A stretch of 63,789 nt of DNA, filler included, from Chiloscyllium plagiosum (taxonomy: Eukaryota), in NCBI RefSeq assembly GCF_004010195.1. It is 5 parts of 5 records of this genome, joined end to end, with 100 filler letters (N's around TTAATTAATTAA, not from the genome) between each part and the next. Parts side by side here need not be neighbours in the genome. Positions count along the whole stretch, not along the records: positions 1 to 17,697 come from NW_025212804.1; 4 more parts are not named here. One strand, written 5' to 3'. Shown here piece after piece: positions 1 to 63,789 of the stretch. The first letter of the stretch is position 1, and each line of letters starts with the position of its first letter. A program made the position numbers and the translations under genes. The notes below the pieces were generated by a model. The model was not told where the DNA came from. It worked only from the letters and a program-made list of their open reading frames with translations, and did not search any database.

Positions 1-829
1 GCATTTTAACCCAGCAAGGCTGAGGGAACAGCAATATATTTCCAAGTCAGGATGCCAAGCTTTTCCGAGGGGAAATTTCAGCTCATAGTGTTCCCATGTG
101 TCTGCAGCTCTTGTTCTTCGAAATAGAAGTGGACGTTGGTTTGGAAGGAAACCAAAAGAAATGCGGATGCTGTACATCCGAGACAAAGATCGAAATCGCT
201 GGAAAAGCTCGGCAGGTCTGGCAGCATCTGTGAAGAGAGATTGGGTCAAGCACGAAGCGTTAACTCTGATTTCTCTCCCCAGATGCTGCCAGTCCTGCTG
301 AGCTTTTCCTGCGATTTCTATTTTTGTTCATGGGTTTGGAAGGTGCTATCCAAGGACCTTTGGTGAGTTTCTGCAGTGCATCTTATCAATAATATACACT
401 GCTGCCACTGAGCATCGGGAATGGTGAGAGTGGATGCTTTGAGAATATGATGCTAATCAAGCAGGTTGCTTGGCTCTGGATGGTATCAAGTTTTTTGAGT
501 GGATAAGAAAGACATAGACAGGAATGGATTAGAGGGATACGGGCCAAATGCAGGCAAATGAGACTTGTTCACTTCAGAAAACCTGGTCAGCATATAAAAG
601 TTTGGCTTAAGGGTTTGATTCTACGCTGTATGACTCTGTGACACTACCAATCTATGAATGTTGTTGGAGCTGCACCCATCCAGGTAAGTGGGGGGTATTC
701 AATCACACTCCTGACCTGGTTGACAGGCTTTGGGGGAATCAGGAGGTGAATTTCTCGATACAGTATTCCTAGTCTCTAACCTGCTCTTGTAACCACTGTG
801 CTTCTGTGATGAGTCCAGTTGTGTTTCTG

Positions 830-1900
830 GTCAATGATACCTCAAGAATGTTGACAGTGGGCGTTCAGTGATGGTAATAGCATTGACTGTCAAGGGGCGA
901 TGGTTAGATTGTCTCTTATTAGTGATGGTCATTGGCTGGCATTTACATGACACCGATGGAAAATACTCTTCTGAGATGAAACCTGGATGTTGTCCAGATA
1001 TTGTTGCTGAACATTGTGCAATCTTTGGCAATCATCCCCATTTATGAGCTGGCCTTTAGTTGCAATATCTGTTCAAAGTCTGTCCTATTTAGCATGGTGA
1101 TAGTACCACACAACACAATGGAGGGGATTCTCAATGTGAAGGTCAAACTTTGTTTCTACAAGGACTGTGTGATGGTCACTCTTACCAATACTGTCAAGGA
1201 CAGATGCATCTACAGCAACAAGATTGGTGAGGATGGGGTCAAGCATCTTTTTCCATCTTTTTGGTTCCTTCACCACCAGCTGCAGAGCCAGTCCCTCAGC
1301 TACGTCCATTAGGAACCAACCAGCTCGATCAGTAATGCTGCTGCCGAGCCACTCTCAGAGGTGGACATTGAAATCCCACACCCAGAGTACACTATCTGCT
1401 GTCACCACCCTCAGTGCTTCCTCCAAATGCTGTTCAACATGGAGGAGAGACTGATTCATCAGCCGAGGGAGCAAGATATCTTGTAATCACCAGAAGGTTT
1501 CCTCGCCCATGTTTAACTTGGTGTCATGAGTCTTCACGGGGTCCAGAGCCAACTTTGAGACTTCCCAGGGTAACTCCCTCCTGGCTGTAGACCACTGTAT
1601 CATCAGCTCTGCTGGGTCTGCCTTTCTGGTGGGACAGGACACATGCAGGGACAGTGATGGCGGTGTCTGGGACATTGTCTGTATGATACTGTGAGTAGGA
1701 CTGTGTCAGGCTGTTGCTTGACCAGTCTGTGAGACAGCTCTCCTGAATTTGGCACTAACCCCCTGATGTCAGTAAGGAGGATGGAGCAGGGTAGACAGGG
1801 CTGTTTCTGTCATTGTCTTTTCGGTGTCGAGATCGATGCCTGTGGTCCGTCCGGTCTCATTTCTTTGTTGAAACATTGTCATAACTGATACAACTGAGAG
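830..1900 (-). mobile_element. Degenerate non-LTR retrotransposon fragment (endonuclease region)
   Basis: ORF 1085..1309(-) contains DSIGKSDHHTVLV, an APE endonuclease SDH motif; related copy at ~45960-46490. Confidence 0.6.
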
Positions 1901-2842
1901 CCTTGCTCAGCCATTTCAGAGGGCAGTTAAGGGTCANNNNNNNNNNNNNNNNNNNNNNNNNNNNNNNNNNNNNNNNNNNNNNNNNNNNNNNNNNNNNNNN
2001 NNNNNNNNNNNNNNNNNNNNNNNNNNNNNNNNNNNNNNNNNNNNNNNNNNNNNNNNNNNNNNNNNNNNNNNNNNNNNNNNNNNNNNNNNNNNNNNNNNNN
2101 NNNNNNNNNNNNNNNNNNNNNNNNNNNNNNNNNNNNNNNNNNNNNNNNNNNNNNNNNNNNNNNNNNNNNNNNNNNNNNNNNNNNNNNNNNNNNNNNNNNN
2201 NNNNNNNNNNNNNNNNNNNNNNNNNNNNNNNNNNNNNNNNNNNNNNNNNNNNNNNNNNNNNNNNNNNNNNNNNNNNNNNNNNNNNNNNNNNNNNNNNNNN
2301 NNNNNNNNNNNNNNNNNNNNNNNNNNNNNNNNNNNNNNNNNNNNNNNNNNNNNNNNNNNNNNNNNNNNNNNNNNNNNNNNNNNNNNNNNNNNNNNNNNNN
2401 NNNNNNNNNNNNNNNNNNNNNNNNNNNNNNNNNNNNNNNNNNNNNNNNNNNNNNNNNNNNNNNNNNNNNNNNNNNNNNNNNNNNNNNNNNNNNNNNNNNN
2501 NNNNNNNNNNNNNNNNNNNNNNNNNNNNNNNNNNNNNNNNNNNNNNNNNNNNNNNNNNNNNNNNNNNNNNNNNNNNNNNNNNNNNNNNNNNNNNNNNNNN
2601 NNNNNNNNNNNNNNNNNNNNNNNNNNNNNNNNNNNNNNNNNNNNNNNNNNNNNNNNNNNNNNNNNNNNNNNNNNNNNNNNNNNNNNNNNNNNNNNNNNNN
2701 NNNNNNNNNNNNNNNNNNNNNNNNNNNNNNNNNNNNNNNNNNNNNNNNNNNNNNNNNNNNNNNNNNNNNNNNNNNNNNNNNNNNNNNNNNNNNNNNNNNN
2801 NNNNNNNNNNNNNNNNNNNNNNNNNNNNNNNNNNNNNNNNNN

Positions 2843-3085
2843 CAGTGTGGAGTTTGCACGTTCTCCCCGTGTCTGCGTGGGTTTCCTCCGGGTGCTCCGG
2901 TTTCCTCCCACAGTCCAAAGATGTGCAGGATCAGGTGAATTGGCCATGCTAAATTGCCCGTAGTGTTAGGTAAGGGGTAAATGTAGGGGTATGGGTGCGT
3001 TTCACTTCGGCGGGTCGGTGTGGACTTGTTCGGCCGAAGGGCCTGTTTCCACACTGTAATGTAAAGTAATCTAATCTAATCTAAT
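2843..3085 (+). mobile_element. HE1-like shark tRNA-derived SINE (5' part in gap)
   Basis: gtgtggagtttgcacgttctccccgtgtctgcgtgggtttcctccggg core and (aatct)n tail, shared with many copies in the window. Confidence 0.85.
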
Positions 3086-4050
3086 CACATCGAGGGTGAA
3101 TATCCAATGTGGCAGATGTGAGACAGAGAGAGAGGGACAAGTCCTGGTCACCACATTCTGGGAAGGATGTGATTGTACTTGAGAGGGTACAGGGGAGATT
3201 TCCCAGAATGCTGCCTGAATCTGAGCTTTGAGAAAAGGTTGGAAAGGTTGGGGTTGTTTTCCTTGGAGCAGATAAGATTATTCAGAGCAGTGATAGGGTG
3301 GGTAGGAAAGCACTTTTTGCATGAGACAAGGACTCAATAACCTGGGACAGAGATTGAAGGTAACACAGACATGGCCACGTAGAAACTGCTGCAGGAGTTG
3401 GCCATTCGGCCCTTTGAGCCTGCTCTGTCATTCAGTATGATCATGGCTGACCCTCTCTCTCAAAGCCATATTCCTGCTTTCTCTCTATTCCCTTCATGCT
3501 GTTAAAATGCAAACAACTATCTCTCTCTTTTTCTTGAATATATTCAGTTCCTTATCCTCCACAGCCTTCAGTGAAGAGAATTCCACAGGTTGACCACCCT
3601 CTAAGTGAAGAAATGTTTCCTTATCTCAGTCCAAAATGGACTACCCCGTATCTCCCTGAGACTGTGTCCCCTGGTTCCAGACACCCCATCCAGGGGAAAC
3701 CTCCTCCCTGCCCAGCCCTGTTAGAATTTTATACATCCATCTGAATTCGAGTGAGTCCAGGCCCAGTCGAGTTGGAGAGTGAGAGGAGAGTTGAGGAGAA
3801 CTGTTTTCACCCAGAGGGTGGTGGGAGTCTGGAACTCACTGCCTGAAAGGCTGGTTGAGTCACAAATTCTCGTGACAGTGGAGCAGTGTTTAGATATTCC
3901 CTTGTGTTGCTGTAGCCTCCAGGGTAATGGGCCAAGAGCTGGAGGTTGGGATTAGTGTCATCAGATCTTTGTTTAACATCACAGATATAATGGACCAAAT
4001 GGCCTCATTCACTGCTGTTCACATCAATCACTCTGAGACAGAGAGAGAGA

Positions 4051-4148
4051 AGAGGAAGTGCGAGGGACTGATGTGGCTCTCTCTGCCTGATGCCATTTAC
4101 ATACTGAGGAACACCCAGTCAGACTCTCACAGGCTGCAGATTTATAAA
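4051..4148 (+). promoter_or_regulatory. Ig kappa V1 promoter: PU.1/ETS site, octamer-like motif, TATA box
   Basis: AGAGGAAGTG 4051-4060; ATTTACAT 4095-4102 (1 mismatch to octamer ATTTGCAT); TTTATAAA 4141-4148; leader ATG at 4209. Confidence 0.7.
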
Positions 4149-4208
4149 GCAGAGCCCAGTGAAGGGAGAGTTTATCAGGAACCAGGCACAGGGACAGGAG
4201 CACACACC

Positions 4209-4257
4209 ATGATTTCACACATCCAGCTGATCTGGCCACTGGCATTCTGTGTCACAG
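4209..4257 (+). CDS. IGKV: Ig kappa V1 leader exon (MISHIQLIWPLAFCVT-G)
   Basis: 16 codons plus 1 nt, then GT donor at 4258; phase-1 intron 4258-4443 ends in a pyrimidine tract and CAG. Confidence 0.9.
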
Positions 4258-4443
4258 GTACAAATGTCTCTCCTTCCACCTTGAATCTTTCGCGGCTCTC
4301 CATTTCACTCCAATTCCACTGACTTGTGATTGAAGGGAAAATGCTGAAACCAGAGGAATGCTCAGTGTCTCCAACAATCTCTCATTTGACAGGCTCTTTC
4401 TGTGACAGTTCTGACTTCACTGTGTTTCTCTCTGACCCCTCAG

Positions 4444-4740
4444 GTATCAGTGGGGACATCATCATGACCCAGTCTCCCCCGGTGCTGTCAGTGGGACTGG
4501 GCCAGACCACAACCATCACCTGTAAGGCCAGTCAATCTGTGAGCAAGTGGGTTAGCTGGTTCCAGCAGCGAGAAGGACAGAAACCCTCTCCCCTGATCTA
4601 TCAAGCAACAAATCGATTCACAGGAGTCTCCGATCGATTCACCGGCAGTGGATCAGGGACCAGTTTCACCCTGACAATCAGCAACGTTCAGAATGAGGAT
4701 GTCGTTGACTCTTACTGTCAGCAGTATAACAGCTATCCCT
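4444..4740 (+). pseudogene. IGKV: Ig kappa (NS4-like) V1 exon; open frame but no RSS and no J, probable pseudogene
   Basis: [31 protein letters not shown]...WFQQ...[16 protein letters not shown]...[11 protein letters not shown]. Followed by AT and then J-C intron sequence instead of CACAGTG. DYYC is changed to DSYC and KPSLLIY to KPSPLIY. Confidence 0.9.
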
Positions 4741-4929
4741 ATGTTATTAACCCTGTCAATACTGAAACACACTTTCTAAAATACAGTTGCTGAATTGTTG
4801 AAGTTGTTAGTGGGGAGCTGCAGTGAATGAAATGGTTGATTGAGGAGCACTGTGTCTAACAGCGTGTCCAGCTGTATTTCTTTAGTTCCATTGCCCCCCG
4901 TTAAGCAGCAAGATATAATTCAGTAAGTT

Positions 4930-5160
4930 TTACTCACCGTGTGGAGGAGCTCTGTCCATTTGCAACCCATGGTCCCATTCCTGCAGCATGGAGTGAAATC
5001 AGTGAGTAGCCTCCTGCCAGTCTCAGTGTGACGGACACAGGCAGAGTTTGATGTGAGCTCTGGCTCCCTGTCCCAGTCCCTGATCTCACTGACCTCAGCA
5101 GCAGCACAGTGAGACACCGAGCTCCCACCTCCCCCAGCTTTAACTCTGCTCAATCATACA
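4930..5160 (+). promoter_or_regulatory. Conserved unique J-C intron block (candidate intronic enhancer)
   Basis: Near-identical at 30725-30975 and inverted at 39620-40245; contains ATTTGCA(A/G) at 4958 and an isolated CACAGTG at 5105-5111. Function is inferred. Confidence 0.4.
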
Positions 5161-5669
5161 ATCACAGAATTGTGACAGTGCACAAGGAGGCCATTCTGTC
5201 CATCCTGTGTGTCCTGGCTCTCTGAATGAGCAATTCACTGAGTGTCATTCTCCTGCCTTCTCCCTGTCACCCTGCACTTTGTTTCTTTTCGAATAACAGT
5301 CTCATTCCCTTTGGAATGTTTTAATTGAAGCTGCCTCCACCACACTCTCAGGCAGTGCATTCCACACCTTAACCACTCATTGGCTGAACATGTTGTTCCC
5401 CATCTCACTTTTGTTACTTTTCCCAATTACTTTCAATCTGTGGTCTCTGTCTCAATCCTTTCTCAATTGGGAACATTTTCTCCCTATTTACTATGTCCAG
5501 GCCCCTCCTGGTTTTAATTCCTCGAACAAATCTCCTTTCAGCCTTGCCAAAGAAGACAGTCCCAAATTCTCCTATCAAACTTCATAACTGATGTTCCTCA
5601 TCCCTGAAATGATCTTTGGGATTATTTTTTGCCATTTCTACAAAACGTCACCTTCTTCCTGAATTATTC

Positions 5670-7560
5670 ACATTTTCTATGTCCCTCATGATTTTATAAA
5701 CCTCTACAAGGTCACTCCTCAGACTCTTACGCATCAGAGTAAAAAGTCTCAGATTTTCCACCTCTCATAGTCCTGGAGTCATACAGCGTGGAAACAGACC
5801 TTTCAGTTCAACTTGTCCATGCTAACCAGATATCCTAAACTGACCTCATCCCATTTGCCAGCATTTGGCTTACATCCCTCTAAACCCTTCCTATCCATGT
5901 ACCTTTCCCAATGTGTTTTAAATGCTGTAATTGTATCTGCCTCCAACACTTTCTCTGGCAGCTCGATCCATACACATACCACCCTCTGTGTGACAAGTTA
6001 CCCCTCAGGTCCCTTTTGAATCTTTTGCCTCTCACCTTAAACCTATGCCATCTTGTTTTGGACTCCCTTTCCCAAGGAAAAGGCCTTAGATATGCACCCT
6101 GTCCATGCCCCTCATGGTTTTATACACATCTATAAGGCCATCCCTCAGCCTTGAATGCTGCAGGAAAAATAGCCCCAGTTTCTTCAGCCTTTCCCTGAGG
6201 CTCAACCCTTCCAATTCCTGGCCATGTCCTTATAAATCTTTTCTGCAGCTTTTTAAGTATAACAACATCTTTCCTATCACAGAATGATCAGAATTGTTCA
6301 CATTATTCCCAAAGTGGTCTCACCAATCTCCCATACAGCTGCACCATGATGTCCCAACTCCTGTACTCAATGCAGTGACCAATAAAGGCAAGTGTACCCA
6401 ACACCTTCTTCATTGCCCTGTCTCCCTGTGACCCCACTTTCAAGGAATAATGCACCTGCATCATCACCCCTAGGTCTCTGTGTTCAGCAACACTCCACAG
6501 GGCCCTCCCATTAACTGTATACGTCCTGCCCTGGTTTGCCTTTCCAAAATGCAACACCTCATATTTATCTAAACTTAACTCCACTTGCCACACCTCTGCC
6601 CATTGCCCCATATGATCAAGGTCCCACTGTACCCTGAGATGATTTTCTTCACTATCCACTGTCCCGCCAATTTTGATGTCATCTACAAACTTACTGTAAC
6701 TCTTATATTCACATCCAAATCATTTCTTTAAATGACAAAAGCAGTGGACCCAGCACCAATGCTTGTGGTAGATCTCCAGTCTGAAAAACAACCCTTTACC
6801 ACCACACTCTGTCTCCTATCTTCAATCCATTTTTTTACCCCAATGGCTCACTCCCTCTGGATCCCATGTGGTCTAACCTTACTGACCAGTCTATCATGTA
6901 GAACCTTGTCAAACACTTTACTGAAGTCCATATAGACAATGTTTACTGTTCTGCCTTCATCAATCTTCTTTGTCACCTCCTCAATCAAATTCAGGAGACA
7001 TGAATTCCTATGCATAGAACCACATTGATTATCCAAAGAATGTAAATCCTATCCCACAGAATCCACTCCAACATGTTACCCAGCACTGACATCAGGCTCA
7101 CTGGTCTATAGTTCCCTGGCTTTTCCTTACCGTCTTTCTCAAATAATGGCATAACATTGGCCAACCTATCTGGTTCTCCAGCACCTTACGCATGGTTGTC
7201 AGTGATACACATATCTCAGCAATGGGCCCAGCAATCTCTTCCCTAGTTTCCCACAATGTTCTGGGATACACATGATCAGGTCCTTGGGTTTATCTACCTT
7301 TATGTGTTTTAAGATCTTTTGTGTCTCCTCATTTGTGTGTGGTCTCTTTTCAAGTCATCACTATTTCTCCAAATTCCCTAGCTTCCTCCACAGTAAATAC
7401 TGACCTGAAATATTTGTTTGGGATCTCACCCATCTCTTGTGTCTTACCAAAATACAGCACTCACATTTATCTGAATTAAACTCCATCTGCCATTCCTCAG
7501 CCCACTGGCCCAGTTGGTCAAGATTCCATTGTATTCTTAGACAGCCTTCTTCGTTGCCAA
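5670..7560 (-). mobile_element. CR1 LINE ORF2/3' fragments
   Basis: ORFs 6303..6659(-) and 6848..7036(-) give CR1 RT motifs (YMDFSKVFDKV, LHFGKANQGRTYTVNG); paralogous to ~31480-33660. Confidence 0.85.
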
Positions 7561-7561
7561 T

Positions 7562-7880
7562 AATTAGATTAGATTCTCTACAGTGTGGAAACAGGCCCTT
7601 CAGCCCAACAAGTCCACACTGATCCTCCGAAGAGAACCCACCCAGACCCATTTCCCTCTCTGTAATGTATCTAACACTCTGGACAATTTGGCATGGACAA
7701 TTCACCTGACCTGCACATCTTTGTGACCATGGGAGGAAACCCACGCAGACATAGGGAGAATGTGCAAACTCCATTCACCTAAGGCTGGAATCGAACCTGG
7801 GACCCTGGTACTGTGAGGCTGCAGTGCTAACCACTGAGCCACCATGCTGCCCCACCGGAGCCACCACTGAGCCACCGATG
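7562..7880 (-). mobile_element. HE1-like SINE, diverged
   Basis: attagattag tail and reverse-complement SINE core; counterpart at 33680-33980. Confidence 0.75.
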
Positions 7881-8439
7881 CCTCCTGAAAATTCACCTGA
7901 ACACACTCTTGCAACTCTGGCCCCTCTCTGCCCATTACACTGCTGCTACTCCAAACTATATTCAGAAAGTAAAGACCCCCATTCTCATCATTCTCATCAG
8001 AATTCTGAACTGAATCCTAGTTGGAGAGTGGGATGCACTCAGGGGATTCCTGTAGTAGCTGCCTGGTCCTTTTGGACTGTCTTTGGTCCTTTGGTCCTTT
8101 CTCCCTGCATACTCTAAAGCTGCAGAGTGACCACATCTAGAAACGTGCTCTCCACGGAGCTCTCAGCCTCACGGACGCTCCGCACTGACACCAGCTGCTG
8201 CTCAAGCTCCGAAACCCGGAGCTCCAACTGCTGTCACTGACCACACTTCCTGTACTCGTGGTATTCCAGGAGCGAGGATACATTCTGAAGTTCCCACATG
8301 GATGCACACTCTTTCCATTCTTGGATTATCTCTTTGCAGAGTTCTGGTGACAAACAGCTACAGCAGGGCTCACAGTCCAGTGGGTTCAGTGTTCCAGGGT
8401 TTTGGGGAAACTCTAAAGAAGTCTTTAAGAAACAGGAGC

Positions 8440-10090
8440 AGAAATCAGCCATTCAGCCCATGGAATCTGCTCTGCCATTTGATCTTGGCAGATATGCTTC
8501 TCACCCCCATTCTCCTGCCTACTCCACAGGAACCTTCCACCCCCTTAACAATCACGAACCTATCTATCTCTGTCTTAAATACACTCAGTGACTTGGCCTC
8601 CACTGCTCTCTGTAACAATGAGTTCCACAGATTCCCCACCCTCTGGCTGAAGAAATTCCTCCTCATCTCAGCTCAACAGGGTTGGACCTTCATTCTGAGG
8701 CTGTGCCTTGGTTACCTTGTCTCTCCTGTTTTTGGAAACATCTTCTCTGCATCCACTCTATCCAGGCCTGTCAGCATTCTGTAAATTTCAAGAAGGTCCC
8801 TCCTCATCCTTCTAAACTCCATCGAGTACAGACCCAGAATCCTCAACCATGCCTCATATGACAAGCCCTTCATCCCCAGGATCATTCTTGTAAACCCCTT
8901 CAATGCCAGCACATTGTTTCATAGAATATGGGTCCCAAATCTGCTCACAATATTCCAAATTCAGTCTGACCAGAGCCTTACACAGCCTAAGGAGTACATC
9001 TCTGCCCTTGTATTCTAGCCATATTGAAATGAATGCTAACATTTCATTTGCCTTCCCAAGCACAAACTGGACCTGCCTGTTAACCTTAAGAGAAACCTGA
9101 CTGAGGTTTGTGCTTTAGATCTCCAAATGCTTTCCTTATTTAGAAAATACCTCCACACCCTGACTCCATTGATTCCTGAAAGATCATCACCAGTGTCCCC
9201 ATAATCTCCTCAGTGATATCCTTCAGAACACACTGGTGTAGTTCATCCAGTCTGGGTGAGTTATCCACATTCAGACCTTTCAGCTTCCCCAGTACCTCCT
9301 CCTTAGTGATGGCCACTACACTCCCCTCTGCCCCCTGACAGTCTTGAAGTACTGGGACATTGCTGGTGTTTTCCATTGTGCAGTCTGATGTAATGTATGG
9401 ATTCAATGCCTCGGCTTTTTCTTCATTTTCCTATTATTCTTTTTCCAATGTCTATTTCTACCTCCCTCTTCATTTTTATATGTCTGATGAAACTCTTGCA
9501 ATCTTCTTTTATATTACTTGTTCGCTTTCCCCCACATTTCACCTTCTGTCCCTGAATGTTTTTTTTTTAGTTATCCTCTACAGGTTTTTAAAGATTTCCT
9601 AACCCTCTGGCTTCCCACTATTCTCCACCACATTGTATGCCTTTTCCTTTTGCTTTTATGCTGTCCTTGACCTCCCCCATCAGCCATGGTTGCCTTGTCC
9701 TCCCCTTAGTCTGTTTCTTCTTTTTCAGGAGGAATTCCTGCTCTGCTTCCTGAATTACTCCCAGAAACTCTGCTGTTTGCTGCCCCACCATCTTACCTGC
9801 TCGGCTCCCCTTCCAATCAACTCTGGCCAGCTCCTTCCTCATGTCTTTGTACTTACCTTTACTCAATTGAAATACTGTTCCATCTGATTGCAGCTTCTCC
9901 CTCTCAAACTACAGTGGGAATTCTATCATATTATGGTCACTTATCCAGAGGGATACTTTCATCTTCAGCTCACTAACCAAGTTTGCCTCATTACACATTA
10001 CTGAATCCAAAACTGCCTGTTCCAAATGATCAACCACAAGCTGTTTCAAAAACCATCTTGTAGACAATCCATGAAATCCTTTTGTTGAGA
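8440..10090 (-). mobile_element. CR1 LINE ORF2 fragments
   Basis: RRNFFSQRVGNLWNSL, LEYCEQIWDPY, EVLGKLKGLNVDNSP motifs; paralogous to ~34530-36080. Confidence 0.85.
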
Positions 10091-10881
10091 TGCACTACCC
10101 AGTCCACCTATCCACTGAAGTCTGCCATAACATTTTGTATTTGGCTTTTCTGTCTCTAGTTCCCAACTTCGAGCTCAGCACTGTCTCCATAACTTGTCCT
10201 ACCGGCCTATCTTCTTTTCCACCTATCCACTCCACCCTCCCACCCCCTATTGTGCTCAACTATTGTACTCTATGCTACTTTCTCCCCACCCCCACCCTCC
10301 TCTCACTTTTCTCTCCACCCTTCAGGCTGTCTGCCTCTATTCCTGATGAAGGGCTTTTGNNNNNNNNNNNNNNNNNNNNNNNNNNNNNNNNNNNNNNNNN
10401 NNNNNNNNNNNNNNNNNNNNNNNNNNNNNNNNNNNNNNNNNNNNNNNNNNNNNNNNNNNNNNNNNNNNNNNNNNNNNNNNNNNNNNNNNNNNNNNNNNNN
10501 NNNNNNNNNNNNNNNNNNNNNNNNNNNNNNNNNNNNNNNNNNNNNNNNNNNNNNNNNNNNNNNNNNNNNNNNNNNNNNNNNNNNNNNNNNNNNNNNNNNN
10601 NNNNNNNNNNNNNNNNNNNNNNNNNNNNNNNNNNNNNNNNNNNNNNNNNNNNNNNNNNNNNNNNNNNNNNNNNNNNNNNNNNNNNNNNNNNNNNNNNNNN
10701 NNNNNNNNNNNNNNNNNNNNNNNNNNNNNNNNNNNNNNNNNNNNNNNNNNNNNNNNNNNNNNNNNNNNNNNNNNNNNNNNNNNNNNNNNNNNNNNNNNNN
10801 NNNNNNNNNNNNNNNNNNNNNNNNNNNNNNNNNNNNNNNNNNNNNNNNNNNNNNNNNNNNNNNNNNNNNNNNNNNNNNNNN

Positions 10882-11519
10882 GGTTGTTGTGGTTTGGCGG
10901 TGGTTGAGTCCAATGACCTGCATATCCTCGGTGGAGTGGGAGGGGGAGTTGAAATGCTGTGCCACAGGTTGGTTGGGTTGGTTCGTCCGGGTGGCCCAGA
11001 GGTGCTCTCTGAATCGCTCCGCAAGTAGGTGGCCTGTCTCCCCAATATAGAGGAGGCCACACCGGCTGCAGCGGATGCAGTAGATGATGTGGGTGGAGGT
11101 GCAGGTGAATCTGTGGCGGATATGGAAGTTTCCTTTGGGGCCTTGGAGAGAAGTGAGGGGGGAGGTGTGGGCGCAAGTGTTGCACCTCCTGCGGTTGCAA
11201 GGGAAGGTGCCGGGAGTGGAGGTTGGGTCGGTGGGGGGTGTGGATCTGACAAGGGAGTCGCGGAGGGAGTGGTCTCTACGGAAAGCTGATAGGGGAGGGG
11301 AGGGAAATATATCCTTGGTGCTGGGGTCTGTTTGGAGGTGGCGGAAGTGACGGCGGATGATGCGCTGTACATGGAGATTGGTGGGGTGGTAGGTGAGGAC
11401 CAGTGGGGTTCTGTCCTGGTGGCGGTTGGAGGGGCGGGGCTCAAGGGCGGAGGAGCAGGAAGTGGAGGAGATGCGGTGGAGGGCACCGTCGACCACGTCG
11501 GGGGGGAAATCGTTCCCCT
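10882..11519 (-). mobile_element. Penelope-like element, GIY-YIG endonuclease region (5'-truncated)
   Basis: ORF 10303..11496(-): PLVLTYHP...FPCNRRRCNTC...IIYCIRCSRCGLLYIGETG...RFREH...VAQHFN. Absent from the matching position of cluster 2 (~36630). Confidence 0.9.
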
Positions 11520-12109
11520 CTGCTCATCTGACTGTCCTTTTGATAGGACATGGATCCTTGGATATTTAGTTCCTAGCCCGGATCCCCTTACAGCCATCTC
11601 TCTGTGATACCCACAACATCGTACCTGCCAGTTTCAATCTGCACTACACTCTCATTGTGTATACTGTGTGCATTTAAGTACAACACCCTCAGTCCTGCAT
11701 TGACTGCCCTCCTTCCCATCATTGTCCACTTATCTGCTGTGCTTTACGTTCGATACCTGATCCTTTCCACACTCTGTCCTTTTACATCTTCTAGAATCTC
11801 GAATAATCTCTCCTGAGCCCTCTTCCACTTTAACTAGTTTAAATTCCTTGGAAACTCAATTTACCTTGATTTATGACATCATTTTTCTACCTCACTCGGA
11901 ATGCTTCGTGCATTCAGACACAAAGTCTTTTAAGTTTGATCTCCTATTGATTTCCCTGCACTTTTATGATCCCTTTGATATTCAAAAATTCCATCCCTTC
12001 CTTTTATTTTCTGGTCACAATCAATCCTATCACTAACCAGCAATCCTACCTTCTCCTTTACCTTCCATTTTCTCATTTTCCATCCAACTGAACCAAATTC
12101 CTTTCTCTT

Positions 12110-12690
12110 TCCTATTCATATACCCATCCAAATGCCTTTTAAATGTTATCATACCAGCCTCCACCACTTCCTCTGGCAGCTCATTCCAAAAATGTACCAC
12201 CCTCGGCAGGGATAAGTTTTGCCTTAGTTCCCATTTAGATCGTTCTCCTGATACTTTCCACCTCTGCCCTCTAGTTCTGGACTCCTTCACTCTGACCAAA
12301 ATATCTTCTTGTTTCACTTGATCAATGCCCCTCATGATGTTAGAAACCTCGATATGGTCATCCCTCAGCCTCCAGCGATCCAGAGAAAATAGCCTCAGCC
12401 TATTCAGCCTCTCCCAATCACTCCAACCCTCCAACTTGGCAACATCCTTGGAAATCTTTTCTGAACCATTTTAAGGTTCCCAACATTTTTCCTACAGCAG
12501 GGAGGCCAGAATTCCACACAGTATTCCAAAAGGGGCCAAACTAATGTCCTATACAGGTGCAACAGCTCCTAACTCCAATACTCCTAGCTCCAACTCCAAT
12601 GCATTGCCCAATATAGGAAAGCAAACCAAATGACTTCGTCACCCCCCTCCCCCCCCCTACCTACCTGCAACTCCACTTTCAAGGAACTAA
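12110..12690 (-). mobile_element. CR1 LINE 3' fragment
   Basis: RLNRLRLFSL...VVHFWNELPEEVVEAG...FKRHLDGYM; paralogous to 37570-38170. Confidence 0.8.
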
Positions 12691-13271
12691 CCTTTTTTGG
12701 GATGAACTGGGAGTCTTTCAGTTGTGCTTTTCCTAATCACCTTGTTCAGAAACAAACATCTTGCTTTCACTCTCAACTAAAAATAAGATAAAGGAGGTGA
12801 TGATTTAATAGTACTATTGCTGAGCTGTTCATCCAGAGATCCAGATTAATGTTCTGGGGACCAGGGTTAGACTCCTGCCACAGCAGATGGTGGAATGTGA
12901 ATTCAATAAAAAAATCTGCAATTAAGAGGCTAATGATGACCATGAAACAATTGTTGATTGTCAGGAAAAAGCCATCTGATTCCCTGATGTCCTTTAGGGG
13001 AGGAAACTGCCATCCTTACCATGTGACTCCAGACCCACAGCAATGTGGTTGACTCTAAACTGCCCTCTGGGTGATTAGGGATGGGCAATAAATGCTGATC
13101 CTATCAGTGACACTCATATCCCAAGAAGCAATTTAAACAATGCCTGTATATTTATGGGGTTTGTTAGGTATTGGCTACAAATGTTCAAACGGATTGTTTT
13201 GCCAGTGAATGTTCAGAGAGTTAAAATTCCTTTGAATAGCAGGGATTAAAATTGTTTCTCTTGTCTTTCAG

Positions 13272-13600
13272 GTCATGAGAACTCTCAGCCCAAGCTGACC
13301 TTGCTTCCCCCGTCCCTGGAGCAGGTCAATGCCAAGGGCACTGCCACCCTGGTGTGCCTTGCCAATCACTTCTATCCCGATGAGCTGGAGGTGCAGTGGA
13401 AGAAGGATGGTGCAGTCATTTCGGACGGGGTTCAGACCAGCAACTACCTGCGAGCTTCAGACAGCACCTACAGTGTCAGCAGCCTGCTGACCCTCTCTGG
13501 GTCTGACTGGGAGTCCAACGCTCGCTTCTCCTGTGCCCTCATCCACGTGACTCTCCCCTTTCCCCTCAACAAGAGCATCAGGAGATCAGAATGTGTGTAG
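13272..13600 (+). CDS. IGKC: Ig kappa light-chain constant exon C1 (intact)
   Basis: Acceptor tttcag at 13266-13271, then (S)HENSQPKLTLLPPSLEQVNAKGTATLVCLANHFYPDELEVQWKKDG...STYSVSSLLTLS...RFSCAL...KSIRRSECV*. Both domain Cys and the C-terminal Cys are present; phase matches the J donor. Confidence 0.95.
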
Positions 13601-14126
13601 AGTGTTGGAGACAGTCCACAGAGGAGACACAACTTTAAAAAGAACAGGGCTGAGCTGGCAGGGCAAAGGTCATTGTCAGCACTGAATTTCAAGTCTCTTC
13701 CATCTCATGACTGGCTCAGAGACATTTCCGAGTTTCAGGGGTTATGGCAGTTCATTAGGATACTGTAGATAGAGCTTTACACTATGTCAAACCCCATGCA
13801 GTTCCTGTTCTGGGAGTGTTTGATGGGGACAGAGTTGACTTGTGATGCCAAGTAAAATCCCTTGAAGTTGCTGGAGACTGTCAGCTGTACAAAACAATGT
13901 GAACCTCAGAATTCTCTGCTTCAGTAAACAAGATCTCCTTCCTGCTCAGCTGCCACTTCCAATTTAAGGTTTTGTCACAGTTTGAAGGGACAGGATTCTC
14001 ATGTTATTGAGAAAACCTCCACAAGTGTTTTCCTCAAGCTCCAATGTGGCTGTGAATTTGTGCCTTTTCCTCTGACTGGGCTGTTAATTGCAGTCTGTTT
14101 TCTGTCAATGTCAGTCTGGAAAAGCG

Positions 14127-14132
14127 AATAAA
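14127..14132 (+). terminator. Polyadenylation signal of C1
   Basis: AATAAA about 530 nt after the stop, followed by a GT-rich tract; same position in the orphan C (55802-55807, -). Confidence 0.75.
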
Positions 14133-14354
14133 GATGAAGAATTTTCAGTCTCTGTCTCTGTGTGCGTTGGAGATTGACCACTCCATTCAGCTGATTGGCT
14201 GCAGTTCAGCATGGCATTGTCACAATTGGCTGATTGGCCTGTCAATCAATGATACATCCGTTGTAGAGCATACTGACAGCCAATCATCAATCACTTTCAA
14301 ATGATCCCTTTGATCTGGAATCATTGGAGGTTACAAGATTCCAAAGAGATCTCC

Positions 14355-15665
14355 ATTAATGACCACCTGAACCATCTCTGACACCTCCCTCCCTTCCTGG
14401 ACCTCTCCATCTCCATTAATGATGAGCGATTTGACACTGACATTTTTTACAAACCCACCGACACCGAGGATTCCACCTCTTCCCAACCTACCTCTTGCAA
14501 AAATGCCATCCTGTATTCCCAATTCCTCCGCCTCCACCATATTTGCTCCCAGGAGGACCAGTTCCACCACAGAACACACCAGATGGCCTCCTTCTTTAGA
14601 GACCGCAATTTCCCTTCCCACGTGGTCAAAGATACGCTCCAACGCATCTCGTCCACATCCCACCCCTCTGCCCTCAAACCCCACCCCTCCAACCGTAACA
14701 AGGACAGAACCCCCATGGTGCTCACCCTACCAACCTTCGCATAAACCACATCATCCGACGACATTTCAGCCACCTCCAAACGGACTCCACCACCAGGGAT
14801 ATATTTCCCTCCCCACCCATTCCTGCTTTCCGCAAAGACTGTTCCCTCCGTGATTATCTGGTCAGGTCCACGCCCCCCAACAACCCACCCTCCCTTCCTG
14901 GCACCCTCCCCTGCCACCGCAGGAATTGCAAAACCTCTGCCCACACCTCCTCCCTCACCTCCATCTAAGGCCCCAAAAGAGCCTGCCACATCCATCAAAT
15001 TTTTACCAGCACAACCACCAATATCATTTATTGTATCCGTTGCACCCGATGCAGTCTCCTCTAAATTGGGGAGACTGGACGCCTCCTAGCAGAGCGCTTT
15101 AGGGAACATCTCCGGGACAACCACACCAATCAACCCCACTGCCCTGTGGCCCAACATTTCAACTCCCCCTCCCACTCTGCCCAGGACATGCAGGTCCTGG
15201 GCCTCCTCCACTGCCGCTCCCTCACCACCCGACGCTTGGAGGAAGAACGCCTCATCTTCCCCCTCGGAACACTTCAATCCCATGGCATCAATGTGGATTT
15301 CACCAGTTTCCTCATTTCCCCTTCCTCAACCTCACCCCAGCTCCAAACTTCCAGCTCAGCACCATCCTCATGACCTGTCCTACCTACTTATCTTCCTTTC
15401 CACCTATCCACTCCACCATCCTCTCTGACCTATCACCTCCATCCCCACCCCCATTCACCTATTTTACTCTATGCTATTTTCTCCCCAAACCCGTCTCATT
15501 TATCTCTCCACTCTGCAGGCACCCTACCTCTATTCCTGATGAAGGGCTTTTGCCCGAAACATTGATTTTCCTGCTTCTCGGATGCTGCCTGACCTGCTGT
15601 ACTTTTCCAGCACCACTCTGATCTAGACTCTGGTTTCCAGCATCTGCAGTCCTTGTTTTTACCTA
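14355..15665 (+). mobile_element. Degenerate Penelope-like element with 3' terminus
   Basis: Frameshifted RT-thumb/GIY-YIG pieces (AQHFNSPSHSAQDMQVLGL...RRLEEERLIF); terminal ctgatgaagggcttttgcccgaaac hammerhead core near 15536. Confidence 0.85.
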
Positions 15666-15799
15666 GAAACAGAAAGCTGTTAGGACTCAATAATTACAAT
15701 CTTAGGCATTCCCTCCTCACTCTGTGGTCCAGGCTCAGGTGCTGGGATTGCACTCTGCACTCTTTGCTGCAAGCTGTGTTATACCTGAAATAATCTGAG

Positions 15800-16295
15800 G
15801 CCAATCTGCAGGCTGCGTGTCCCTCTGAGTGCAGGTGTATTACATAATGCTGCCTGTAGGTGTCATTCTGAGTGTGGGTGTGCTATTCAGAGAGACTCCT
15901 ACAGGCAGCATGGAGTGTGAGCATGTTACTCAGTGCTGCCTGACTCTCTGAGTGTATGTGTTACTCAGTGTTGCCTGTAGGTGTCTCTGTATGTGCGTGT
16001 GTGTGTTATTCTGCACTGGCTGTAGGCAATGCAATGATTTGGAGATGCCGGTGTTGGACTGGGGTGTACAAAGTTAAAAATCACACAACACCAGGTTACA
16101 GTCCAACAGGTTTAATTGGAAGCACACTAGCTTTCGGAGCACCGCTCCTTCATCAAGGGAGTATCCTCCACAACCACCTGATGATGGAGTGACTATAACC
16201 AGGTGTTGTGTGATTTTTAACTTTGTATCTCAATGAGTGGGAGTGTGTTACTCTGTGCTGTCTGTCGGTGTCTCTGAGGTATTTGTCTCTGAGTG
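15800..16295. repeat. Degenerate ~36-38 bp tandem repeat interrupted by an inverted-repeat element
   Basis: Recurrent tgttactcagtg(c/t)tgcctgtaggtgtctctgagtg units on both sides of 16030-16230. Confidence 0.55.
16067..16227. mobile_element. Inverted Penelope-type termini (37-bp inverted arms) with hammerhead-like core
   Basis: 16067-16103 is nearly the reverse complement of 16191-16227; minus strand reads tgatgaaggagcggtgctccgaaagcta. A second half-copy lies at 16405-16490. Confidence 0.65.
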
Positions 16296-16454
16296 ATAGG
16301 TAGAGAATGGGCTTTGTGATGGGGATTGAAGATTAGGCTCTAATGTTGTCAAATCTCGGAAGAAAAACAATTCAGTCTGACATGGCAGCTCATTGAGGTG
16401 GCCAAGGTTAAAAATCACACAACACCAGGTTATAGTCCAACAGGTTTCTTTGGA

Positions 16455-16492
16455 AGTACAAGCTTTCGGAGCACTGCTCCTTCATCAGGCAG
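16455..16492 (-). ncRNA. Minimal hammerhead ribozyme motif (Penelope-associated)
   Basis: CUGAUGA-A-GGAGC-AGU-GCUCC-GAAAGCU on the minus strand. Confidence 0.55.
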
Positions 16493-17269
16493 CTAGTGGG
16501 ACAGGATCATAGTTCACAGCATTCACAGTGAAATTGAGATGGCAGCTGAGAAAGGTGAATACTGAGAGTGCATTCTCAGTAAGGGAGGGATTTCAGAGGC
16601 AGTGCACACTGTGCTCCCTAATGTGCTCCCCAATTACAAGGGGACTTTCTGGAGCCGGGGTCATTGCAGTAGTGGCTGTCTGCTCAGCCAATGCTGACTA
16701 GCCATAGTCGTATTTCAATGGTCAATTAGCTCGAAACTAGATACAGCAATATTGCCTTACAGGGAGGAGAGCAGTGAGTGAGGTTGAATTCTTGCAGCTC
16801 CAAATGGGAGTTCAGTGGATTAATGAAGGGTGCTACCACCACAAAGGTGCCACCTTCACTCCCCCTGCCTCAGCTGTGGTAACCCTCAGGTTAAACACAC
16901 CACCAGTCATCTCTGTCTGTAATGAGCGAGTGGGACTATGCTCCTCTGGGATGATATCCACTTTCCTGGGAGCTGGAGGGAAGGAGAAAGTGAAGACTGC
17001 AGATGGTGGAGATCAGAGTCAAGAGTGTGTTTCTGGGAAACCACAGCAGGTCAGGCAGCATCCGAGGAGCAGGATAATCAATGGTTTGGGCATAAGCTCT
17101 TCATCAGGAATGGAGGGAAGGCCAACCTCGCCCAAAGGCAGCACAGGCTGGATCGAAGGGGCATCAAGAGTAAGCATGGGGAGAATTAGGTTGACAGAAG
17201 GAGGGGGTTGGTTGGCAGGTTGTTATTCAGAGTCAGGTACCAGAGTATCAGTCCTTCTGATGCTCCCCT

Positions 17270-17697
17270 TTTTATCTTTTTTTCTTTTTTATTCCACCTA
17301 AGTGCGGTAGTGCTTATTTTTTCCCCAGCACCCATGGTGTGTGTGTGCAGGTGTGAGACACAGTGAAAGACACAAAGTGCATGAGTGTTTATTCAATTTC
17401 CACCACCAGGAAGATAGGAAAACACCCGAGTGGCCAGTGACAAACACTGCACTTCACATCAAAGGGCAATGCTGTGTGATCAAAACAGTGAAGGGGAGGG
17501 TAGGGACTAAATCAAAATAGAGTTGGAGGGGGAAATAATGCACTCCACTCCCTGCGGCGCCCACCTCTCCCTGAACAACTCCAGGGTGTTGGTGGACACC
17601 GCGTGCTCCTTCTCCAAGGACACCCGGGCTCTAACATAACCGCGGAAGAGGGGCAGGCAGTCGGCCCTAACGACCCCCCCCACGGCCCGCTGCCTGG
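17270..17697 (-). mobile_element. 3' end of an L1/Tx1-like LINE with A-rich tail
   Basis: Minus strand ends ...LPLFRGYVRARVSLEKEHAVSTNTLELFRERWAPQGVEC...*, then AATAAA and an A-rich tail at 17270-17292. Confidence 0.55.
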
Positions 17698-17797
17698 NNN
17701 NNNNNNNNNNNNNNNNNNNNNNNNNNNNNNNNNNNNNNNNNTTAATTAATTAANNNNNNNNNNNNNNNNNNNNNNNNNNNNNNNNNNNNNNNNNNNN
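17698..17797. other. Scaffold gap with artificial TTAATTAATTAA linker (also 38503-38602, 51805-51904, 57690-57789)
   Basis: Identical N44-TTAATTAATTAA-N44 blocks, a six-frame stop linker marking joins of unknown size. Confidence 0.9.
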
Positions 17798-19380
17798 AGG
17801 TATTAATCAATGGGATTGGTGGAGAATATATTCCACTTCAATTGTATAAAGTGCAACTGGAATGTGATTTGTTATCAGGAGAAGTAATTGTCGGAGTGGG
17901 GAAAACATTCCCTGTTGAGGGAGTCGATTTCCTTCTGGGGAATGATTTGTCAGGACTAAAGGCAGTAACTTCCCCGATAATTACAGAATGGCCAAAGGAG
18001 GTTCAAGAAACAGAACAATGACAGGAACAGGTTTCTGGTCTCTCTCCTTCGTGTGAGGTAACCAGGGCAATGGTTAAACAAAATCCATCAATAAGGGTTG
18101 GGTGTGACACCACAGGCAAATTAAAGAATCGCTGAAACTTTCCGAAAGGGTAAAGATAATCCAGGTGGAGTGTTTGCTATGATGTCCCTAATTACAGCAG
18201 ATCCAAAAAGCAGATCCTGAATGAAATAAATGAGCACAGTCAGCTCATACTGAGGTCGAAGCTGGAGGGGTTTCAGAGTGTTATTACCTTCAGATCGCTG
18301 AAACTTTCCGAAAGGGTGAAGATAATCCAGGTGGAGTGTTTGCTATGATGTCCCTAAATACAGCAGATCCAAAAAGCAGATCCCGAATGAAATGAATGAG
18401 CACAGTCAGGTCATACTGAGGTCGAGGCTGGAGGGGTTTCAGAGTGTTATTACCTTCAGAGTGGAGGCTGATGAGGAAGTGGAGACGGCCCACCCCCTCC
18501 CCATGGACCCCCAGATGAAGAATGGTCGGTTAGATATTGGCTAGTGGTACCACCCAGCTATCATAAGGAGATAGTACAAGGGGCACATGAGAGTCCCATG
18601 GCTGGCCACATGGGGATTAGGAAAACACAGGCATCCAGAAACAGGTATTTTACTGAGCCACAATTGGATGAAGATGTGGTGCAGTTTATAAAATGTGTCC
18701 TACTTGTCAAGTTGTAGGTAAACCTCAACATAAAACAAGCATCCTTAATTCCTCTCCCAGTTTTTGAGGAAAACTGTCATGTACAGGCTTTCAAGTAGTG
18801 AGTATAATGGAGCAGGGGATCAGAAAAAACTTGAGATCAAAAAAGAACTGGACAATTCCCAAAGTAAACTTCCTGTTATTAGATGGACAAATTCAGAGGT
18901 ATTAGAGAATTCAGACACTGTATTTTTGTATCTGGAAAAAGATCAACAGGTAGATTTAAAGTTTGTGTGAAGATTTGTAGCTCGGGTGCTCGGTAGATTT
19001 AGTGAGGTTGCTCAGAAAATACAAAGATGTTTGTATGAGGAGTCATTGAGGACTTTGGTTCTGTACTTGATGGAGTTTAGAAGGATAAGAGGGAATGTCA
19101 TTGAAACTTACAGAATACAGAGAGGCCTGGATCGAGTGGACATGGAGAAGATGTTTCCAATAAGAGGAGAGTTGAAGACCCAAGGGCACAGCCTCAGAGT
19201 GAAGAGACAATCTTTTGTTCTTGTCAAAAATTGATTTGTTAAAAGAATGTTGACAAGAACTCACTGGTAACTAGAACTAAGCGAGTTTCTGTATTTATCA
19301 CACCTAATGGGTTATACCCAATGGCAAGTTTTGCTATTTGGACTTAGCAACGTTCCAGTCACATTTGAATGGTTATTGTG
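17798..19380 (+). mobile_element. Decayed Gypsy LTR retrotransposon pol, Gmr1-like order (PR-IN-RT)
   Basis: Protease C-terminus (VLINGIGG...GVDFLLGNDL, 17800-17950); integrase Zn finger (LVVPPSYHKEIVQGAHESPMAGHMGIRKT...TCQVVGKP, 18541-18725); RT motif (FITPNGLY..WQVLLFGLSNVPVTF, ~19294-19370). 166-bp tandem duplication at 18128-18459; CR1 piece at ~19020-19210. Confidence 0.7.
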
Positions 19381-19755
19381 AAAGTGAACAAGGTCACACT
19401 CCCCACATTACAGTCCAACTCCCCAATATTTCTCCAAAGCCCAGCTGTATCTAATATTCAGCAGGATGGACCTTCACTGGGAAAGAGCCATTTGTAACTA
19501 GAATAATGACACATCTCTGAGAATCACATTAATAACCTCTTTTATTGAAGCTTTCATAAGTTCTGTGTTGATTGACACAATGCTCTGGTTTGGGCTTTGC
19601 TGTCTGTACAAACCATCTGTAATGTCTTTGCTGCAATGGTTCACATTTCCATCTTCAAACTCACACTCCAAATATCCCGTCATTATTATCCATGGGATTC
19701 ACTGGAATTGGCTCAGATCAGACTCCCAGCAGCTCAAATGGAGAGAGGGGTGGGG

Positions 19756-19758
<3 letters not shown>

Positions 19759-19792
<34 letters not shown>

Positions 19793-19820
19793 TTCAAAGA
19801 GAGAGAGAGAGAGAGAGCCA
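19759..19820. repeat. (GA)n microsatellite
   Basis: Directly visible. Confidence 0.9.
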
Positions 19821-20153
19821 GAGAACTGAGAGAGTGGGGGAGAGAGCTTGGAGAGGGAAAGAAGGGTGGAATTCAAAGTGAGATCTGTGCAGCTGAGGCG
19901 GGGTGGGGGTGGTAGGTGGNNNNNNNNNNNNNNNNNNNNNNNNNNNNNNNNNNNNNNNNNNNNNNNNNNNNNNNNNNNNNNNNNNNNNNNNNNNNNNNNN
20001 NNNNNNNNNNNNNNNNNNNNNNNNNNNNNNNNNNNNNNNNNNNNNNNNNNNNNNNNNNNNNNNNNNNNNNNNNNNNNNNNNNNNNNNNNNNNNNNNNNNN
20101 NNNNNNNNNNNNNNNNNNNNNNNNNNNNNNNNNNNNNNNNNNNNNNNNNNNNN

Positions 20154-20297
20154 TATGAAGAGATCGAGGGCGGGTAAGAGGCCAGCACGGGGTGTCCAGG
20201 TGGATGGGGTGTGTTGGAGGTGGGAGAAGGGGTCGTCAGAGGGTGGGCGAGAGTCTTGGTTGAAGAAGTAGGCGCGGAGGCGAAGGTGGCGGAAGAT
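20154..20297 (-). mobile_element. Penelope ORF N-terminal fragment
   Basis: Minus strand reads FRHLRLRAYFFNQDSRPPSDDPFSHLQHTPSTWTPRAGLLPALDLFI. Confidence 0.6.
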
Positions 20298-20580
20298 GCT
20301 GCCTCACAGCGCCAGAGAACTGGGTTCAATTCCCGCCTCAGGCGACTGACTGTGTGGAGTTTGCACATTCTCCCTGTGTCTGCGTGGGTTTCCTCTGGGT
20401 GCTCCGGTTTCCTCCCACAGTCCAAAGATGTGCAGGTCAGGTGAATTGGCCATGCTAAATTGCCCGTAGTGTTAGGTAAGGGGTAAAGGTAGGGGTATGG
20501 ATGGGTTGCGGGTCGGTGTGGACTTGTTGGGCCGAAGGGCATGTTTCCACAGTGTAAAGTAATCTAATCTAAAAAAAAAA
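20298..20580 (+). mobile_element. HE1-like SINE
   Basis: gctgcctcacagcgccagag...gggttcaattcccgcc, SINE core, aatct tail and poly-A. Confidence 0.85.
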
Positions 20581-20584
20581 TTAC

Positions 20585-21985
20585 TGTGTTCAGGACTTTC
20601 GTATCCTCTTCAAAAAAGTTCAATGAGATTTTTTCAGCGTGACCAACTTGTCACGAATCCATGCTGACTCTCCCTGATTAACTGACCATTTTCAAGGTCT
20701 TCAGTTACCTCCAATCCTTGATTATAGATCCCAACAATTTCCACACCACAAATATTGGCTTAGTGACCTGTAATTTCCTGGTTTTTCTCTCACATCCTTG
20801 TTAAATGTGATGTGACATTTGCAATTTTCCAATCCGAGGTATGACTGCTGTATCCAGGGAACTCTGAAAGATTATAGCTGGAAATGTGTTGCTGGAAAAG
20901 CGCAGCAGGTCGGGCAGCATCCAAGGAGCAGGAGAATCGACGTTTCGGGCATGAGCCCTTCGTCAGGAATCATTCTGAAAGATTATAGTCAGGGTGTCTA
21001 CACTGTGATCTGTTACTACCTTTATCACCTTCAGATGGAAACCCAGGTTCTGTGAATTTGTCACTCTTTAGTTCCATTAATTTCCTCATTACGGATATTT
21101 TACTGACATTAAAGTTTAATTCAGTCCCTGTCCCTGATCCTCTGTTAATTCCTTTGGGACTTCAGGCAAATCCTTTTCCTTTTCTACTGCAAAACTTAAG
21201 GTAAAGTATTTATTTAAAATGGCTGTCATCTCCCCATTGTCACTGACAAGGTCCCTCACTTTCAGTCTTTAATGGCCAACATTGCTCCTGACCTCCCAGC
21301 TTCCCTTTTATGGAACTGTAACATTTCTCCTTATTGATTTTGATTTCCCTTACATGTTCCCTTTCAGAATCCCTTTTGGTGGCCCTTAGAAGCTGCTTTG
21401 TGGCCCTTTGTATCTTTCCCATTCAGCAAAACCTGTTATTTTAGTTGCTTTATTGTAAGCCCTTGTTTTTAGTTTTATTCTTTCCCTAATCTCTTTCATT
21501 GTCCATTGTTGTTTGTTCTAAGAAGTGGACCTTTTCCCTTTCAGGTATAAACTGGTTTTGTTTCTGGTTGAATATTTCTTTAAACATTCCCCACTGCTCT
21601 TCAGTTGTTTTACCCATGAGCAGATTTTCTGTCTCATCTCGTTAAAGTTGGCCCTTACCTTAATCTTAAACTCTAGCAGCTGATTCATGCTTTTCACTTT
21701 CAAATGTGACATTGAACTCGATCGTGTTATGATCACTATTTGATAAATGTTCATGCACAAATAGTTACTAACTAAATCTGGCTCATTATTCATTACTAAT
21801 TCCAATATTGCTTGTCCCCCCCCTTGTTGTATCCAGGACCTATTGCTGTTGGAAACTATTCTGGACACACAGCAGCAATTCACTACCTTTCTGACAGAGC
21901 ACTTTCCTCTCTCCCAATCTAAGTTAAAGTTAAACTTCCCCATTAATAATACACTGGCTTTGCTACACACTTGTCTAATTTCTGT
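20585..21985 (-). mobile_element. Old CR1 LINE ORF2 fragment (endonuclease to RT)
   Basis: LMGKFNFNLDWE and AILELVMNNEPDLV motifs; heavily decayed. Confidence 0.6.
20878..20973 (-). mobile_element. 96-bp Penelope-terminus insertion carrying a hammerhead motif, 15-bp target-site duplication
   Basis: tctgaaagattatag at 20863-20877 and 20974-20988; minus strand CUGACGA-A-GGGC-UCAU-GCCC-GAAACGUC. Confidence 0.75.
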
Positions 21986-22729
21986 ANNNNNNNNNNNNNN
22001 NNNNNNNNNNNNNNNNNNNNNNNNNNNNNNNNNNNNNNNNNNNNNNNNNNNNNNNNNNNNNNNNNNNNNNNNNNNNNNNNNNNNNNNNNNNNNNNNNNNN
22101 NNNNNNNNNNNNNNNNNNNNNNNNNNNNNNNNNNNNNNNNNNNNNNNNNNNNNNNNNNNNNNNNNNNNNNNNNNNNNNNNNNNNNNNNNNNNNNNNNNNN
22201 NNNNNNNNNNNNNNNNNNNNNNNNNNNNNNNNNNNNNNNNNNNNNNNNNNNNNNNNNNNNNNNNNNNNNNNNNNNNNNNNNNNNNNNNNNNNNNNNNNNN
22301 NNNNNNNNNNNNNNNNNNNNNNNNNNNNNNNNNNNNNNNNNNNNNNNNNNNNNNNNNNNNNNNNNNNNNNNNNNNNNNNNNNNNNNNNNNNNNNNNNNNN
22401 NNNNNNNNNNNNNNNNNNNNNNNNNNNNNNNNNNNNNNNNNNNNNNNNNNNNNNNNNNNNNNNNNNNNNNNNNNNNNNNNNNNNNNNNNNNNNNNNNNNN
22501 NNNNNNNNNNNNNNNNNNNNNNNNNNNNNNNNNNNNNNNNNNNNNNNNNNNNNNNNNNNNNNNNNNNNNNNNNNNNNNNNNNNNCTTTGTGCTCCCCCAG
22601 CCTGAATGGCCTCCTGGCCCACGGTGCAGTGGTTTTCTTTCATTCATTCATAGGATATGGGCATCTCTGGCCAAGCCAGCATTTCCTGCCCATAGGGCAG
22701 TTAACAGACAACCACATGGAATCATAGAA

Positions 22730-23070
22730 TCATAGGTTCCATACAGTGTGAAACAGGCCATTCAACCCCATGAGTCCACACCAACATTCTGAGGAGCATC
22801 CCACTCAGATCTATCCCCGTATCCCAGCATCTCCTATGGTTAACGCACCTAATCTACACATCCCTGAACACTATGGGTAATTTAGCATGGCCAATCCATC
22901 TAGCTTGCACATCTTTGAATTGTGGGAGGAAACCAAAGCACCTGACAGAAACCCATGTAGACATCGGGTGAACATGCAAACTCCACACAGACGATCGCCC
23001 TAGAGTGAATCAAACTCGGGACCCTGGCACTGAGAGGCAGCAGTGCTAACCACTGAGTCACAATACCACC
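22730..23070 (-). mobile_element. HE1-like SINE, diverged
   Basis: Reverse-complement SINE core (gtgggaggaaacc...gcaaactccacacag...cagtgctaaccactg). Confidence 0.7.
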
Positions 23071-23427
23071 CATTGCTGTGTGTCTGGAGTCACATGTAAG
23101 GCCGGGTAAGGATGACAGATTTTCTCCTCTAAAGGTTATTAGTGAACTGAATGAGTTTTCTCCACAATCAACAATGGATTAACACTCACCATTAGACTCT
23201 TAATTCCAGAACCATTCTTGAATCCAAATTCCACTGTCTGCCATGGCAGGATTTGACCCCAGGACCCCAGAACATTAGCTGAGTTTCTGGATTAATAGTC
23301 CAGCGATAATACCAATGGCCATTGTCTCCCCCTGTGTTAGCCCAGCTAATGGTGTCAAAATTGGCCTTTCCCCTGTTTTGACACTTAATTTCTGCTCTAT
23401 CATTATCTCTTTACTTAATATAAGTAA

Positions 23428-23740
23428 AGGGTGGCACAGTGGCTCAGTGGTTAGCACTGCTGCCTCACAGCACCAGGGTCCCAGGTTCGATTCCGGTCTT
23501 GGACAACTGGCTGTGTGGAGTTTGCACGTTCGCCCTGTGCCTGCATGGGTTTCCTCTGAGTACTCCGGTCCCCTCCCACATTCCAAAGATGTGCAGGTCA
23601 GGTGAATAGCCCATGTTAAATTGTCCATGGTTGATAGGTACATTAGTCAGACGAGGGTGGGTTACTCTTTGGAGGGTTGGTGTGTGGACTTATTGGGCTG
23701 CATGACCTGTTTCCACACTGTAGAGAATCTAATCTAATCT
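23428..23740 (+). mobile_element. HE1-like SINE
   Basis: tRNA-like head gtggctcagtggttagcactgctgcctcacagc, core and aatct tail. Confidence 0.8.
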
Positions 23741-23934
23741 TAATGACTTTGAACCTGATAGAGTTATGGTCACTATCGCCAAAATGCTCCAAATCACGCT
23801 TGCCCATTCTGCAGTGTATCCGCAATAGTTTCCAACCGCAATCCTTTTCCTCATTGACACAGGGAGCAAGTACCTCATTCCTGGTGGAAAAGGAGCTGAG
23901 GCTCCTACAATACTAAATTCAGACTGCATCAACC

Positions 23935-24205
23935 TGCTCACTTATAGTCACACCCTCCTGTCCCAGACCACTGGCCATAATTTGAAGTATTTAACCTACA
24001 AGGTGTGACTGCCTCCTCAAGCACAGTGTCCAGGTAACTCTCCCCCTCCCTGATGTGTCGCAGTGTTTGAAGCTCAGATTCCAGATCATCAACTCTGAGC
24101 TGGAGTGCCTTGAGCAACCAACACTTGCTGCAGATGTGGTCACTCTGAGCTACAATGGGCTCCACCAGCTTCCCCAACGTGCAATTACTCCACATCGCCT
24201 GGCCC
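23935..24205 (-). mobile_element. CR1 ORF1 fragment
   Basis: DHICSKCWLLKALQLRVDDLESELQTLRHIREGESYLDT (zinc finger/coiled coil of CR1 ORF1p). Confidence 0.65.
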
Positions 24206-25199
24206 CGTATGTGGAAATTGTTTGAGGCGGTTTTAATTTGTATTTTTAAATTTCCTGTTGATCTTTATTTTTTAATCTGTAAAATATTTCCGTCAAGGAG
24301 ACAGAGAAGGCTCCAGCACAGGAGGAGGCTATTCAGCCCCTCGTGTCAGTGCTAGCTGTTTACTCACCTCATTCACAATGAACATCTCTGTTGAATGTTT
24401 GTTGTCAGGAAGTGATTGAATTTGTTTTTAGAGACAGAATAACGGACAAATATGAACTGCTCCGAGAGAGTCAGCATGGATTGACAAAGGTTCAGATATC
24501 TTTAACTAACCTGGTTACACTTTGTTAGGAGCTCACTAATGTGGGATATAAGGGAATGTCGATGGCTCTTGTCCATAGGGAATTCCACAAGACATTTAAA
24601 AAGAGACATGGAATCAGATGGAGTTTGCGAAATGCATTTATCTTGGGTCAGGAATGGATCCGGAGCTAGGAGACAGAGAGGAGGGATAATGTGCATGTCT
24701 TCTAATGAGCAAGATGTGAATAGTGGTGTCTCCAGGGATCTGTGCTGAGACCTCAGCTTCACACAATATTTCTCAGTGACTTGGATGAAGAAATAGAGAG
24801 CCATATATCCAAGATTGTCGATCAAACTGAGTGAGGTGGTTTGGAGGGTGAGATAGGGAGGGTGGAAGGACAGGGAGAGGTCTGAGGACAAGGATGAGAA
24901 CTTGCAAATCAAGATGTTAGTTCGGATACTGGCAGCAGAGTTTGGGATGAGCTGATGTTTACCGAAGGTGGTGGCTGTGACATGGGCCAGGACAACATTG
25001 GAATGGTCGTGTTTGGAGTCCCCAGAACATAGCTGAGATTTTCAATGTCTGATCTTTGTCATGTGGAGGATGTGGGGCTCAGATCAGCCTCAAAGATGAG
25101 TCTAAGGTCGTAAAGAGTCTGGTTGAGCAGCAGACAGTTCTCAGGGAGAGGGATGAAGTTTGTACCAGGAGCTGAAGAGGATCGCTTTGATCTTTTCAA

Positions 25200-25465
25200 T
25201 GTGTTTCCCAGTGAGCCTGGCTCCTCAGTCCTGACTGCTCTTAGCTGCTGTGATTGTCACTGATTGGACACTTATTATTAGAGATTCTGACCACATCAGA
25301 AAGCCCTAGTGTAAAAATAACTGCAAAGACTGTCAGATCGCAAGGTTGAAACTCCACCAAGAGAGGAAGTGAAAGAAGGAGCTCAGAGCAGCTGGACTTT
25401 TGTTACTGAGACGGGAGAAAACTGTGAACCATCTGCACTCCCTGGAATCTGACAGCACAGGAGGA
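25200..25465 (+). promoter_or_regulatory. Candidate B-cell enhancer upstream of V2 (ETS-IRF composite element plus E-boxes)
   Basis: GGAAGTGAAA 25365-25374, CAGCTG 25389-25394, CATCTG 25430-25435; near-identical inverted copy at 46657-46925. Confidence 0.5.
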
Positions 25466-28400
25466 GGCCATTCAGCCCACTGTGTCTGTGAGTGACCCAA
25501 GTAGTCCTACTGCTCCTCTCTCTCCCCATAATCCAGCAAATCTTTCCTTTTCAGCTCGATCTTAATTCTCTCTTGTAGACATGGGTATACAGCACAAGAC
25601 TGCCCCAACCTTGTTCCAAATTGGTATCTCATTCATTCATTGGGAAACAAACTGCCTGGGCTGGGAAATGGAGCTCAGGACCCTGAACATTCCCTCTCCC
25701 CTCCTGAGGGACACTTCATTCGGTTTTGCATATTCATTTGTGGGAGGTGGGCTTCACCGGCTGGCCCAGCATTTTTTACCCTGTCCCTAGTTACCCTGGA
25801 GAAGGCGGTGGGAAGCTGCTTCTTGAATCGCTATAGTCCACAAGCTGTAAGTTGACCCACAATGCTCTTCGGGAGGGAATGCCAGCATTTTAACCCAGCA
25901 AGGCTGAGGGAACAGCAATATATTTCCAAGTCAGGATGCCAAGCTTTTCCGAGGGGAAATTGCAGCTCATAGTGTTCCCATGTGTCTGCAGCTCTTGTTC
26001 TTCGAAATAGAAGTGGACGTGGGTTTGGAAGGAAACCAAAAGAAATGCGGATGCTGTAAATCTGAGACCAAGATCGAAATTGCTGGAAAAGCTTGGCAGG
26101 TCTGGCAGCATCTGTGAAGAGAGATTGGGTCAAGCATGAAACGTTAACTCTGATTTCTCTCCCCAGATGCTGCAAGACCTGCTGAGCTTTTCCTGCGATT
26201 TCTATTTTTGTCCATGGTTTTGGAAGGTGCTATCTGAGGACCTTTGGTGAGTTTCTGCAGTGCATCTTATCAATAATACACACTGCTGCTACTGAGCATC
26301 GGGAATGGTGAGAGTGGATGCTTTGAGAATATGAAGCCAATCAAGCAGGTTGCTTGGCTCTGGATGGTATCAAGTTTTTTGAGTGGACAAGAAAGACATA
26401 GACAGGAATGGATTAGAGGGATACGGGCCAAATGCAGGCAAATGAGACTCGTTCATTTCAGAAAACCTGGTCAGCATATAGAAGTTTGGCTAAAGAGTTT
26501 GTTTCTACGCTGTATGACTCTGTGACATTACCAATCTATGAATGTTGTTGGAGCTGCACCCATCCAGGCAAGTGTGGAGTATTTGATCACACTCCTGACT
26601 TGGTTGACAGGCTTTGGGGGAATCAGGAGGTGAATTTCTCGATACAGTATTCCTAGTCTCTAACCTGCTCTTGTAACCACTGTGTTTCTGTGGTGAGTCC
26701 AGTTGTGTTTCTGGTCAATGGTACCTCAAGAATGTTGACAGTGGGCGTTCAGTGATGGTAATAGCATTGACTGTCAAGGGGCGATGGTTAGATTGTCTCT
26801 TATTGGTGATGGTCATTGGCTGGCATTTACATGACACCGATGGNNNNNNNNNNNNNNNNNNNNNNNNNNNNNNNNNNNNNNNNNNNNNNNNNNNNNNNNN
26901 NNNNNNNNNNNNNNNNNNNNNNNNNNNNNNNNNNNNNNNNNNNNNNNNNNNNNNNNNNNNNNNNNNNNNNNNNNNNNNNNNNNNNNNNNNNNNNNNNNNN
27001 NNNNNNNNNNNNNNNNNNNNNNNNNNNNNNNNNNNNNNNNNNNNNNNNNNNNNNNNNNNNNNNNNNNNNNNNNNNNNNNNNNNNNNNNNNNNNNNNNNNN
27101 NNNNNNNNNNNNNNNNNNNNNNNNNNNNNNNNNNNNNNNNNNNNNNNNNNNNNNNNNNNNNNNNNNNNNNNNNNNNNNNNNNNNNNNNNNNNNNNNNNNN
27201 NNNNNNNNNNNNNNNNNNNNNNNNNNNNNNNNNNNNNNNNNNNNNNNNNNNNNNNNNNNNNNNNNNNNNNNNNNNNNNNNNNNNNNNNNNNNNNNNNNNN
27301 NNNNNNNNNNNNNNNNNNNNNNNNNNNNNNNNNNNNNNNNNNNNNNNNNNNNNNNNNNNNNNNNNNNNNNNNNNNNNNNNNNNNNNNNNNNNNNNNNNNN
27401 NNNNNNNNNNNNNNNNNNNNNNNNNNNNNNNNNNNNNNNNNNNNNNNNNNNNNNNNNNNNNNNNNNNNNNNNNNNNNNNNNNNNNNNNNNNNNNNNNNNN
27501 NNNNNNNNNNNNNNNNNNNNNNNNNNNNNNNNNNNNNNNNNNNNNNNNNNNNNNNNNNNNNNNNNNNNNNNNNNNNNNNNNNNNNNNNNNNNNNNNNNNN
27601 NNNNNNNNNNNNNNNNNNNNNNNNNNNNNNNNNNNNNNNNNNNNNNNNNNNNNNNNNNNNNNNGGCCATTTCAGAGGGCAGTTAAGGGTCAACCACATTG
27701 CTGGGGGACAGTTCCATGGACCCTGCAGTACATTCTGTCCTCCCCCACTTCCCCATTCAGTATGTGGAAGGCTGGAGGTTGCCAGCAGGATATTCAACTG
27801 CAGGAGCTATCACAGCCCCCTGCACAATTCTATCCACACATTAAATCCACACAAATCTTGAATTCACATAGCACCTTCAATGTTCAAAACGGTCCAAGAT
27901 GGTTCACAAAGTTGCAGTAAGAGGAATGGGGGTGGAGGAACATAAGAACTAGGAGCAGGAGCAGGCAATTCAGCCCCTCGAGCCCGCTCCACCATTTAAT
28001 ACAATCATGGCTGATCCCATCTCAGCCTCAACTCCACTTTCCTGCCCACTCTCCATCATCCTTTAACCCATTACCCATTAAATATCTGTCCATCTCCTCC
28101 TTGGTGTGAGACAGGGAAGGGACCACTCCATTTCAGAAAAGACTGACTGTGGAAGGGGAAGGAGAGGGGACGGGATTGGAACATGTTGTGAATGGACAGG
28201 ATGGGTCAGTGGGTCAGAGTCTATCCTGTCCCTCCAGCTCACACTGATGGCCTGAGGATCTCCTCTCTCTGCTGGGCCTTCATGGAATGAGGTTTGCGTC
28301 CAAACCAGTCCCCAGTGAGAGTAGGCCAACAGCACAGAACTGCCCTTCATTTGACAAGAATCTGTCCATCTGCATGAAACAAGCTAAATGTTTGGTCAAT

Positions 28401-29760
28401 GTGGGAAATGGGGCCTTACTCCAGGAGAAGACAGGGGTCAAGGGTTAACATCCGTTAGTGAGGCAGAGCAAAGGGAGATTTATGCAGCATTCAACTGGGA
28501 CCACCTGGGACACTGTCAGAAAGAGAGAGAAGTGAGACAGAGAGAGATAGAACGAGAGTGTCTGTGTGTGTGAGAGAGAGAGAGAGAGGATGTGATTGTA
28601 CCTGAGAGGGTACAGGGGCGATTTCCCAAAATGTTGCCTGAATCTGAGCTTTGAGGAAAGATTGGAAAGGTTGGGGTTGTTTTCCTTGGAGCAGATAAGA
28701 TTATTCGGAGCAGTGATAGGGTGGGTAGGAAAGCACTTATTGCATGAGACAAGGACTCAATAACCTGGGACAGAGATTGAAGGTAACACAGGCATGGACA
28801 CATAGAAACTGCTGCAGGAGTTGGCCATTCGGCCCTTTGAGCCTGGTCTGTCATTCAGTATGATCAAAGCCATATTCCTGCTTTCTCCCTATTCCCTTCA
28901 TGCTGTTAAAATGCACACAATTATCTCTCTCTCTTTTTTCAATATATTCAGTTCCTTATCCTCCACAGCCTTCAGTGAAGAGAATTCCACAGGTTGACCA
29001 CCCTCTGAGTGAAGAAATGTTTCCTCATCTCAGTCCGAAATGGTCTACCCACTATCCCTCTGAGACTGTGTCCCCTGGTTCTAGACTCCCCAACCAGGGG
29101 AAACCTCCTCCCTGCCCAGCCCTGTTAGAATTTTATACATCCATCTGAATTCGAGTGAATCCAGGCCCAGTCGAGTTCGAGAGAGAGAGGAGAGATGAGG
29201 AGAAATGTTTTCACCCAGAGGGTGGTGGGAGTCTGGAACTCACTGCCTGAAAGGCTGGTTGTGTCACAAACTCTCGTGACATTGGAGCAGTGTTTAGATA
29301 TTCCCTTGTGTTGCTGTAACCTCCAGGGTAATGGGCCAAGAGCTGGAGGATGGGATTAGTGTCATCAGATCTTTGTTTAACNNNNNNNNNNNNNNNNNNN
29401 NNNNNNNNNNNNNNNNNNNNNNNNNNNNNNNNNNNNNNNNNNNNNNNNNNNNNNNNNNNNNNNNNNNNNNNNNNNNNNNNNNNNNNNNNNNNNNNNNNNN
29501 NNNNNNNNNNNNNNNNNNNNNNNNNNNNNNNNNNNNNNNNNNNNNNNNNNNNNNNNNNNNNNNNNNNNNNNNNNNNNNNNNNNNNNNNNNNNNNNNNNNN
29601 NNNNNNNNNNNNNNNNNNNNNNNNNNNNNNNNNNNNNNNNNNNNNNNNNNNNNNNNNNNNNNNNNNNNNNNNNNNNNNNNNNNNNNNNNNNNNNNNNNNN
29701 NNNNNNNNNNNNNNNNNNNNNNNNNNNNNNNNNNNNNNNNNNNNNNNNNNNNNNNNNNNN

Positions 29761-29991
29761 CAACCATCACCTGTACGGCCAGTCAAAGCATTAGCAGCAG
29801 CCTTGCTTGGTACCAGCAGCGAGAAGGTCAGAAACCCTCTCTCCTGATCTATTATGCAACAAATCGATTCACAGGAGTCTCCAATCGATTCACCGGCAGT
29901 GGATCAGGGACCAGTTTCACCCTGAAAATCAGCAACGTTCAGAATGAGGATGTCGCTGACTATTACTGTCAGCAGTATTACAGCTGGCCTT
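29761..29991 (+). CDS. IGKV: Ig kappa V2 (3' part; leader and FR1 start lie in the N gap)
   Basis: [76 protein letters not shown]; open frame with canonical residues. Confidence 0.93.
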
Positions 29992-30019
29992 CACAGTGAT
30001 ACAGATCCGTACAAAAACC
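29992..30019 (+). other. 12-bp-spacer RSS of V2 (consensus)
   Basis: CACAGTG-atacagatccgt-ACAAAAACC. Confidence 0.97.
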
Positions 30020-30445
30020 TCAATACACACAGCACCACCTCCTGTACTGATACAAACCAGAGTAATATAAAATGTATAATACTGGACACACACAGTCCCA
30101 CCACCTGAACTGACATATCCGACAGTTCGATATAAATGAAACTGAGCAAATTACCCCATGCTGGGATTGTCACTGTCCACGACACACTCCAGTCCCTGTG
30201 GTGTCCACCGCTCACTGAAAGCCTCAAGTTTCCCTCTTCCACTCCATGGCTACATGTGAAGGGCAGCTGCAAGAATTAACATCGAATTTCACAACTCTCC
30301 CAAGCCCAGCTGCACAACCCAGAGAGACAGAGACAGAGACACAACGACACATGAATGAGGGAAAGACAGAGAGGGGCAGAAAGAGGGTGAGAGTGAATGA
30401 GAGACTGGGAGAGGTTGAGAGTGATGGGGGGAAGCAGAGAGCAGA

Positions 30446-30484
30446 GGTTTTTGTACAGCCTCTCCACTAGGAGCTCTCACTGTG
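30446..30484 (-). other. 23-bp-spacer RSS of J2 (consensus)
   Basis: GGTTTTTGT (30446-30454), 23 nt, CACTGTG (30478-30484). V12/J23 is the kappa-type configuration. Confidence 0.97.
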
Positions 30485-30519
30485 ACTTACGTTCGGTAAA
30501 GGAACCAAGCTCAGACTGA
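30485..30519 (+). CDS. IGKJ: Ig kappa J2 segment (LTFGKGTKLRL)
   Basis: FGxG motif; GTAAGT donor at 30520-30525 in phase 1. Confidence 0.95.
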
Positions 30520-32787
30520 GTAAGTAAACCTCAATCCTCCGTTATTAACCCTGTCAATACTGAAACACAATTTCTAAAATACAGTTGCTGAATTGTTGAA
30601 GATGTTAGTGGGGAGCTGCAGTGAATGAAATGGTTGATTGAGGAGCACTGTGTCTAACAGGGTGTCCAGCTGTATTTCTTTAGTTCCATTGCTCCCTTTA
30701 AAAAACAAGATATAAGTCAGTTAGGTTTACTCACCGTGTGGAGGAGCTCTGTCCATTTGCAGCCTGTGGTCCCATTCCTGCAGCATGGAGTGAAATCAGT
30801 GAGTAGCCTCCTGCCAGTCTCAGTGTGACGGACACGGGCAGAGTTTGATGTGAGCTCTGGCTCCCGGTCCCAGTCTCTGATCTCACTGACCTCAGCAGCA
30901 GCAGCAGCAGCAGCAGCACAGTGAGACACCGAGCTCCCACCTCCCCCAGCTTTAACTCTGCTCATTCACACAATCACAGAATTGTTACAATGCACAAGGA
31001 GGCCATTCTGTCCATCCTGTCTGTACTGGCTCTCTGAATGAGCAATTCACTGAGTGTCATTCTCTTGCCTTCTCCCTGTCACCCTGCACATTGTTCCTTT
31101 TCAAATAACAGTCTCATTCCCTTCGGAATGTTTCAATTGAAGCTGCCTCCACCACACTCTCAGGCAGTGCATTCCACACCTCAACCACTCATTGGCTGAG
31201 CATGTTGTTCCCCATCTCACTTTTGTTACTTTTCCCAATTACTTTCAATCTGTGATCTCTCGGTCATAATCCTTTCTCACTTGGGAACATTTTCTCCCTA
31301 TTTACTATGTCCAGGCCCCTCCTGGTTTCAATTCCTCGAACAAATCTCCTCTCAGCCTTCTCCAAAGAAGACAGTCCCAAATTCTCCAATCAAACTTCAT
31401 AACTGATGTTCCTCATCCCTGAAATGATCTTTGGGAATATTTTTTGCCATTTCTACAAAACGTCACCTCCTTCCTGAATTATTCACATTTTCTATGTACC
31501 TCATGATTTTATAAACCTCTACAAGGTCACTCCTCAGACTCTTACACATCAGAGTAAAATGTCTCAGCTTTTCCGGCCTCTCATTGTCATGGAGTCATAC
31601 AGCGTGGAAACAGACCTTTCAGTTCAACTTGTCCATGCTAACCAGATATCCTAAACTGACCTCATCCCATTTGCCAGCATTTAGCTTACATCCCTCTAAA
31701 CCCTTCCTATCCATGTACCCATCCCAATGTGTTTTAAATGCTGTAACTGTATCTGCCTCCAACACTTTCTCTGGCAACTCGATCCATACACATACCACCC
31801 TCTGTGTGACAAGTTACCCCTCAGGTCTCTTTTGAATCTTTTGCCTCTCACCTTAAACCTACGCCATCTTGTTTTGGACTCCCTTTCCCAAGGATAAGAC
31901 CTTGGATTTGCACCCTGTCCATGCCCCTCATGGTTTCATACACATCTATAAGACCATCCCTCAGCCTTGAATGCTGCAGGAAAAATAGCCCCAGTTTCTT
32001 CAGCCTTTCCCTTTCGCTCAAACCTTCCAATTCCTGGCCATGTCCTTGTAAATCTTTTCTGCAGCTTTTTAAGTTTAACAACATCCTTCCTATCGCAGAA
32101 TGATCAGAATTGTTCACATTATTCCCAAAGTGGCCTCACCAATCTCCTATACAGCTGCACCATGATGTCCCACCTCCTGCACTCAATGCAGTGACCAATA
32201 AAGGCAAGCATACCCAACACCTTCTTCATCAACCTGTCTACCTTTGACCCCACTTTCAAGGAATAATGCACCTGCATCTTCACCCCTAGGTCTCTTTGTT
32301 CAGCAACACTCCACAGGGTCCTCCCATTAACTGTATAACTCCTGCCCTGGTTTGCCTTTCCAAAATGCAACATCTCACATTTATCTAAACTGAACTCCAT
32401 TTGCCACACCTCTACCCATTGCCCCATTTGATCAAGGTCCCACTGTACCTTCTTCACTATCCACTGTCCCGCCAATTTTGATGTCATCTACAAACTTACT
32501 GAAACTCCTATATTCACATCCAAATCATTTCTTTAAATGACAAAGGCAGTGAACCCAGCACCAATGCCTGTGGCACACAGCTATTCACAGATCTCCAGTC
32601 TGAAAAACAACCCTTTACCACCACTCTCTGTCTCATATCTTCAATCCAATTTTTTTACCCCAATGGCTCACTTCCTCTGGATCCCATGTGGTTTAACCTT
32701 ACTAACCAGTCTATCATGTGGAACCTTGTCAAACACTTTACTAAAGTCCATATAGACAATGTTTACTGTTCTGCCTTCATCAATCTT

Positions 32788-33095
32788 GTGGGCGGCATGG
32801 TGGCACAGTGGTTAGCACTGCTGCCTCACAACGCCAGAGACCTGGGTTCAATTCCCGCCTCAGGCGACTGACTGTGTGGAGTTTGCACATTCTCCCCGTG
32901 TCTGCGTGGGTTTCCTCCGGGTGCTCCGGTTTCCTCCCATGGTCCAAAGATGTGCAGGTCAGGTGAATTGGCCATGCTAAATTGCCCATAGTGTTAGGTA
33001 AAGGAGGGGAATGGGTGGGTTGCGCTTCGGCGGGTCGGTGTGGACTTGTTGGGCCGAAGGGCCTGTTTCCACACTAAGTAATCTAATCTAATCTT
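32788..33095 (+). mobile_element. Full-length young HE1-like SINE specific to cluster 2
   Basis: Flanked by aatctt (32782-32787 and 33090-33095); empty site in cluster 1 at ~6962 (caatcttctttgtcacc). Confidence 0.9.
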
Positions 33096-36000
33096 CTTTG
33101 TCACCTCAATCAAATTCAGGAGACATGAATTCCTATGCATTGAACCACATTGATTATCCAAAGAATGTAAATCCTATCCCACAGAATACACTCCAACATC
33201 TTACCCAGCACTGACATCAGGCTCACTGGTCTATAGTTCCCTGGCATTTCCTTACAGTCTTTCTCAAATAATGGCATAACATTAGCCAACCTATCTGGTT
33301 CTCCAGCACCTTACCCATGTTTGTCAGTGATACATATATCTCAGCAAGGGGCCCAGCAATCTCTTCCCTAGTTTCCCACAATGTTCTGGGATACACATGA
33401 TCAGGTCCGAGGGTTTATCTATCTTTATGTGTTTTAAGATCTTTTGCGTTTCCTCATTTGTGTGTGGTCTCTTTTCAAGTCATCACTATTTTTCCAAATT
33501 CCCTAGCTTTCTCCACAATAAATACTGACCTGAAATATTTGTTTGGGATCTCACCCATCTCTTGTGTCTTACCAAAATACAGCACTCACATTTATCTGAA
33601 TTAAACTCCATCTGCCATTTCTCAACCCAGTTAGTCAAAATTTCATTGTATTCTTAGACAGCCTTCTTCGCTGCTAATAATTAGATTAGATTCTCTACAG
33701 TGTGGAAACAGGCCCTTCGGCCCAACAAGTCCGAACAGTAACCCACCCAGACCCATTTCCCCCTCTGTAATGTATCTAACACTATGGACAATTTAGCATG
33801 GACAATTCACCTGACCTGCACATCTTTGGACCATGGGAGGAAACCAAAGCACCCGGAGGAAACCCATGCAGACAAAGGGAGAATGTGCAAACTCCACTCA
33901 CCCAAAGCTGGAATCGAACCTGCGACCCTTTTACTGTAAGGCTGCAGTGCTAACCACTGAGCCACCGTGCTGCCCCACCGGAGCCACCACTGAGCCACCG
34001 ATGCCTCCTGAAAATTCACCTGAACACATTCTCGCAACTCTGGCCCCTCTCTACCCATTACACTGCTGCTACTCCAAACTATATTCAGAAACTAAAGACC
34101 CCCATTCTCATCATTCTCATCAGGATTCTTAACTGAATTCTGGTTGGAGAGTGGGATGCACTCAGGGGATTTCTGTACTAGCGGCCTAGTCCTTTTGGAC
34201 TGTCTGCTGCTCCCCCATTCCCTCTCTCCCTGCATACTCTGAAGCTGCAGAGTGACCACATCTAGAAACGTGCTCTNNNNNNNNNNNNNNNNNNNNNNNN
34301 NNNNNNNNNNNNNNNNNNNNNNNNNNNNNNNNNNNNNNNNNNNNNNNNNNNNNNNNNNNNNNNNNNNNNNNNNNNNNNNNNNNNNNNNNNNNNNNNNNNN
34401 NNNNNNNNNNNNNNNNNNNNNNNNNNNNNNNNNNNNNNNNNNNNNNNNNNNNNNNNNNNNNNNNNNNNNNNNNNNNNNNNNNNNNNNNNNNNNNNNNNNN
34501 NNNNNNNNNNNNNNNNNNNNNNNNNCAGGAACCTTCCATCCCCTTAACAATCATGAACCTATCTATTTCTGTCTTAAATACACTCAGTGACTTGGCCTCC
34601 ACTGCCCTCTGTAGCAATGAGTTCCACAGATTCCCCACCCTCTGGCTGAAGAAATTCCTCCTCATCTCAGCTCGAAAGGGTCGGCCCTTCATTCTGAGGC
34701 TGTGCCTTGGTTACCGAGTCTCGCCTGTATTTGGAAACATCTTCTCTGCATCCACTCTATCCAGGCTGTCAGTATTCTGTAAATTTCAAAAAGGTCCCTC
34801 CTCATCCTTCTAAACTCCATCAAGTACAGACCCAGAGTCCTCAACCATGCCTCATATGACAAGCCCTTCATCCCCAGGATCATTCTTGTAAACCCCTTCA
34901 ATGCCAGCACATTGTTTCTTAGAATATGGGTCCCAAATCTGCTCACAATATTCCAAATTCAGTCTGACCAGAGCCTCACACAGCCTCAGCAGTACATCTC
35001 TGCTCTTGTATTCTCGCCATATTGAAATGAATGTTAACATTTCATTTGCCTTCCCAAGCACAAACTGGACCTGCCTGTTAACCTTAAGAGAAACCTGAAT
35101 GAGTTTTGTGCTTTAGATCTCCAAAGGCTTTCCTTATTTAGAAAATACCTCCATACCCTGACTCCATTGATTCCTGAAAGACCATCACCAATGTCCCCAC
35201 AATCTCCTCAGTGATCTCCTTCAGAACACACTGGTGTAGTTCAACCAGTCTGGGTGAGTTATCCACATTCAGACCTTTCAGCTTCCCCAGTACATCCTCC
35301 TTAGTGATGGCCACTACACTCACCTCTGCCCCTGACAGTCGTGAAGTACTGGGACATTGCTGGTGTTTTCCATGGTGCAGACTGATGTAATGTATGGATT
35401 CAATTCCTCGGCTTTTTCTTCATTTTCCTATTATTCTTTTTCCAATGTCTATTTCTGCCTCCCTCTTCATTTTTATATATCTGATGAAACTCTTGCAATC
35501 TTCTTTTATATTACTGGTTTGCTTTCCCCCACATTTCACCTTCTGTACCCTGAATGTTTTTTTTTAGTTATCCTCTACGGGTTTTTAAAGACTTCCTAAT
35601 CCTTTGGCTTCCCACTATTTTCCACCACATTGTATGCCTCTTCCTTTTGCTTTTATGCTGTCCTTGATCTCCCTCATCAGCCATGGTTGCATTGTCCTCC
35701 CCTTAGTCTGTTTCTTCTTTTTCAGGAGGAATTCCTACTATGCTTCCTGAATTACCCCCAGAAACTCTGCTGTTTGCTGCCCCACCATCTTACCTGCTCG
35801 GCTCCCCTTCCAATCAACTCTGGTCAACTCCTTCCTCATGTCTTTGTACTTACCTTTACTCAATTGAACTACTGTTCCATCTGATTGCAGCTTCTCCCTC
35901 TCAAGCTACAGCGGGATTTCTATCATATTATGGTCACTTATCCAGAGGGATACTTTCATCTTCAGCTCACTAATCAAATTGGCCTCATTACACATCACTG

Positions 36001-36311
36001 AATCCAAAACTGCCTGTTCCAAATGATCAACCACAAGCTGTTTCAAAAACCATCTCGTAGACATTCCGTGAAATCCTTTTGTTGAGATGCGCTACCCAGT
36101 CCACCTATCCATTGAAGTCTGCCACAACATTTTGTATATGGCTTTTCTGTCTCCAGTTCCAAACTTACAGCTCAGCACAGTCTCCATAACTTGTCCTACC
36201 TGCCTATCTTCTTTTCCACCTATCCTCCCACCCGCTATTGTACTCTATGCTGCTTTCTCTCCACCTCCACCCTCCTCTCACTTTTCTCTCCACCCTTCAG
36301 GCTGTCTGCCT

Positions 36312-36350
36312 GTATTCCTGATGAAGGGCTTTTGCCCGAAACGTTGATTT
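36312..36350 (+). ncRNA. Minimal hammerhead ribozyme motif in a Penelope 3' terminus
   Basis: CUGAUGA-A-GGGC-UUUU-GCCC-GAAACGUU; related copies near 10343 (cut by gap) and 15536. Confidence 0.55.
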
Positions 36351-39300
36351 TACTGCTCCTCAGATGCTACCTGGACTGCTGTGCTTTTCCAGCACCACTC
36401 TAATCTAGAATCTGGTTTCCAGCATCTGCAGTCATTGTTTTTATCCTTTTCTGTCTCCTGATTGATTTCTTTTCCCACACCCTGGTTACTGCTTGGAAAC
36501 CTGGACATAACTTGCATCAGATTCTTTATTTCTTGGGTTCCTCAACTCTCCCCACAGATTCTACACCTTCTGACTGTATCACTTCTTGCTATTGATTTAA
36601 TTTAATTTCTTACTAACAATGCAGCTGCCCATCTGCCTGTCCTTTTGATAGGACATGGATCCTTGGATATTTAGTTCCCAGCCCGGATCCCCTTACAGCC
36701 ATGTCTCTGTGATACCCACAACATCGTACCTGCCAGTTTCAATCTGCACTACAAGCTCATTGTGTACACTGTGTGTATTTAAGTACAACTCCCTCAGTCC
36801 TGCATTGACTGCCCTCCTTCCCATCATTGTCCCCTTATCTGCTGTGCTTTACGTTCGATACCTGATCCTTTCCACACTCTCTGTCCCATTATGTCTTCTG
36901 GAAACTTGAATAACCTCTCCTGAGCCCTTCTCCACTTTAATTAGATTTTATTCCTTGGAAACTCAATTGACCTTGATTAGTGGCATCATTTTGTCTCCCT
37001 TACTCAGAATGCTTCTTGCATTTAGATACAAACTCTTTAAGTTTGTTCTACTATTGATTTCCCTGCACTTTTAAGTTTCTTTTGATATTCAAAAATTCCA
37101 TCCTTTCCTTTTATTTTCTGGTAACAATCAATCCCATCACTAACCAGCAATCCTACCTTCTCCTTCACCTTCCATCGTCTCATTTTCCATCCAACTGAAC
37201 CAAATTCCTTTCTCTTTGGGTTGAGTTCAGGACAATATTTATCCTTGAACCAAAATCATGAAGAATGCTTTTTGATCTCATTGCTTCCAGTGGGATCTTG
37301 CTGTGTAGAAATTGTCTGCCCCTTTCCTGAAATTGCAACAGTGACTGGTTTTCAAGCAAAGTGTAACTGTCTTTGGGAGAGTCTGAGGTAGTGAGGGCTT
37401 GATTGAAACACAATTAGAGTCATGGAGATGTACAGCACAGAAACAGCCTCTTCGATCTGACTCATCCATGCCAGCCACAGAGACATAGAGTCATAGAGTC
37501 AGAGAGATGTACAGCACCGAAACAGACCCTTCTGTGTAACTTGTCCATGCTGACCAGATAACCTAATTTAATCTAGTCCCATTTGTCAGCATTTGGCCCA
37601 TATCCTTCTAAACCCTTCCTATTCATATACCCATCCAAATGCCTTTTAAAGGTTATCATACCAGCCTCCACCACTTCCTCTGGCAGCTCATTCCAAAAAT
37701 GTACCACCCTCTGCAGGAAAAGGTTATGCCTCAGTTCCCGTTTAAATCGTTCTCCTGATACTTTCCACCTGCGCTGTCTAGTTCTGGACTCCTTCACTCT
37801 GACCAAAATATCTTCTTGTTTCACTTGATCAATGCCTCCGATGATGTTAGAAACCTCGATATGGTCATCCCTCAGCCTCCAGCGATCCAGGGAAAATAGC
37901 CTCAGCCTATTCAGCCTCTCCTGATCGCTCAAACCCTCCAACTTGGCAACATCCTTGGAAATCTTTTCTGAATCTTTTTAAGATTACCAACATTTTTCCT
38001 ACAGCAGGGAGGCCAGAATTCCACATAGTATTCCAAAAGGGGCCAAACTAATGTCCTTTACAGGTGCAACAGCTCCTAACTCCAATACTCAATGCACTGC
38101 CCAATAAAGGAAAGCAAACCAAATGACTTCGTCACCCCCCCTACCCACCTGCAACTCCACTTTCAAGGAACTAACCTTTTTTGGGAGGAACTGGGAGTCT
38201 TTCAGTTGTACTTTTTCTAATCACCCTGTTCAGAAACAAATTTCTTGCTTTCACGCTCAACTAAAAATAAGATAGAGGTGATGATTTCATGGTACTATTG
38301 CTGAGCTGTTCATCCACAGATCCAGATTAATGTTCTGGGGGCCAGGGTTAGAATCCTGCCACAGCAGATGGTGGAATGCGAATTCAATAAAAAAAAATCT
38401 GCAATTAAGTGTCTAATGATGACCATGAAACAATTATTGATTGTCAGGAAAAAGCCATCTGATTCCCTGATGTCCTTTAGGGAAGGAAACTGCCATCTTT
38501 ACNNNNNNNNNNNNNNNNNNNNNNNNNNNNNNNNNNNNNNNNNNNNTTAATTAATTAANNNNNNNNNNNNNNNNNNNNNNNNNNNNNNNNNNNNNNNNNN
38601 NNGCTCAAAAGGAGGAATCTCCAAGATTACCCCCATTGACACAAGTGAGAATAGAAAGAGGAGGATAGCACAGGTGACTGTGGAACTGAAAAGACAGTCC
38701 AGGAGGAAGGGTTTTCGATTATTTTAACATTGGGACTGGCTTTGGGGGGAGATGGACATGTACAGACCAGACGGGTTGCTCCTGAACAGACCTGGGACTG
38801 AGTTCCTTTGGGGTGATTTACTAGTACTTCTGAAGAGGGTTTAAACTAACTTGGCTGGGCTGTGGGATCCAGGAGGTAATACCAGAGAGGAACAAAGAGG
38901 TGCACAGAATCCTGGGAGAGATACATAGCACCAGAATAAGGAATAGAACTTCTTACCCAGTTTCAGAGTGAGGGAGAGAGAGTAATAAATTCTAAATCAG
39001 GGTCACTGTGTAAGGATGGGACTGCATGGAGTGTTGGGAATAAGACTGGGAAGGTACATCCACAGAGTGTTTAGTGGAAATCTGATGTGTGTCTCTCACA
39101 TAGGAAGATAAGATAATAAGAACATTAGAAATAGGAGCAGGAGTGGGCTATCTGACCCATTGAGGATGAGGGACGTTAGTTATGAAGATAGACTGAAGAA
39201 GTTGGGACTGTCTTCCTCAGAGAAGAGAAGGCAGAGAGGAGATTTGATCGAGAAATTCAAAATCAGGAGGGGTCTGAACAGAGTAAACCAGGAGAAAATG

Positions 39301-40331
39301 TTCCCAAGTGAGAAAGAATTGAGGGGGAGAGGCCATGGATTGAAAATAATTGGTAAAAGAAGCAAAAGTGAGATGAGGGAAAAACATTTTCAGCCAGTGA
39401 GTGGTTAAGGTGTGGAATGCACTGCCTGAGAGTGTGGTGGAGGCAGCTTCAATTGAAACATTCCGAAGGGCATGAGACTGTTATTTGAAAAGGAACAATG
39501 TGCAGGGTGACAGGGAGAAGGCAGGAGAATGACACTCAGTCAATTGCTCATTCGGAGAGCCGGTCCAGACAGGATGGGCTGAACGTCCTCTGTGTGCACT
39601 GTAACAATTCTGTGATTGTGTGATTGAGCAGAGTTAAAGCTGGGGGAGGTGGGNNNNNNNNNNNNNNNNNNNNNNNNNNNNNNNNNNNNNNNNNNNNNNN
39701 NNNNNNNNNNNNNNNNNNNNNNNNNNNNNNNNNNNNNNNNNNNNNNNNNNNNNNNNNNNNNNNNNNNNNNNNNNNNNNNNNNNNNNNNNNNNNNNNNNNN
39801 NNNNNNNNNNNNNNNNNNNNNNNNNNNNNNNNNNNNNNNNNNNNNNNNNNNNNNNNNNNNNNNNNNNNNNNNNNNNNNNNNNNNNNNNNNNNNNNNNNNN
39901 NNNNNNNNNNNNNNNNNNNNNNNNNNNNNNNNNNNNNNNNNNNNNNNNNNNNNNNNNNNNNNNNNNNNNNNNNNNNNNNNNNNNNNNNNNNNNNNNNNNN
40001 NNNNNNNNNNNNNNNNNNNNNNNNNNNNNNNNNNNNNNNNNNNNNNNNNNNNNNNNNNNNNNNNNNNNNNNNNNNNNNNNNNNNNNNNNNNGACTGGGAC
40101 AGGGAGCCAGAGCTCACATCAAACTCTGCCCGTGTCCGTCACACTGAGACTGGCAGGAGGCTACTCACTGATTTCACTCCATGCTGCAGGAATGGGACCA
40201 CAGGCTGCAAATGGACAGAGCTCCTCCACACGGTGAGTAAAACTGACTGACTTATATCTTGCCACTTAAAGGGGGCAATAGGATGACAGAAATACAGCTG
40301 GACACCCTGTTAGACAAAGTGCTCCTCAATC

Positions 40332-40511
40332 GTGAGTTCATGGAATGCCCTGCCAGTAGCAGTGGTGGAGTCTCCCTCATTATGGGCATTTAAGCAGCAT
40401 TGGATAGGCATATGGAGGATAGTGGGCTAGTGTAGGTTAGGTGGGCTTGGATCGGCGCAACATCGAGGGCCGAAGGGCCTGTACTGCGCTGTATTCTTCT
40501 ATATTCTATGT
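40332..40511 (+). mobile_element. 5'-truncated CR1 3'-end insertion in the cluster 3 J-C intron
   Basis: tcaatc duplicated at 40326-40331 and 40512-40517; empty site in clusters 1 and 2 (ggttgattgaggagcac). Confidence 0.8.
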
Positions 40512-40629
40512 TCAATCAACCATTTCATTCACTGCAGCTCCCCACTAACACCTGCAGCAATTCAGCATTTGTGTTTTAGAAAGTTTCAGTATTGAAAGGG
40601 TTATTAAGGGAGGATTGAGGTTTACTTAC

Positions 40630-40664
40630 TCAGTCTGAGCTTGGTTCCTTTACCGAACGTAAGC
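40630..40664 (-). CDS. IGKJ: Ig kappa J3 segment (LTFGKGTKLRL)
   Basis: Reverse complement of J2 with one change at the first base; GTAAGT donor retained. Confidence 0.93.
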
Positions 40665-40703
40665 CACAGTGAGAGCTCCCAGTGCAGAGGCTGTACAAAA
40701 ACC
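40665..40703 (+). other. 23-bp-spacer RSS of J3 (consensus)
   Basis: CACAGTG 40665-40671, 23 nt, ACAAAAACC 40695-40703. Confidence 0.96.
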
Positions 40704-41084
40704 TCAGCTCTCTGCTTCCCTCTGTCACTCTCACCCTCTGCCTATCTCCCAGTCTGTCGATCACTCTCACCCTCTTTTTGTGTCTTTCTGTCTCTGCCTC
40801 TGGGTTGTGAACTTTATTTTTCGTTGTTAAATCTTGCAGCTGTTCTTCACATGTGGCCATGGAGTGGAAGAGGGAAACTTGAGGCCTTCAGTGAGCGTTG
40901 AGACACCACAGGGACTGGAGTGTGTCATGGACAGTGACCATCCCAGCATGGGGTAATTTGTTCAGTTTCATTTAGATCTAACTGTGGGATATGTCAGTTC
41001 AGGCGGTGGGACTGTGTGTCCATTATTATGCATTTTATATAACTGTGGATGTGTCAGTACAGGAGGTGGTGCTGTGTGCTTTGA

Positions 41085-41112
41085 GGTTTTTGTACGGCTC
41101 TGTATCAATGTG
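41085..41112 (-). other. 12-bp-spacer RSS of V3 (variant heptamer CACATTG)
   Basis: Minus strand CACATTG-atacagagccgt-ACAAAAACC. Confidence 0.92.
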
Positions 41113-41409
41113 AAGGCCAGCTGTAATCCTGCTGACAGTAATAGTCAGCGACATCCTCATTCTGAACGTTGCTGATTTTCAGGGTGAAACTGGTCCCTGA
41201 TCCACTGCCGGTGAATCGATTGGAGACTCCAGTGAATCGAGTTGTTGCAGCATAGATCAGGAGAGAGGGTTTCTGACCTTCTCGCTGCTGGTACCAGGAA
41301 AGCTCATTGCTAACATATTGACTGGCCGTACAGGTGATGGTTGTGGTCTGGCCCAGTCCCACTGACAGCACTGGGGGAGACTGGGTCATGGTGATGTCCC
41401 CACTGATAC
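41113..41409 (-). pseudogene. IGKV: Ig kappa V3 exon; intact frame but promoter and leader exon deleted
   Basis: [42 protein letters not shown]...[11 protein letters not shown] (297 nt, same as V1). At ~41567 sequence matching 4040 joins sequence matching 4286. Confidence 0.88.
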
Positions 41410-43494
41410 CTGAGGGGTCAGAGAGAAACACAGTGAAGTCAGAACTGTCACAGAAAGAGCCTGTCAAATGGAGATTGTTGGAGACACTGAGCTTTCCTCT
41501 GGTTTCAGCAGTTTCCCTTCAATCACAAGTCAGTGGAATTGGAGTGAAATGGAGAACAGCTAAAGATGTCTCAGAGAGTGATTGATGTGAACAGCACTGA
41601 ATGAGGCCATTTGGCCCATTGTGTTTGTGCTAGTAAACAAAGATCTGATGACACTAATCCCATCCTCCAGCTCTTGGCCCATTACCCTGGAGGTTACAGC
41701 AACACAAGGGAATATCTAAACACTGCTCCAATGTCACGAGACAAAACCAGCCTTTCAGGCAGTGAGTTCCAGACTCCCACCACCCTCTGGATGAAAACAT
41801 TTCTTCTCAACTCTCCTCTCACTCTGCAACTCAACTGGGCCTGGACTCACTCGAGTTTAGAAGGATGAGACGGGATCTGATTGAAACATATAAAATTCTA
41901 ACAGGCCCGGGCAGGGAGGAGGTTTCCCCTGGTTGGGGAGTCTGGAACCAGGGGGATAGGGGGTAGACCATTTAGGACTGAGATGAGGAAACATTTCTTC
42001 ACTCAGAGGATGGTCAACCTGATGAATTCTCTACCACAAACGGCTGTGGAGGATAAGGAAGTGAATATAAGAAAAAAAAGAGTTGTTTTGCATTTTAACA
42101 GCATGAACGGAATGGGGAGAAAGCAGGAATGTAGCATTGAGAGAGAGGGTCAGCCATGATCATACTGAATGACACACAAGACTCAAAGGACCGAATGGCC
42201 TGTTCCTGCTCCATGTTTCTATGTGTCCATGTCTGTGTTACCTTCAATCTCTGTCCCTGGTTATTGAGTCCTTTACTCTTGTATAAAGTGCCTTCCTATG
42301 CAACGTATCACTGCCAACAATTATCTTAGAACATAGAACATAGAACAATACAGCACAGAACAGGCCCTTCGGCCCACGATGTTGTGCCGAACATTTGTCC
42401 TAGCTTAAGCACCCATCCATGTACCTATCCAATTGCCGCTTAAAGGTCATCAAAGATTCTGACTCTACCACTCCCACAGGCAGCGCATTCCATGCCCCCA
42501 CCACTCTCTTATACCTCTCTATCAGCTCCCTCTCAACCTTCAATGCTCCAAGGAAAACAATCCCAACCTTTCCAATCTTTCCTCATAGCTGACCCTCCAT
42601 CCCAGGCAGCATCCTGGGAAATCTCCTCTGCTCCCTCTCAAGTATAATCACATCCTTCACAGAATGTGGTGACCAGGAGCTCTTTCTCTCTCTCTCTTTT
42701 CCCCTTTCTGTCTCACATCTGCTACTTTGATCTCTCTACATCTATCTCTCTCTCCCACTGTTAGTCTCTCTCATATTCTCTCGCTCTCACTCTGTCTCAT
42801 AGCCACTCTCTCCAACTCATTCACGCTTCCTCACTCCGTCTCATAATCTTTCTCCATCTCTCACTGTCTCCATCACTTGCTCCATCTCTCACTTCAATTG
42901 AAAGCCTGCAAATGTTATCTACCCCTCTCTATTTCTCCCTCTGTCTCTCCCTCCTTCTCCGCATCCCAATCGACCTCTATGTCTCTCTCTCTCTGTCTCG
43001 CTTCTCTCTCTTTCTCACAGTGTCCCAGGTGGTGACAGTTGAATGCAGGATAAATCTCTCCCTCTGCTCTGCCCCACAAATGGATGTTAACCCTTGACCC
43101 CAGAATCATGTCTTCTCCTGGAGTAAAGGCCCATTTCCACATTGACCAGGTTTTGGTATCTCTCAGGAAGATGGACAGATTCTTTTTAAATGAAGGGCAG
43201 TTTTGTGCTGTTGGCCTATTCTCACTGGGGACTGGTTTGGACACAAACCTCATTCCATGAAGGCCCAGCAGAGAGAGGAGATCCCCAGGCCATCAGTATG
43301 AGCTGGAGGGACAGGACAGGCTCTGACCCACTGACCCATCCTGTCCATTCACAACATGTTCCAATCCCTTCCCCTGTCCTTCCCCTTCCATGGTCAGGTT
43401 CTGGGTCAGGGTGTTTTACTGGGATGAGGGCTGGACCATCACACAGTTACAACAGAAAGGAACTGAACCCCATACCCACCATGGTGTCCACGAT

Positions 43495-43770
43495 GCACTG
43501 GACTCTCCAACAGATTCCAGTAAACATGGACGTCAGTTCACAAGAGTGCCCCATGGAGAGACATGGGCCTCCTTCCCACTGAAGCTCCCAATAGAGACCA
43601 GTAAACATGGGCATCGTTCCTGCTTGAGCCTCCAGTAAAGACCAGTAAATGTTGGCCTCCTTCCTAATGGACTCTCCAAAGGAGACCAGTAAACATGGAC
43701 CTCCTTCTGACTGGATACTCCAAGAAGACCAGTAAATGTGAGCCTCCTATTCACTTCTAATGGAGACAAG
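43495..43770. repeat. ~44-bp minisatellite (resumes at 45018-45090 after a LINE insertion)
   Basis: ccagtaaa(c/t)... at 43598, 43642, 43686 and 43729. Confidence 0.75.
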
Positions 43771-43774
43771 TGGA

Positions 43775-45015
43775 TAGTTGAGTTTTTGAAGAAATAGATA
43801 GATTAAGATAGATTAGTACACATCGTCGACATGAACTTTAGCAAGGCCTTAGACAAGGTTCCCAATTGTAGACTGCTTAGTAAGATTATATCGCAGAGGA
43901 TCCAGGGAGAGCTAACCAATTGGATATAAAATGGGCCTGATGGTAGGAGGCAGAGGCTGGTGAGAGAGGGTTGTTCTTCAGACTGGAGGCCAGTGACCAG
44001 CCGTCTGCCACATGAATCGATCCTGGATCCACTGTTGTTCATCATTTATATGAACAATTTGGATGAGAAAATAGCAGGAATGGTCAGTAAGTTTGTGGCT
44101 GACATTAAAATTGTTGGCATCGTGGACAGGGAAGAAGGTTATCTAAGAGTGCAATGTCATCTTCATCAACTGGGCCAGTGGGTCAACAAATTCAGATGGA
44201 GCTTAATTTCAATAAATGCAAGGAGTTGCATTTTGGTAAGACCAACCAGGACAGGAATTACACAATTAATGGTGGAGCCATGGGGAGTGTTGTTGAACAG
44301 AGAGACTGAGGGGTACAGGTACATAGTTTCTTGAAAGTGGTGTCACAGGTAGACAGGGTGGTGATGAGGGTATTTGGCACGCTCACCTTCACTGGTCAAA
44401 GCAGGGAGTACAGGAGCTGGGACATCATGTTACAGCTGTACAAGGCATGCGTAAGGCCATGTTTGGACACTGTGTACATTTCTGCTCACCCTGCTATAGG
44501 AAGGAAGTTATTACACTGGTTTGGATAAAAGAAAGATTAACAGGGATGTTAGCAAGGTTGGTGAGTTTGGATTATAAGGCGAAGATGGACAGGCCGAGAG
44601 ATTTTTCCAGTGAATGCAGGAGATTGAGGGGTGACCTTAGAGAGGTTTATAGAATCATTAGGGCCTTATATAAGGTGAATAGCCAAAGTTTTTTTTTCCC
44701 CAGGGTAGGAGAGTCCAGTACGAGAAAGAATAGGTTTAAGTTGAGAAGGGAAAGAATTAGAAGGGACCTGAGAGACAACCTTTTCACACAGAGGATGGTG
44801 TGTATGTGTAATGAGCTGCCAGAGGAAGTGGTAGCGGCGAGTACAATTACTACATTTCAATGACATTTTGACAGGAACATGGATAGGAAGGATTTAGAGA
44901 GGATTGGGCCAAACACAGGCAAATGGGACTAGTTCAGTTTTGGAAACTTGGTCGAAATGGATGAGTAGAGCTGAAGGGCCTGCTGCCACACTGTAAACCT
45001 CTATGACTCTATGAT
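43775..45015 (+). mobile_element. CR1 LINE RT/3' end
   Basis: DWRPVTSRLPHESILDPLLFIIYMNNLDE...SKFVAD; ctatgactct tail. Confidence 0.85.
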
Positions 45016-46656
45016 GATGTAAACATGGGGCACCTTCCCATAGGACCAACAAACAGTAAACATGGGCCTCCTTCCCACTGGGACTGTCCAGTACCTGAGC
45101 TGCAAACCCCAAATCCTGTCCATCACGTAGGTCTCTTATTTCAATCTGAACAACATTGTTTGTCTCCGCACTACCTCAGCCTCTTGACCACAGAAACCCC
45201 AATTCCTGCTCGTCCCACCTCCTGACTCAATTATTTCAATGTCCTCTCCCAGCTTCCTGAAGGCACATTCCATAAACCCCAACTTGTCTGATATGGAGTG
45301 GTCCCTTCCCTGTCTTACAACTACAGTTGTTCCAGAATCTGACCTCACTGCCAGTCAATTGCCTCCATGGCCTCCCTCCTCCCTTACTCTGTGTCCTGCT
45401 GTAGACTCACATTCCCTCCCTCCCCCTTCCACCTTCTGTCTCTGGTCTCCTGCCCATTGCTGCTTCCTCCACCCCACTATTGACAGCAGAGACTTCAGAT
45501 CCCTACAGCATGCTCTCTGACCTCCTGCCCTTCATCCCTACCCCTCTCGTTGCTTGTGCTATTGAATATGCTGTTAGTTCCATCACTTTTGGTTCACTGT
45601 TCCCTTGCCATTGATTTGCTGATTTATTCTTGTTAATCTAGTCTGGCATGTTCTCTGAGTTGGTTCAAGAGTGTTTTGCTTGAGAAAATTCTGTGAACTG
45701 GTTTGTCTGTTTTTCCCTGTCTTTGTGTAAAGGTGAGACTAAGTGTGCAAATGCTGTCATTTCATGGAGCAATCCAGTCAGTCCCACCCCCTCCCCTACT
45801 CGACCCCCAGGGCCTTGCAGGTTTATTTCCATCAAGAGCCCATCCAATCTGCCATTGCAATCACTGAGTGTCTTCACCTGCCTCACCTGAATGGGCACTA
45901 ATTTCCAAGTCATTACCAATTGCTGCTAAAAAAAGTTCTTCCTGAGATTCCGTATCTCTTGTCCAACAAAATGTAAGGTAATCTCAATGTGAAGATGGGA
46001 TTTTGTCTCCACATGGACTGTGCAGTGGTCACCCTTACTGGTACTGTCATAGACAGATACACCAGCAGCAGGCAGATTGGTGAGGATGATAGTGAGTATG
46101 TTTTTCCCTCTTGTTGGTTCCCTCACCACCTGCCTCAGGTCCAGTCTAGCAGCTGAATCAGGTGGAACTTGACCATCTTGCTCAGTAGTGATGCTTCTGA
46201 GCAGCTCTTGATGGTGGACTTTGAAGTCCCTTACTCAGGGTATATCCTGCATCATTCCCACCCTCAGTGCTTCCTCCAAGTGTTGTTCAACATGGAGGAG
46301 GACTGACAGCTCAGTTGAGGTTGGAGGGGAGGGCGGTGCTCTGTGGTAATCAGCAGGAGGTTTCCTTCCCCATGTTTGACCTGCTGTCATGAGGCTTCAT
46401 GGGTTCCATAGTTAATGGTGAGGACTCACAGGGCAACTCACTTCTGACTGTACACACTACTGTGTTGTCTCCCCTGCTTGGTCTATCCTGCCAGTTAAAA
46501 ACTGAATGAGGGAACAAACAGGTTTCACAGCTTGGAGACAAAGCTGCTGCTGGATTCTGTTTCTGATCTCTGAGCGCAGGCGTGTGTGTTTGTGAGAGAG
46601 TGACTGTCCTTTTTTCCATTACTGTGCTGTTTCTGAAAAGAAAAATCCCAGAACCA

Positions 46657-46925
46657 GCCTCCTGTGCTGTCAGATTCCAGGCAGTGCAGATGGTTCACAG
46701 TTTTCTCCCGTCTCAGTAACAAATGTCCAGCTGCTCTGAGCTCCTTCTTTCACTTCCTCTCTTGGTGAAGTTTCAACCTTGCGATCTGACAGTCTTTGCA
46801 GTTATTTTTTACACTGGGGCTTTCTGCTGTGGTCAGAATCTCTAATAATAAGTGTCCAATCAGTGACAATCACAGCAGCTAAGAGCAGTCAGGACTGAGG
46901 AGCCAGGCTCACTGGGAAACATATT
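46657..46925 (-). promoter_or_regulatory. Inverted copy of the candidate enhancer, upstream of V3
   Basis: TTTCACTTCC 46748-46757 plus both E-boxes conserved. Confidence 0.5.
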
Positions 46926-47468
46926 GGGAAGATCAAAGCCATCCCCTTCAGATCCTGGTATAAACTCCATCCCTCTCCCTGAGCACGATCTGCTACTCAA
47001 CCAGACTCTTTACAAACTTGGCCTCATCTTTGAGGCTGATCTGAGCCTCATATCCTCCACATCACAAAGATCAGCCACTGAAAATCCCAGCCATGTCTGT
47101 GGGACTCCAAACATGACCATACCAATGTTGTGCTTGCACACATCACAGCCACTGCCCTCCGTAACCTTCAGCTCATCCCAAATTCTGCTACCCATATCCA
47201 AACTCGCACCAAATCCCATTCCCCCAACCCCCTGCACCCTGTGCCTACATTGGCTCCTGGTCCAGCAACACCTCGATTTTCAAATTTTCATCCTTGTTCT
47301 CAAATCCCTCCCTGTCCTCCACTCTCCCTATCTCTGTAACCTCCTCCAAACTGCCTCACTCAGTGTGATNNNNNNNNNNNNNNNNNNNNNNNNNNNNNNN
47401 NNNNNNNNNNNNNNNNNNNNNNNNNNNNNNNNNNNNNNNNNNNNNNNNNNNNNNNNNNNNNNNNNNNN

Positions 47469-47665
47469 GGCAATTTAGCATGGCCAATTCACCTAACCTG
47501 CACATTTTTGGATTGTGGGAGGAAACCAGAGCACCCGGAGGAAACCCACGCAGACACGGGGAGAATGTGCAAACTCCACACAGAGAGTCGCCAGAGGCGG
47601 GAATTGAACCCAGGTCTCTGGCGCTGTGAGGCAGCAGTGCTAACCACTGTGCCACCGTGCCACCC
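47469..47665 (-). mobile_element. HE1-like SINE
   Basis: Reverse-complement head and core. Confidence 0.8.
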
Positions 47666-47679
47666 ATCATGTAGATAAG

Positions 47680-50600
47680 TATGGGGTCTTGCATTTTGGA
47701 AAGTTAAATCAAGGTAGGAGTTTCATGATGAACGGTAAGGCCTTAAGGACTGTAGTGGAACAGTGGGATCTCGGAGTTCAGGTGCACAGTTCTCTGAAAG
47801 TTGAGTCACAGTTAGACAGGGCAGTGAAGCAGGCTTTTGGCACACTGGCCGTCATCAGTCAGGGCACTGGGTGTAGAAGTTGGGAAGTTATGTTTCAATT
47901 GTACATGACGTTGGTGAGGCTGCACTTGGAGTATTGTGTTCAGTTTTGGTCACCTTGTTATAGGAAGGATATTATTAAACTGGAAAGAGTGCAGAATAAA
48001 TTTACAAGGATGTTGCCAGATTTCAACATCTGAGCTTTTGGGTGAGGTTGGACAAGCTAGGACATTTTTCTTAAGAGTGTTGGAGACTAAAGGGGAATCT
48101 TTTAGAAGTGTATAAGATCTTGAGAGACATGGATAGGGTGAATGCACTCAGTCTTTGTCCCAGGGTTGGGGAATAAAGGACTAGAGGGCATCAATTGAAG
48201 GTTAGAATAAACGGGAACCTGAGGGGCAACATTTTTACACAGAGGGTGGTACTCATATGGAATGAGCTGCCAGTGGAAGTGATTGAGGCGGGTACATTAA
48301 CAACATTTAAAAGGCATTTGGACAAATACATAAATAATATGTAATTTGAAGGATATGGGCCAAGTGCAGGGAAATGGGGTGAGTGTGGATGGACATTTTG
48401 GTCAGCACGGTCCAGCTTGGGCCAAAGGGCCTGTCTCTGTGCTGTAGGACTCGATGACTCTATGACTCTATAATTCCATAGGTTTCCATGTTTATGAACA
48501 GTCTCTCAAACATAGAAACAAAGGAACTAGGAGCAGGAGCAGGCCATTCAGCCCTTCGAGTGGGCTCTACCAGTCAATATGACAAAGGCTGATCATCCAA
48601 CTTAGTCCCCTGTTCCCACTTTTTCTCCAAAACCTCTCATCCCTTTAGTCCTAAGATCTATACCTGTCGCCTTCTTGAAAACATTTAATGTTTTGGTCTC
48701 GACTGTTTTCTGTGACAGAATATTCCACGAGCTTCCCACTCTCTGGCTAAAGAAATGTCTCCTCATCGCAGTCCGAAATGGCCTTTCCCTTTTCTTTAAA
48801 CTGTAATTCCTGGTTCTGGACTCTCCAGTCATCAGGAACATAATTCCTGTATTTTCCGGTCTTGTCCTGTTAGGATTTTACAGGTTTCAATGTGATTCCT
48901 CTCAAATTCCTAAACTCCAGTGAATATAATCCTAACTGATCCAGTTTCTCATCAGATCTAAGTGCTGTCATCCCAGGAATCAGTCTGGTAAACCCTCGCT
49001 GCCCTCCCTCCACAGCCAGAACATCCTTCCTCAGATAAGGAGACCAAAACTGCACACAACAGAATCATAAAATCACACAGTACAGAAGAGGCCCTTCAGC
49101 CCATTAACTGTGTACCAGCCAAACTACACTAAACCTATACCAGTCCCACTTTCTAACATGAGGCCCATAGCTTGAATGTTATGATATTTCAACTGCTCAC
49201 CCAAGTACTTTTTAAAGTTTGTGAGGTTTCCCACATCAACTACCCTCCCAGGCTGTGCATTCCAGACCCCCACCACCCTCTGGGTAAAAATCATTTTCCT
49301 CAAAACATCTTGAAACCTCCTATCTTTGACATTGAATGTGAGCCAACTTGTTATTGACCCTCCCAAGAAGGAGAACAGCTGCTTTCTCTCCTCCCTGTCC
49401 ATTCCCCTCATAACCTTATGCACCTCGATCAGGTCCCCCCTCCACCTTCTTTGCTCTGAAGAAAACACCCGAGCTGATCCAATTTCTCTTCATCACTGAG
49501 AAATTCCATCCCACGCAACATCCTGGTGATTCCCTCTGCACCCCGTCCAGTGCAATCACCTCCTTCCTACAGTGTGGTGACCTGAACTGCACACAGTACT
49601 CCAGCTGTGGCCTAACCAATGTTCTGCTTAACTGCAGCATATCCTCCTGCTTTTATAACCAATACCTGACATGACAAAGGCAATGTCCCCTGTGCCTTCA
49701 TAACTGCTCTGTTAACCTGTCTTGCCACATTCAGGGATCACTGGAGAAGCACCCCAAGATCACTCTGTTCCTTTGAGCTTCCTCAGTTCAAAGAACAAAG
49801 AGCAATGAAAATTACAGCACAAGAACTGGCCCTTCGGCCCTACTAGTCTGCACTGGTCCATATCCTCCATCTAAACCCGTCATCAATTTTCCAAGGGTCT
49901 GTCTCCCTTTGCTCCCTGCCCATCCATGTATCTATCTAGATATATCTTAAATGATGCTATTGTGCCTGCCTCTACCACCTCCACTGGCAACGTGTTCCAG
50001 GACCAATCACCCTTTCCATGCATATCTCCCTTAAATGTTTCCACTCTCACCTTGAACTCATGACCCCGAGTAATTGAGTCCCCCACTCTGGGAAAAAGCT
50101 TCTTGCTATCCACCCTGTCTATACCTCTCATGATTTTGTAGACCCCAATCAGGACCCCCTCAACGTTCGACTTTCTAATGAAAATAATCCTAATCTACTA
50201 AACCTCTCTTCATAGCTAGTGCCCTCCATACCAGGCAATCCTGGTGAATCTCCTCTGCACCCTCTCCAAAGCATCCACATCTTTCTGGTAATGTGGCAAC
50301 CAGAACTGTACGCAGTATTCCAAATGTGGCCAAGCCAATGTCCGATATAATTCTAATATGATCTGCCAACTCTTGTACTGAATACCACGTCTGGCCATAT
50401 GCCTTCTTGACCACTCTATCGACCTGTGTTGCCACCTCCAGGGTACAATGGACCTGAACACCCAGGTCTCTCTGGGCATCAATTTTCCCAGGGCGTTCCA
50501 TTCACCGTACAGTTTACTCCAGATTTGGATCTTCCAAAATTCATCAGATCGCATTTGCCTGGTTTGAACTCCATCCGTCCGTTTCTCTGCCCAACTCTCC

Positions 50601-51770
50601 AATCTATATTCTGCTGCATTCTCTGACAGTCCCCTTCACTATCTGCTACTCCACCAATATTAGTGTCATCTGCAAACTTGCTAATCAGACCACCTATACC
50701 TTCCTCCAGATCATTTATGTATATCAAAAACAAGTGCGGTACCAGCACGGATTCCTGTTCTCCATTCTGAGAAACTCCTTCCAATACTACTGTCTGTCTT
50801 CTGTTGCCCAGCCTGTTCTCTATCCATCTAGTGAGTACACCCTGCACCTCATGCGACTTTAATTTCTTTATCAGGCTACCATGGGGAACTTTATCAAATG
50901 CATTCCTGAAATTCATGTGTATGACATCCACAGCCCTTCCCGCATCAATCAACTTCATCACTTCTTCAAAAAATTCTATAAAGTTGGTAAGACATGACAT
51001 TCCCTGCACAAATTCATGCTGCCTATAACTGATAAGTCAATTTTCTTCCAAATGTAAATAGATCTTACCCCTCAGTATCTTCTCCATCAGCTTCCCTACC
51101 ACTACATCAGGCTCACTGGTTGATAGTTAACTGGATTATCCTGGCTACCCTTCTTAAACATTAGCAATTCTCCAGTCCTCTGGGACCTCATCCATGTTCA
51201 AGGTTGCTTCAAAGATATCGATTAAGGCACAAGCTATTTCCTCTCTTGTTTCCTTCAGTAAGCTGGGATCGATCCCATCCCGACCTGGGGACTTGTCCAC
51301 CTTGATGCCTTTTAAAATACCCAACACTTCCTCCCTCCTTAAACTGACATGACCCTGAGTAATCAAACATCTATCCCCAACTTCAACATCTGTCACTTCC
51401 CTCTCCTTGGTGAATACCGATGTAAAGCACTCATCAAGAATCTCATCCATTTTCTCTGACTCCACACATAACTTTCCTCCTTTGTCCTTGAGTGGGCCAA
51501 CCCTTTCTCCAGTCACCCTCTTGCTCCTTATATATGAATAAAAGGATTTGTGATTTTCCTTAATCCTGTTTGTTAATAATATTTCGTGACCCCTTTTAGC
51601 CCTTTTAATTCCTCATTTCAGATTGGTCCTACTTTCACGATATACTTCCAAAGCTTTGTCTGTTTTCAGCTACCTAGACCTTATGTATGCATCTTTTTTC
51701 CTCTTAGTTAGTCTCACAATTTCATCTTTCATCCAGCGTTTCCGAATCCTGCCATTTCAATCCGTTATTT
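47680..51770. mobile_element. Stack of CR1 LINE fragments (47680-48470 +; 48510-51770 -, at least three copies)
   Basis: Multiple LEYCVQFWSP, FDKVPH and ISKFADDT motifs in the ORF track. Confidence 0.85.
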
Positions 51771-54040
51771 TCAGATAACCATCAACGTTTCTAATATTTT
51801 CCAANNNNNNNNNNNNNNNNNNNNNNNNNNNNNNNNNNNNNNNNNNNNTTAATTAATTAANNNNNNNNNNNNNNNNNNNNNNNNNNNNNNNNNNNNNNNN
51901 NNNNACCAGACAAGAGTGAGCATCAAGAGAGGTGGGAGTGTGTGGGAGATTCAATGCCATTAAAATTCCCAACTGGGTTTCACAAGAAAAGCTCAAATTG
52001 TTACCAGGATATAACAGGGAGAATCCTCGCTGACATAAACAGGCTGAGTGTCAGAGACCCCGAGCCTCCGGTGCCTGAGTCTCTCTGAGGCATGACAGTC
52101 AATAAAGGGTGACTTGGTGACATGGGGTTATGTTATAATCAATGAACAGAGGAGTATAGATTAAAGGTAAATGGCCGAAGTTTAAGAGGGAACACATTTT
52201 CACCCAGAGGGTGGTGACAGTCTGGGACTCACTGCCTGTAAGAATGGTTGAGGCAGAAGCTCTCCCATAACATTGAAGTATTTCGATGTGCAGCTGTAAT
52301 GCCAAGGTATGCAGGGCTACGGGCCAAGTACTGGAACATGGAATTAGGATAGTGAGGTGGTTGTTTGACTGGCTTTGGCTCATTGGGCCAAAGGGCCTTG
52401 TTCTTGTAGACCTGTTGTAGATGTCTGACTCTGCCAGGACTCCAGCAATGTGGCTGACCCTTACCTGCCATTTGACCCTTACCTGCCACAAGCCACTCAG
52501 TTTCGGGGCAGTTAGGGATGGGGAACAAATGCTGGTCTTGCCAGTGACTCCCACATCCCAGGAAAGAATAGACGGCCTCAGTGATAACACCGTCAACTGA
52601 ACCTGCAGGTTTCAAGCCCCACTCCAGACACTGGAGCACGATCCTGAGGCTGGCAAAGGCAAAGACGCCATCTACTGGATGATCGGTTAAACCACTGCCC
52701 TCTCAGGTCGATGTGAATATAAGGGATTTGAGACCATCTCAGGGAAACTCTCCCCAGTGTGCTGACCAATGCATCTCTTATAACCAAAAGCAATAAAACA
52801 GATACAAAAACAAAATACTGCAAATCTCAAATAGAAGCGCGATGCTGGAGAAAGGGAACAGGTGCAGCCTCTGTGGGAAGAGGAGGATTAACTTTTTGGG
52901 TTCAGTGATGTTTTATCTAAAAGGCAGCAAATTTTTATTTATATTTAATTTATGCTGTTTTATATTATTTTATTTAAATATTGTTGAAAACAAGTTTACC
53001 CACTTNNNNNNNNNNNNNNNNNNNNNNNNNNNNNNNNNNNNNNNNNNNNNNNNNNNNNNNNNNNNNNNNNNNNNNNNNNNNNNNNNNNNNNNNNNNNNNN
53101 NNNNNNNNNNNNNNNNNNNNNNNNNNNNNNNNNNNNNNNNNNNNNNNNNNNNNNNNNNNNNNNNNNNNNNNNNNNNNNNNNNNNNNNNNNNNNNNNNNNN
53201 NNNNNNNNNNNNNNNNNNNNNNNNNNNNNNNNNNNNNNNNNNNNNNNNNNNNNNNNNNNNNNNNNNNNNNNNNNNNNNNNNNNNNNNNNNNNNNNNNNNN
53301 NNNNNNNNNNNNNNNNNNNNNNNNNNNNNNNNNNNNNNNNNNNNNNNNNNNNNNNNNNNNNNNNNNNNNNNNNNNNNNNNNNNNNNNNNNNNNNNNNNNN
53401 NNNNNNNNNNNNNNNNNNNNNNNNNNNNNNNNNNNNNNNNNNNNNNNNNNNNNNNNNNNNNNNNNNNNNNNNNNNNNNNNNNNNNNNNNNNNNNNNNNNN
53501 NNNNNNNNNNNNNNNNNNNNNNNNNNNNNNNNNNNNNNNNNNNNNNNNNNNNNNNNNNNNNNNNNNNNNNNNNNNNNNNNNNNNNNNNNNNNNNNNNNNN
53601 NNNNNNNNNNNNNNNNNNNNNNNNNNNNNNNNNNNNNNNNNNNNNNNNNNNNNNNNNNNNNNNNNNNNNNNNNNNNNNNNNNNNNNNNNNNNNNNNNNNN
53701 NNNNNNNNNNNNNNNNNNNNNNNNNNNNNNNNNNNNNNNNNNNNNNNNNNNNNNAAGAAAGGCAAGTGGATCGAATACAAGAGAGCAAATTGTGAGGGAA
53801 AACCAATTATTACCAGTTTAACAATTGCAAAGGAGAGTGACAACATTGAATTGCTTCTGGTGTCATCCTCTGTGCCCTAACATTTCACAGTGCCAGCTCC
53901 ACATCCTTCCATTGGCTTTGTCATTGAGAGGCAACATTTCCCTTCCCACAGCCCTTTTTAAAATGTCCTGTTCCATGGAATCACTGATGCAAAAATATTT
54001 CACCTTTTCTAGGAAAGTTGGAGAAGTATTAAATGTCAAG

Positions 54041-55293
54041 GAGCTGTTTCTCAGCCTTCATGGTCTGACAGAAGGATGTGTGTAGTCTGTGGATTCTGGA
54101 GGTAAATCACTGAGATATTCCTCACTCCCATCAACACCTGACTTTATTCTGACATCAGTTTCTATTGTTCATTATAAAGTACCCCACCAGTTTCAGACTA
54201 GACATTTCACACCCAGTCCCCATTTCTTCACATTGGAATCAAGAACCAAACTTGCCCCATCTCAGGATTGCCCTCTGAATGTGGTGTCAGTGTGTTAATG
54301 CTGTGTTTGAATGAAAGAGCCACGGTGGAATCTGGGACTGAGTCCAAGGGGTTTCTGAGTCACCAGCAGCCTCCCCGCTGTGTGAGGGTCTGTTTGGATA
54401 AGATTTCAGCTGCATTGGTCCCCACTGATACTAGAGCCATGGAGTGAGATTGCCAGAGCCACATGTGGACTGAGGAACACAACAGTCAAGACAATGAGCT
54501 GCTCTGGAATCCACCCTGAGCCCTGGATGATCCTCACTGAGATGGCCCAGGGGCTACAGAATATGGCAGCTGAAAGTGGAACCAGTTTATCATTGACTGT
54601 CCTCCCCAGCGGTGACTCCCAGACTCCCCCGGACTGATCTGACTCCAGGGACACACGGGATGAGCTGCTTTCTCAGACTTCAGGGTCTGACAGAAGGATG
54701 TGTGTAGTGTGTGGATTCTGGAGACAGATCACTGAGATATTCCTCACTCCCATCAACATCAGTCTTTATTCTGACATCAGTTTCTATTCTTCAATATAAA
54801 GTACCCCCACCAGTTTCAGACGGGATGTTTCATACTCAGCCCCCATTTCCTCACACTGGAATCAAGAACCAAACTTGCCCCATCTCAGGATTGCCCTCTG
54901 AATGTGGTGTCAGTGTGTTAATGTTGTGTTTGAATGAAAGAGCCACGGGGGAATCTGGGACTGAATCCAAGGGGTTTCTGAGCCACCAGCAGCCTCCCCG
55001 CTGTGTGAGGGTCTGTTTGGATAAGATTTCAGCCCCATTGGTCCCCACTGATACTAGAGCCATGGAGTGAGATTGCTGGAGCCACATGTGGACTGAGGAA
55101 CACAACAGTCAGGACAATGAGCTGCTCTGGAATCCACCCTGAGCCCTGGATGATCCTCACTGAGATGGCCCAGGGGCTACAGAATATGACAGCAGAAAGT
55201 GGAACCAGTTTATCATTGACTGTCCTCCCCAGCCGTGACTCCCAGACTCCCCTGGACTGAACATTCTCAATCTGACCCCAGGGACACACGGGA
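54041..55293. repeat. Direct tandem duplication of a ~620-bp unit
   Basis: 54041-54660 and 54662-55293 are near-identical (gaaggatgtgtgtagt...cagggacacacggga). Confidence 0.92.
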
Positions 55294-55801
55294 CAATTTC
55301 ATCTAATTTGAAGAGTAAAGAAAACCCAGGTCTAATTTATGGAATATTTATTTCCCAAATTGTTATTGTGCAATTGTTATTCTGAGTAACAAGGTCCTGC
55401 TTGTCATATTCATCAATATAGGGAGCCAGAGCCACTGGGAACCGGAACAGTTGATTTGAATTTCTTGGCTTGTGATCTTGCTGTGCCTAAGGGATGGGTG
55501 AGCGTTGATTGGGAATTTCCATCAGATTATTGTGTTCCCCATTGTCCCCTCCTGCCTTCCTTCTTTTCCCCATTTATTGGGAAACATTTCCTTGGGGTTG
55601 TGCATTCCTGCTGAAAGTACCCCTTCTGGACGCAATGATAGCATTGCCCTCCTGCTCTGGGGACCCCATTGCCCCCTCTATTCTCCCCCTCATTCTCCAG
55701 GCCTTGAGGGTGGAGGTTAACACTTCACACAGCTTTCCCTGAGGCTTCAGCTCGGGCCATTCCCAAAGCACACACGAGACAGAGACTGAATCATCTTCAT
55801 C

Positions 55802-55807
55802 TTTATT
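55802..55807 (-). terminator. Polyadenylation signal of the orphan C
   Basis: AATAAA on the minus strand in the 3'UTR homologous to 14127. Confidence 0.7.
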
Positions 55808-56334
55808 TCCTTTTCCAGATTGACATTGACAGAAAACAGACTGCAATTAACAGCCCAGACAGAGGAAACTGCACAAATTCACAGCCACAATGGAGCTTGA
55901 GGAAAACACTTGTGGAGATTTTCTTAATAACCTAAGAGTCCTGTTCCTTTAAACAGTGACAAAACCTTAAATTGGAACTGACGGCTGAGCAGGAAGTAGG
56001 TCTGTTTTACTGAAGCAGAGACTTCAGAGGTTCACATTGTTTTTGTACAGCTGACAGTCTTCAGCATTTTCAATAGGTTTGACTTGGCATCACAGGTCAT
56101 CACTGCCCCAATCAAACACTCCCAGAACAGGGTCAGCATGGAGTCTGATACAGAGTAAAGCTTCTTTTTGATGATCGCAATGACCTGCCTTAACCCTTGA
56201 ACCTCAGAAGTGTCGCCAAGCCAATCCCAAGAAGGAAGAAAGTTGAAATTCAGTGCTGACAATAACCTTTGACCTGCTAGCTCAGCCCTGTTCTATTTAA
56301 AGTTGTGTCTCCTCTGTGGACTGTCTCAAACACT

Positions 56335-56664
56335 CTACACACATTCTGATCTCCTGATGCTCTTGCTGAGGGGAGAGGGGAGGGTCACGTGGGTGAGGGC
56401 ACAGGAGAAGGTGAGCATTGGACTCCCAGCCAGACCCAGAGAGGGTCAGCAGGCTGCTGACACTGTAGGTGCTGTCCGAAGCTCGCAGGTAGTTGCTGGT
56501 CTGAACCCCGTCCGAAATGACTGCACCGTCCTTCTTCCACTGCACCTCCAGCTCATCCGGATAGAAGTGATTGGCAAGGCACACCAAGGTGGCAGTGCCC
56601 TTGGCATTGACCTGCTCCGGGGAGGGGGGCAGCAGGGTCAGCTTGGGCTGTGAGTTGTCATGGC
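56335..56664 (-). pseudogene. IGKC: Ig kappa constant exon with +1 frameshift (orphan C)
   Basis: (S)HDNSQPKLTLLPPSPEQVNAKGTATLVCLANHFYP...WESNA, then an extra C at ~56410 (GCT CAC C TTC TCC TGT vs GCT CGC TTC TCC TGT in C1). 330 nt vs 329 nt; the second domain Cys is out of frame. Confidence 0.88.
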
Positions 56665-57810
56665 CTGAAAAACAAGAGAAGCAATTTTAATCCCTGCCTT
56701 TTGAAGGGATTTTAACTCTCTGAACATGAACTGGCAAAACAATCCATTTTGAACATTTGTTGCCAACTCCTAACAAACCCCATAAAAGAACAGACATTGT
56801 TTAAAGTGCATCTTGGGATGTGGGTGTCACTGGTAGGGCCAGCATTTATTGCCCATCCCTAATTGCTCCTGAGAAGGTGATGGTGAAAGAGAAGGGACAG
56901 TTTTGGACCATAGTTTATGGAATGAATGTGGGCAGCTGGAAGGGCTCTCAATGGGGGAGCATTTCAGTGACAGTGATCAGAACTCAGTGAGATTGAGAGC
57001 AGGGATGGAAATGGAGAACCATGGGGCAAGTGTAAACGTTTTCATTTGGGACCAAAACCATTTTACTAAACAGGGCAGGGATTGGGTAAAAGTGGGATGA
57101 AAGACAAAATGCAGGGGTGTAATTTACCAGGACCTGAGGAAAGCAAAGAGCTGACAGGATGAGATGTGTCCAAACGAAGTGAAGGAAATCCCAGTGATGT
57201 TTATAATCACAGAAAGAACAAGAAGAGAATGAAGGAATGTATGGGGCCCATTAGAGAGCAGAAAGGGAACTTGTGTGCGGTGGTCAAGATGGAGCAATGG
57301 TTCCTCATGAAATCTTTCGGTCTGTTTTCACAAAAGAGAGGGACAAAGCAGAAACTGTAGTTGAGGAGGAGGACTGTGCAACATTGGAACGGCATCTTTC
57401 ACATCTGAAAGATTCCCAGTTCATCCAAAGAAAAGAAAGATTCATGCTGTCCCCAAGACATTTGCAGACAGTGTGGGACTTGTTTGAAATGAGGTCACTG
57501 AAGGAATGCAGGAAATGTGGAAGCCAGATTTTACACAGCAAGATCCCACAAGTAACAATGAACCCAGGAACATTTTGAGTGACGTTTGTTCAGGGATAAA
57601 TATCAGTTTGAAATACAATTCAAAGAGAAAATAACTGGAATATTTGGATGAAAAATGAGAAAATGAAAGTTAAAGGAGAAGGGAGGATTNNNNNNNNNNN
57701 NNNNNNNNNNNNNNNNNNNNNNNNNNNNNNNNNTTAATTAATTAANNNNNNNNNNNNNNNNNNNNNNNNNNNNNNNNNNNNNNNNNNNNTTAACTCCTTC
57801 ATATTTAATC

Positions 57811-57820
57811 AATGACTTCA
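57811..57820 (+). promoter_or_regulatory. CRE/V-beta decamer-like promoter motif
   Basis: AATGACTTCA about 77 nt upstream of the TRBV ATG; resembles the AGTGA(C/T)ATCA decamer of TCR V-beta promoters. Confidence 0.45.
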
Positions 57821-57896
57821 AAAGAGCAGAGAGCTTCCGCGGAGGCCCAACACCTGTATTTTTGCTCATATCTCTGTTACAAGAACAGCTTACAAG

Positions 57897-57933
57897 ATGT
57901 ATATCTTCTTGACTCTCATCAGCTTATTTCAAT
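57897..57933 (+). CDS. TRBV: TCR V leader exon (MYIFLTLISLFQ-F)
   Basis: Hydrophobic 12 codons plus 1 nt, GTAAGT donor at 57934; acceptor tttcctcag ends at 58089. Confidence 0.88.
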
Positions 57934-58089
57934 GTAAGTGTATTTTTCAGATGATATTATTTATTAGCATCCATTGTTTTTCTTGGCTTTCTTTCACTCG
58001 TTATATATTTCTATCTTTCATTCTTACCTCATATAATTTAAAGATCCACCCGGTTCTGATTTGATTCTCTCCCGCTTCTTTTTCCTCAG

Positions 58090-58388
58090 TCGTGAACTCA
58101 CAAACTATCCGCCAGGTTCCAACCGCTGTTTCCAAATTACCCGGGAAGAGTGTGGAACTGAAGTGTTTTGTGGATGGGACTAGCAGTAACCCTACTATGC
58201 TCTGGTACAGACAATACCCGGGGAAAGGGCCACAGGTGATGTTTTATTCCACTGCTATCAATTATGTGAATCCAGAGGATGCGGTGGACGGTTTTACCGC
58301 ACAGCGACCAAGTGGTTCTGAGTTCAACCTGAAGACCTCCAGCCTGTGGGTGAATCACACGGCCATGTATTTCTGCGCCTGGAGTCTT
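58090..58388 (+). CDS. TRBV: T-cell receptor beta V segment, TRBV30-like, apparently functional
   Basis: VNSQTIRQVPTAVSKLPGKSVELKCFVDGTSSNPTMLWYRQYPGKGPQVMFYS...FTAQRPSGSEFNLKTSSL...AMYFCAWSL. SQTI-Q-P, GTS-NP, WYRQ, FYS and CAWS match the mammalian TRBV30 type. Confidence 0.85.
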
Positions 58389-58427
58389 CACAGTGACTCA
58401 GAGAGAGGGAGCAGCTCAACAAAAACC
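58389..58427 (+). other. 23-bp-spacer RSS of the TRBV (consensus)
   Basis: CACAGTG 58389-58395, 23 nt, ACAAAAACC 58419-58427. Confidence 0.96.
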
Positions 58428-59092
58428 CCAAAAGTTGCAGCTGTTTTAGATAATACTGCGCGGTACCTCCTCCTACATTCCTGAGTTCATGCAAAACAAC
58501 AGTTTTCATAATTACAGCGGGTTTACACTGAGCGTCATTGATCCAATATACAGTTGCACTAGATCCGAGAGCTTCAAATAACCAGAAGAGAGTAAACATG
58601 TTCGTTTTTTTCCCAGAAAACAGTAAAACTCACTGGTGAACAGGTCTTTGCGATTTTCAAACGCGTTTTATTGACAGAGAGAAACTGTTTCCCCCGGTAG
58701 AAAACAGAGATTGAGGGAAACACATATATAAATCCTTTAAAAAATCTTATGCTTATGCGGGAGAAGCCACGTTACATAGACAGTGGTGGGAATGTGCAAA
58801 TAGCTACCGCAGGAACAAAGACAGAAATGGCTGGAGAAAGTCAGCAGGTATGACAGCATCTGTGGAGAAAGAGCAGCTTTAATGTTTCTAGTCCAGTAGC
58901 ACTTCCTGATGAAGGACTTATTCCCGAAATGCAGTAACTTTCTTCCAGTAACACTTGGAACGGCTATATCAGAGGGTGTATTAAGGTGTCTGACGCTGTT
59001 GCAGTTTCGGAAGAAAATGGATAAGCACGTGATAGAAAATAGATTGGACAAGTTGTGGGATATGACTGTAACCCGACTGGAGCAATTCTATT

Positions 59093-59408
59093 GATTAGAT
59101 TACTTACAGTGTGGAAACAGGCCCTTCGGCCCAACAAGTCCACACCGCCCCGAAGCGCAACCCACCCATACCCCTACCCCTACATTTACCCCTTACCTAA
59201 CACTACGGGCAATTTAGCATGGCCAATTCACCTGACCTGCACATCTTTTGGATTGTGGGAGGAAACCGGAGCACCCGGAGGAAACCCACGCAGACACCCA
59301 CGCAGACACGTGGAGAACGTGCAAACTCCACAGTCAGTCGCCTGAGGCGGGAATTGAACCCGGGTCTCTGGCGCTGTGAGGCAGCAGTGCCGCCACCGTG
59401 CCGCCCAC
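59093..59408 (-). mobile_element. HE1-like SINE, near full length
   Basis: Reverse-complement head, core and tail; internal 12-bp duplication (acccacgcagac). Confidence 0.88.
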
Positions 59409-60431
59409 ATTGGAAGCATTCAAGTGCATGCAGGTCAATTCTGGCTGAAACAAATAATGATAACACACGCAAACAAGATGAAATACAAAGATGAACGAAG
59501 TGAAGAAATTTAAATTTGGGGAGGCAACAGAGGGCACTCCAGGACCACGAACTGTATTCTCACCTGCAACAAAGACCCCGAGTGCGAAATTCTGCCCTTC
59601 TAGCCTGATACTGAATTTCTATTTCTGATACTGCTTCTAAAATGCTGAAATGGTAGTCAACATTCCCTATAATGCTTGATAATTTATTAGTGAAGGACAA
59701 CCATGTGTCTTTTTAGTTATTGTCTCGAAATAATTCGGCTGAATGTGTAGTACAGTGATGGTTGGTTAAAATATCTGTTCTGGAGTGCTCCAGCTAATAC
59801 TGACGGCATTGTTCCATACTGCAAAATAACCGATCAAGCTGTCCACTTCCACCCACCCCTCCCCGTTTTGTATGTTAGTCTATTGATGAGAAGGCTGAAC
59901 TCGATTTGACCTGGAATTCCTTTGTGCAACTGTCCACCTTTCTTTTTCAGAGTTATGTGGAGTTGAACAACTAAATGCCTTTGTCGTTTCTTGTCAGTTA
60001 GAAAGTGCCCTGATCTATTTTTACTCCAAGTACCTTTGATCAAACCCCAACCCCCGTTATATTTACCTTATTTTAGTAATCGGCTTCCATCTTCCTATTC
60101 CCCTCTCACAGCCACATCCAATGTTAGAGAGCGCTGGGGTGGACTGGAGAAATTTCAGTCAGGGAAGGAGGACAGCGCAGCCAGAGAGTGGGATGTCCAG
60201 GCAGCCAATCAGAGAGAGGGAGGCCTAGAGTTGTTGGAGTGTGCCGTACTGTCCAACTACTTCACTTCTGTCTAATCCGCGGATGCTGGAATCGGAAGTA
60301 GCCAAGCAGGAGGCTGGAGCAACACAGCAAACCAGGCAGCATGATGGGTGGAGAATTCGACGTTTCGGATTTCTGATTTCTACACTGATTTGAAAGTAGC
60401 GGGATGCCCCTCACAGGATTCTACACTCCAG

Positions 60432-60748
60432 TTCTAGCTCTCAACTTAAAATCCACCGACATCCGACGACTGAATCTGCCTTTCCTGGAAAGGGAAAGGA
60501 GCCGCAGTGCAGCAAGGAAGAGCACATTAGGGGTTGCATGCACGAGTACAGGCAACAGTCCATGTTTGTCTCTGCGGTTGCAAATGCAGTGGACCCGATG
60601 GAGGCGGTGGACAGGCTCACTGCCGAGCGAACGAATGGCAACACGTTTAATCTGAAGTCCTCCAGGCTGAGGATAGAGCATTCGGCCATATATGATTGGC
60701 CTGGAGTCTTCAAAGTGACTCCGAGTGATAAAGGCATTGACAAAAACC
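60432..60748 (+). pseudogene. TRBV: Decayed TRBV paralogue with crippled RSS
   Basis: SQLKIHRHPTTESAFPGKGKEPQC...MHEYRQ(deletion)QSMFVS...EAVDRLTAERTNGNTFNLKSSRL...AIY; 3' end gcctggagtctt identical to the intact V; RSS CAAAGTG-22 nt-ACAAAAACC (60711-60748). Confidence 0.8.
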
Positions 60749-61689
60749 TAAAAAGGGCACATTAAAAGTGTGCGGAGTTTCAGCGGGTGTTGTTGCTACA
60801 GAGGGGAAGCGTTTATGACAATAATAAATGATTAAGGCTTAGAATAAGAAAGACAGAGTAAAAGCAGAGATAGTGACGAAATTTTAAAGCATGATCAACA
60901 AAAATGAGGGGCCACATGTTTCAGGAAAGATTGCGAGCTGAGAAACAGAATTTTATGCTCAGGGCAGGAACTTTGAGGAACAAAAGGAGGGCATTCAGCC
61001 CTCTTCGGATTCCTAGACAGGGACACAAACAAGTCATTCAGTTCGTTCTGATCCTGTTAGGTATCTACTTGATACCACCACACCCTCGACAGTGACATAC
61101 GCAGGAACAGTGCATCTCCATCCGTCACAGAAGGGGACAACTTGATGACTTGAAGCTGTGACAGATTAGCTTTCGGATCAACCTGCTTAGAGGCGTTGTT
61201 ACAGACAGGTGGGGCTTGAACCCAGGCCTCCTGGCTCAGCGATAGGGACAACGCCATCGCACCACAAGACTCCTTCTGAGGCTGCTAGACGGGAACGGGA
61301 GGCCCAATAGGGCTGGGCTAACTCAAGTTTTATCCATCGGCAAGTTATACATCTTCACCTGATTTTCATACTTTTTTGTTTCGACTGATGGTGGCGAGTA
61401 TGCCAATGTCTTCTTGACCACCCTATCCAACTGTGTTGCCACTTTCTGGGAACTTTGGATCTGTGTGCCTAGATGTCTCTGGAAGTTTGACTCCATTACA
61501 TGTCTGCAATTTTCTCTATATGTCCCTACTACATTAAATCTTCTAAACTGCATCACTGTGCATTTGTCTGGATAAAACTCCATCTGCTGTTTCTCTGTCC
61601 AAGCCTCCAGCCTACGTGTATTCTCATGTATCCTCTGGCAGTCCTCTTCACTGACCGCAGCTCCCCCAGTCTGTATAACTTAGAGCTTG

Positions 61690-63789
61690 GATTGGTGCCT
61701 GGGAGTATGACATTATTGCAATCACAGAGACTTGGTTGAAGGAAGGGCATGATGATTGGCAACTAAATGTTCCAGGAAATAGACGCTTCAGACAGGACAG
61801 GGAGGGAAGTAAAAGGGGGGTGGAGTTGCATTGCTGGTCAGGGATGATATCACGGCTGTGCTAAAGAAGGACATTCTGGAGAGCTTGAGTAGTGAGGCAT
61901 TATGGGTGGAGCTGAGAAATAAGGGTGCAGTTACATTGTTGGGGCTGTATTACAGGCCTTGCAACAGTGAGCATAAGGTAGAAGAACAAATAGGTAAACA
62001 GATTATGGAAAGATGTAGAGGCAATAGGGTAGTGGTGATGGGAGATTTTAATTTTCCCAACATTGACTGGGATACACTTAGCATCAGAGGTCTGGATGGA
62101 ATAGAATTTGTAAGTACTGTCCAGGAAAGTTTTTTTCTAGAGCAGTATGTCAATAGTCTGACTAACGAAGGGGCCATATTGGACTTGGTATTGGGGAATG
62201 AGCCAGGCCAGGTGATAGAAGTTGCAGTGGGGGATTTCTTTGGGAACAGTGACCACAGTTCTGTAAGTTTTAGAGTACTCGTAGACAAAGATGAGAGTGG
62301 TCTTAAGGGAAGAGTATTAAACTGGGCCAAGGCCAGTTTTATCAAAATTAGGCAGGAGTTGGGAAATGTGGATTGGACACAACTATTTGAAGGGAAGTCC
62401 ACATTTGGTATGTGGGAGGCTTTCAAAAATAGGCATGTCCCGTCGAAGGCAAAGGATAGGAAAGGCAAGATTCATGAACTGTGGAAGACAGGAGAAATCG
62501 TACAACTAGCCAAGAAGAAAAGGCAAGTGTATGTAGGGTCCAGGCAGTTAAGAACAAATTGGGCCCTTGAAGAATATTGGAAGAGTAGGAACAGTCTTAA
62601 ATGAGGAATCAAGCGGGCTAAAAGGGGTCATGCAATAGCTTTAGCGAGCAGAATTGAGAATCCTCAAGCATTTTATTCTTTTATGAAACAGGCAGGTAAC
62701 TAGAGAAAGGATTGGTCCATTAAAGGATAATGAAGGAAGGCTGTGTGTCAAACCTGAGAGAATGGGTGAGATTCTGAATGATCACTTTGCATCAGTGTTC
62801 ACGGAGGAGAGGAGCATGATGAATGTTGAGATTGGATAGAAGTTTGATTAGTCTGGATCATGTTGGCATAAGTAGGGATGATGTGTTGGGTATGCTAGAG
62901 GTTATTAAGGTGGACAAATCCTCAAGACCGGATGGGATCTATTCCAGGTTGCTGAGGGAGACGAGAGGGGAAATAGCTGGGGCCCCAACAGATATCTTTG
63001 TGGCATCCTTAAACACAGGTGAGGTGCCAGAGGACTGGAAGGTTGCTCATATTGTACCCCTGTACAAGAAGGGTAATAGGGATATTCTGGGTAACTAGAC
63101 CAGTGAGCCTGATGTCAGTGGTGGGAAAGTTGCAGGAGAAGGTACCGAGGGATATGTATTTGTATTTTAGAAAAGAATGGGCTTATCAGTGGTGAGCAAT
63201 GTGGTTTTGTCCGGGGGAGATCGTGCCTTACCAACTTGATAGAGTTCTTTGAGGAAGTGACCAAGTTGTTAGATGAAGGAAGGGCTGTTGATGTCATGTA
63301 CATGGACTTTAGTAAGGCATTTGATGAGGTTTCCCATGGTAAACTAATAGAAAAAGTGAGGTCACATGGTGTACAGGGTGTTCTAGCTAGGTGGATAAGG
63401 AACTGATTGAGCAACAGGAGACAGGGAGTAGTAGTTGAAGGGAGTTTCTCAAAATGGAGAAAGGTGACCAGTGGTGTTCCACAGGGATCAGTATTGGGGC
63501 CACTGTTGTTTGTAATATACATAAATGATCTAGAAGAGGGCACTGTTGGTATGATCAGCAAGTTTGCAGATGACACAAAGGTTGGTAGAGTAGCAGAAGA
63601 GACTGTCAAAGAATACTGGAGAACATAGACTGGAGAGTTGGGTGGAGAAGTGGCAGATAGAGTTCAATCCAGACAAATGTGAGGTGATGCATTTTGGCAA
63701 GTCTAATTCTAGACCAACTTATACGGTGAACGGAAGAGCCTTGGGAAAAGTTGATGAGCAGAGAGATCTGGCAGTGCAGGTCCATTGTA
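61690..63789 (+). mobile_element. CR1 LINE ORF2 (APE endonuclease plus RT), disrupted, runs off the window
   Basis: [61 protein letters not shown]. Confidence 0.92.

What the first reader, a model, noticed from the sequence alone, without database searches (positions are those of the whole stretch)
4715..4793. Germline RAG-type scar: V1 coding end joined past J, deleting both RSSs and the whole J
Seen: V1 ends CAG CAG TAT AAC AGC TAT CCC T (4740), the same length as V2 up to its heptamer (29991). Next come 2 extra bases (AT) and then gttattaaccctgtcaatac, which in cluster 2 starts at 30541, 21 nt past the J exon. So 549 nt (equivalent to 29992-30540: 12-RSS, spacer, 23-RSS, J and donor) are replaced by AT. 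Known: cartilaginous fish carry germline-joined Ig genes attributed to RAG activity in germ cells. Inference: a left breakpoint exactly at the coding/heptamer border, plus a possible P (A) and N (T) nucleotide, indicates a heritable RAG cut. The J end lost 56 nt, so this is a failed join that inactivated the cluster rather than the usual in-frame pre-joined VJ. The unjoined sister cluster sits next to it as a template.
Basis: partly seen in the sequence, partly recalled or inferred. Interest (0 to 1): 0.85.

Follow-up and report, generated by a model that had tools for sequence, protein, structure and literature searches.

The report
J-less germline-joined shark kappa pseudogene
A shark antibody light-chain gene lacks its joining segment and both cutting signals because of a 549-base deletion that starts where the immune recombinase would cut; it is likely an inherited, dead leftover of a germ-cell rearrangement that probably lost 50 more bases later, a broken variant of the pre-joined shark genes already known.

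Summary
The deletion is real at the stated coordinates. Cluster 1 of a shark Ig kappa (NS4-type) array lacks 549 nt relative to its sister: both RSSs, J and the donor. The break starts at the V coding end. An RSS-blind deletion would give this geometry about 1.4 times in 10,000 (rough simulation).

V end + J trimmed by 4 nt + a 50-nt deletion between two CGTT 4-mers (30490-93, 30540-43) + one CpG decay reproduces the junction with one mismatch (chance fit 5 of 1616). Best reading (0.45): an ordinary out-of-frame germline VJ join, then a later microhomology deletion. A one-step RAG join with 55-56 nt of resection remains possible (0.30).

Framework and C-exon decay point to an old pseudogene. 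Germline status is not shown: the three contig sets laid lack cluster-1 alleles, and no listed piece spans the junction. Germline-joined kappa pseudogenes are known (PMC2193156); I found no J-less one in six searches, but one key paper was unavailable. No earlier scan note describes this.

The parts
4095..4102 (+). Octamer-like promoter element of cluster 1 (ATTTACAT variant)
   Evidence: read-through of C. punctatum models P0003 and P0005 over this stretch fits the same variant, so it is probably not a defect
4209..4257 (+). Leader exon of cluster 1, intact; 186-nt intron 4258-4443 retained
   Evidence: the 186-nt GT..AG splice is seen in related RNA data (table 5); 186 bp is the NS4 leader-intron length in PMC2193156
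4444..4740 (+). V kappa 1 (NS4/type III); open frame with three framework substitutions (FR2 L>P, A>V and Y>S just before the second Cys)
   Evidence: V-set E 1.8e-13; 71-84% identity to Chiloscyllium kappa V models
4741..4742 (+). Junction letters AT; best parsed as one J base (equivalent of 30489) plus a CpG-decayed C of the shared CGTT
   Evidence: the parse is inferred
4743..13271 (+). J-C intron remnant lacking its first 21 nt and its donor; one N gap (10360-10881)
   Evidence: collinear with cluster 2 from 30541
4741..4793 (+). Run-on of the V frame into the intron; stop at 4791-4793, giving a J-less V with a 17-residue tail
   Evidence: the tail is in 0 of 41 shark kappa models inspected and a search with it found no candidate
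13272..13600 (+). C kappa exon of cluster 1; open frame, 4 substitutions unseen in 10 related C models
   Evidence: C1-set E 3e-21
29761..30019 (+). Sister cluster 2: V (5' end in an N gap) and perfect 12-RSS (29992-30019)
30446..30519 (+). Cluster 2 23-RSS (30446-30484) and J (30485-30519); first CGTT at 30490-30493
30540..30543 (+). Second CGTT in the cluster 2 intron, 50 nt after the one in J; coincides with the right breakpoint
40630..41409 (-). Cluster 3, unjoined V-12RSS-23RSS-J; serves as a second comparator

Best explanation
Cluster 1 is a kappa light-chain gene that lacks both RSSs, J and the J donor, and it was likely made in two inherited steps: a RAG-type V-J join in a germ cell, then a separate 50-base microhomology deletion. 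Step 1 (inferred): RAG cut at both RSSs and NHEJ joined an untrimmed V end (4740) to J trimmed by 4 nt with no added bases. Equivalent parses share 1-2 nt between V and J. That join would be out of frame, with a stop two codons after the junction codon, so the gene was dead from then on. Step 2 (inferred): a 50-nt deletion between the CGTT in J and the CGTT in the intron removed the rest of J and the donor. Step 3 (inferred): CpG deamination turned the surviving C into the T at 4742. The gene then decayed as a pseudogene. Shown: the deletion, its ends, the 4-nt repeat in the sister cluster, the one-mismatch fit and the substitutions. Inferred: RAG as the agent, germ-cell origin, the order of events and the intermediate.
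For: The model reproduces cluster 1 across the junction with one mismatch, a CpG>TpG at 4742; 10 of 78 CpGs in the aligned flanks show this change. A random breakpoint plus two random letters fits this well (microhomology >=4) in 5 of 1616 cases within 30500-30600, or 1 of 101 with AT fixed. A 4-nt J loss matches wild-type mouse J trimming (means 3-5.9 nt over 82 joints, PMC4041462 Table 2) and the NS4 germline joints (J-side loss, little TdT evidence, 2 of 6 joined genes are pseudogenes; PMC2193156). 7 of 24 genome-based Chiloscyllium/Hemiscyllium kappa models run V straight into J, one of them out of frame (P0052). RSS-blind deletions do occur in these clusters: 245 nt in cluster 3, and 712 and 53 nt at single-copy-like depth in run X3. 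Decay: A>V in 0 of 41 and Y>S in 0 of 41 shark V models, L>P in 1 of 41; 4 C substitutions unseen in 10 models whose own unique changes number 0-2. No GTG or CAC lies near the right breakpoint, so there is no cryptic RSS.
Against: It needs two rare events plus one mutation, and the intermediate was not seen. At microhomology >=3 the chance fit rises to 32 of 1616, or 3 of 101 with AT fixed, and the model was found after looking at the data. None of the 11 indels of 5 nt or more inside the 8,412 aligned nt of clusters 1 and 2 exceeds 19 nt, so 50-nt deletions are not common there. V1's own ancestral end is unknown: 7 models from catshark, horn shark and basking shark end in 'TA' before the heptamer, which explains the A without any J remnant. 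The V-into-J gene models could be annotation artefacts of rearranged transcripts; their DNA was not seen. No run laid holds cluster 1, so inheritance is unproven.
Confidence: 0.45

Rival explanations
1. One-step failed germline RAG join. RAG cut both RSSs, the V end stayed intact, and the J end was resected 55-56 nt before a direct join. AT is then germline V (23- or 24-nt class) and/or a P nucleotide or a CpG-decayed intron C.
For: It needs only one event. The left end is at the coding border. A 'TA' coding end is common in other sharks: 7 models, four of them with the same P-Y ending as V1. T would be the correct P base for an end in A. Resected, often direct RAG joins exist under alternative end joining (PMC11290492 passages).
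Against: 56 nt is about ten times normal J trimming (PMC4041462 Table 2). No clear 23-nt 'PY' end was seen among 24 bamboo/epaulette models (P0010 ends YT but is truncated), and none of the six 24-nt Chiloscyllium read-through ends is Tyr. It leaves the J/intron CGTT coincidence to chance (1-3 of 101). The in-register CCT microhomology is not used cleanly: the next two bases differ.
Confidence: 0.3
2. Ordinary RSS-blind germline deletion that happens to start at the V coding end, possibly helped by the CCT shared in register between the V end (4738-4740) and the intron (30536-30538).
For: Large deletions unrelated to RSSs are frequent in these clusters: cluster 3 lost 245 nt; X3 shows 712 and 53 nt and X9 108 nt. 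Among 30 such deletions, one would start within 3 nt of the coding end with probability 0.11.
Against: Both ends fitting has probability 1.4e-4 per deletion and 0.004 for 30 deletions (log-uniform lengths of 40-1000 nt assumed). A CCT join needs two further substitutions, one a C>A seen at 13 of 2201 non-CpG C sites.
Confidence: 0.13
3. Not germline: an assembly or library chimera between two clusters, or a somatic B-cell product captured from blood DNA.
For: The assembly is gappy (18 N runs) and the locus is multi-copy. No listed contig or read spans the junction, and cluster-1 letters at 4294 and 4804 are absent from all three contig sets laid.
Against: The two sides share at most 3-4 nt, too little for an overlap-based misjoin (inference). 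Both flanks are equally diverged from the same sister cluster. Decay extends to the C exon 8.5 kb away. Cluster 2's letter at the 4804-equivalent site is also absent from those runs, so they are probably of other species or haplotypes. A single-cell product would lack coverage (inference).
Confidence: 0.1

Closest known systems
Germline-joined NS4 (kappa) genes of nurse shark, especially the pseudogenes R6 and R19 (Lee et al. 2000, PMC2193156)
   Same: Same isotype, same mix of joined and split clusters, 186-nt leader intron retained, RSSs fully excised, V end at the coding border, no need for N bases.
   Different: Those keep J and its donor (they were typed with a J primer). Here J and the donor are gone, so such a gene would be invisible to that assay. 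Those were shown in erythrocyte DNA of several sharks; this one is seen in one assembly only.
Partly joined germline IgH/IgNAR clusters and the germline hybrid joint of horned shark (as described in PMC2193153, PMC4279169; pre-joined D in bamboo shark IgNAR, PMC8692893)
   Same: Inherited products of RAG-type activity, including non-standard ones.
   Different: Those end at RSS borders on both sides; here the right end lies 56 nt beyond the J border, with no RSS-like sequence.
Alternative end-joining of RAG breaks at mouse Ig kappa (PMC11290492)
   Same: RAG-initiated breaks repaired with resection, giving direct or microhomology joints.
   Different: Somatic and seen in NHEJ-deficient cells; it applies here only under the one-step rival.
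VpreB, proposed by Lee et al. as a possible ancient rejoined V with a non-J tail (PMC2193156, PMC2193153)
   Same: V domain with no RSS and no J, ending in an unrelated tail.
   Different: VpreB is functional and conserved (recalled); V1 has damaging framework changes, kappa ancestry and no evidence of expression.

Membership tests
Shark Ig kappa (NS4/type III) cluster | V-12RSS / 23RSS-J / C minicluster | tested here: met
   RSS-J layout in sister clusters 2 and 3; cluster 1 keeps leader, V and C
Shark Ig kappa (NS4/type III) cluster | V and C proteins closest to named shark kappa chains | tested here: met
Germline-joined Ig gene (Lee 2000) | Both RSSs and the intervening DNA completely removed | tested here: met
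Germline-joined Ig gene (Lee 2000) | V ends at or within a few nt of its coding border | tested here: met
   Same length as V2 and V3; V1's own ancestral length (22-24 nt class) is not known
Germline-joined Ig gene (Lee 2000) | J fused to V with only small trimming | tested here: not met
   J is absent today; at most 1-5 nt can be read as a J remnant. So it is not filed as a standard member, only as a likely derivative of one.
Germline-joined Ig gene (Lee 2000) | Little or no N addition | tested here: inconclusive
   No non-templated base is needed under the best parse, but other parses exist
Germline-joined Ig gene (Lee 2000) | Genomic, not retroposed (leader intron kept) | tested here: met
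   186-nt intron 4258-4443
Germline-joined Ig gene (Lee 2000) | Present in non-lymphoid DNA of several individuals | tested here: inconclusive
   Best public runs hold at most 0.37 of the words; 4 of 24 runs were laid, none shows cluster 1
RAG join to a cryptic RSS | Heptamer-like CAC/GTG at the second breakpoint | tested here: not met
   None in 30520-30560 or in the cluster 3 equivalent
VpreB-like J-less V protein | Open V frame with a unique tail and no RSS | tested here: met
VpreB-like J-less V protein | Conserved framework under selection | tested here: not met
   Two changes seen in 0 of 41 models and one in 1 of 41
VpreB-like J-less V protein | Expressed and pairs with heavy chain | not testable with these tools
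   No run of this haplotype was available

The most novel reading that the evidence does not exclude
A fossil of a failed germline V(D)J reaction: RAG cut in a shark germ cell and the J end was resected about 56 nt before joining in one step. This would show that germ-cell RAG breaks escape to resection-type repair and that such errors are inherited. The product, an RSS-free, J-less V exon with a 17-residue tail, has the architecture proposed for the birth of VpreB, and genes of this class would have been missed by every J-primer survey.
Probability: 0.3. Interest if true: 0.65.

Novelty: new variant of a known kind. Interest (0 to 1): 0.42.

Why it matters
Germline RAG activity in sharks is inferred mostly from joined genes found with V and J probes or primers, which select for tidy products. 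J-less or over-trimmed scars would be an unselected record of how often RAG cuts in germ cells and how the ends are repaired, and long-read shark genomes now allow them to be counted. If the two-step reading holds, this is only a decayed member of a class known since 2000, and a caution that a 'P+N' junction can be a J remnant plus CpG decay.

Tried and rejected
- No whole genome is held for this window, so no genome-wide scan of clusters was possible.
- Run search: 24 runs listed, best share 0.37; no RNA holder listed.
- Lay of 4 of those 24 runs on 4060-5260 at 85%: 24 pieces shown and 2113 not shown, 20 loose ends shown and 298 not shown, 40 differences shown and 50 not shown. No listed piece spans the junction. 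The RNA run X23 gave 10 reads, none 99% alike. This is inconclusive, not negative.
- Protein search with the run-on tail: no candidate. The exact V1 frame is not in the collection.
- Metagenome scans for shark kappa DNA: 0 matches; 0 of 191 stretches confirmed.
- Earlier scan notes: nothing on this feature.
- Iacoangeli et al. 2017 on shark light-chain genes was not held, so nothing of it was seen; it may describe such pseudogenes.
- The sequence figures of PMC2193156 (Figs 3 and 7) are not held, so NS4 coding ends could not be compared. No supplements were consulted.
- Rejected: cryptic RSS at the right end; retrocopy (intron kept); pure CCT microhomology join (needs two further substitutions); functional VpreB-like gene; octamer defect (the variant appears shared).
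- No structure prediction was run, because the frame is decayed.

Full report
What the window holds. V1's best matches are kappa models of Chiloscyllium, Hemiscyllium and Scyliorhinus. An earlier AI note calls this genome a bamboo shark; I did not verify the species. The assembly has 18 N runs and no whole genome is held.

The observation. All coordinates check out: V1 and V2 are the same length from the Cys codon; AT follows; 4743 resumes at the equivalent of 30541; 549 nt are missing, 56 of them from the J start onward. Upstream flanks differ from cluster 2 by 3.9% and 4.9%, downstream by 4.7% and 4.6%, which fits one cluster with an internal deletion. A rough simulation of RSS-blind deletions over 1,750 nt, with assumed log-uniform lengths of 40-1000 nt, puts the left end within 3 nt of the coding border in 0.4% of cases and both ends as seen in 0.014%. 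For 30 deletions the figures are 0.11 and 0.004. RSS-blind deletions are real here: cluster 3 lost 245 nt including octamer and leader, and run X3 shows 712- and 53-nt skips at depths 32 and 27.

The junction has three parses. Lee et al. report little TdT evidence in germline NS4 joints (PMC2193156). (b) A longer V end. Read-through gene models show that coding ends vary: 24 nt in six Chiloscyllium models and one zebra shark model, 30 nt in two, 22 nt in V2, V3 and P0054, and 23 nt ending TA in seven catshark, horn shark and basking shark models, four of which end P-Y like V1. AT could thus be V-coded, or V-coded A plus a P or CpG-decayed T. No clear 23-nt P-Y end was seen in the 24 bamboo/epaulette models. 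(c) A J remnant. J carries A then CGTT at 30489-30493, and the intron carries CGTT at 30540-30543, exactly at the right breakpoint. V1's end, J base 30489 and the intron from 30540 reproduce cluster 1 with one mismatch, C>T in a CpG; that change affects 10 of 78 CpGs in the flanks. Random breakpoints with two random letters fit as well in 5 of 1616 cases (32 of 1616 at microhomology >=3); with AT fixed, in 1 and 3 of 101. The model was found after seeing the data, so these numbers are indicative only. There is no CAC or GTG near the right end, so a cryptic RSS is excluded.

Mechanism. I commit to parse (c): a germ-cell RAG join of an untrimmed V to J minus 4 nt, out of frame, followed by a 50-nt microhomology deletion and CpG decay (0.45). 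Each step is of an ordinary kind. Wild-type mouse J trimming averages 3-5.9 nt (PMC4041462 Table 2). Two of six joined NS4 genes are pseudogenes, and J-side loss is typical of them. Seven of 24 genome-based bamboo/epaulette models run V directly into J, including one out-of-frame case (P0052), although these may be annotation artefacts. Against it: two rare events are needed, the intermediate is unseen, and none of the 11 indels of 5 nt or more within 8,412 aligned nt exceeds 19 nt. The one-step rival (0.30) needs about ten times the normal resection but only one event, and such joints occur under alternative end joining (PMC11290492). RAG-first readings together get about 0.75, an RSS-blind deletion 0.13, and an artefact or somatic origin 0.10. 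These odds are my judgement and rest partly on guessed rates.

Age and function. V1 stays in frame and runs on to a stop at 4791-4793, but it carries A>V and Y>S changes seen in 0 of 41 shark models and L>P seen in 1 of 41. Its C exon has 4 changes unseen in the 10 of 13 models that align full length, against 0-2 unique changes in those models. Some of these could be species differences. The tail is in none of the 41 models, and a search with it found nothing. This fits a long-dead gene and argues against a somatic product, but it is indirect.

Germline status is not shown. No public run holds more than 0.37 of the words of 4480-5000. I laid 4 of the 24 listed runs. At 4294 and 4804 all contig depth in X1, X3 and X9 carries another letter, and at 4711 all depth in X3 and X9 does; no listed piece spans the junction; most pieces and loose ends were not shown. 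Cluster 2's letter at the 4804-equivalent site is absent too, so these runs are probably other species or haplotypes, and the test is inconclusive. One X1 loose end at 4735 is a V-J junction from a V family with an S-Y-P end, so such ends exist in a close relative.

Comparison with what is known. Germline-joined kappa genes, joined pseudogenes and a germline hybrid joint are published (PMC2193156: parts 1-4, 6 and 7 of 7 read, figures not visible; PMC2193153: parts 1-2 of 3; PMC4279169, PMC2435157, PMC8692893, PMC12227049, PMC11290492, PMC4041462: passages only; PMC6901605: one reference line). Cluster 1 fails one defining feature of that class, a J fused to V, so I file it as a likely derivative and not a standard member. 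Six library searches listed no report of a J-less germline join. The library lacks most subscription papers, and Iacoangeli et al. 2017 could not be read. Earlier scan notes hold nothing similar.

Verdict. The feature is real in the assembly, probably RAG-initiated and probably inherited, and most likely a decayed out-of-frame germline join rather than a single exotic event. It is a new variant of a known kind; interest 0.42, or 0.65 if the one-step resection reading is confirmed.

Noticed in passing
window 58065-58427 (+) and about 60400-60750 (+): A V-set exon ending CAWSL with a perfect 23-RSS, and a decayed second copy with a degenerate RSS. The best non-scFv structure hits are TCR beta chains. 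They lie beyond a 100-base scaffolding gap (57690-57789), so a kappa-TCR beta linkage is unproven.
   Followed up: partly
window 41567-41568 (-), cluster 3: A 245-nt RSS-blind deletion (equivalent of 4041-4285) removes the octamer and leader exon; the 12-RSS heptamer is also mutated (CACATTG). Cluster 3 is probably a pseudogene too.
   Followed up: yes
window about 56664-56335 (-): A further C kappa exon with a frameshift near its 3' end and no V or J before the gap at 57690; 10.8% diverged from cluster 1's C region.
   Followed up: no
window 4923-4928: A donor-like GTAAGT present in cluster 1 but not in clusters 2 or 3, 130 nt after the run-on stop. It could allow splicing to C, but the stop comes first.
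   Followed up: partly
window 5105 and 30917: A lone CACAGTG in the J-C intron of clusters 1 and 2, without a nonamer. It recalls the mammalian kappa intron heptamer (recalled), but the window has 28 such 7-mers on both strands, so chance is likely.
   Followed up: partly
window 17698-17797, 38503-38602, 51805-51904, 57690-57789: Four gaps of 44 N + TTAATTAATTAA + 44 N look like scaffolding marks. Clusters 2 and 3 face each other across one of them and both lack their C exon here, so order and orientation across these gaps are uncertain.
   Followed up: no
run X3 laid on window 4160-4873 and 4508-4562: Single-copy-like deletions of 712 and 53 nt in a relative's kappa clusters, neither anchored at an RSS; the first removes leader, V and J.
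   Followed up: no
proteins P0045, P0049, P0053, P0062, P0130, P0063, P0052: Genome-based models in which V runs straight into J (six in frame, one out of frame). If real, germline kappa joins are common in bamboo and epaulette sharks.
   Followed up: partly
protein P0032: A shark-type kappa leader and V filed as a Salmonella hypothetical protein on a 299-nt contig; probably contamination of that record.
   Followed up: no
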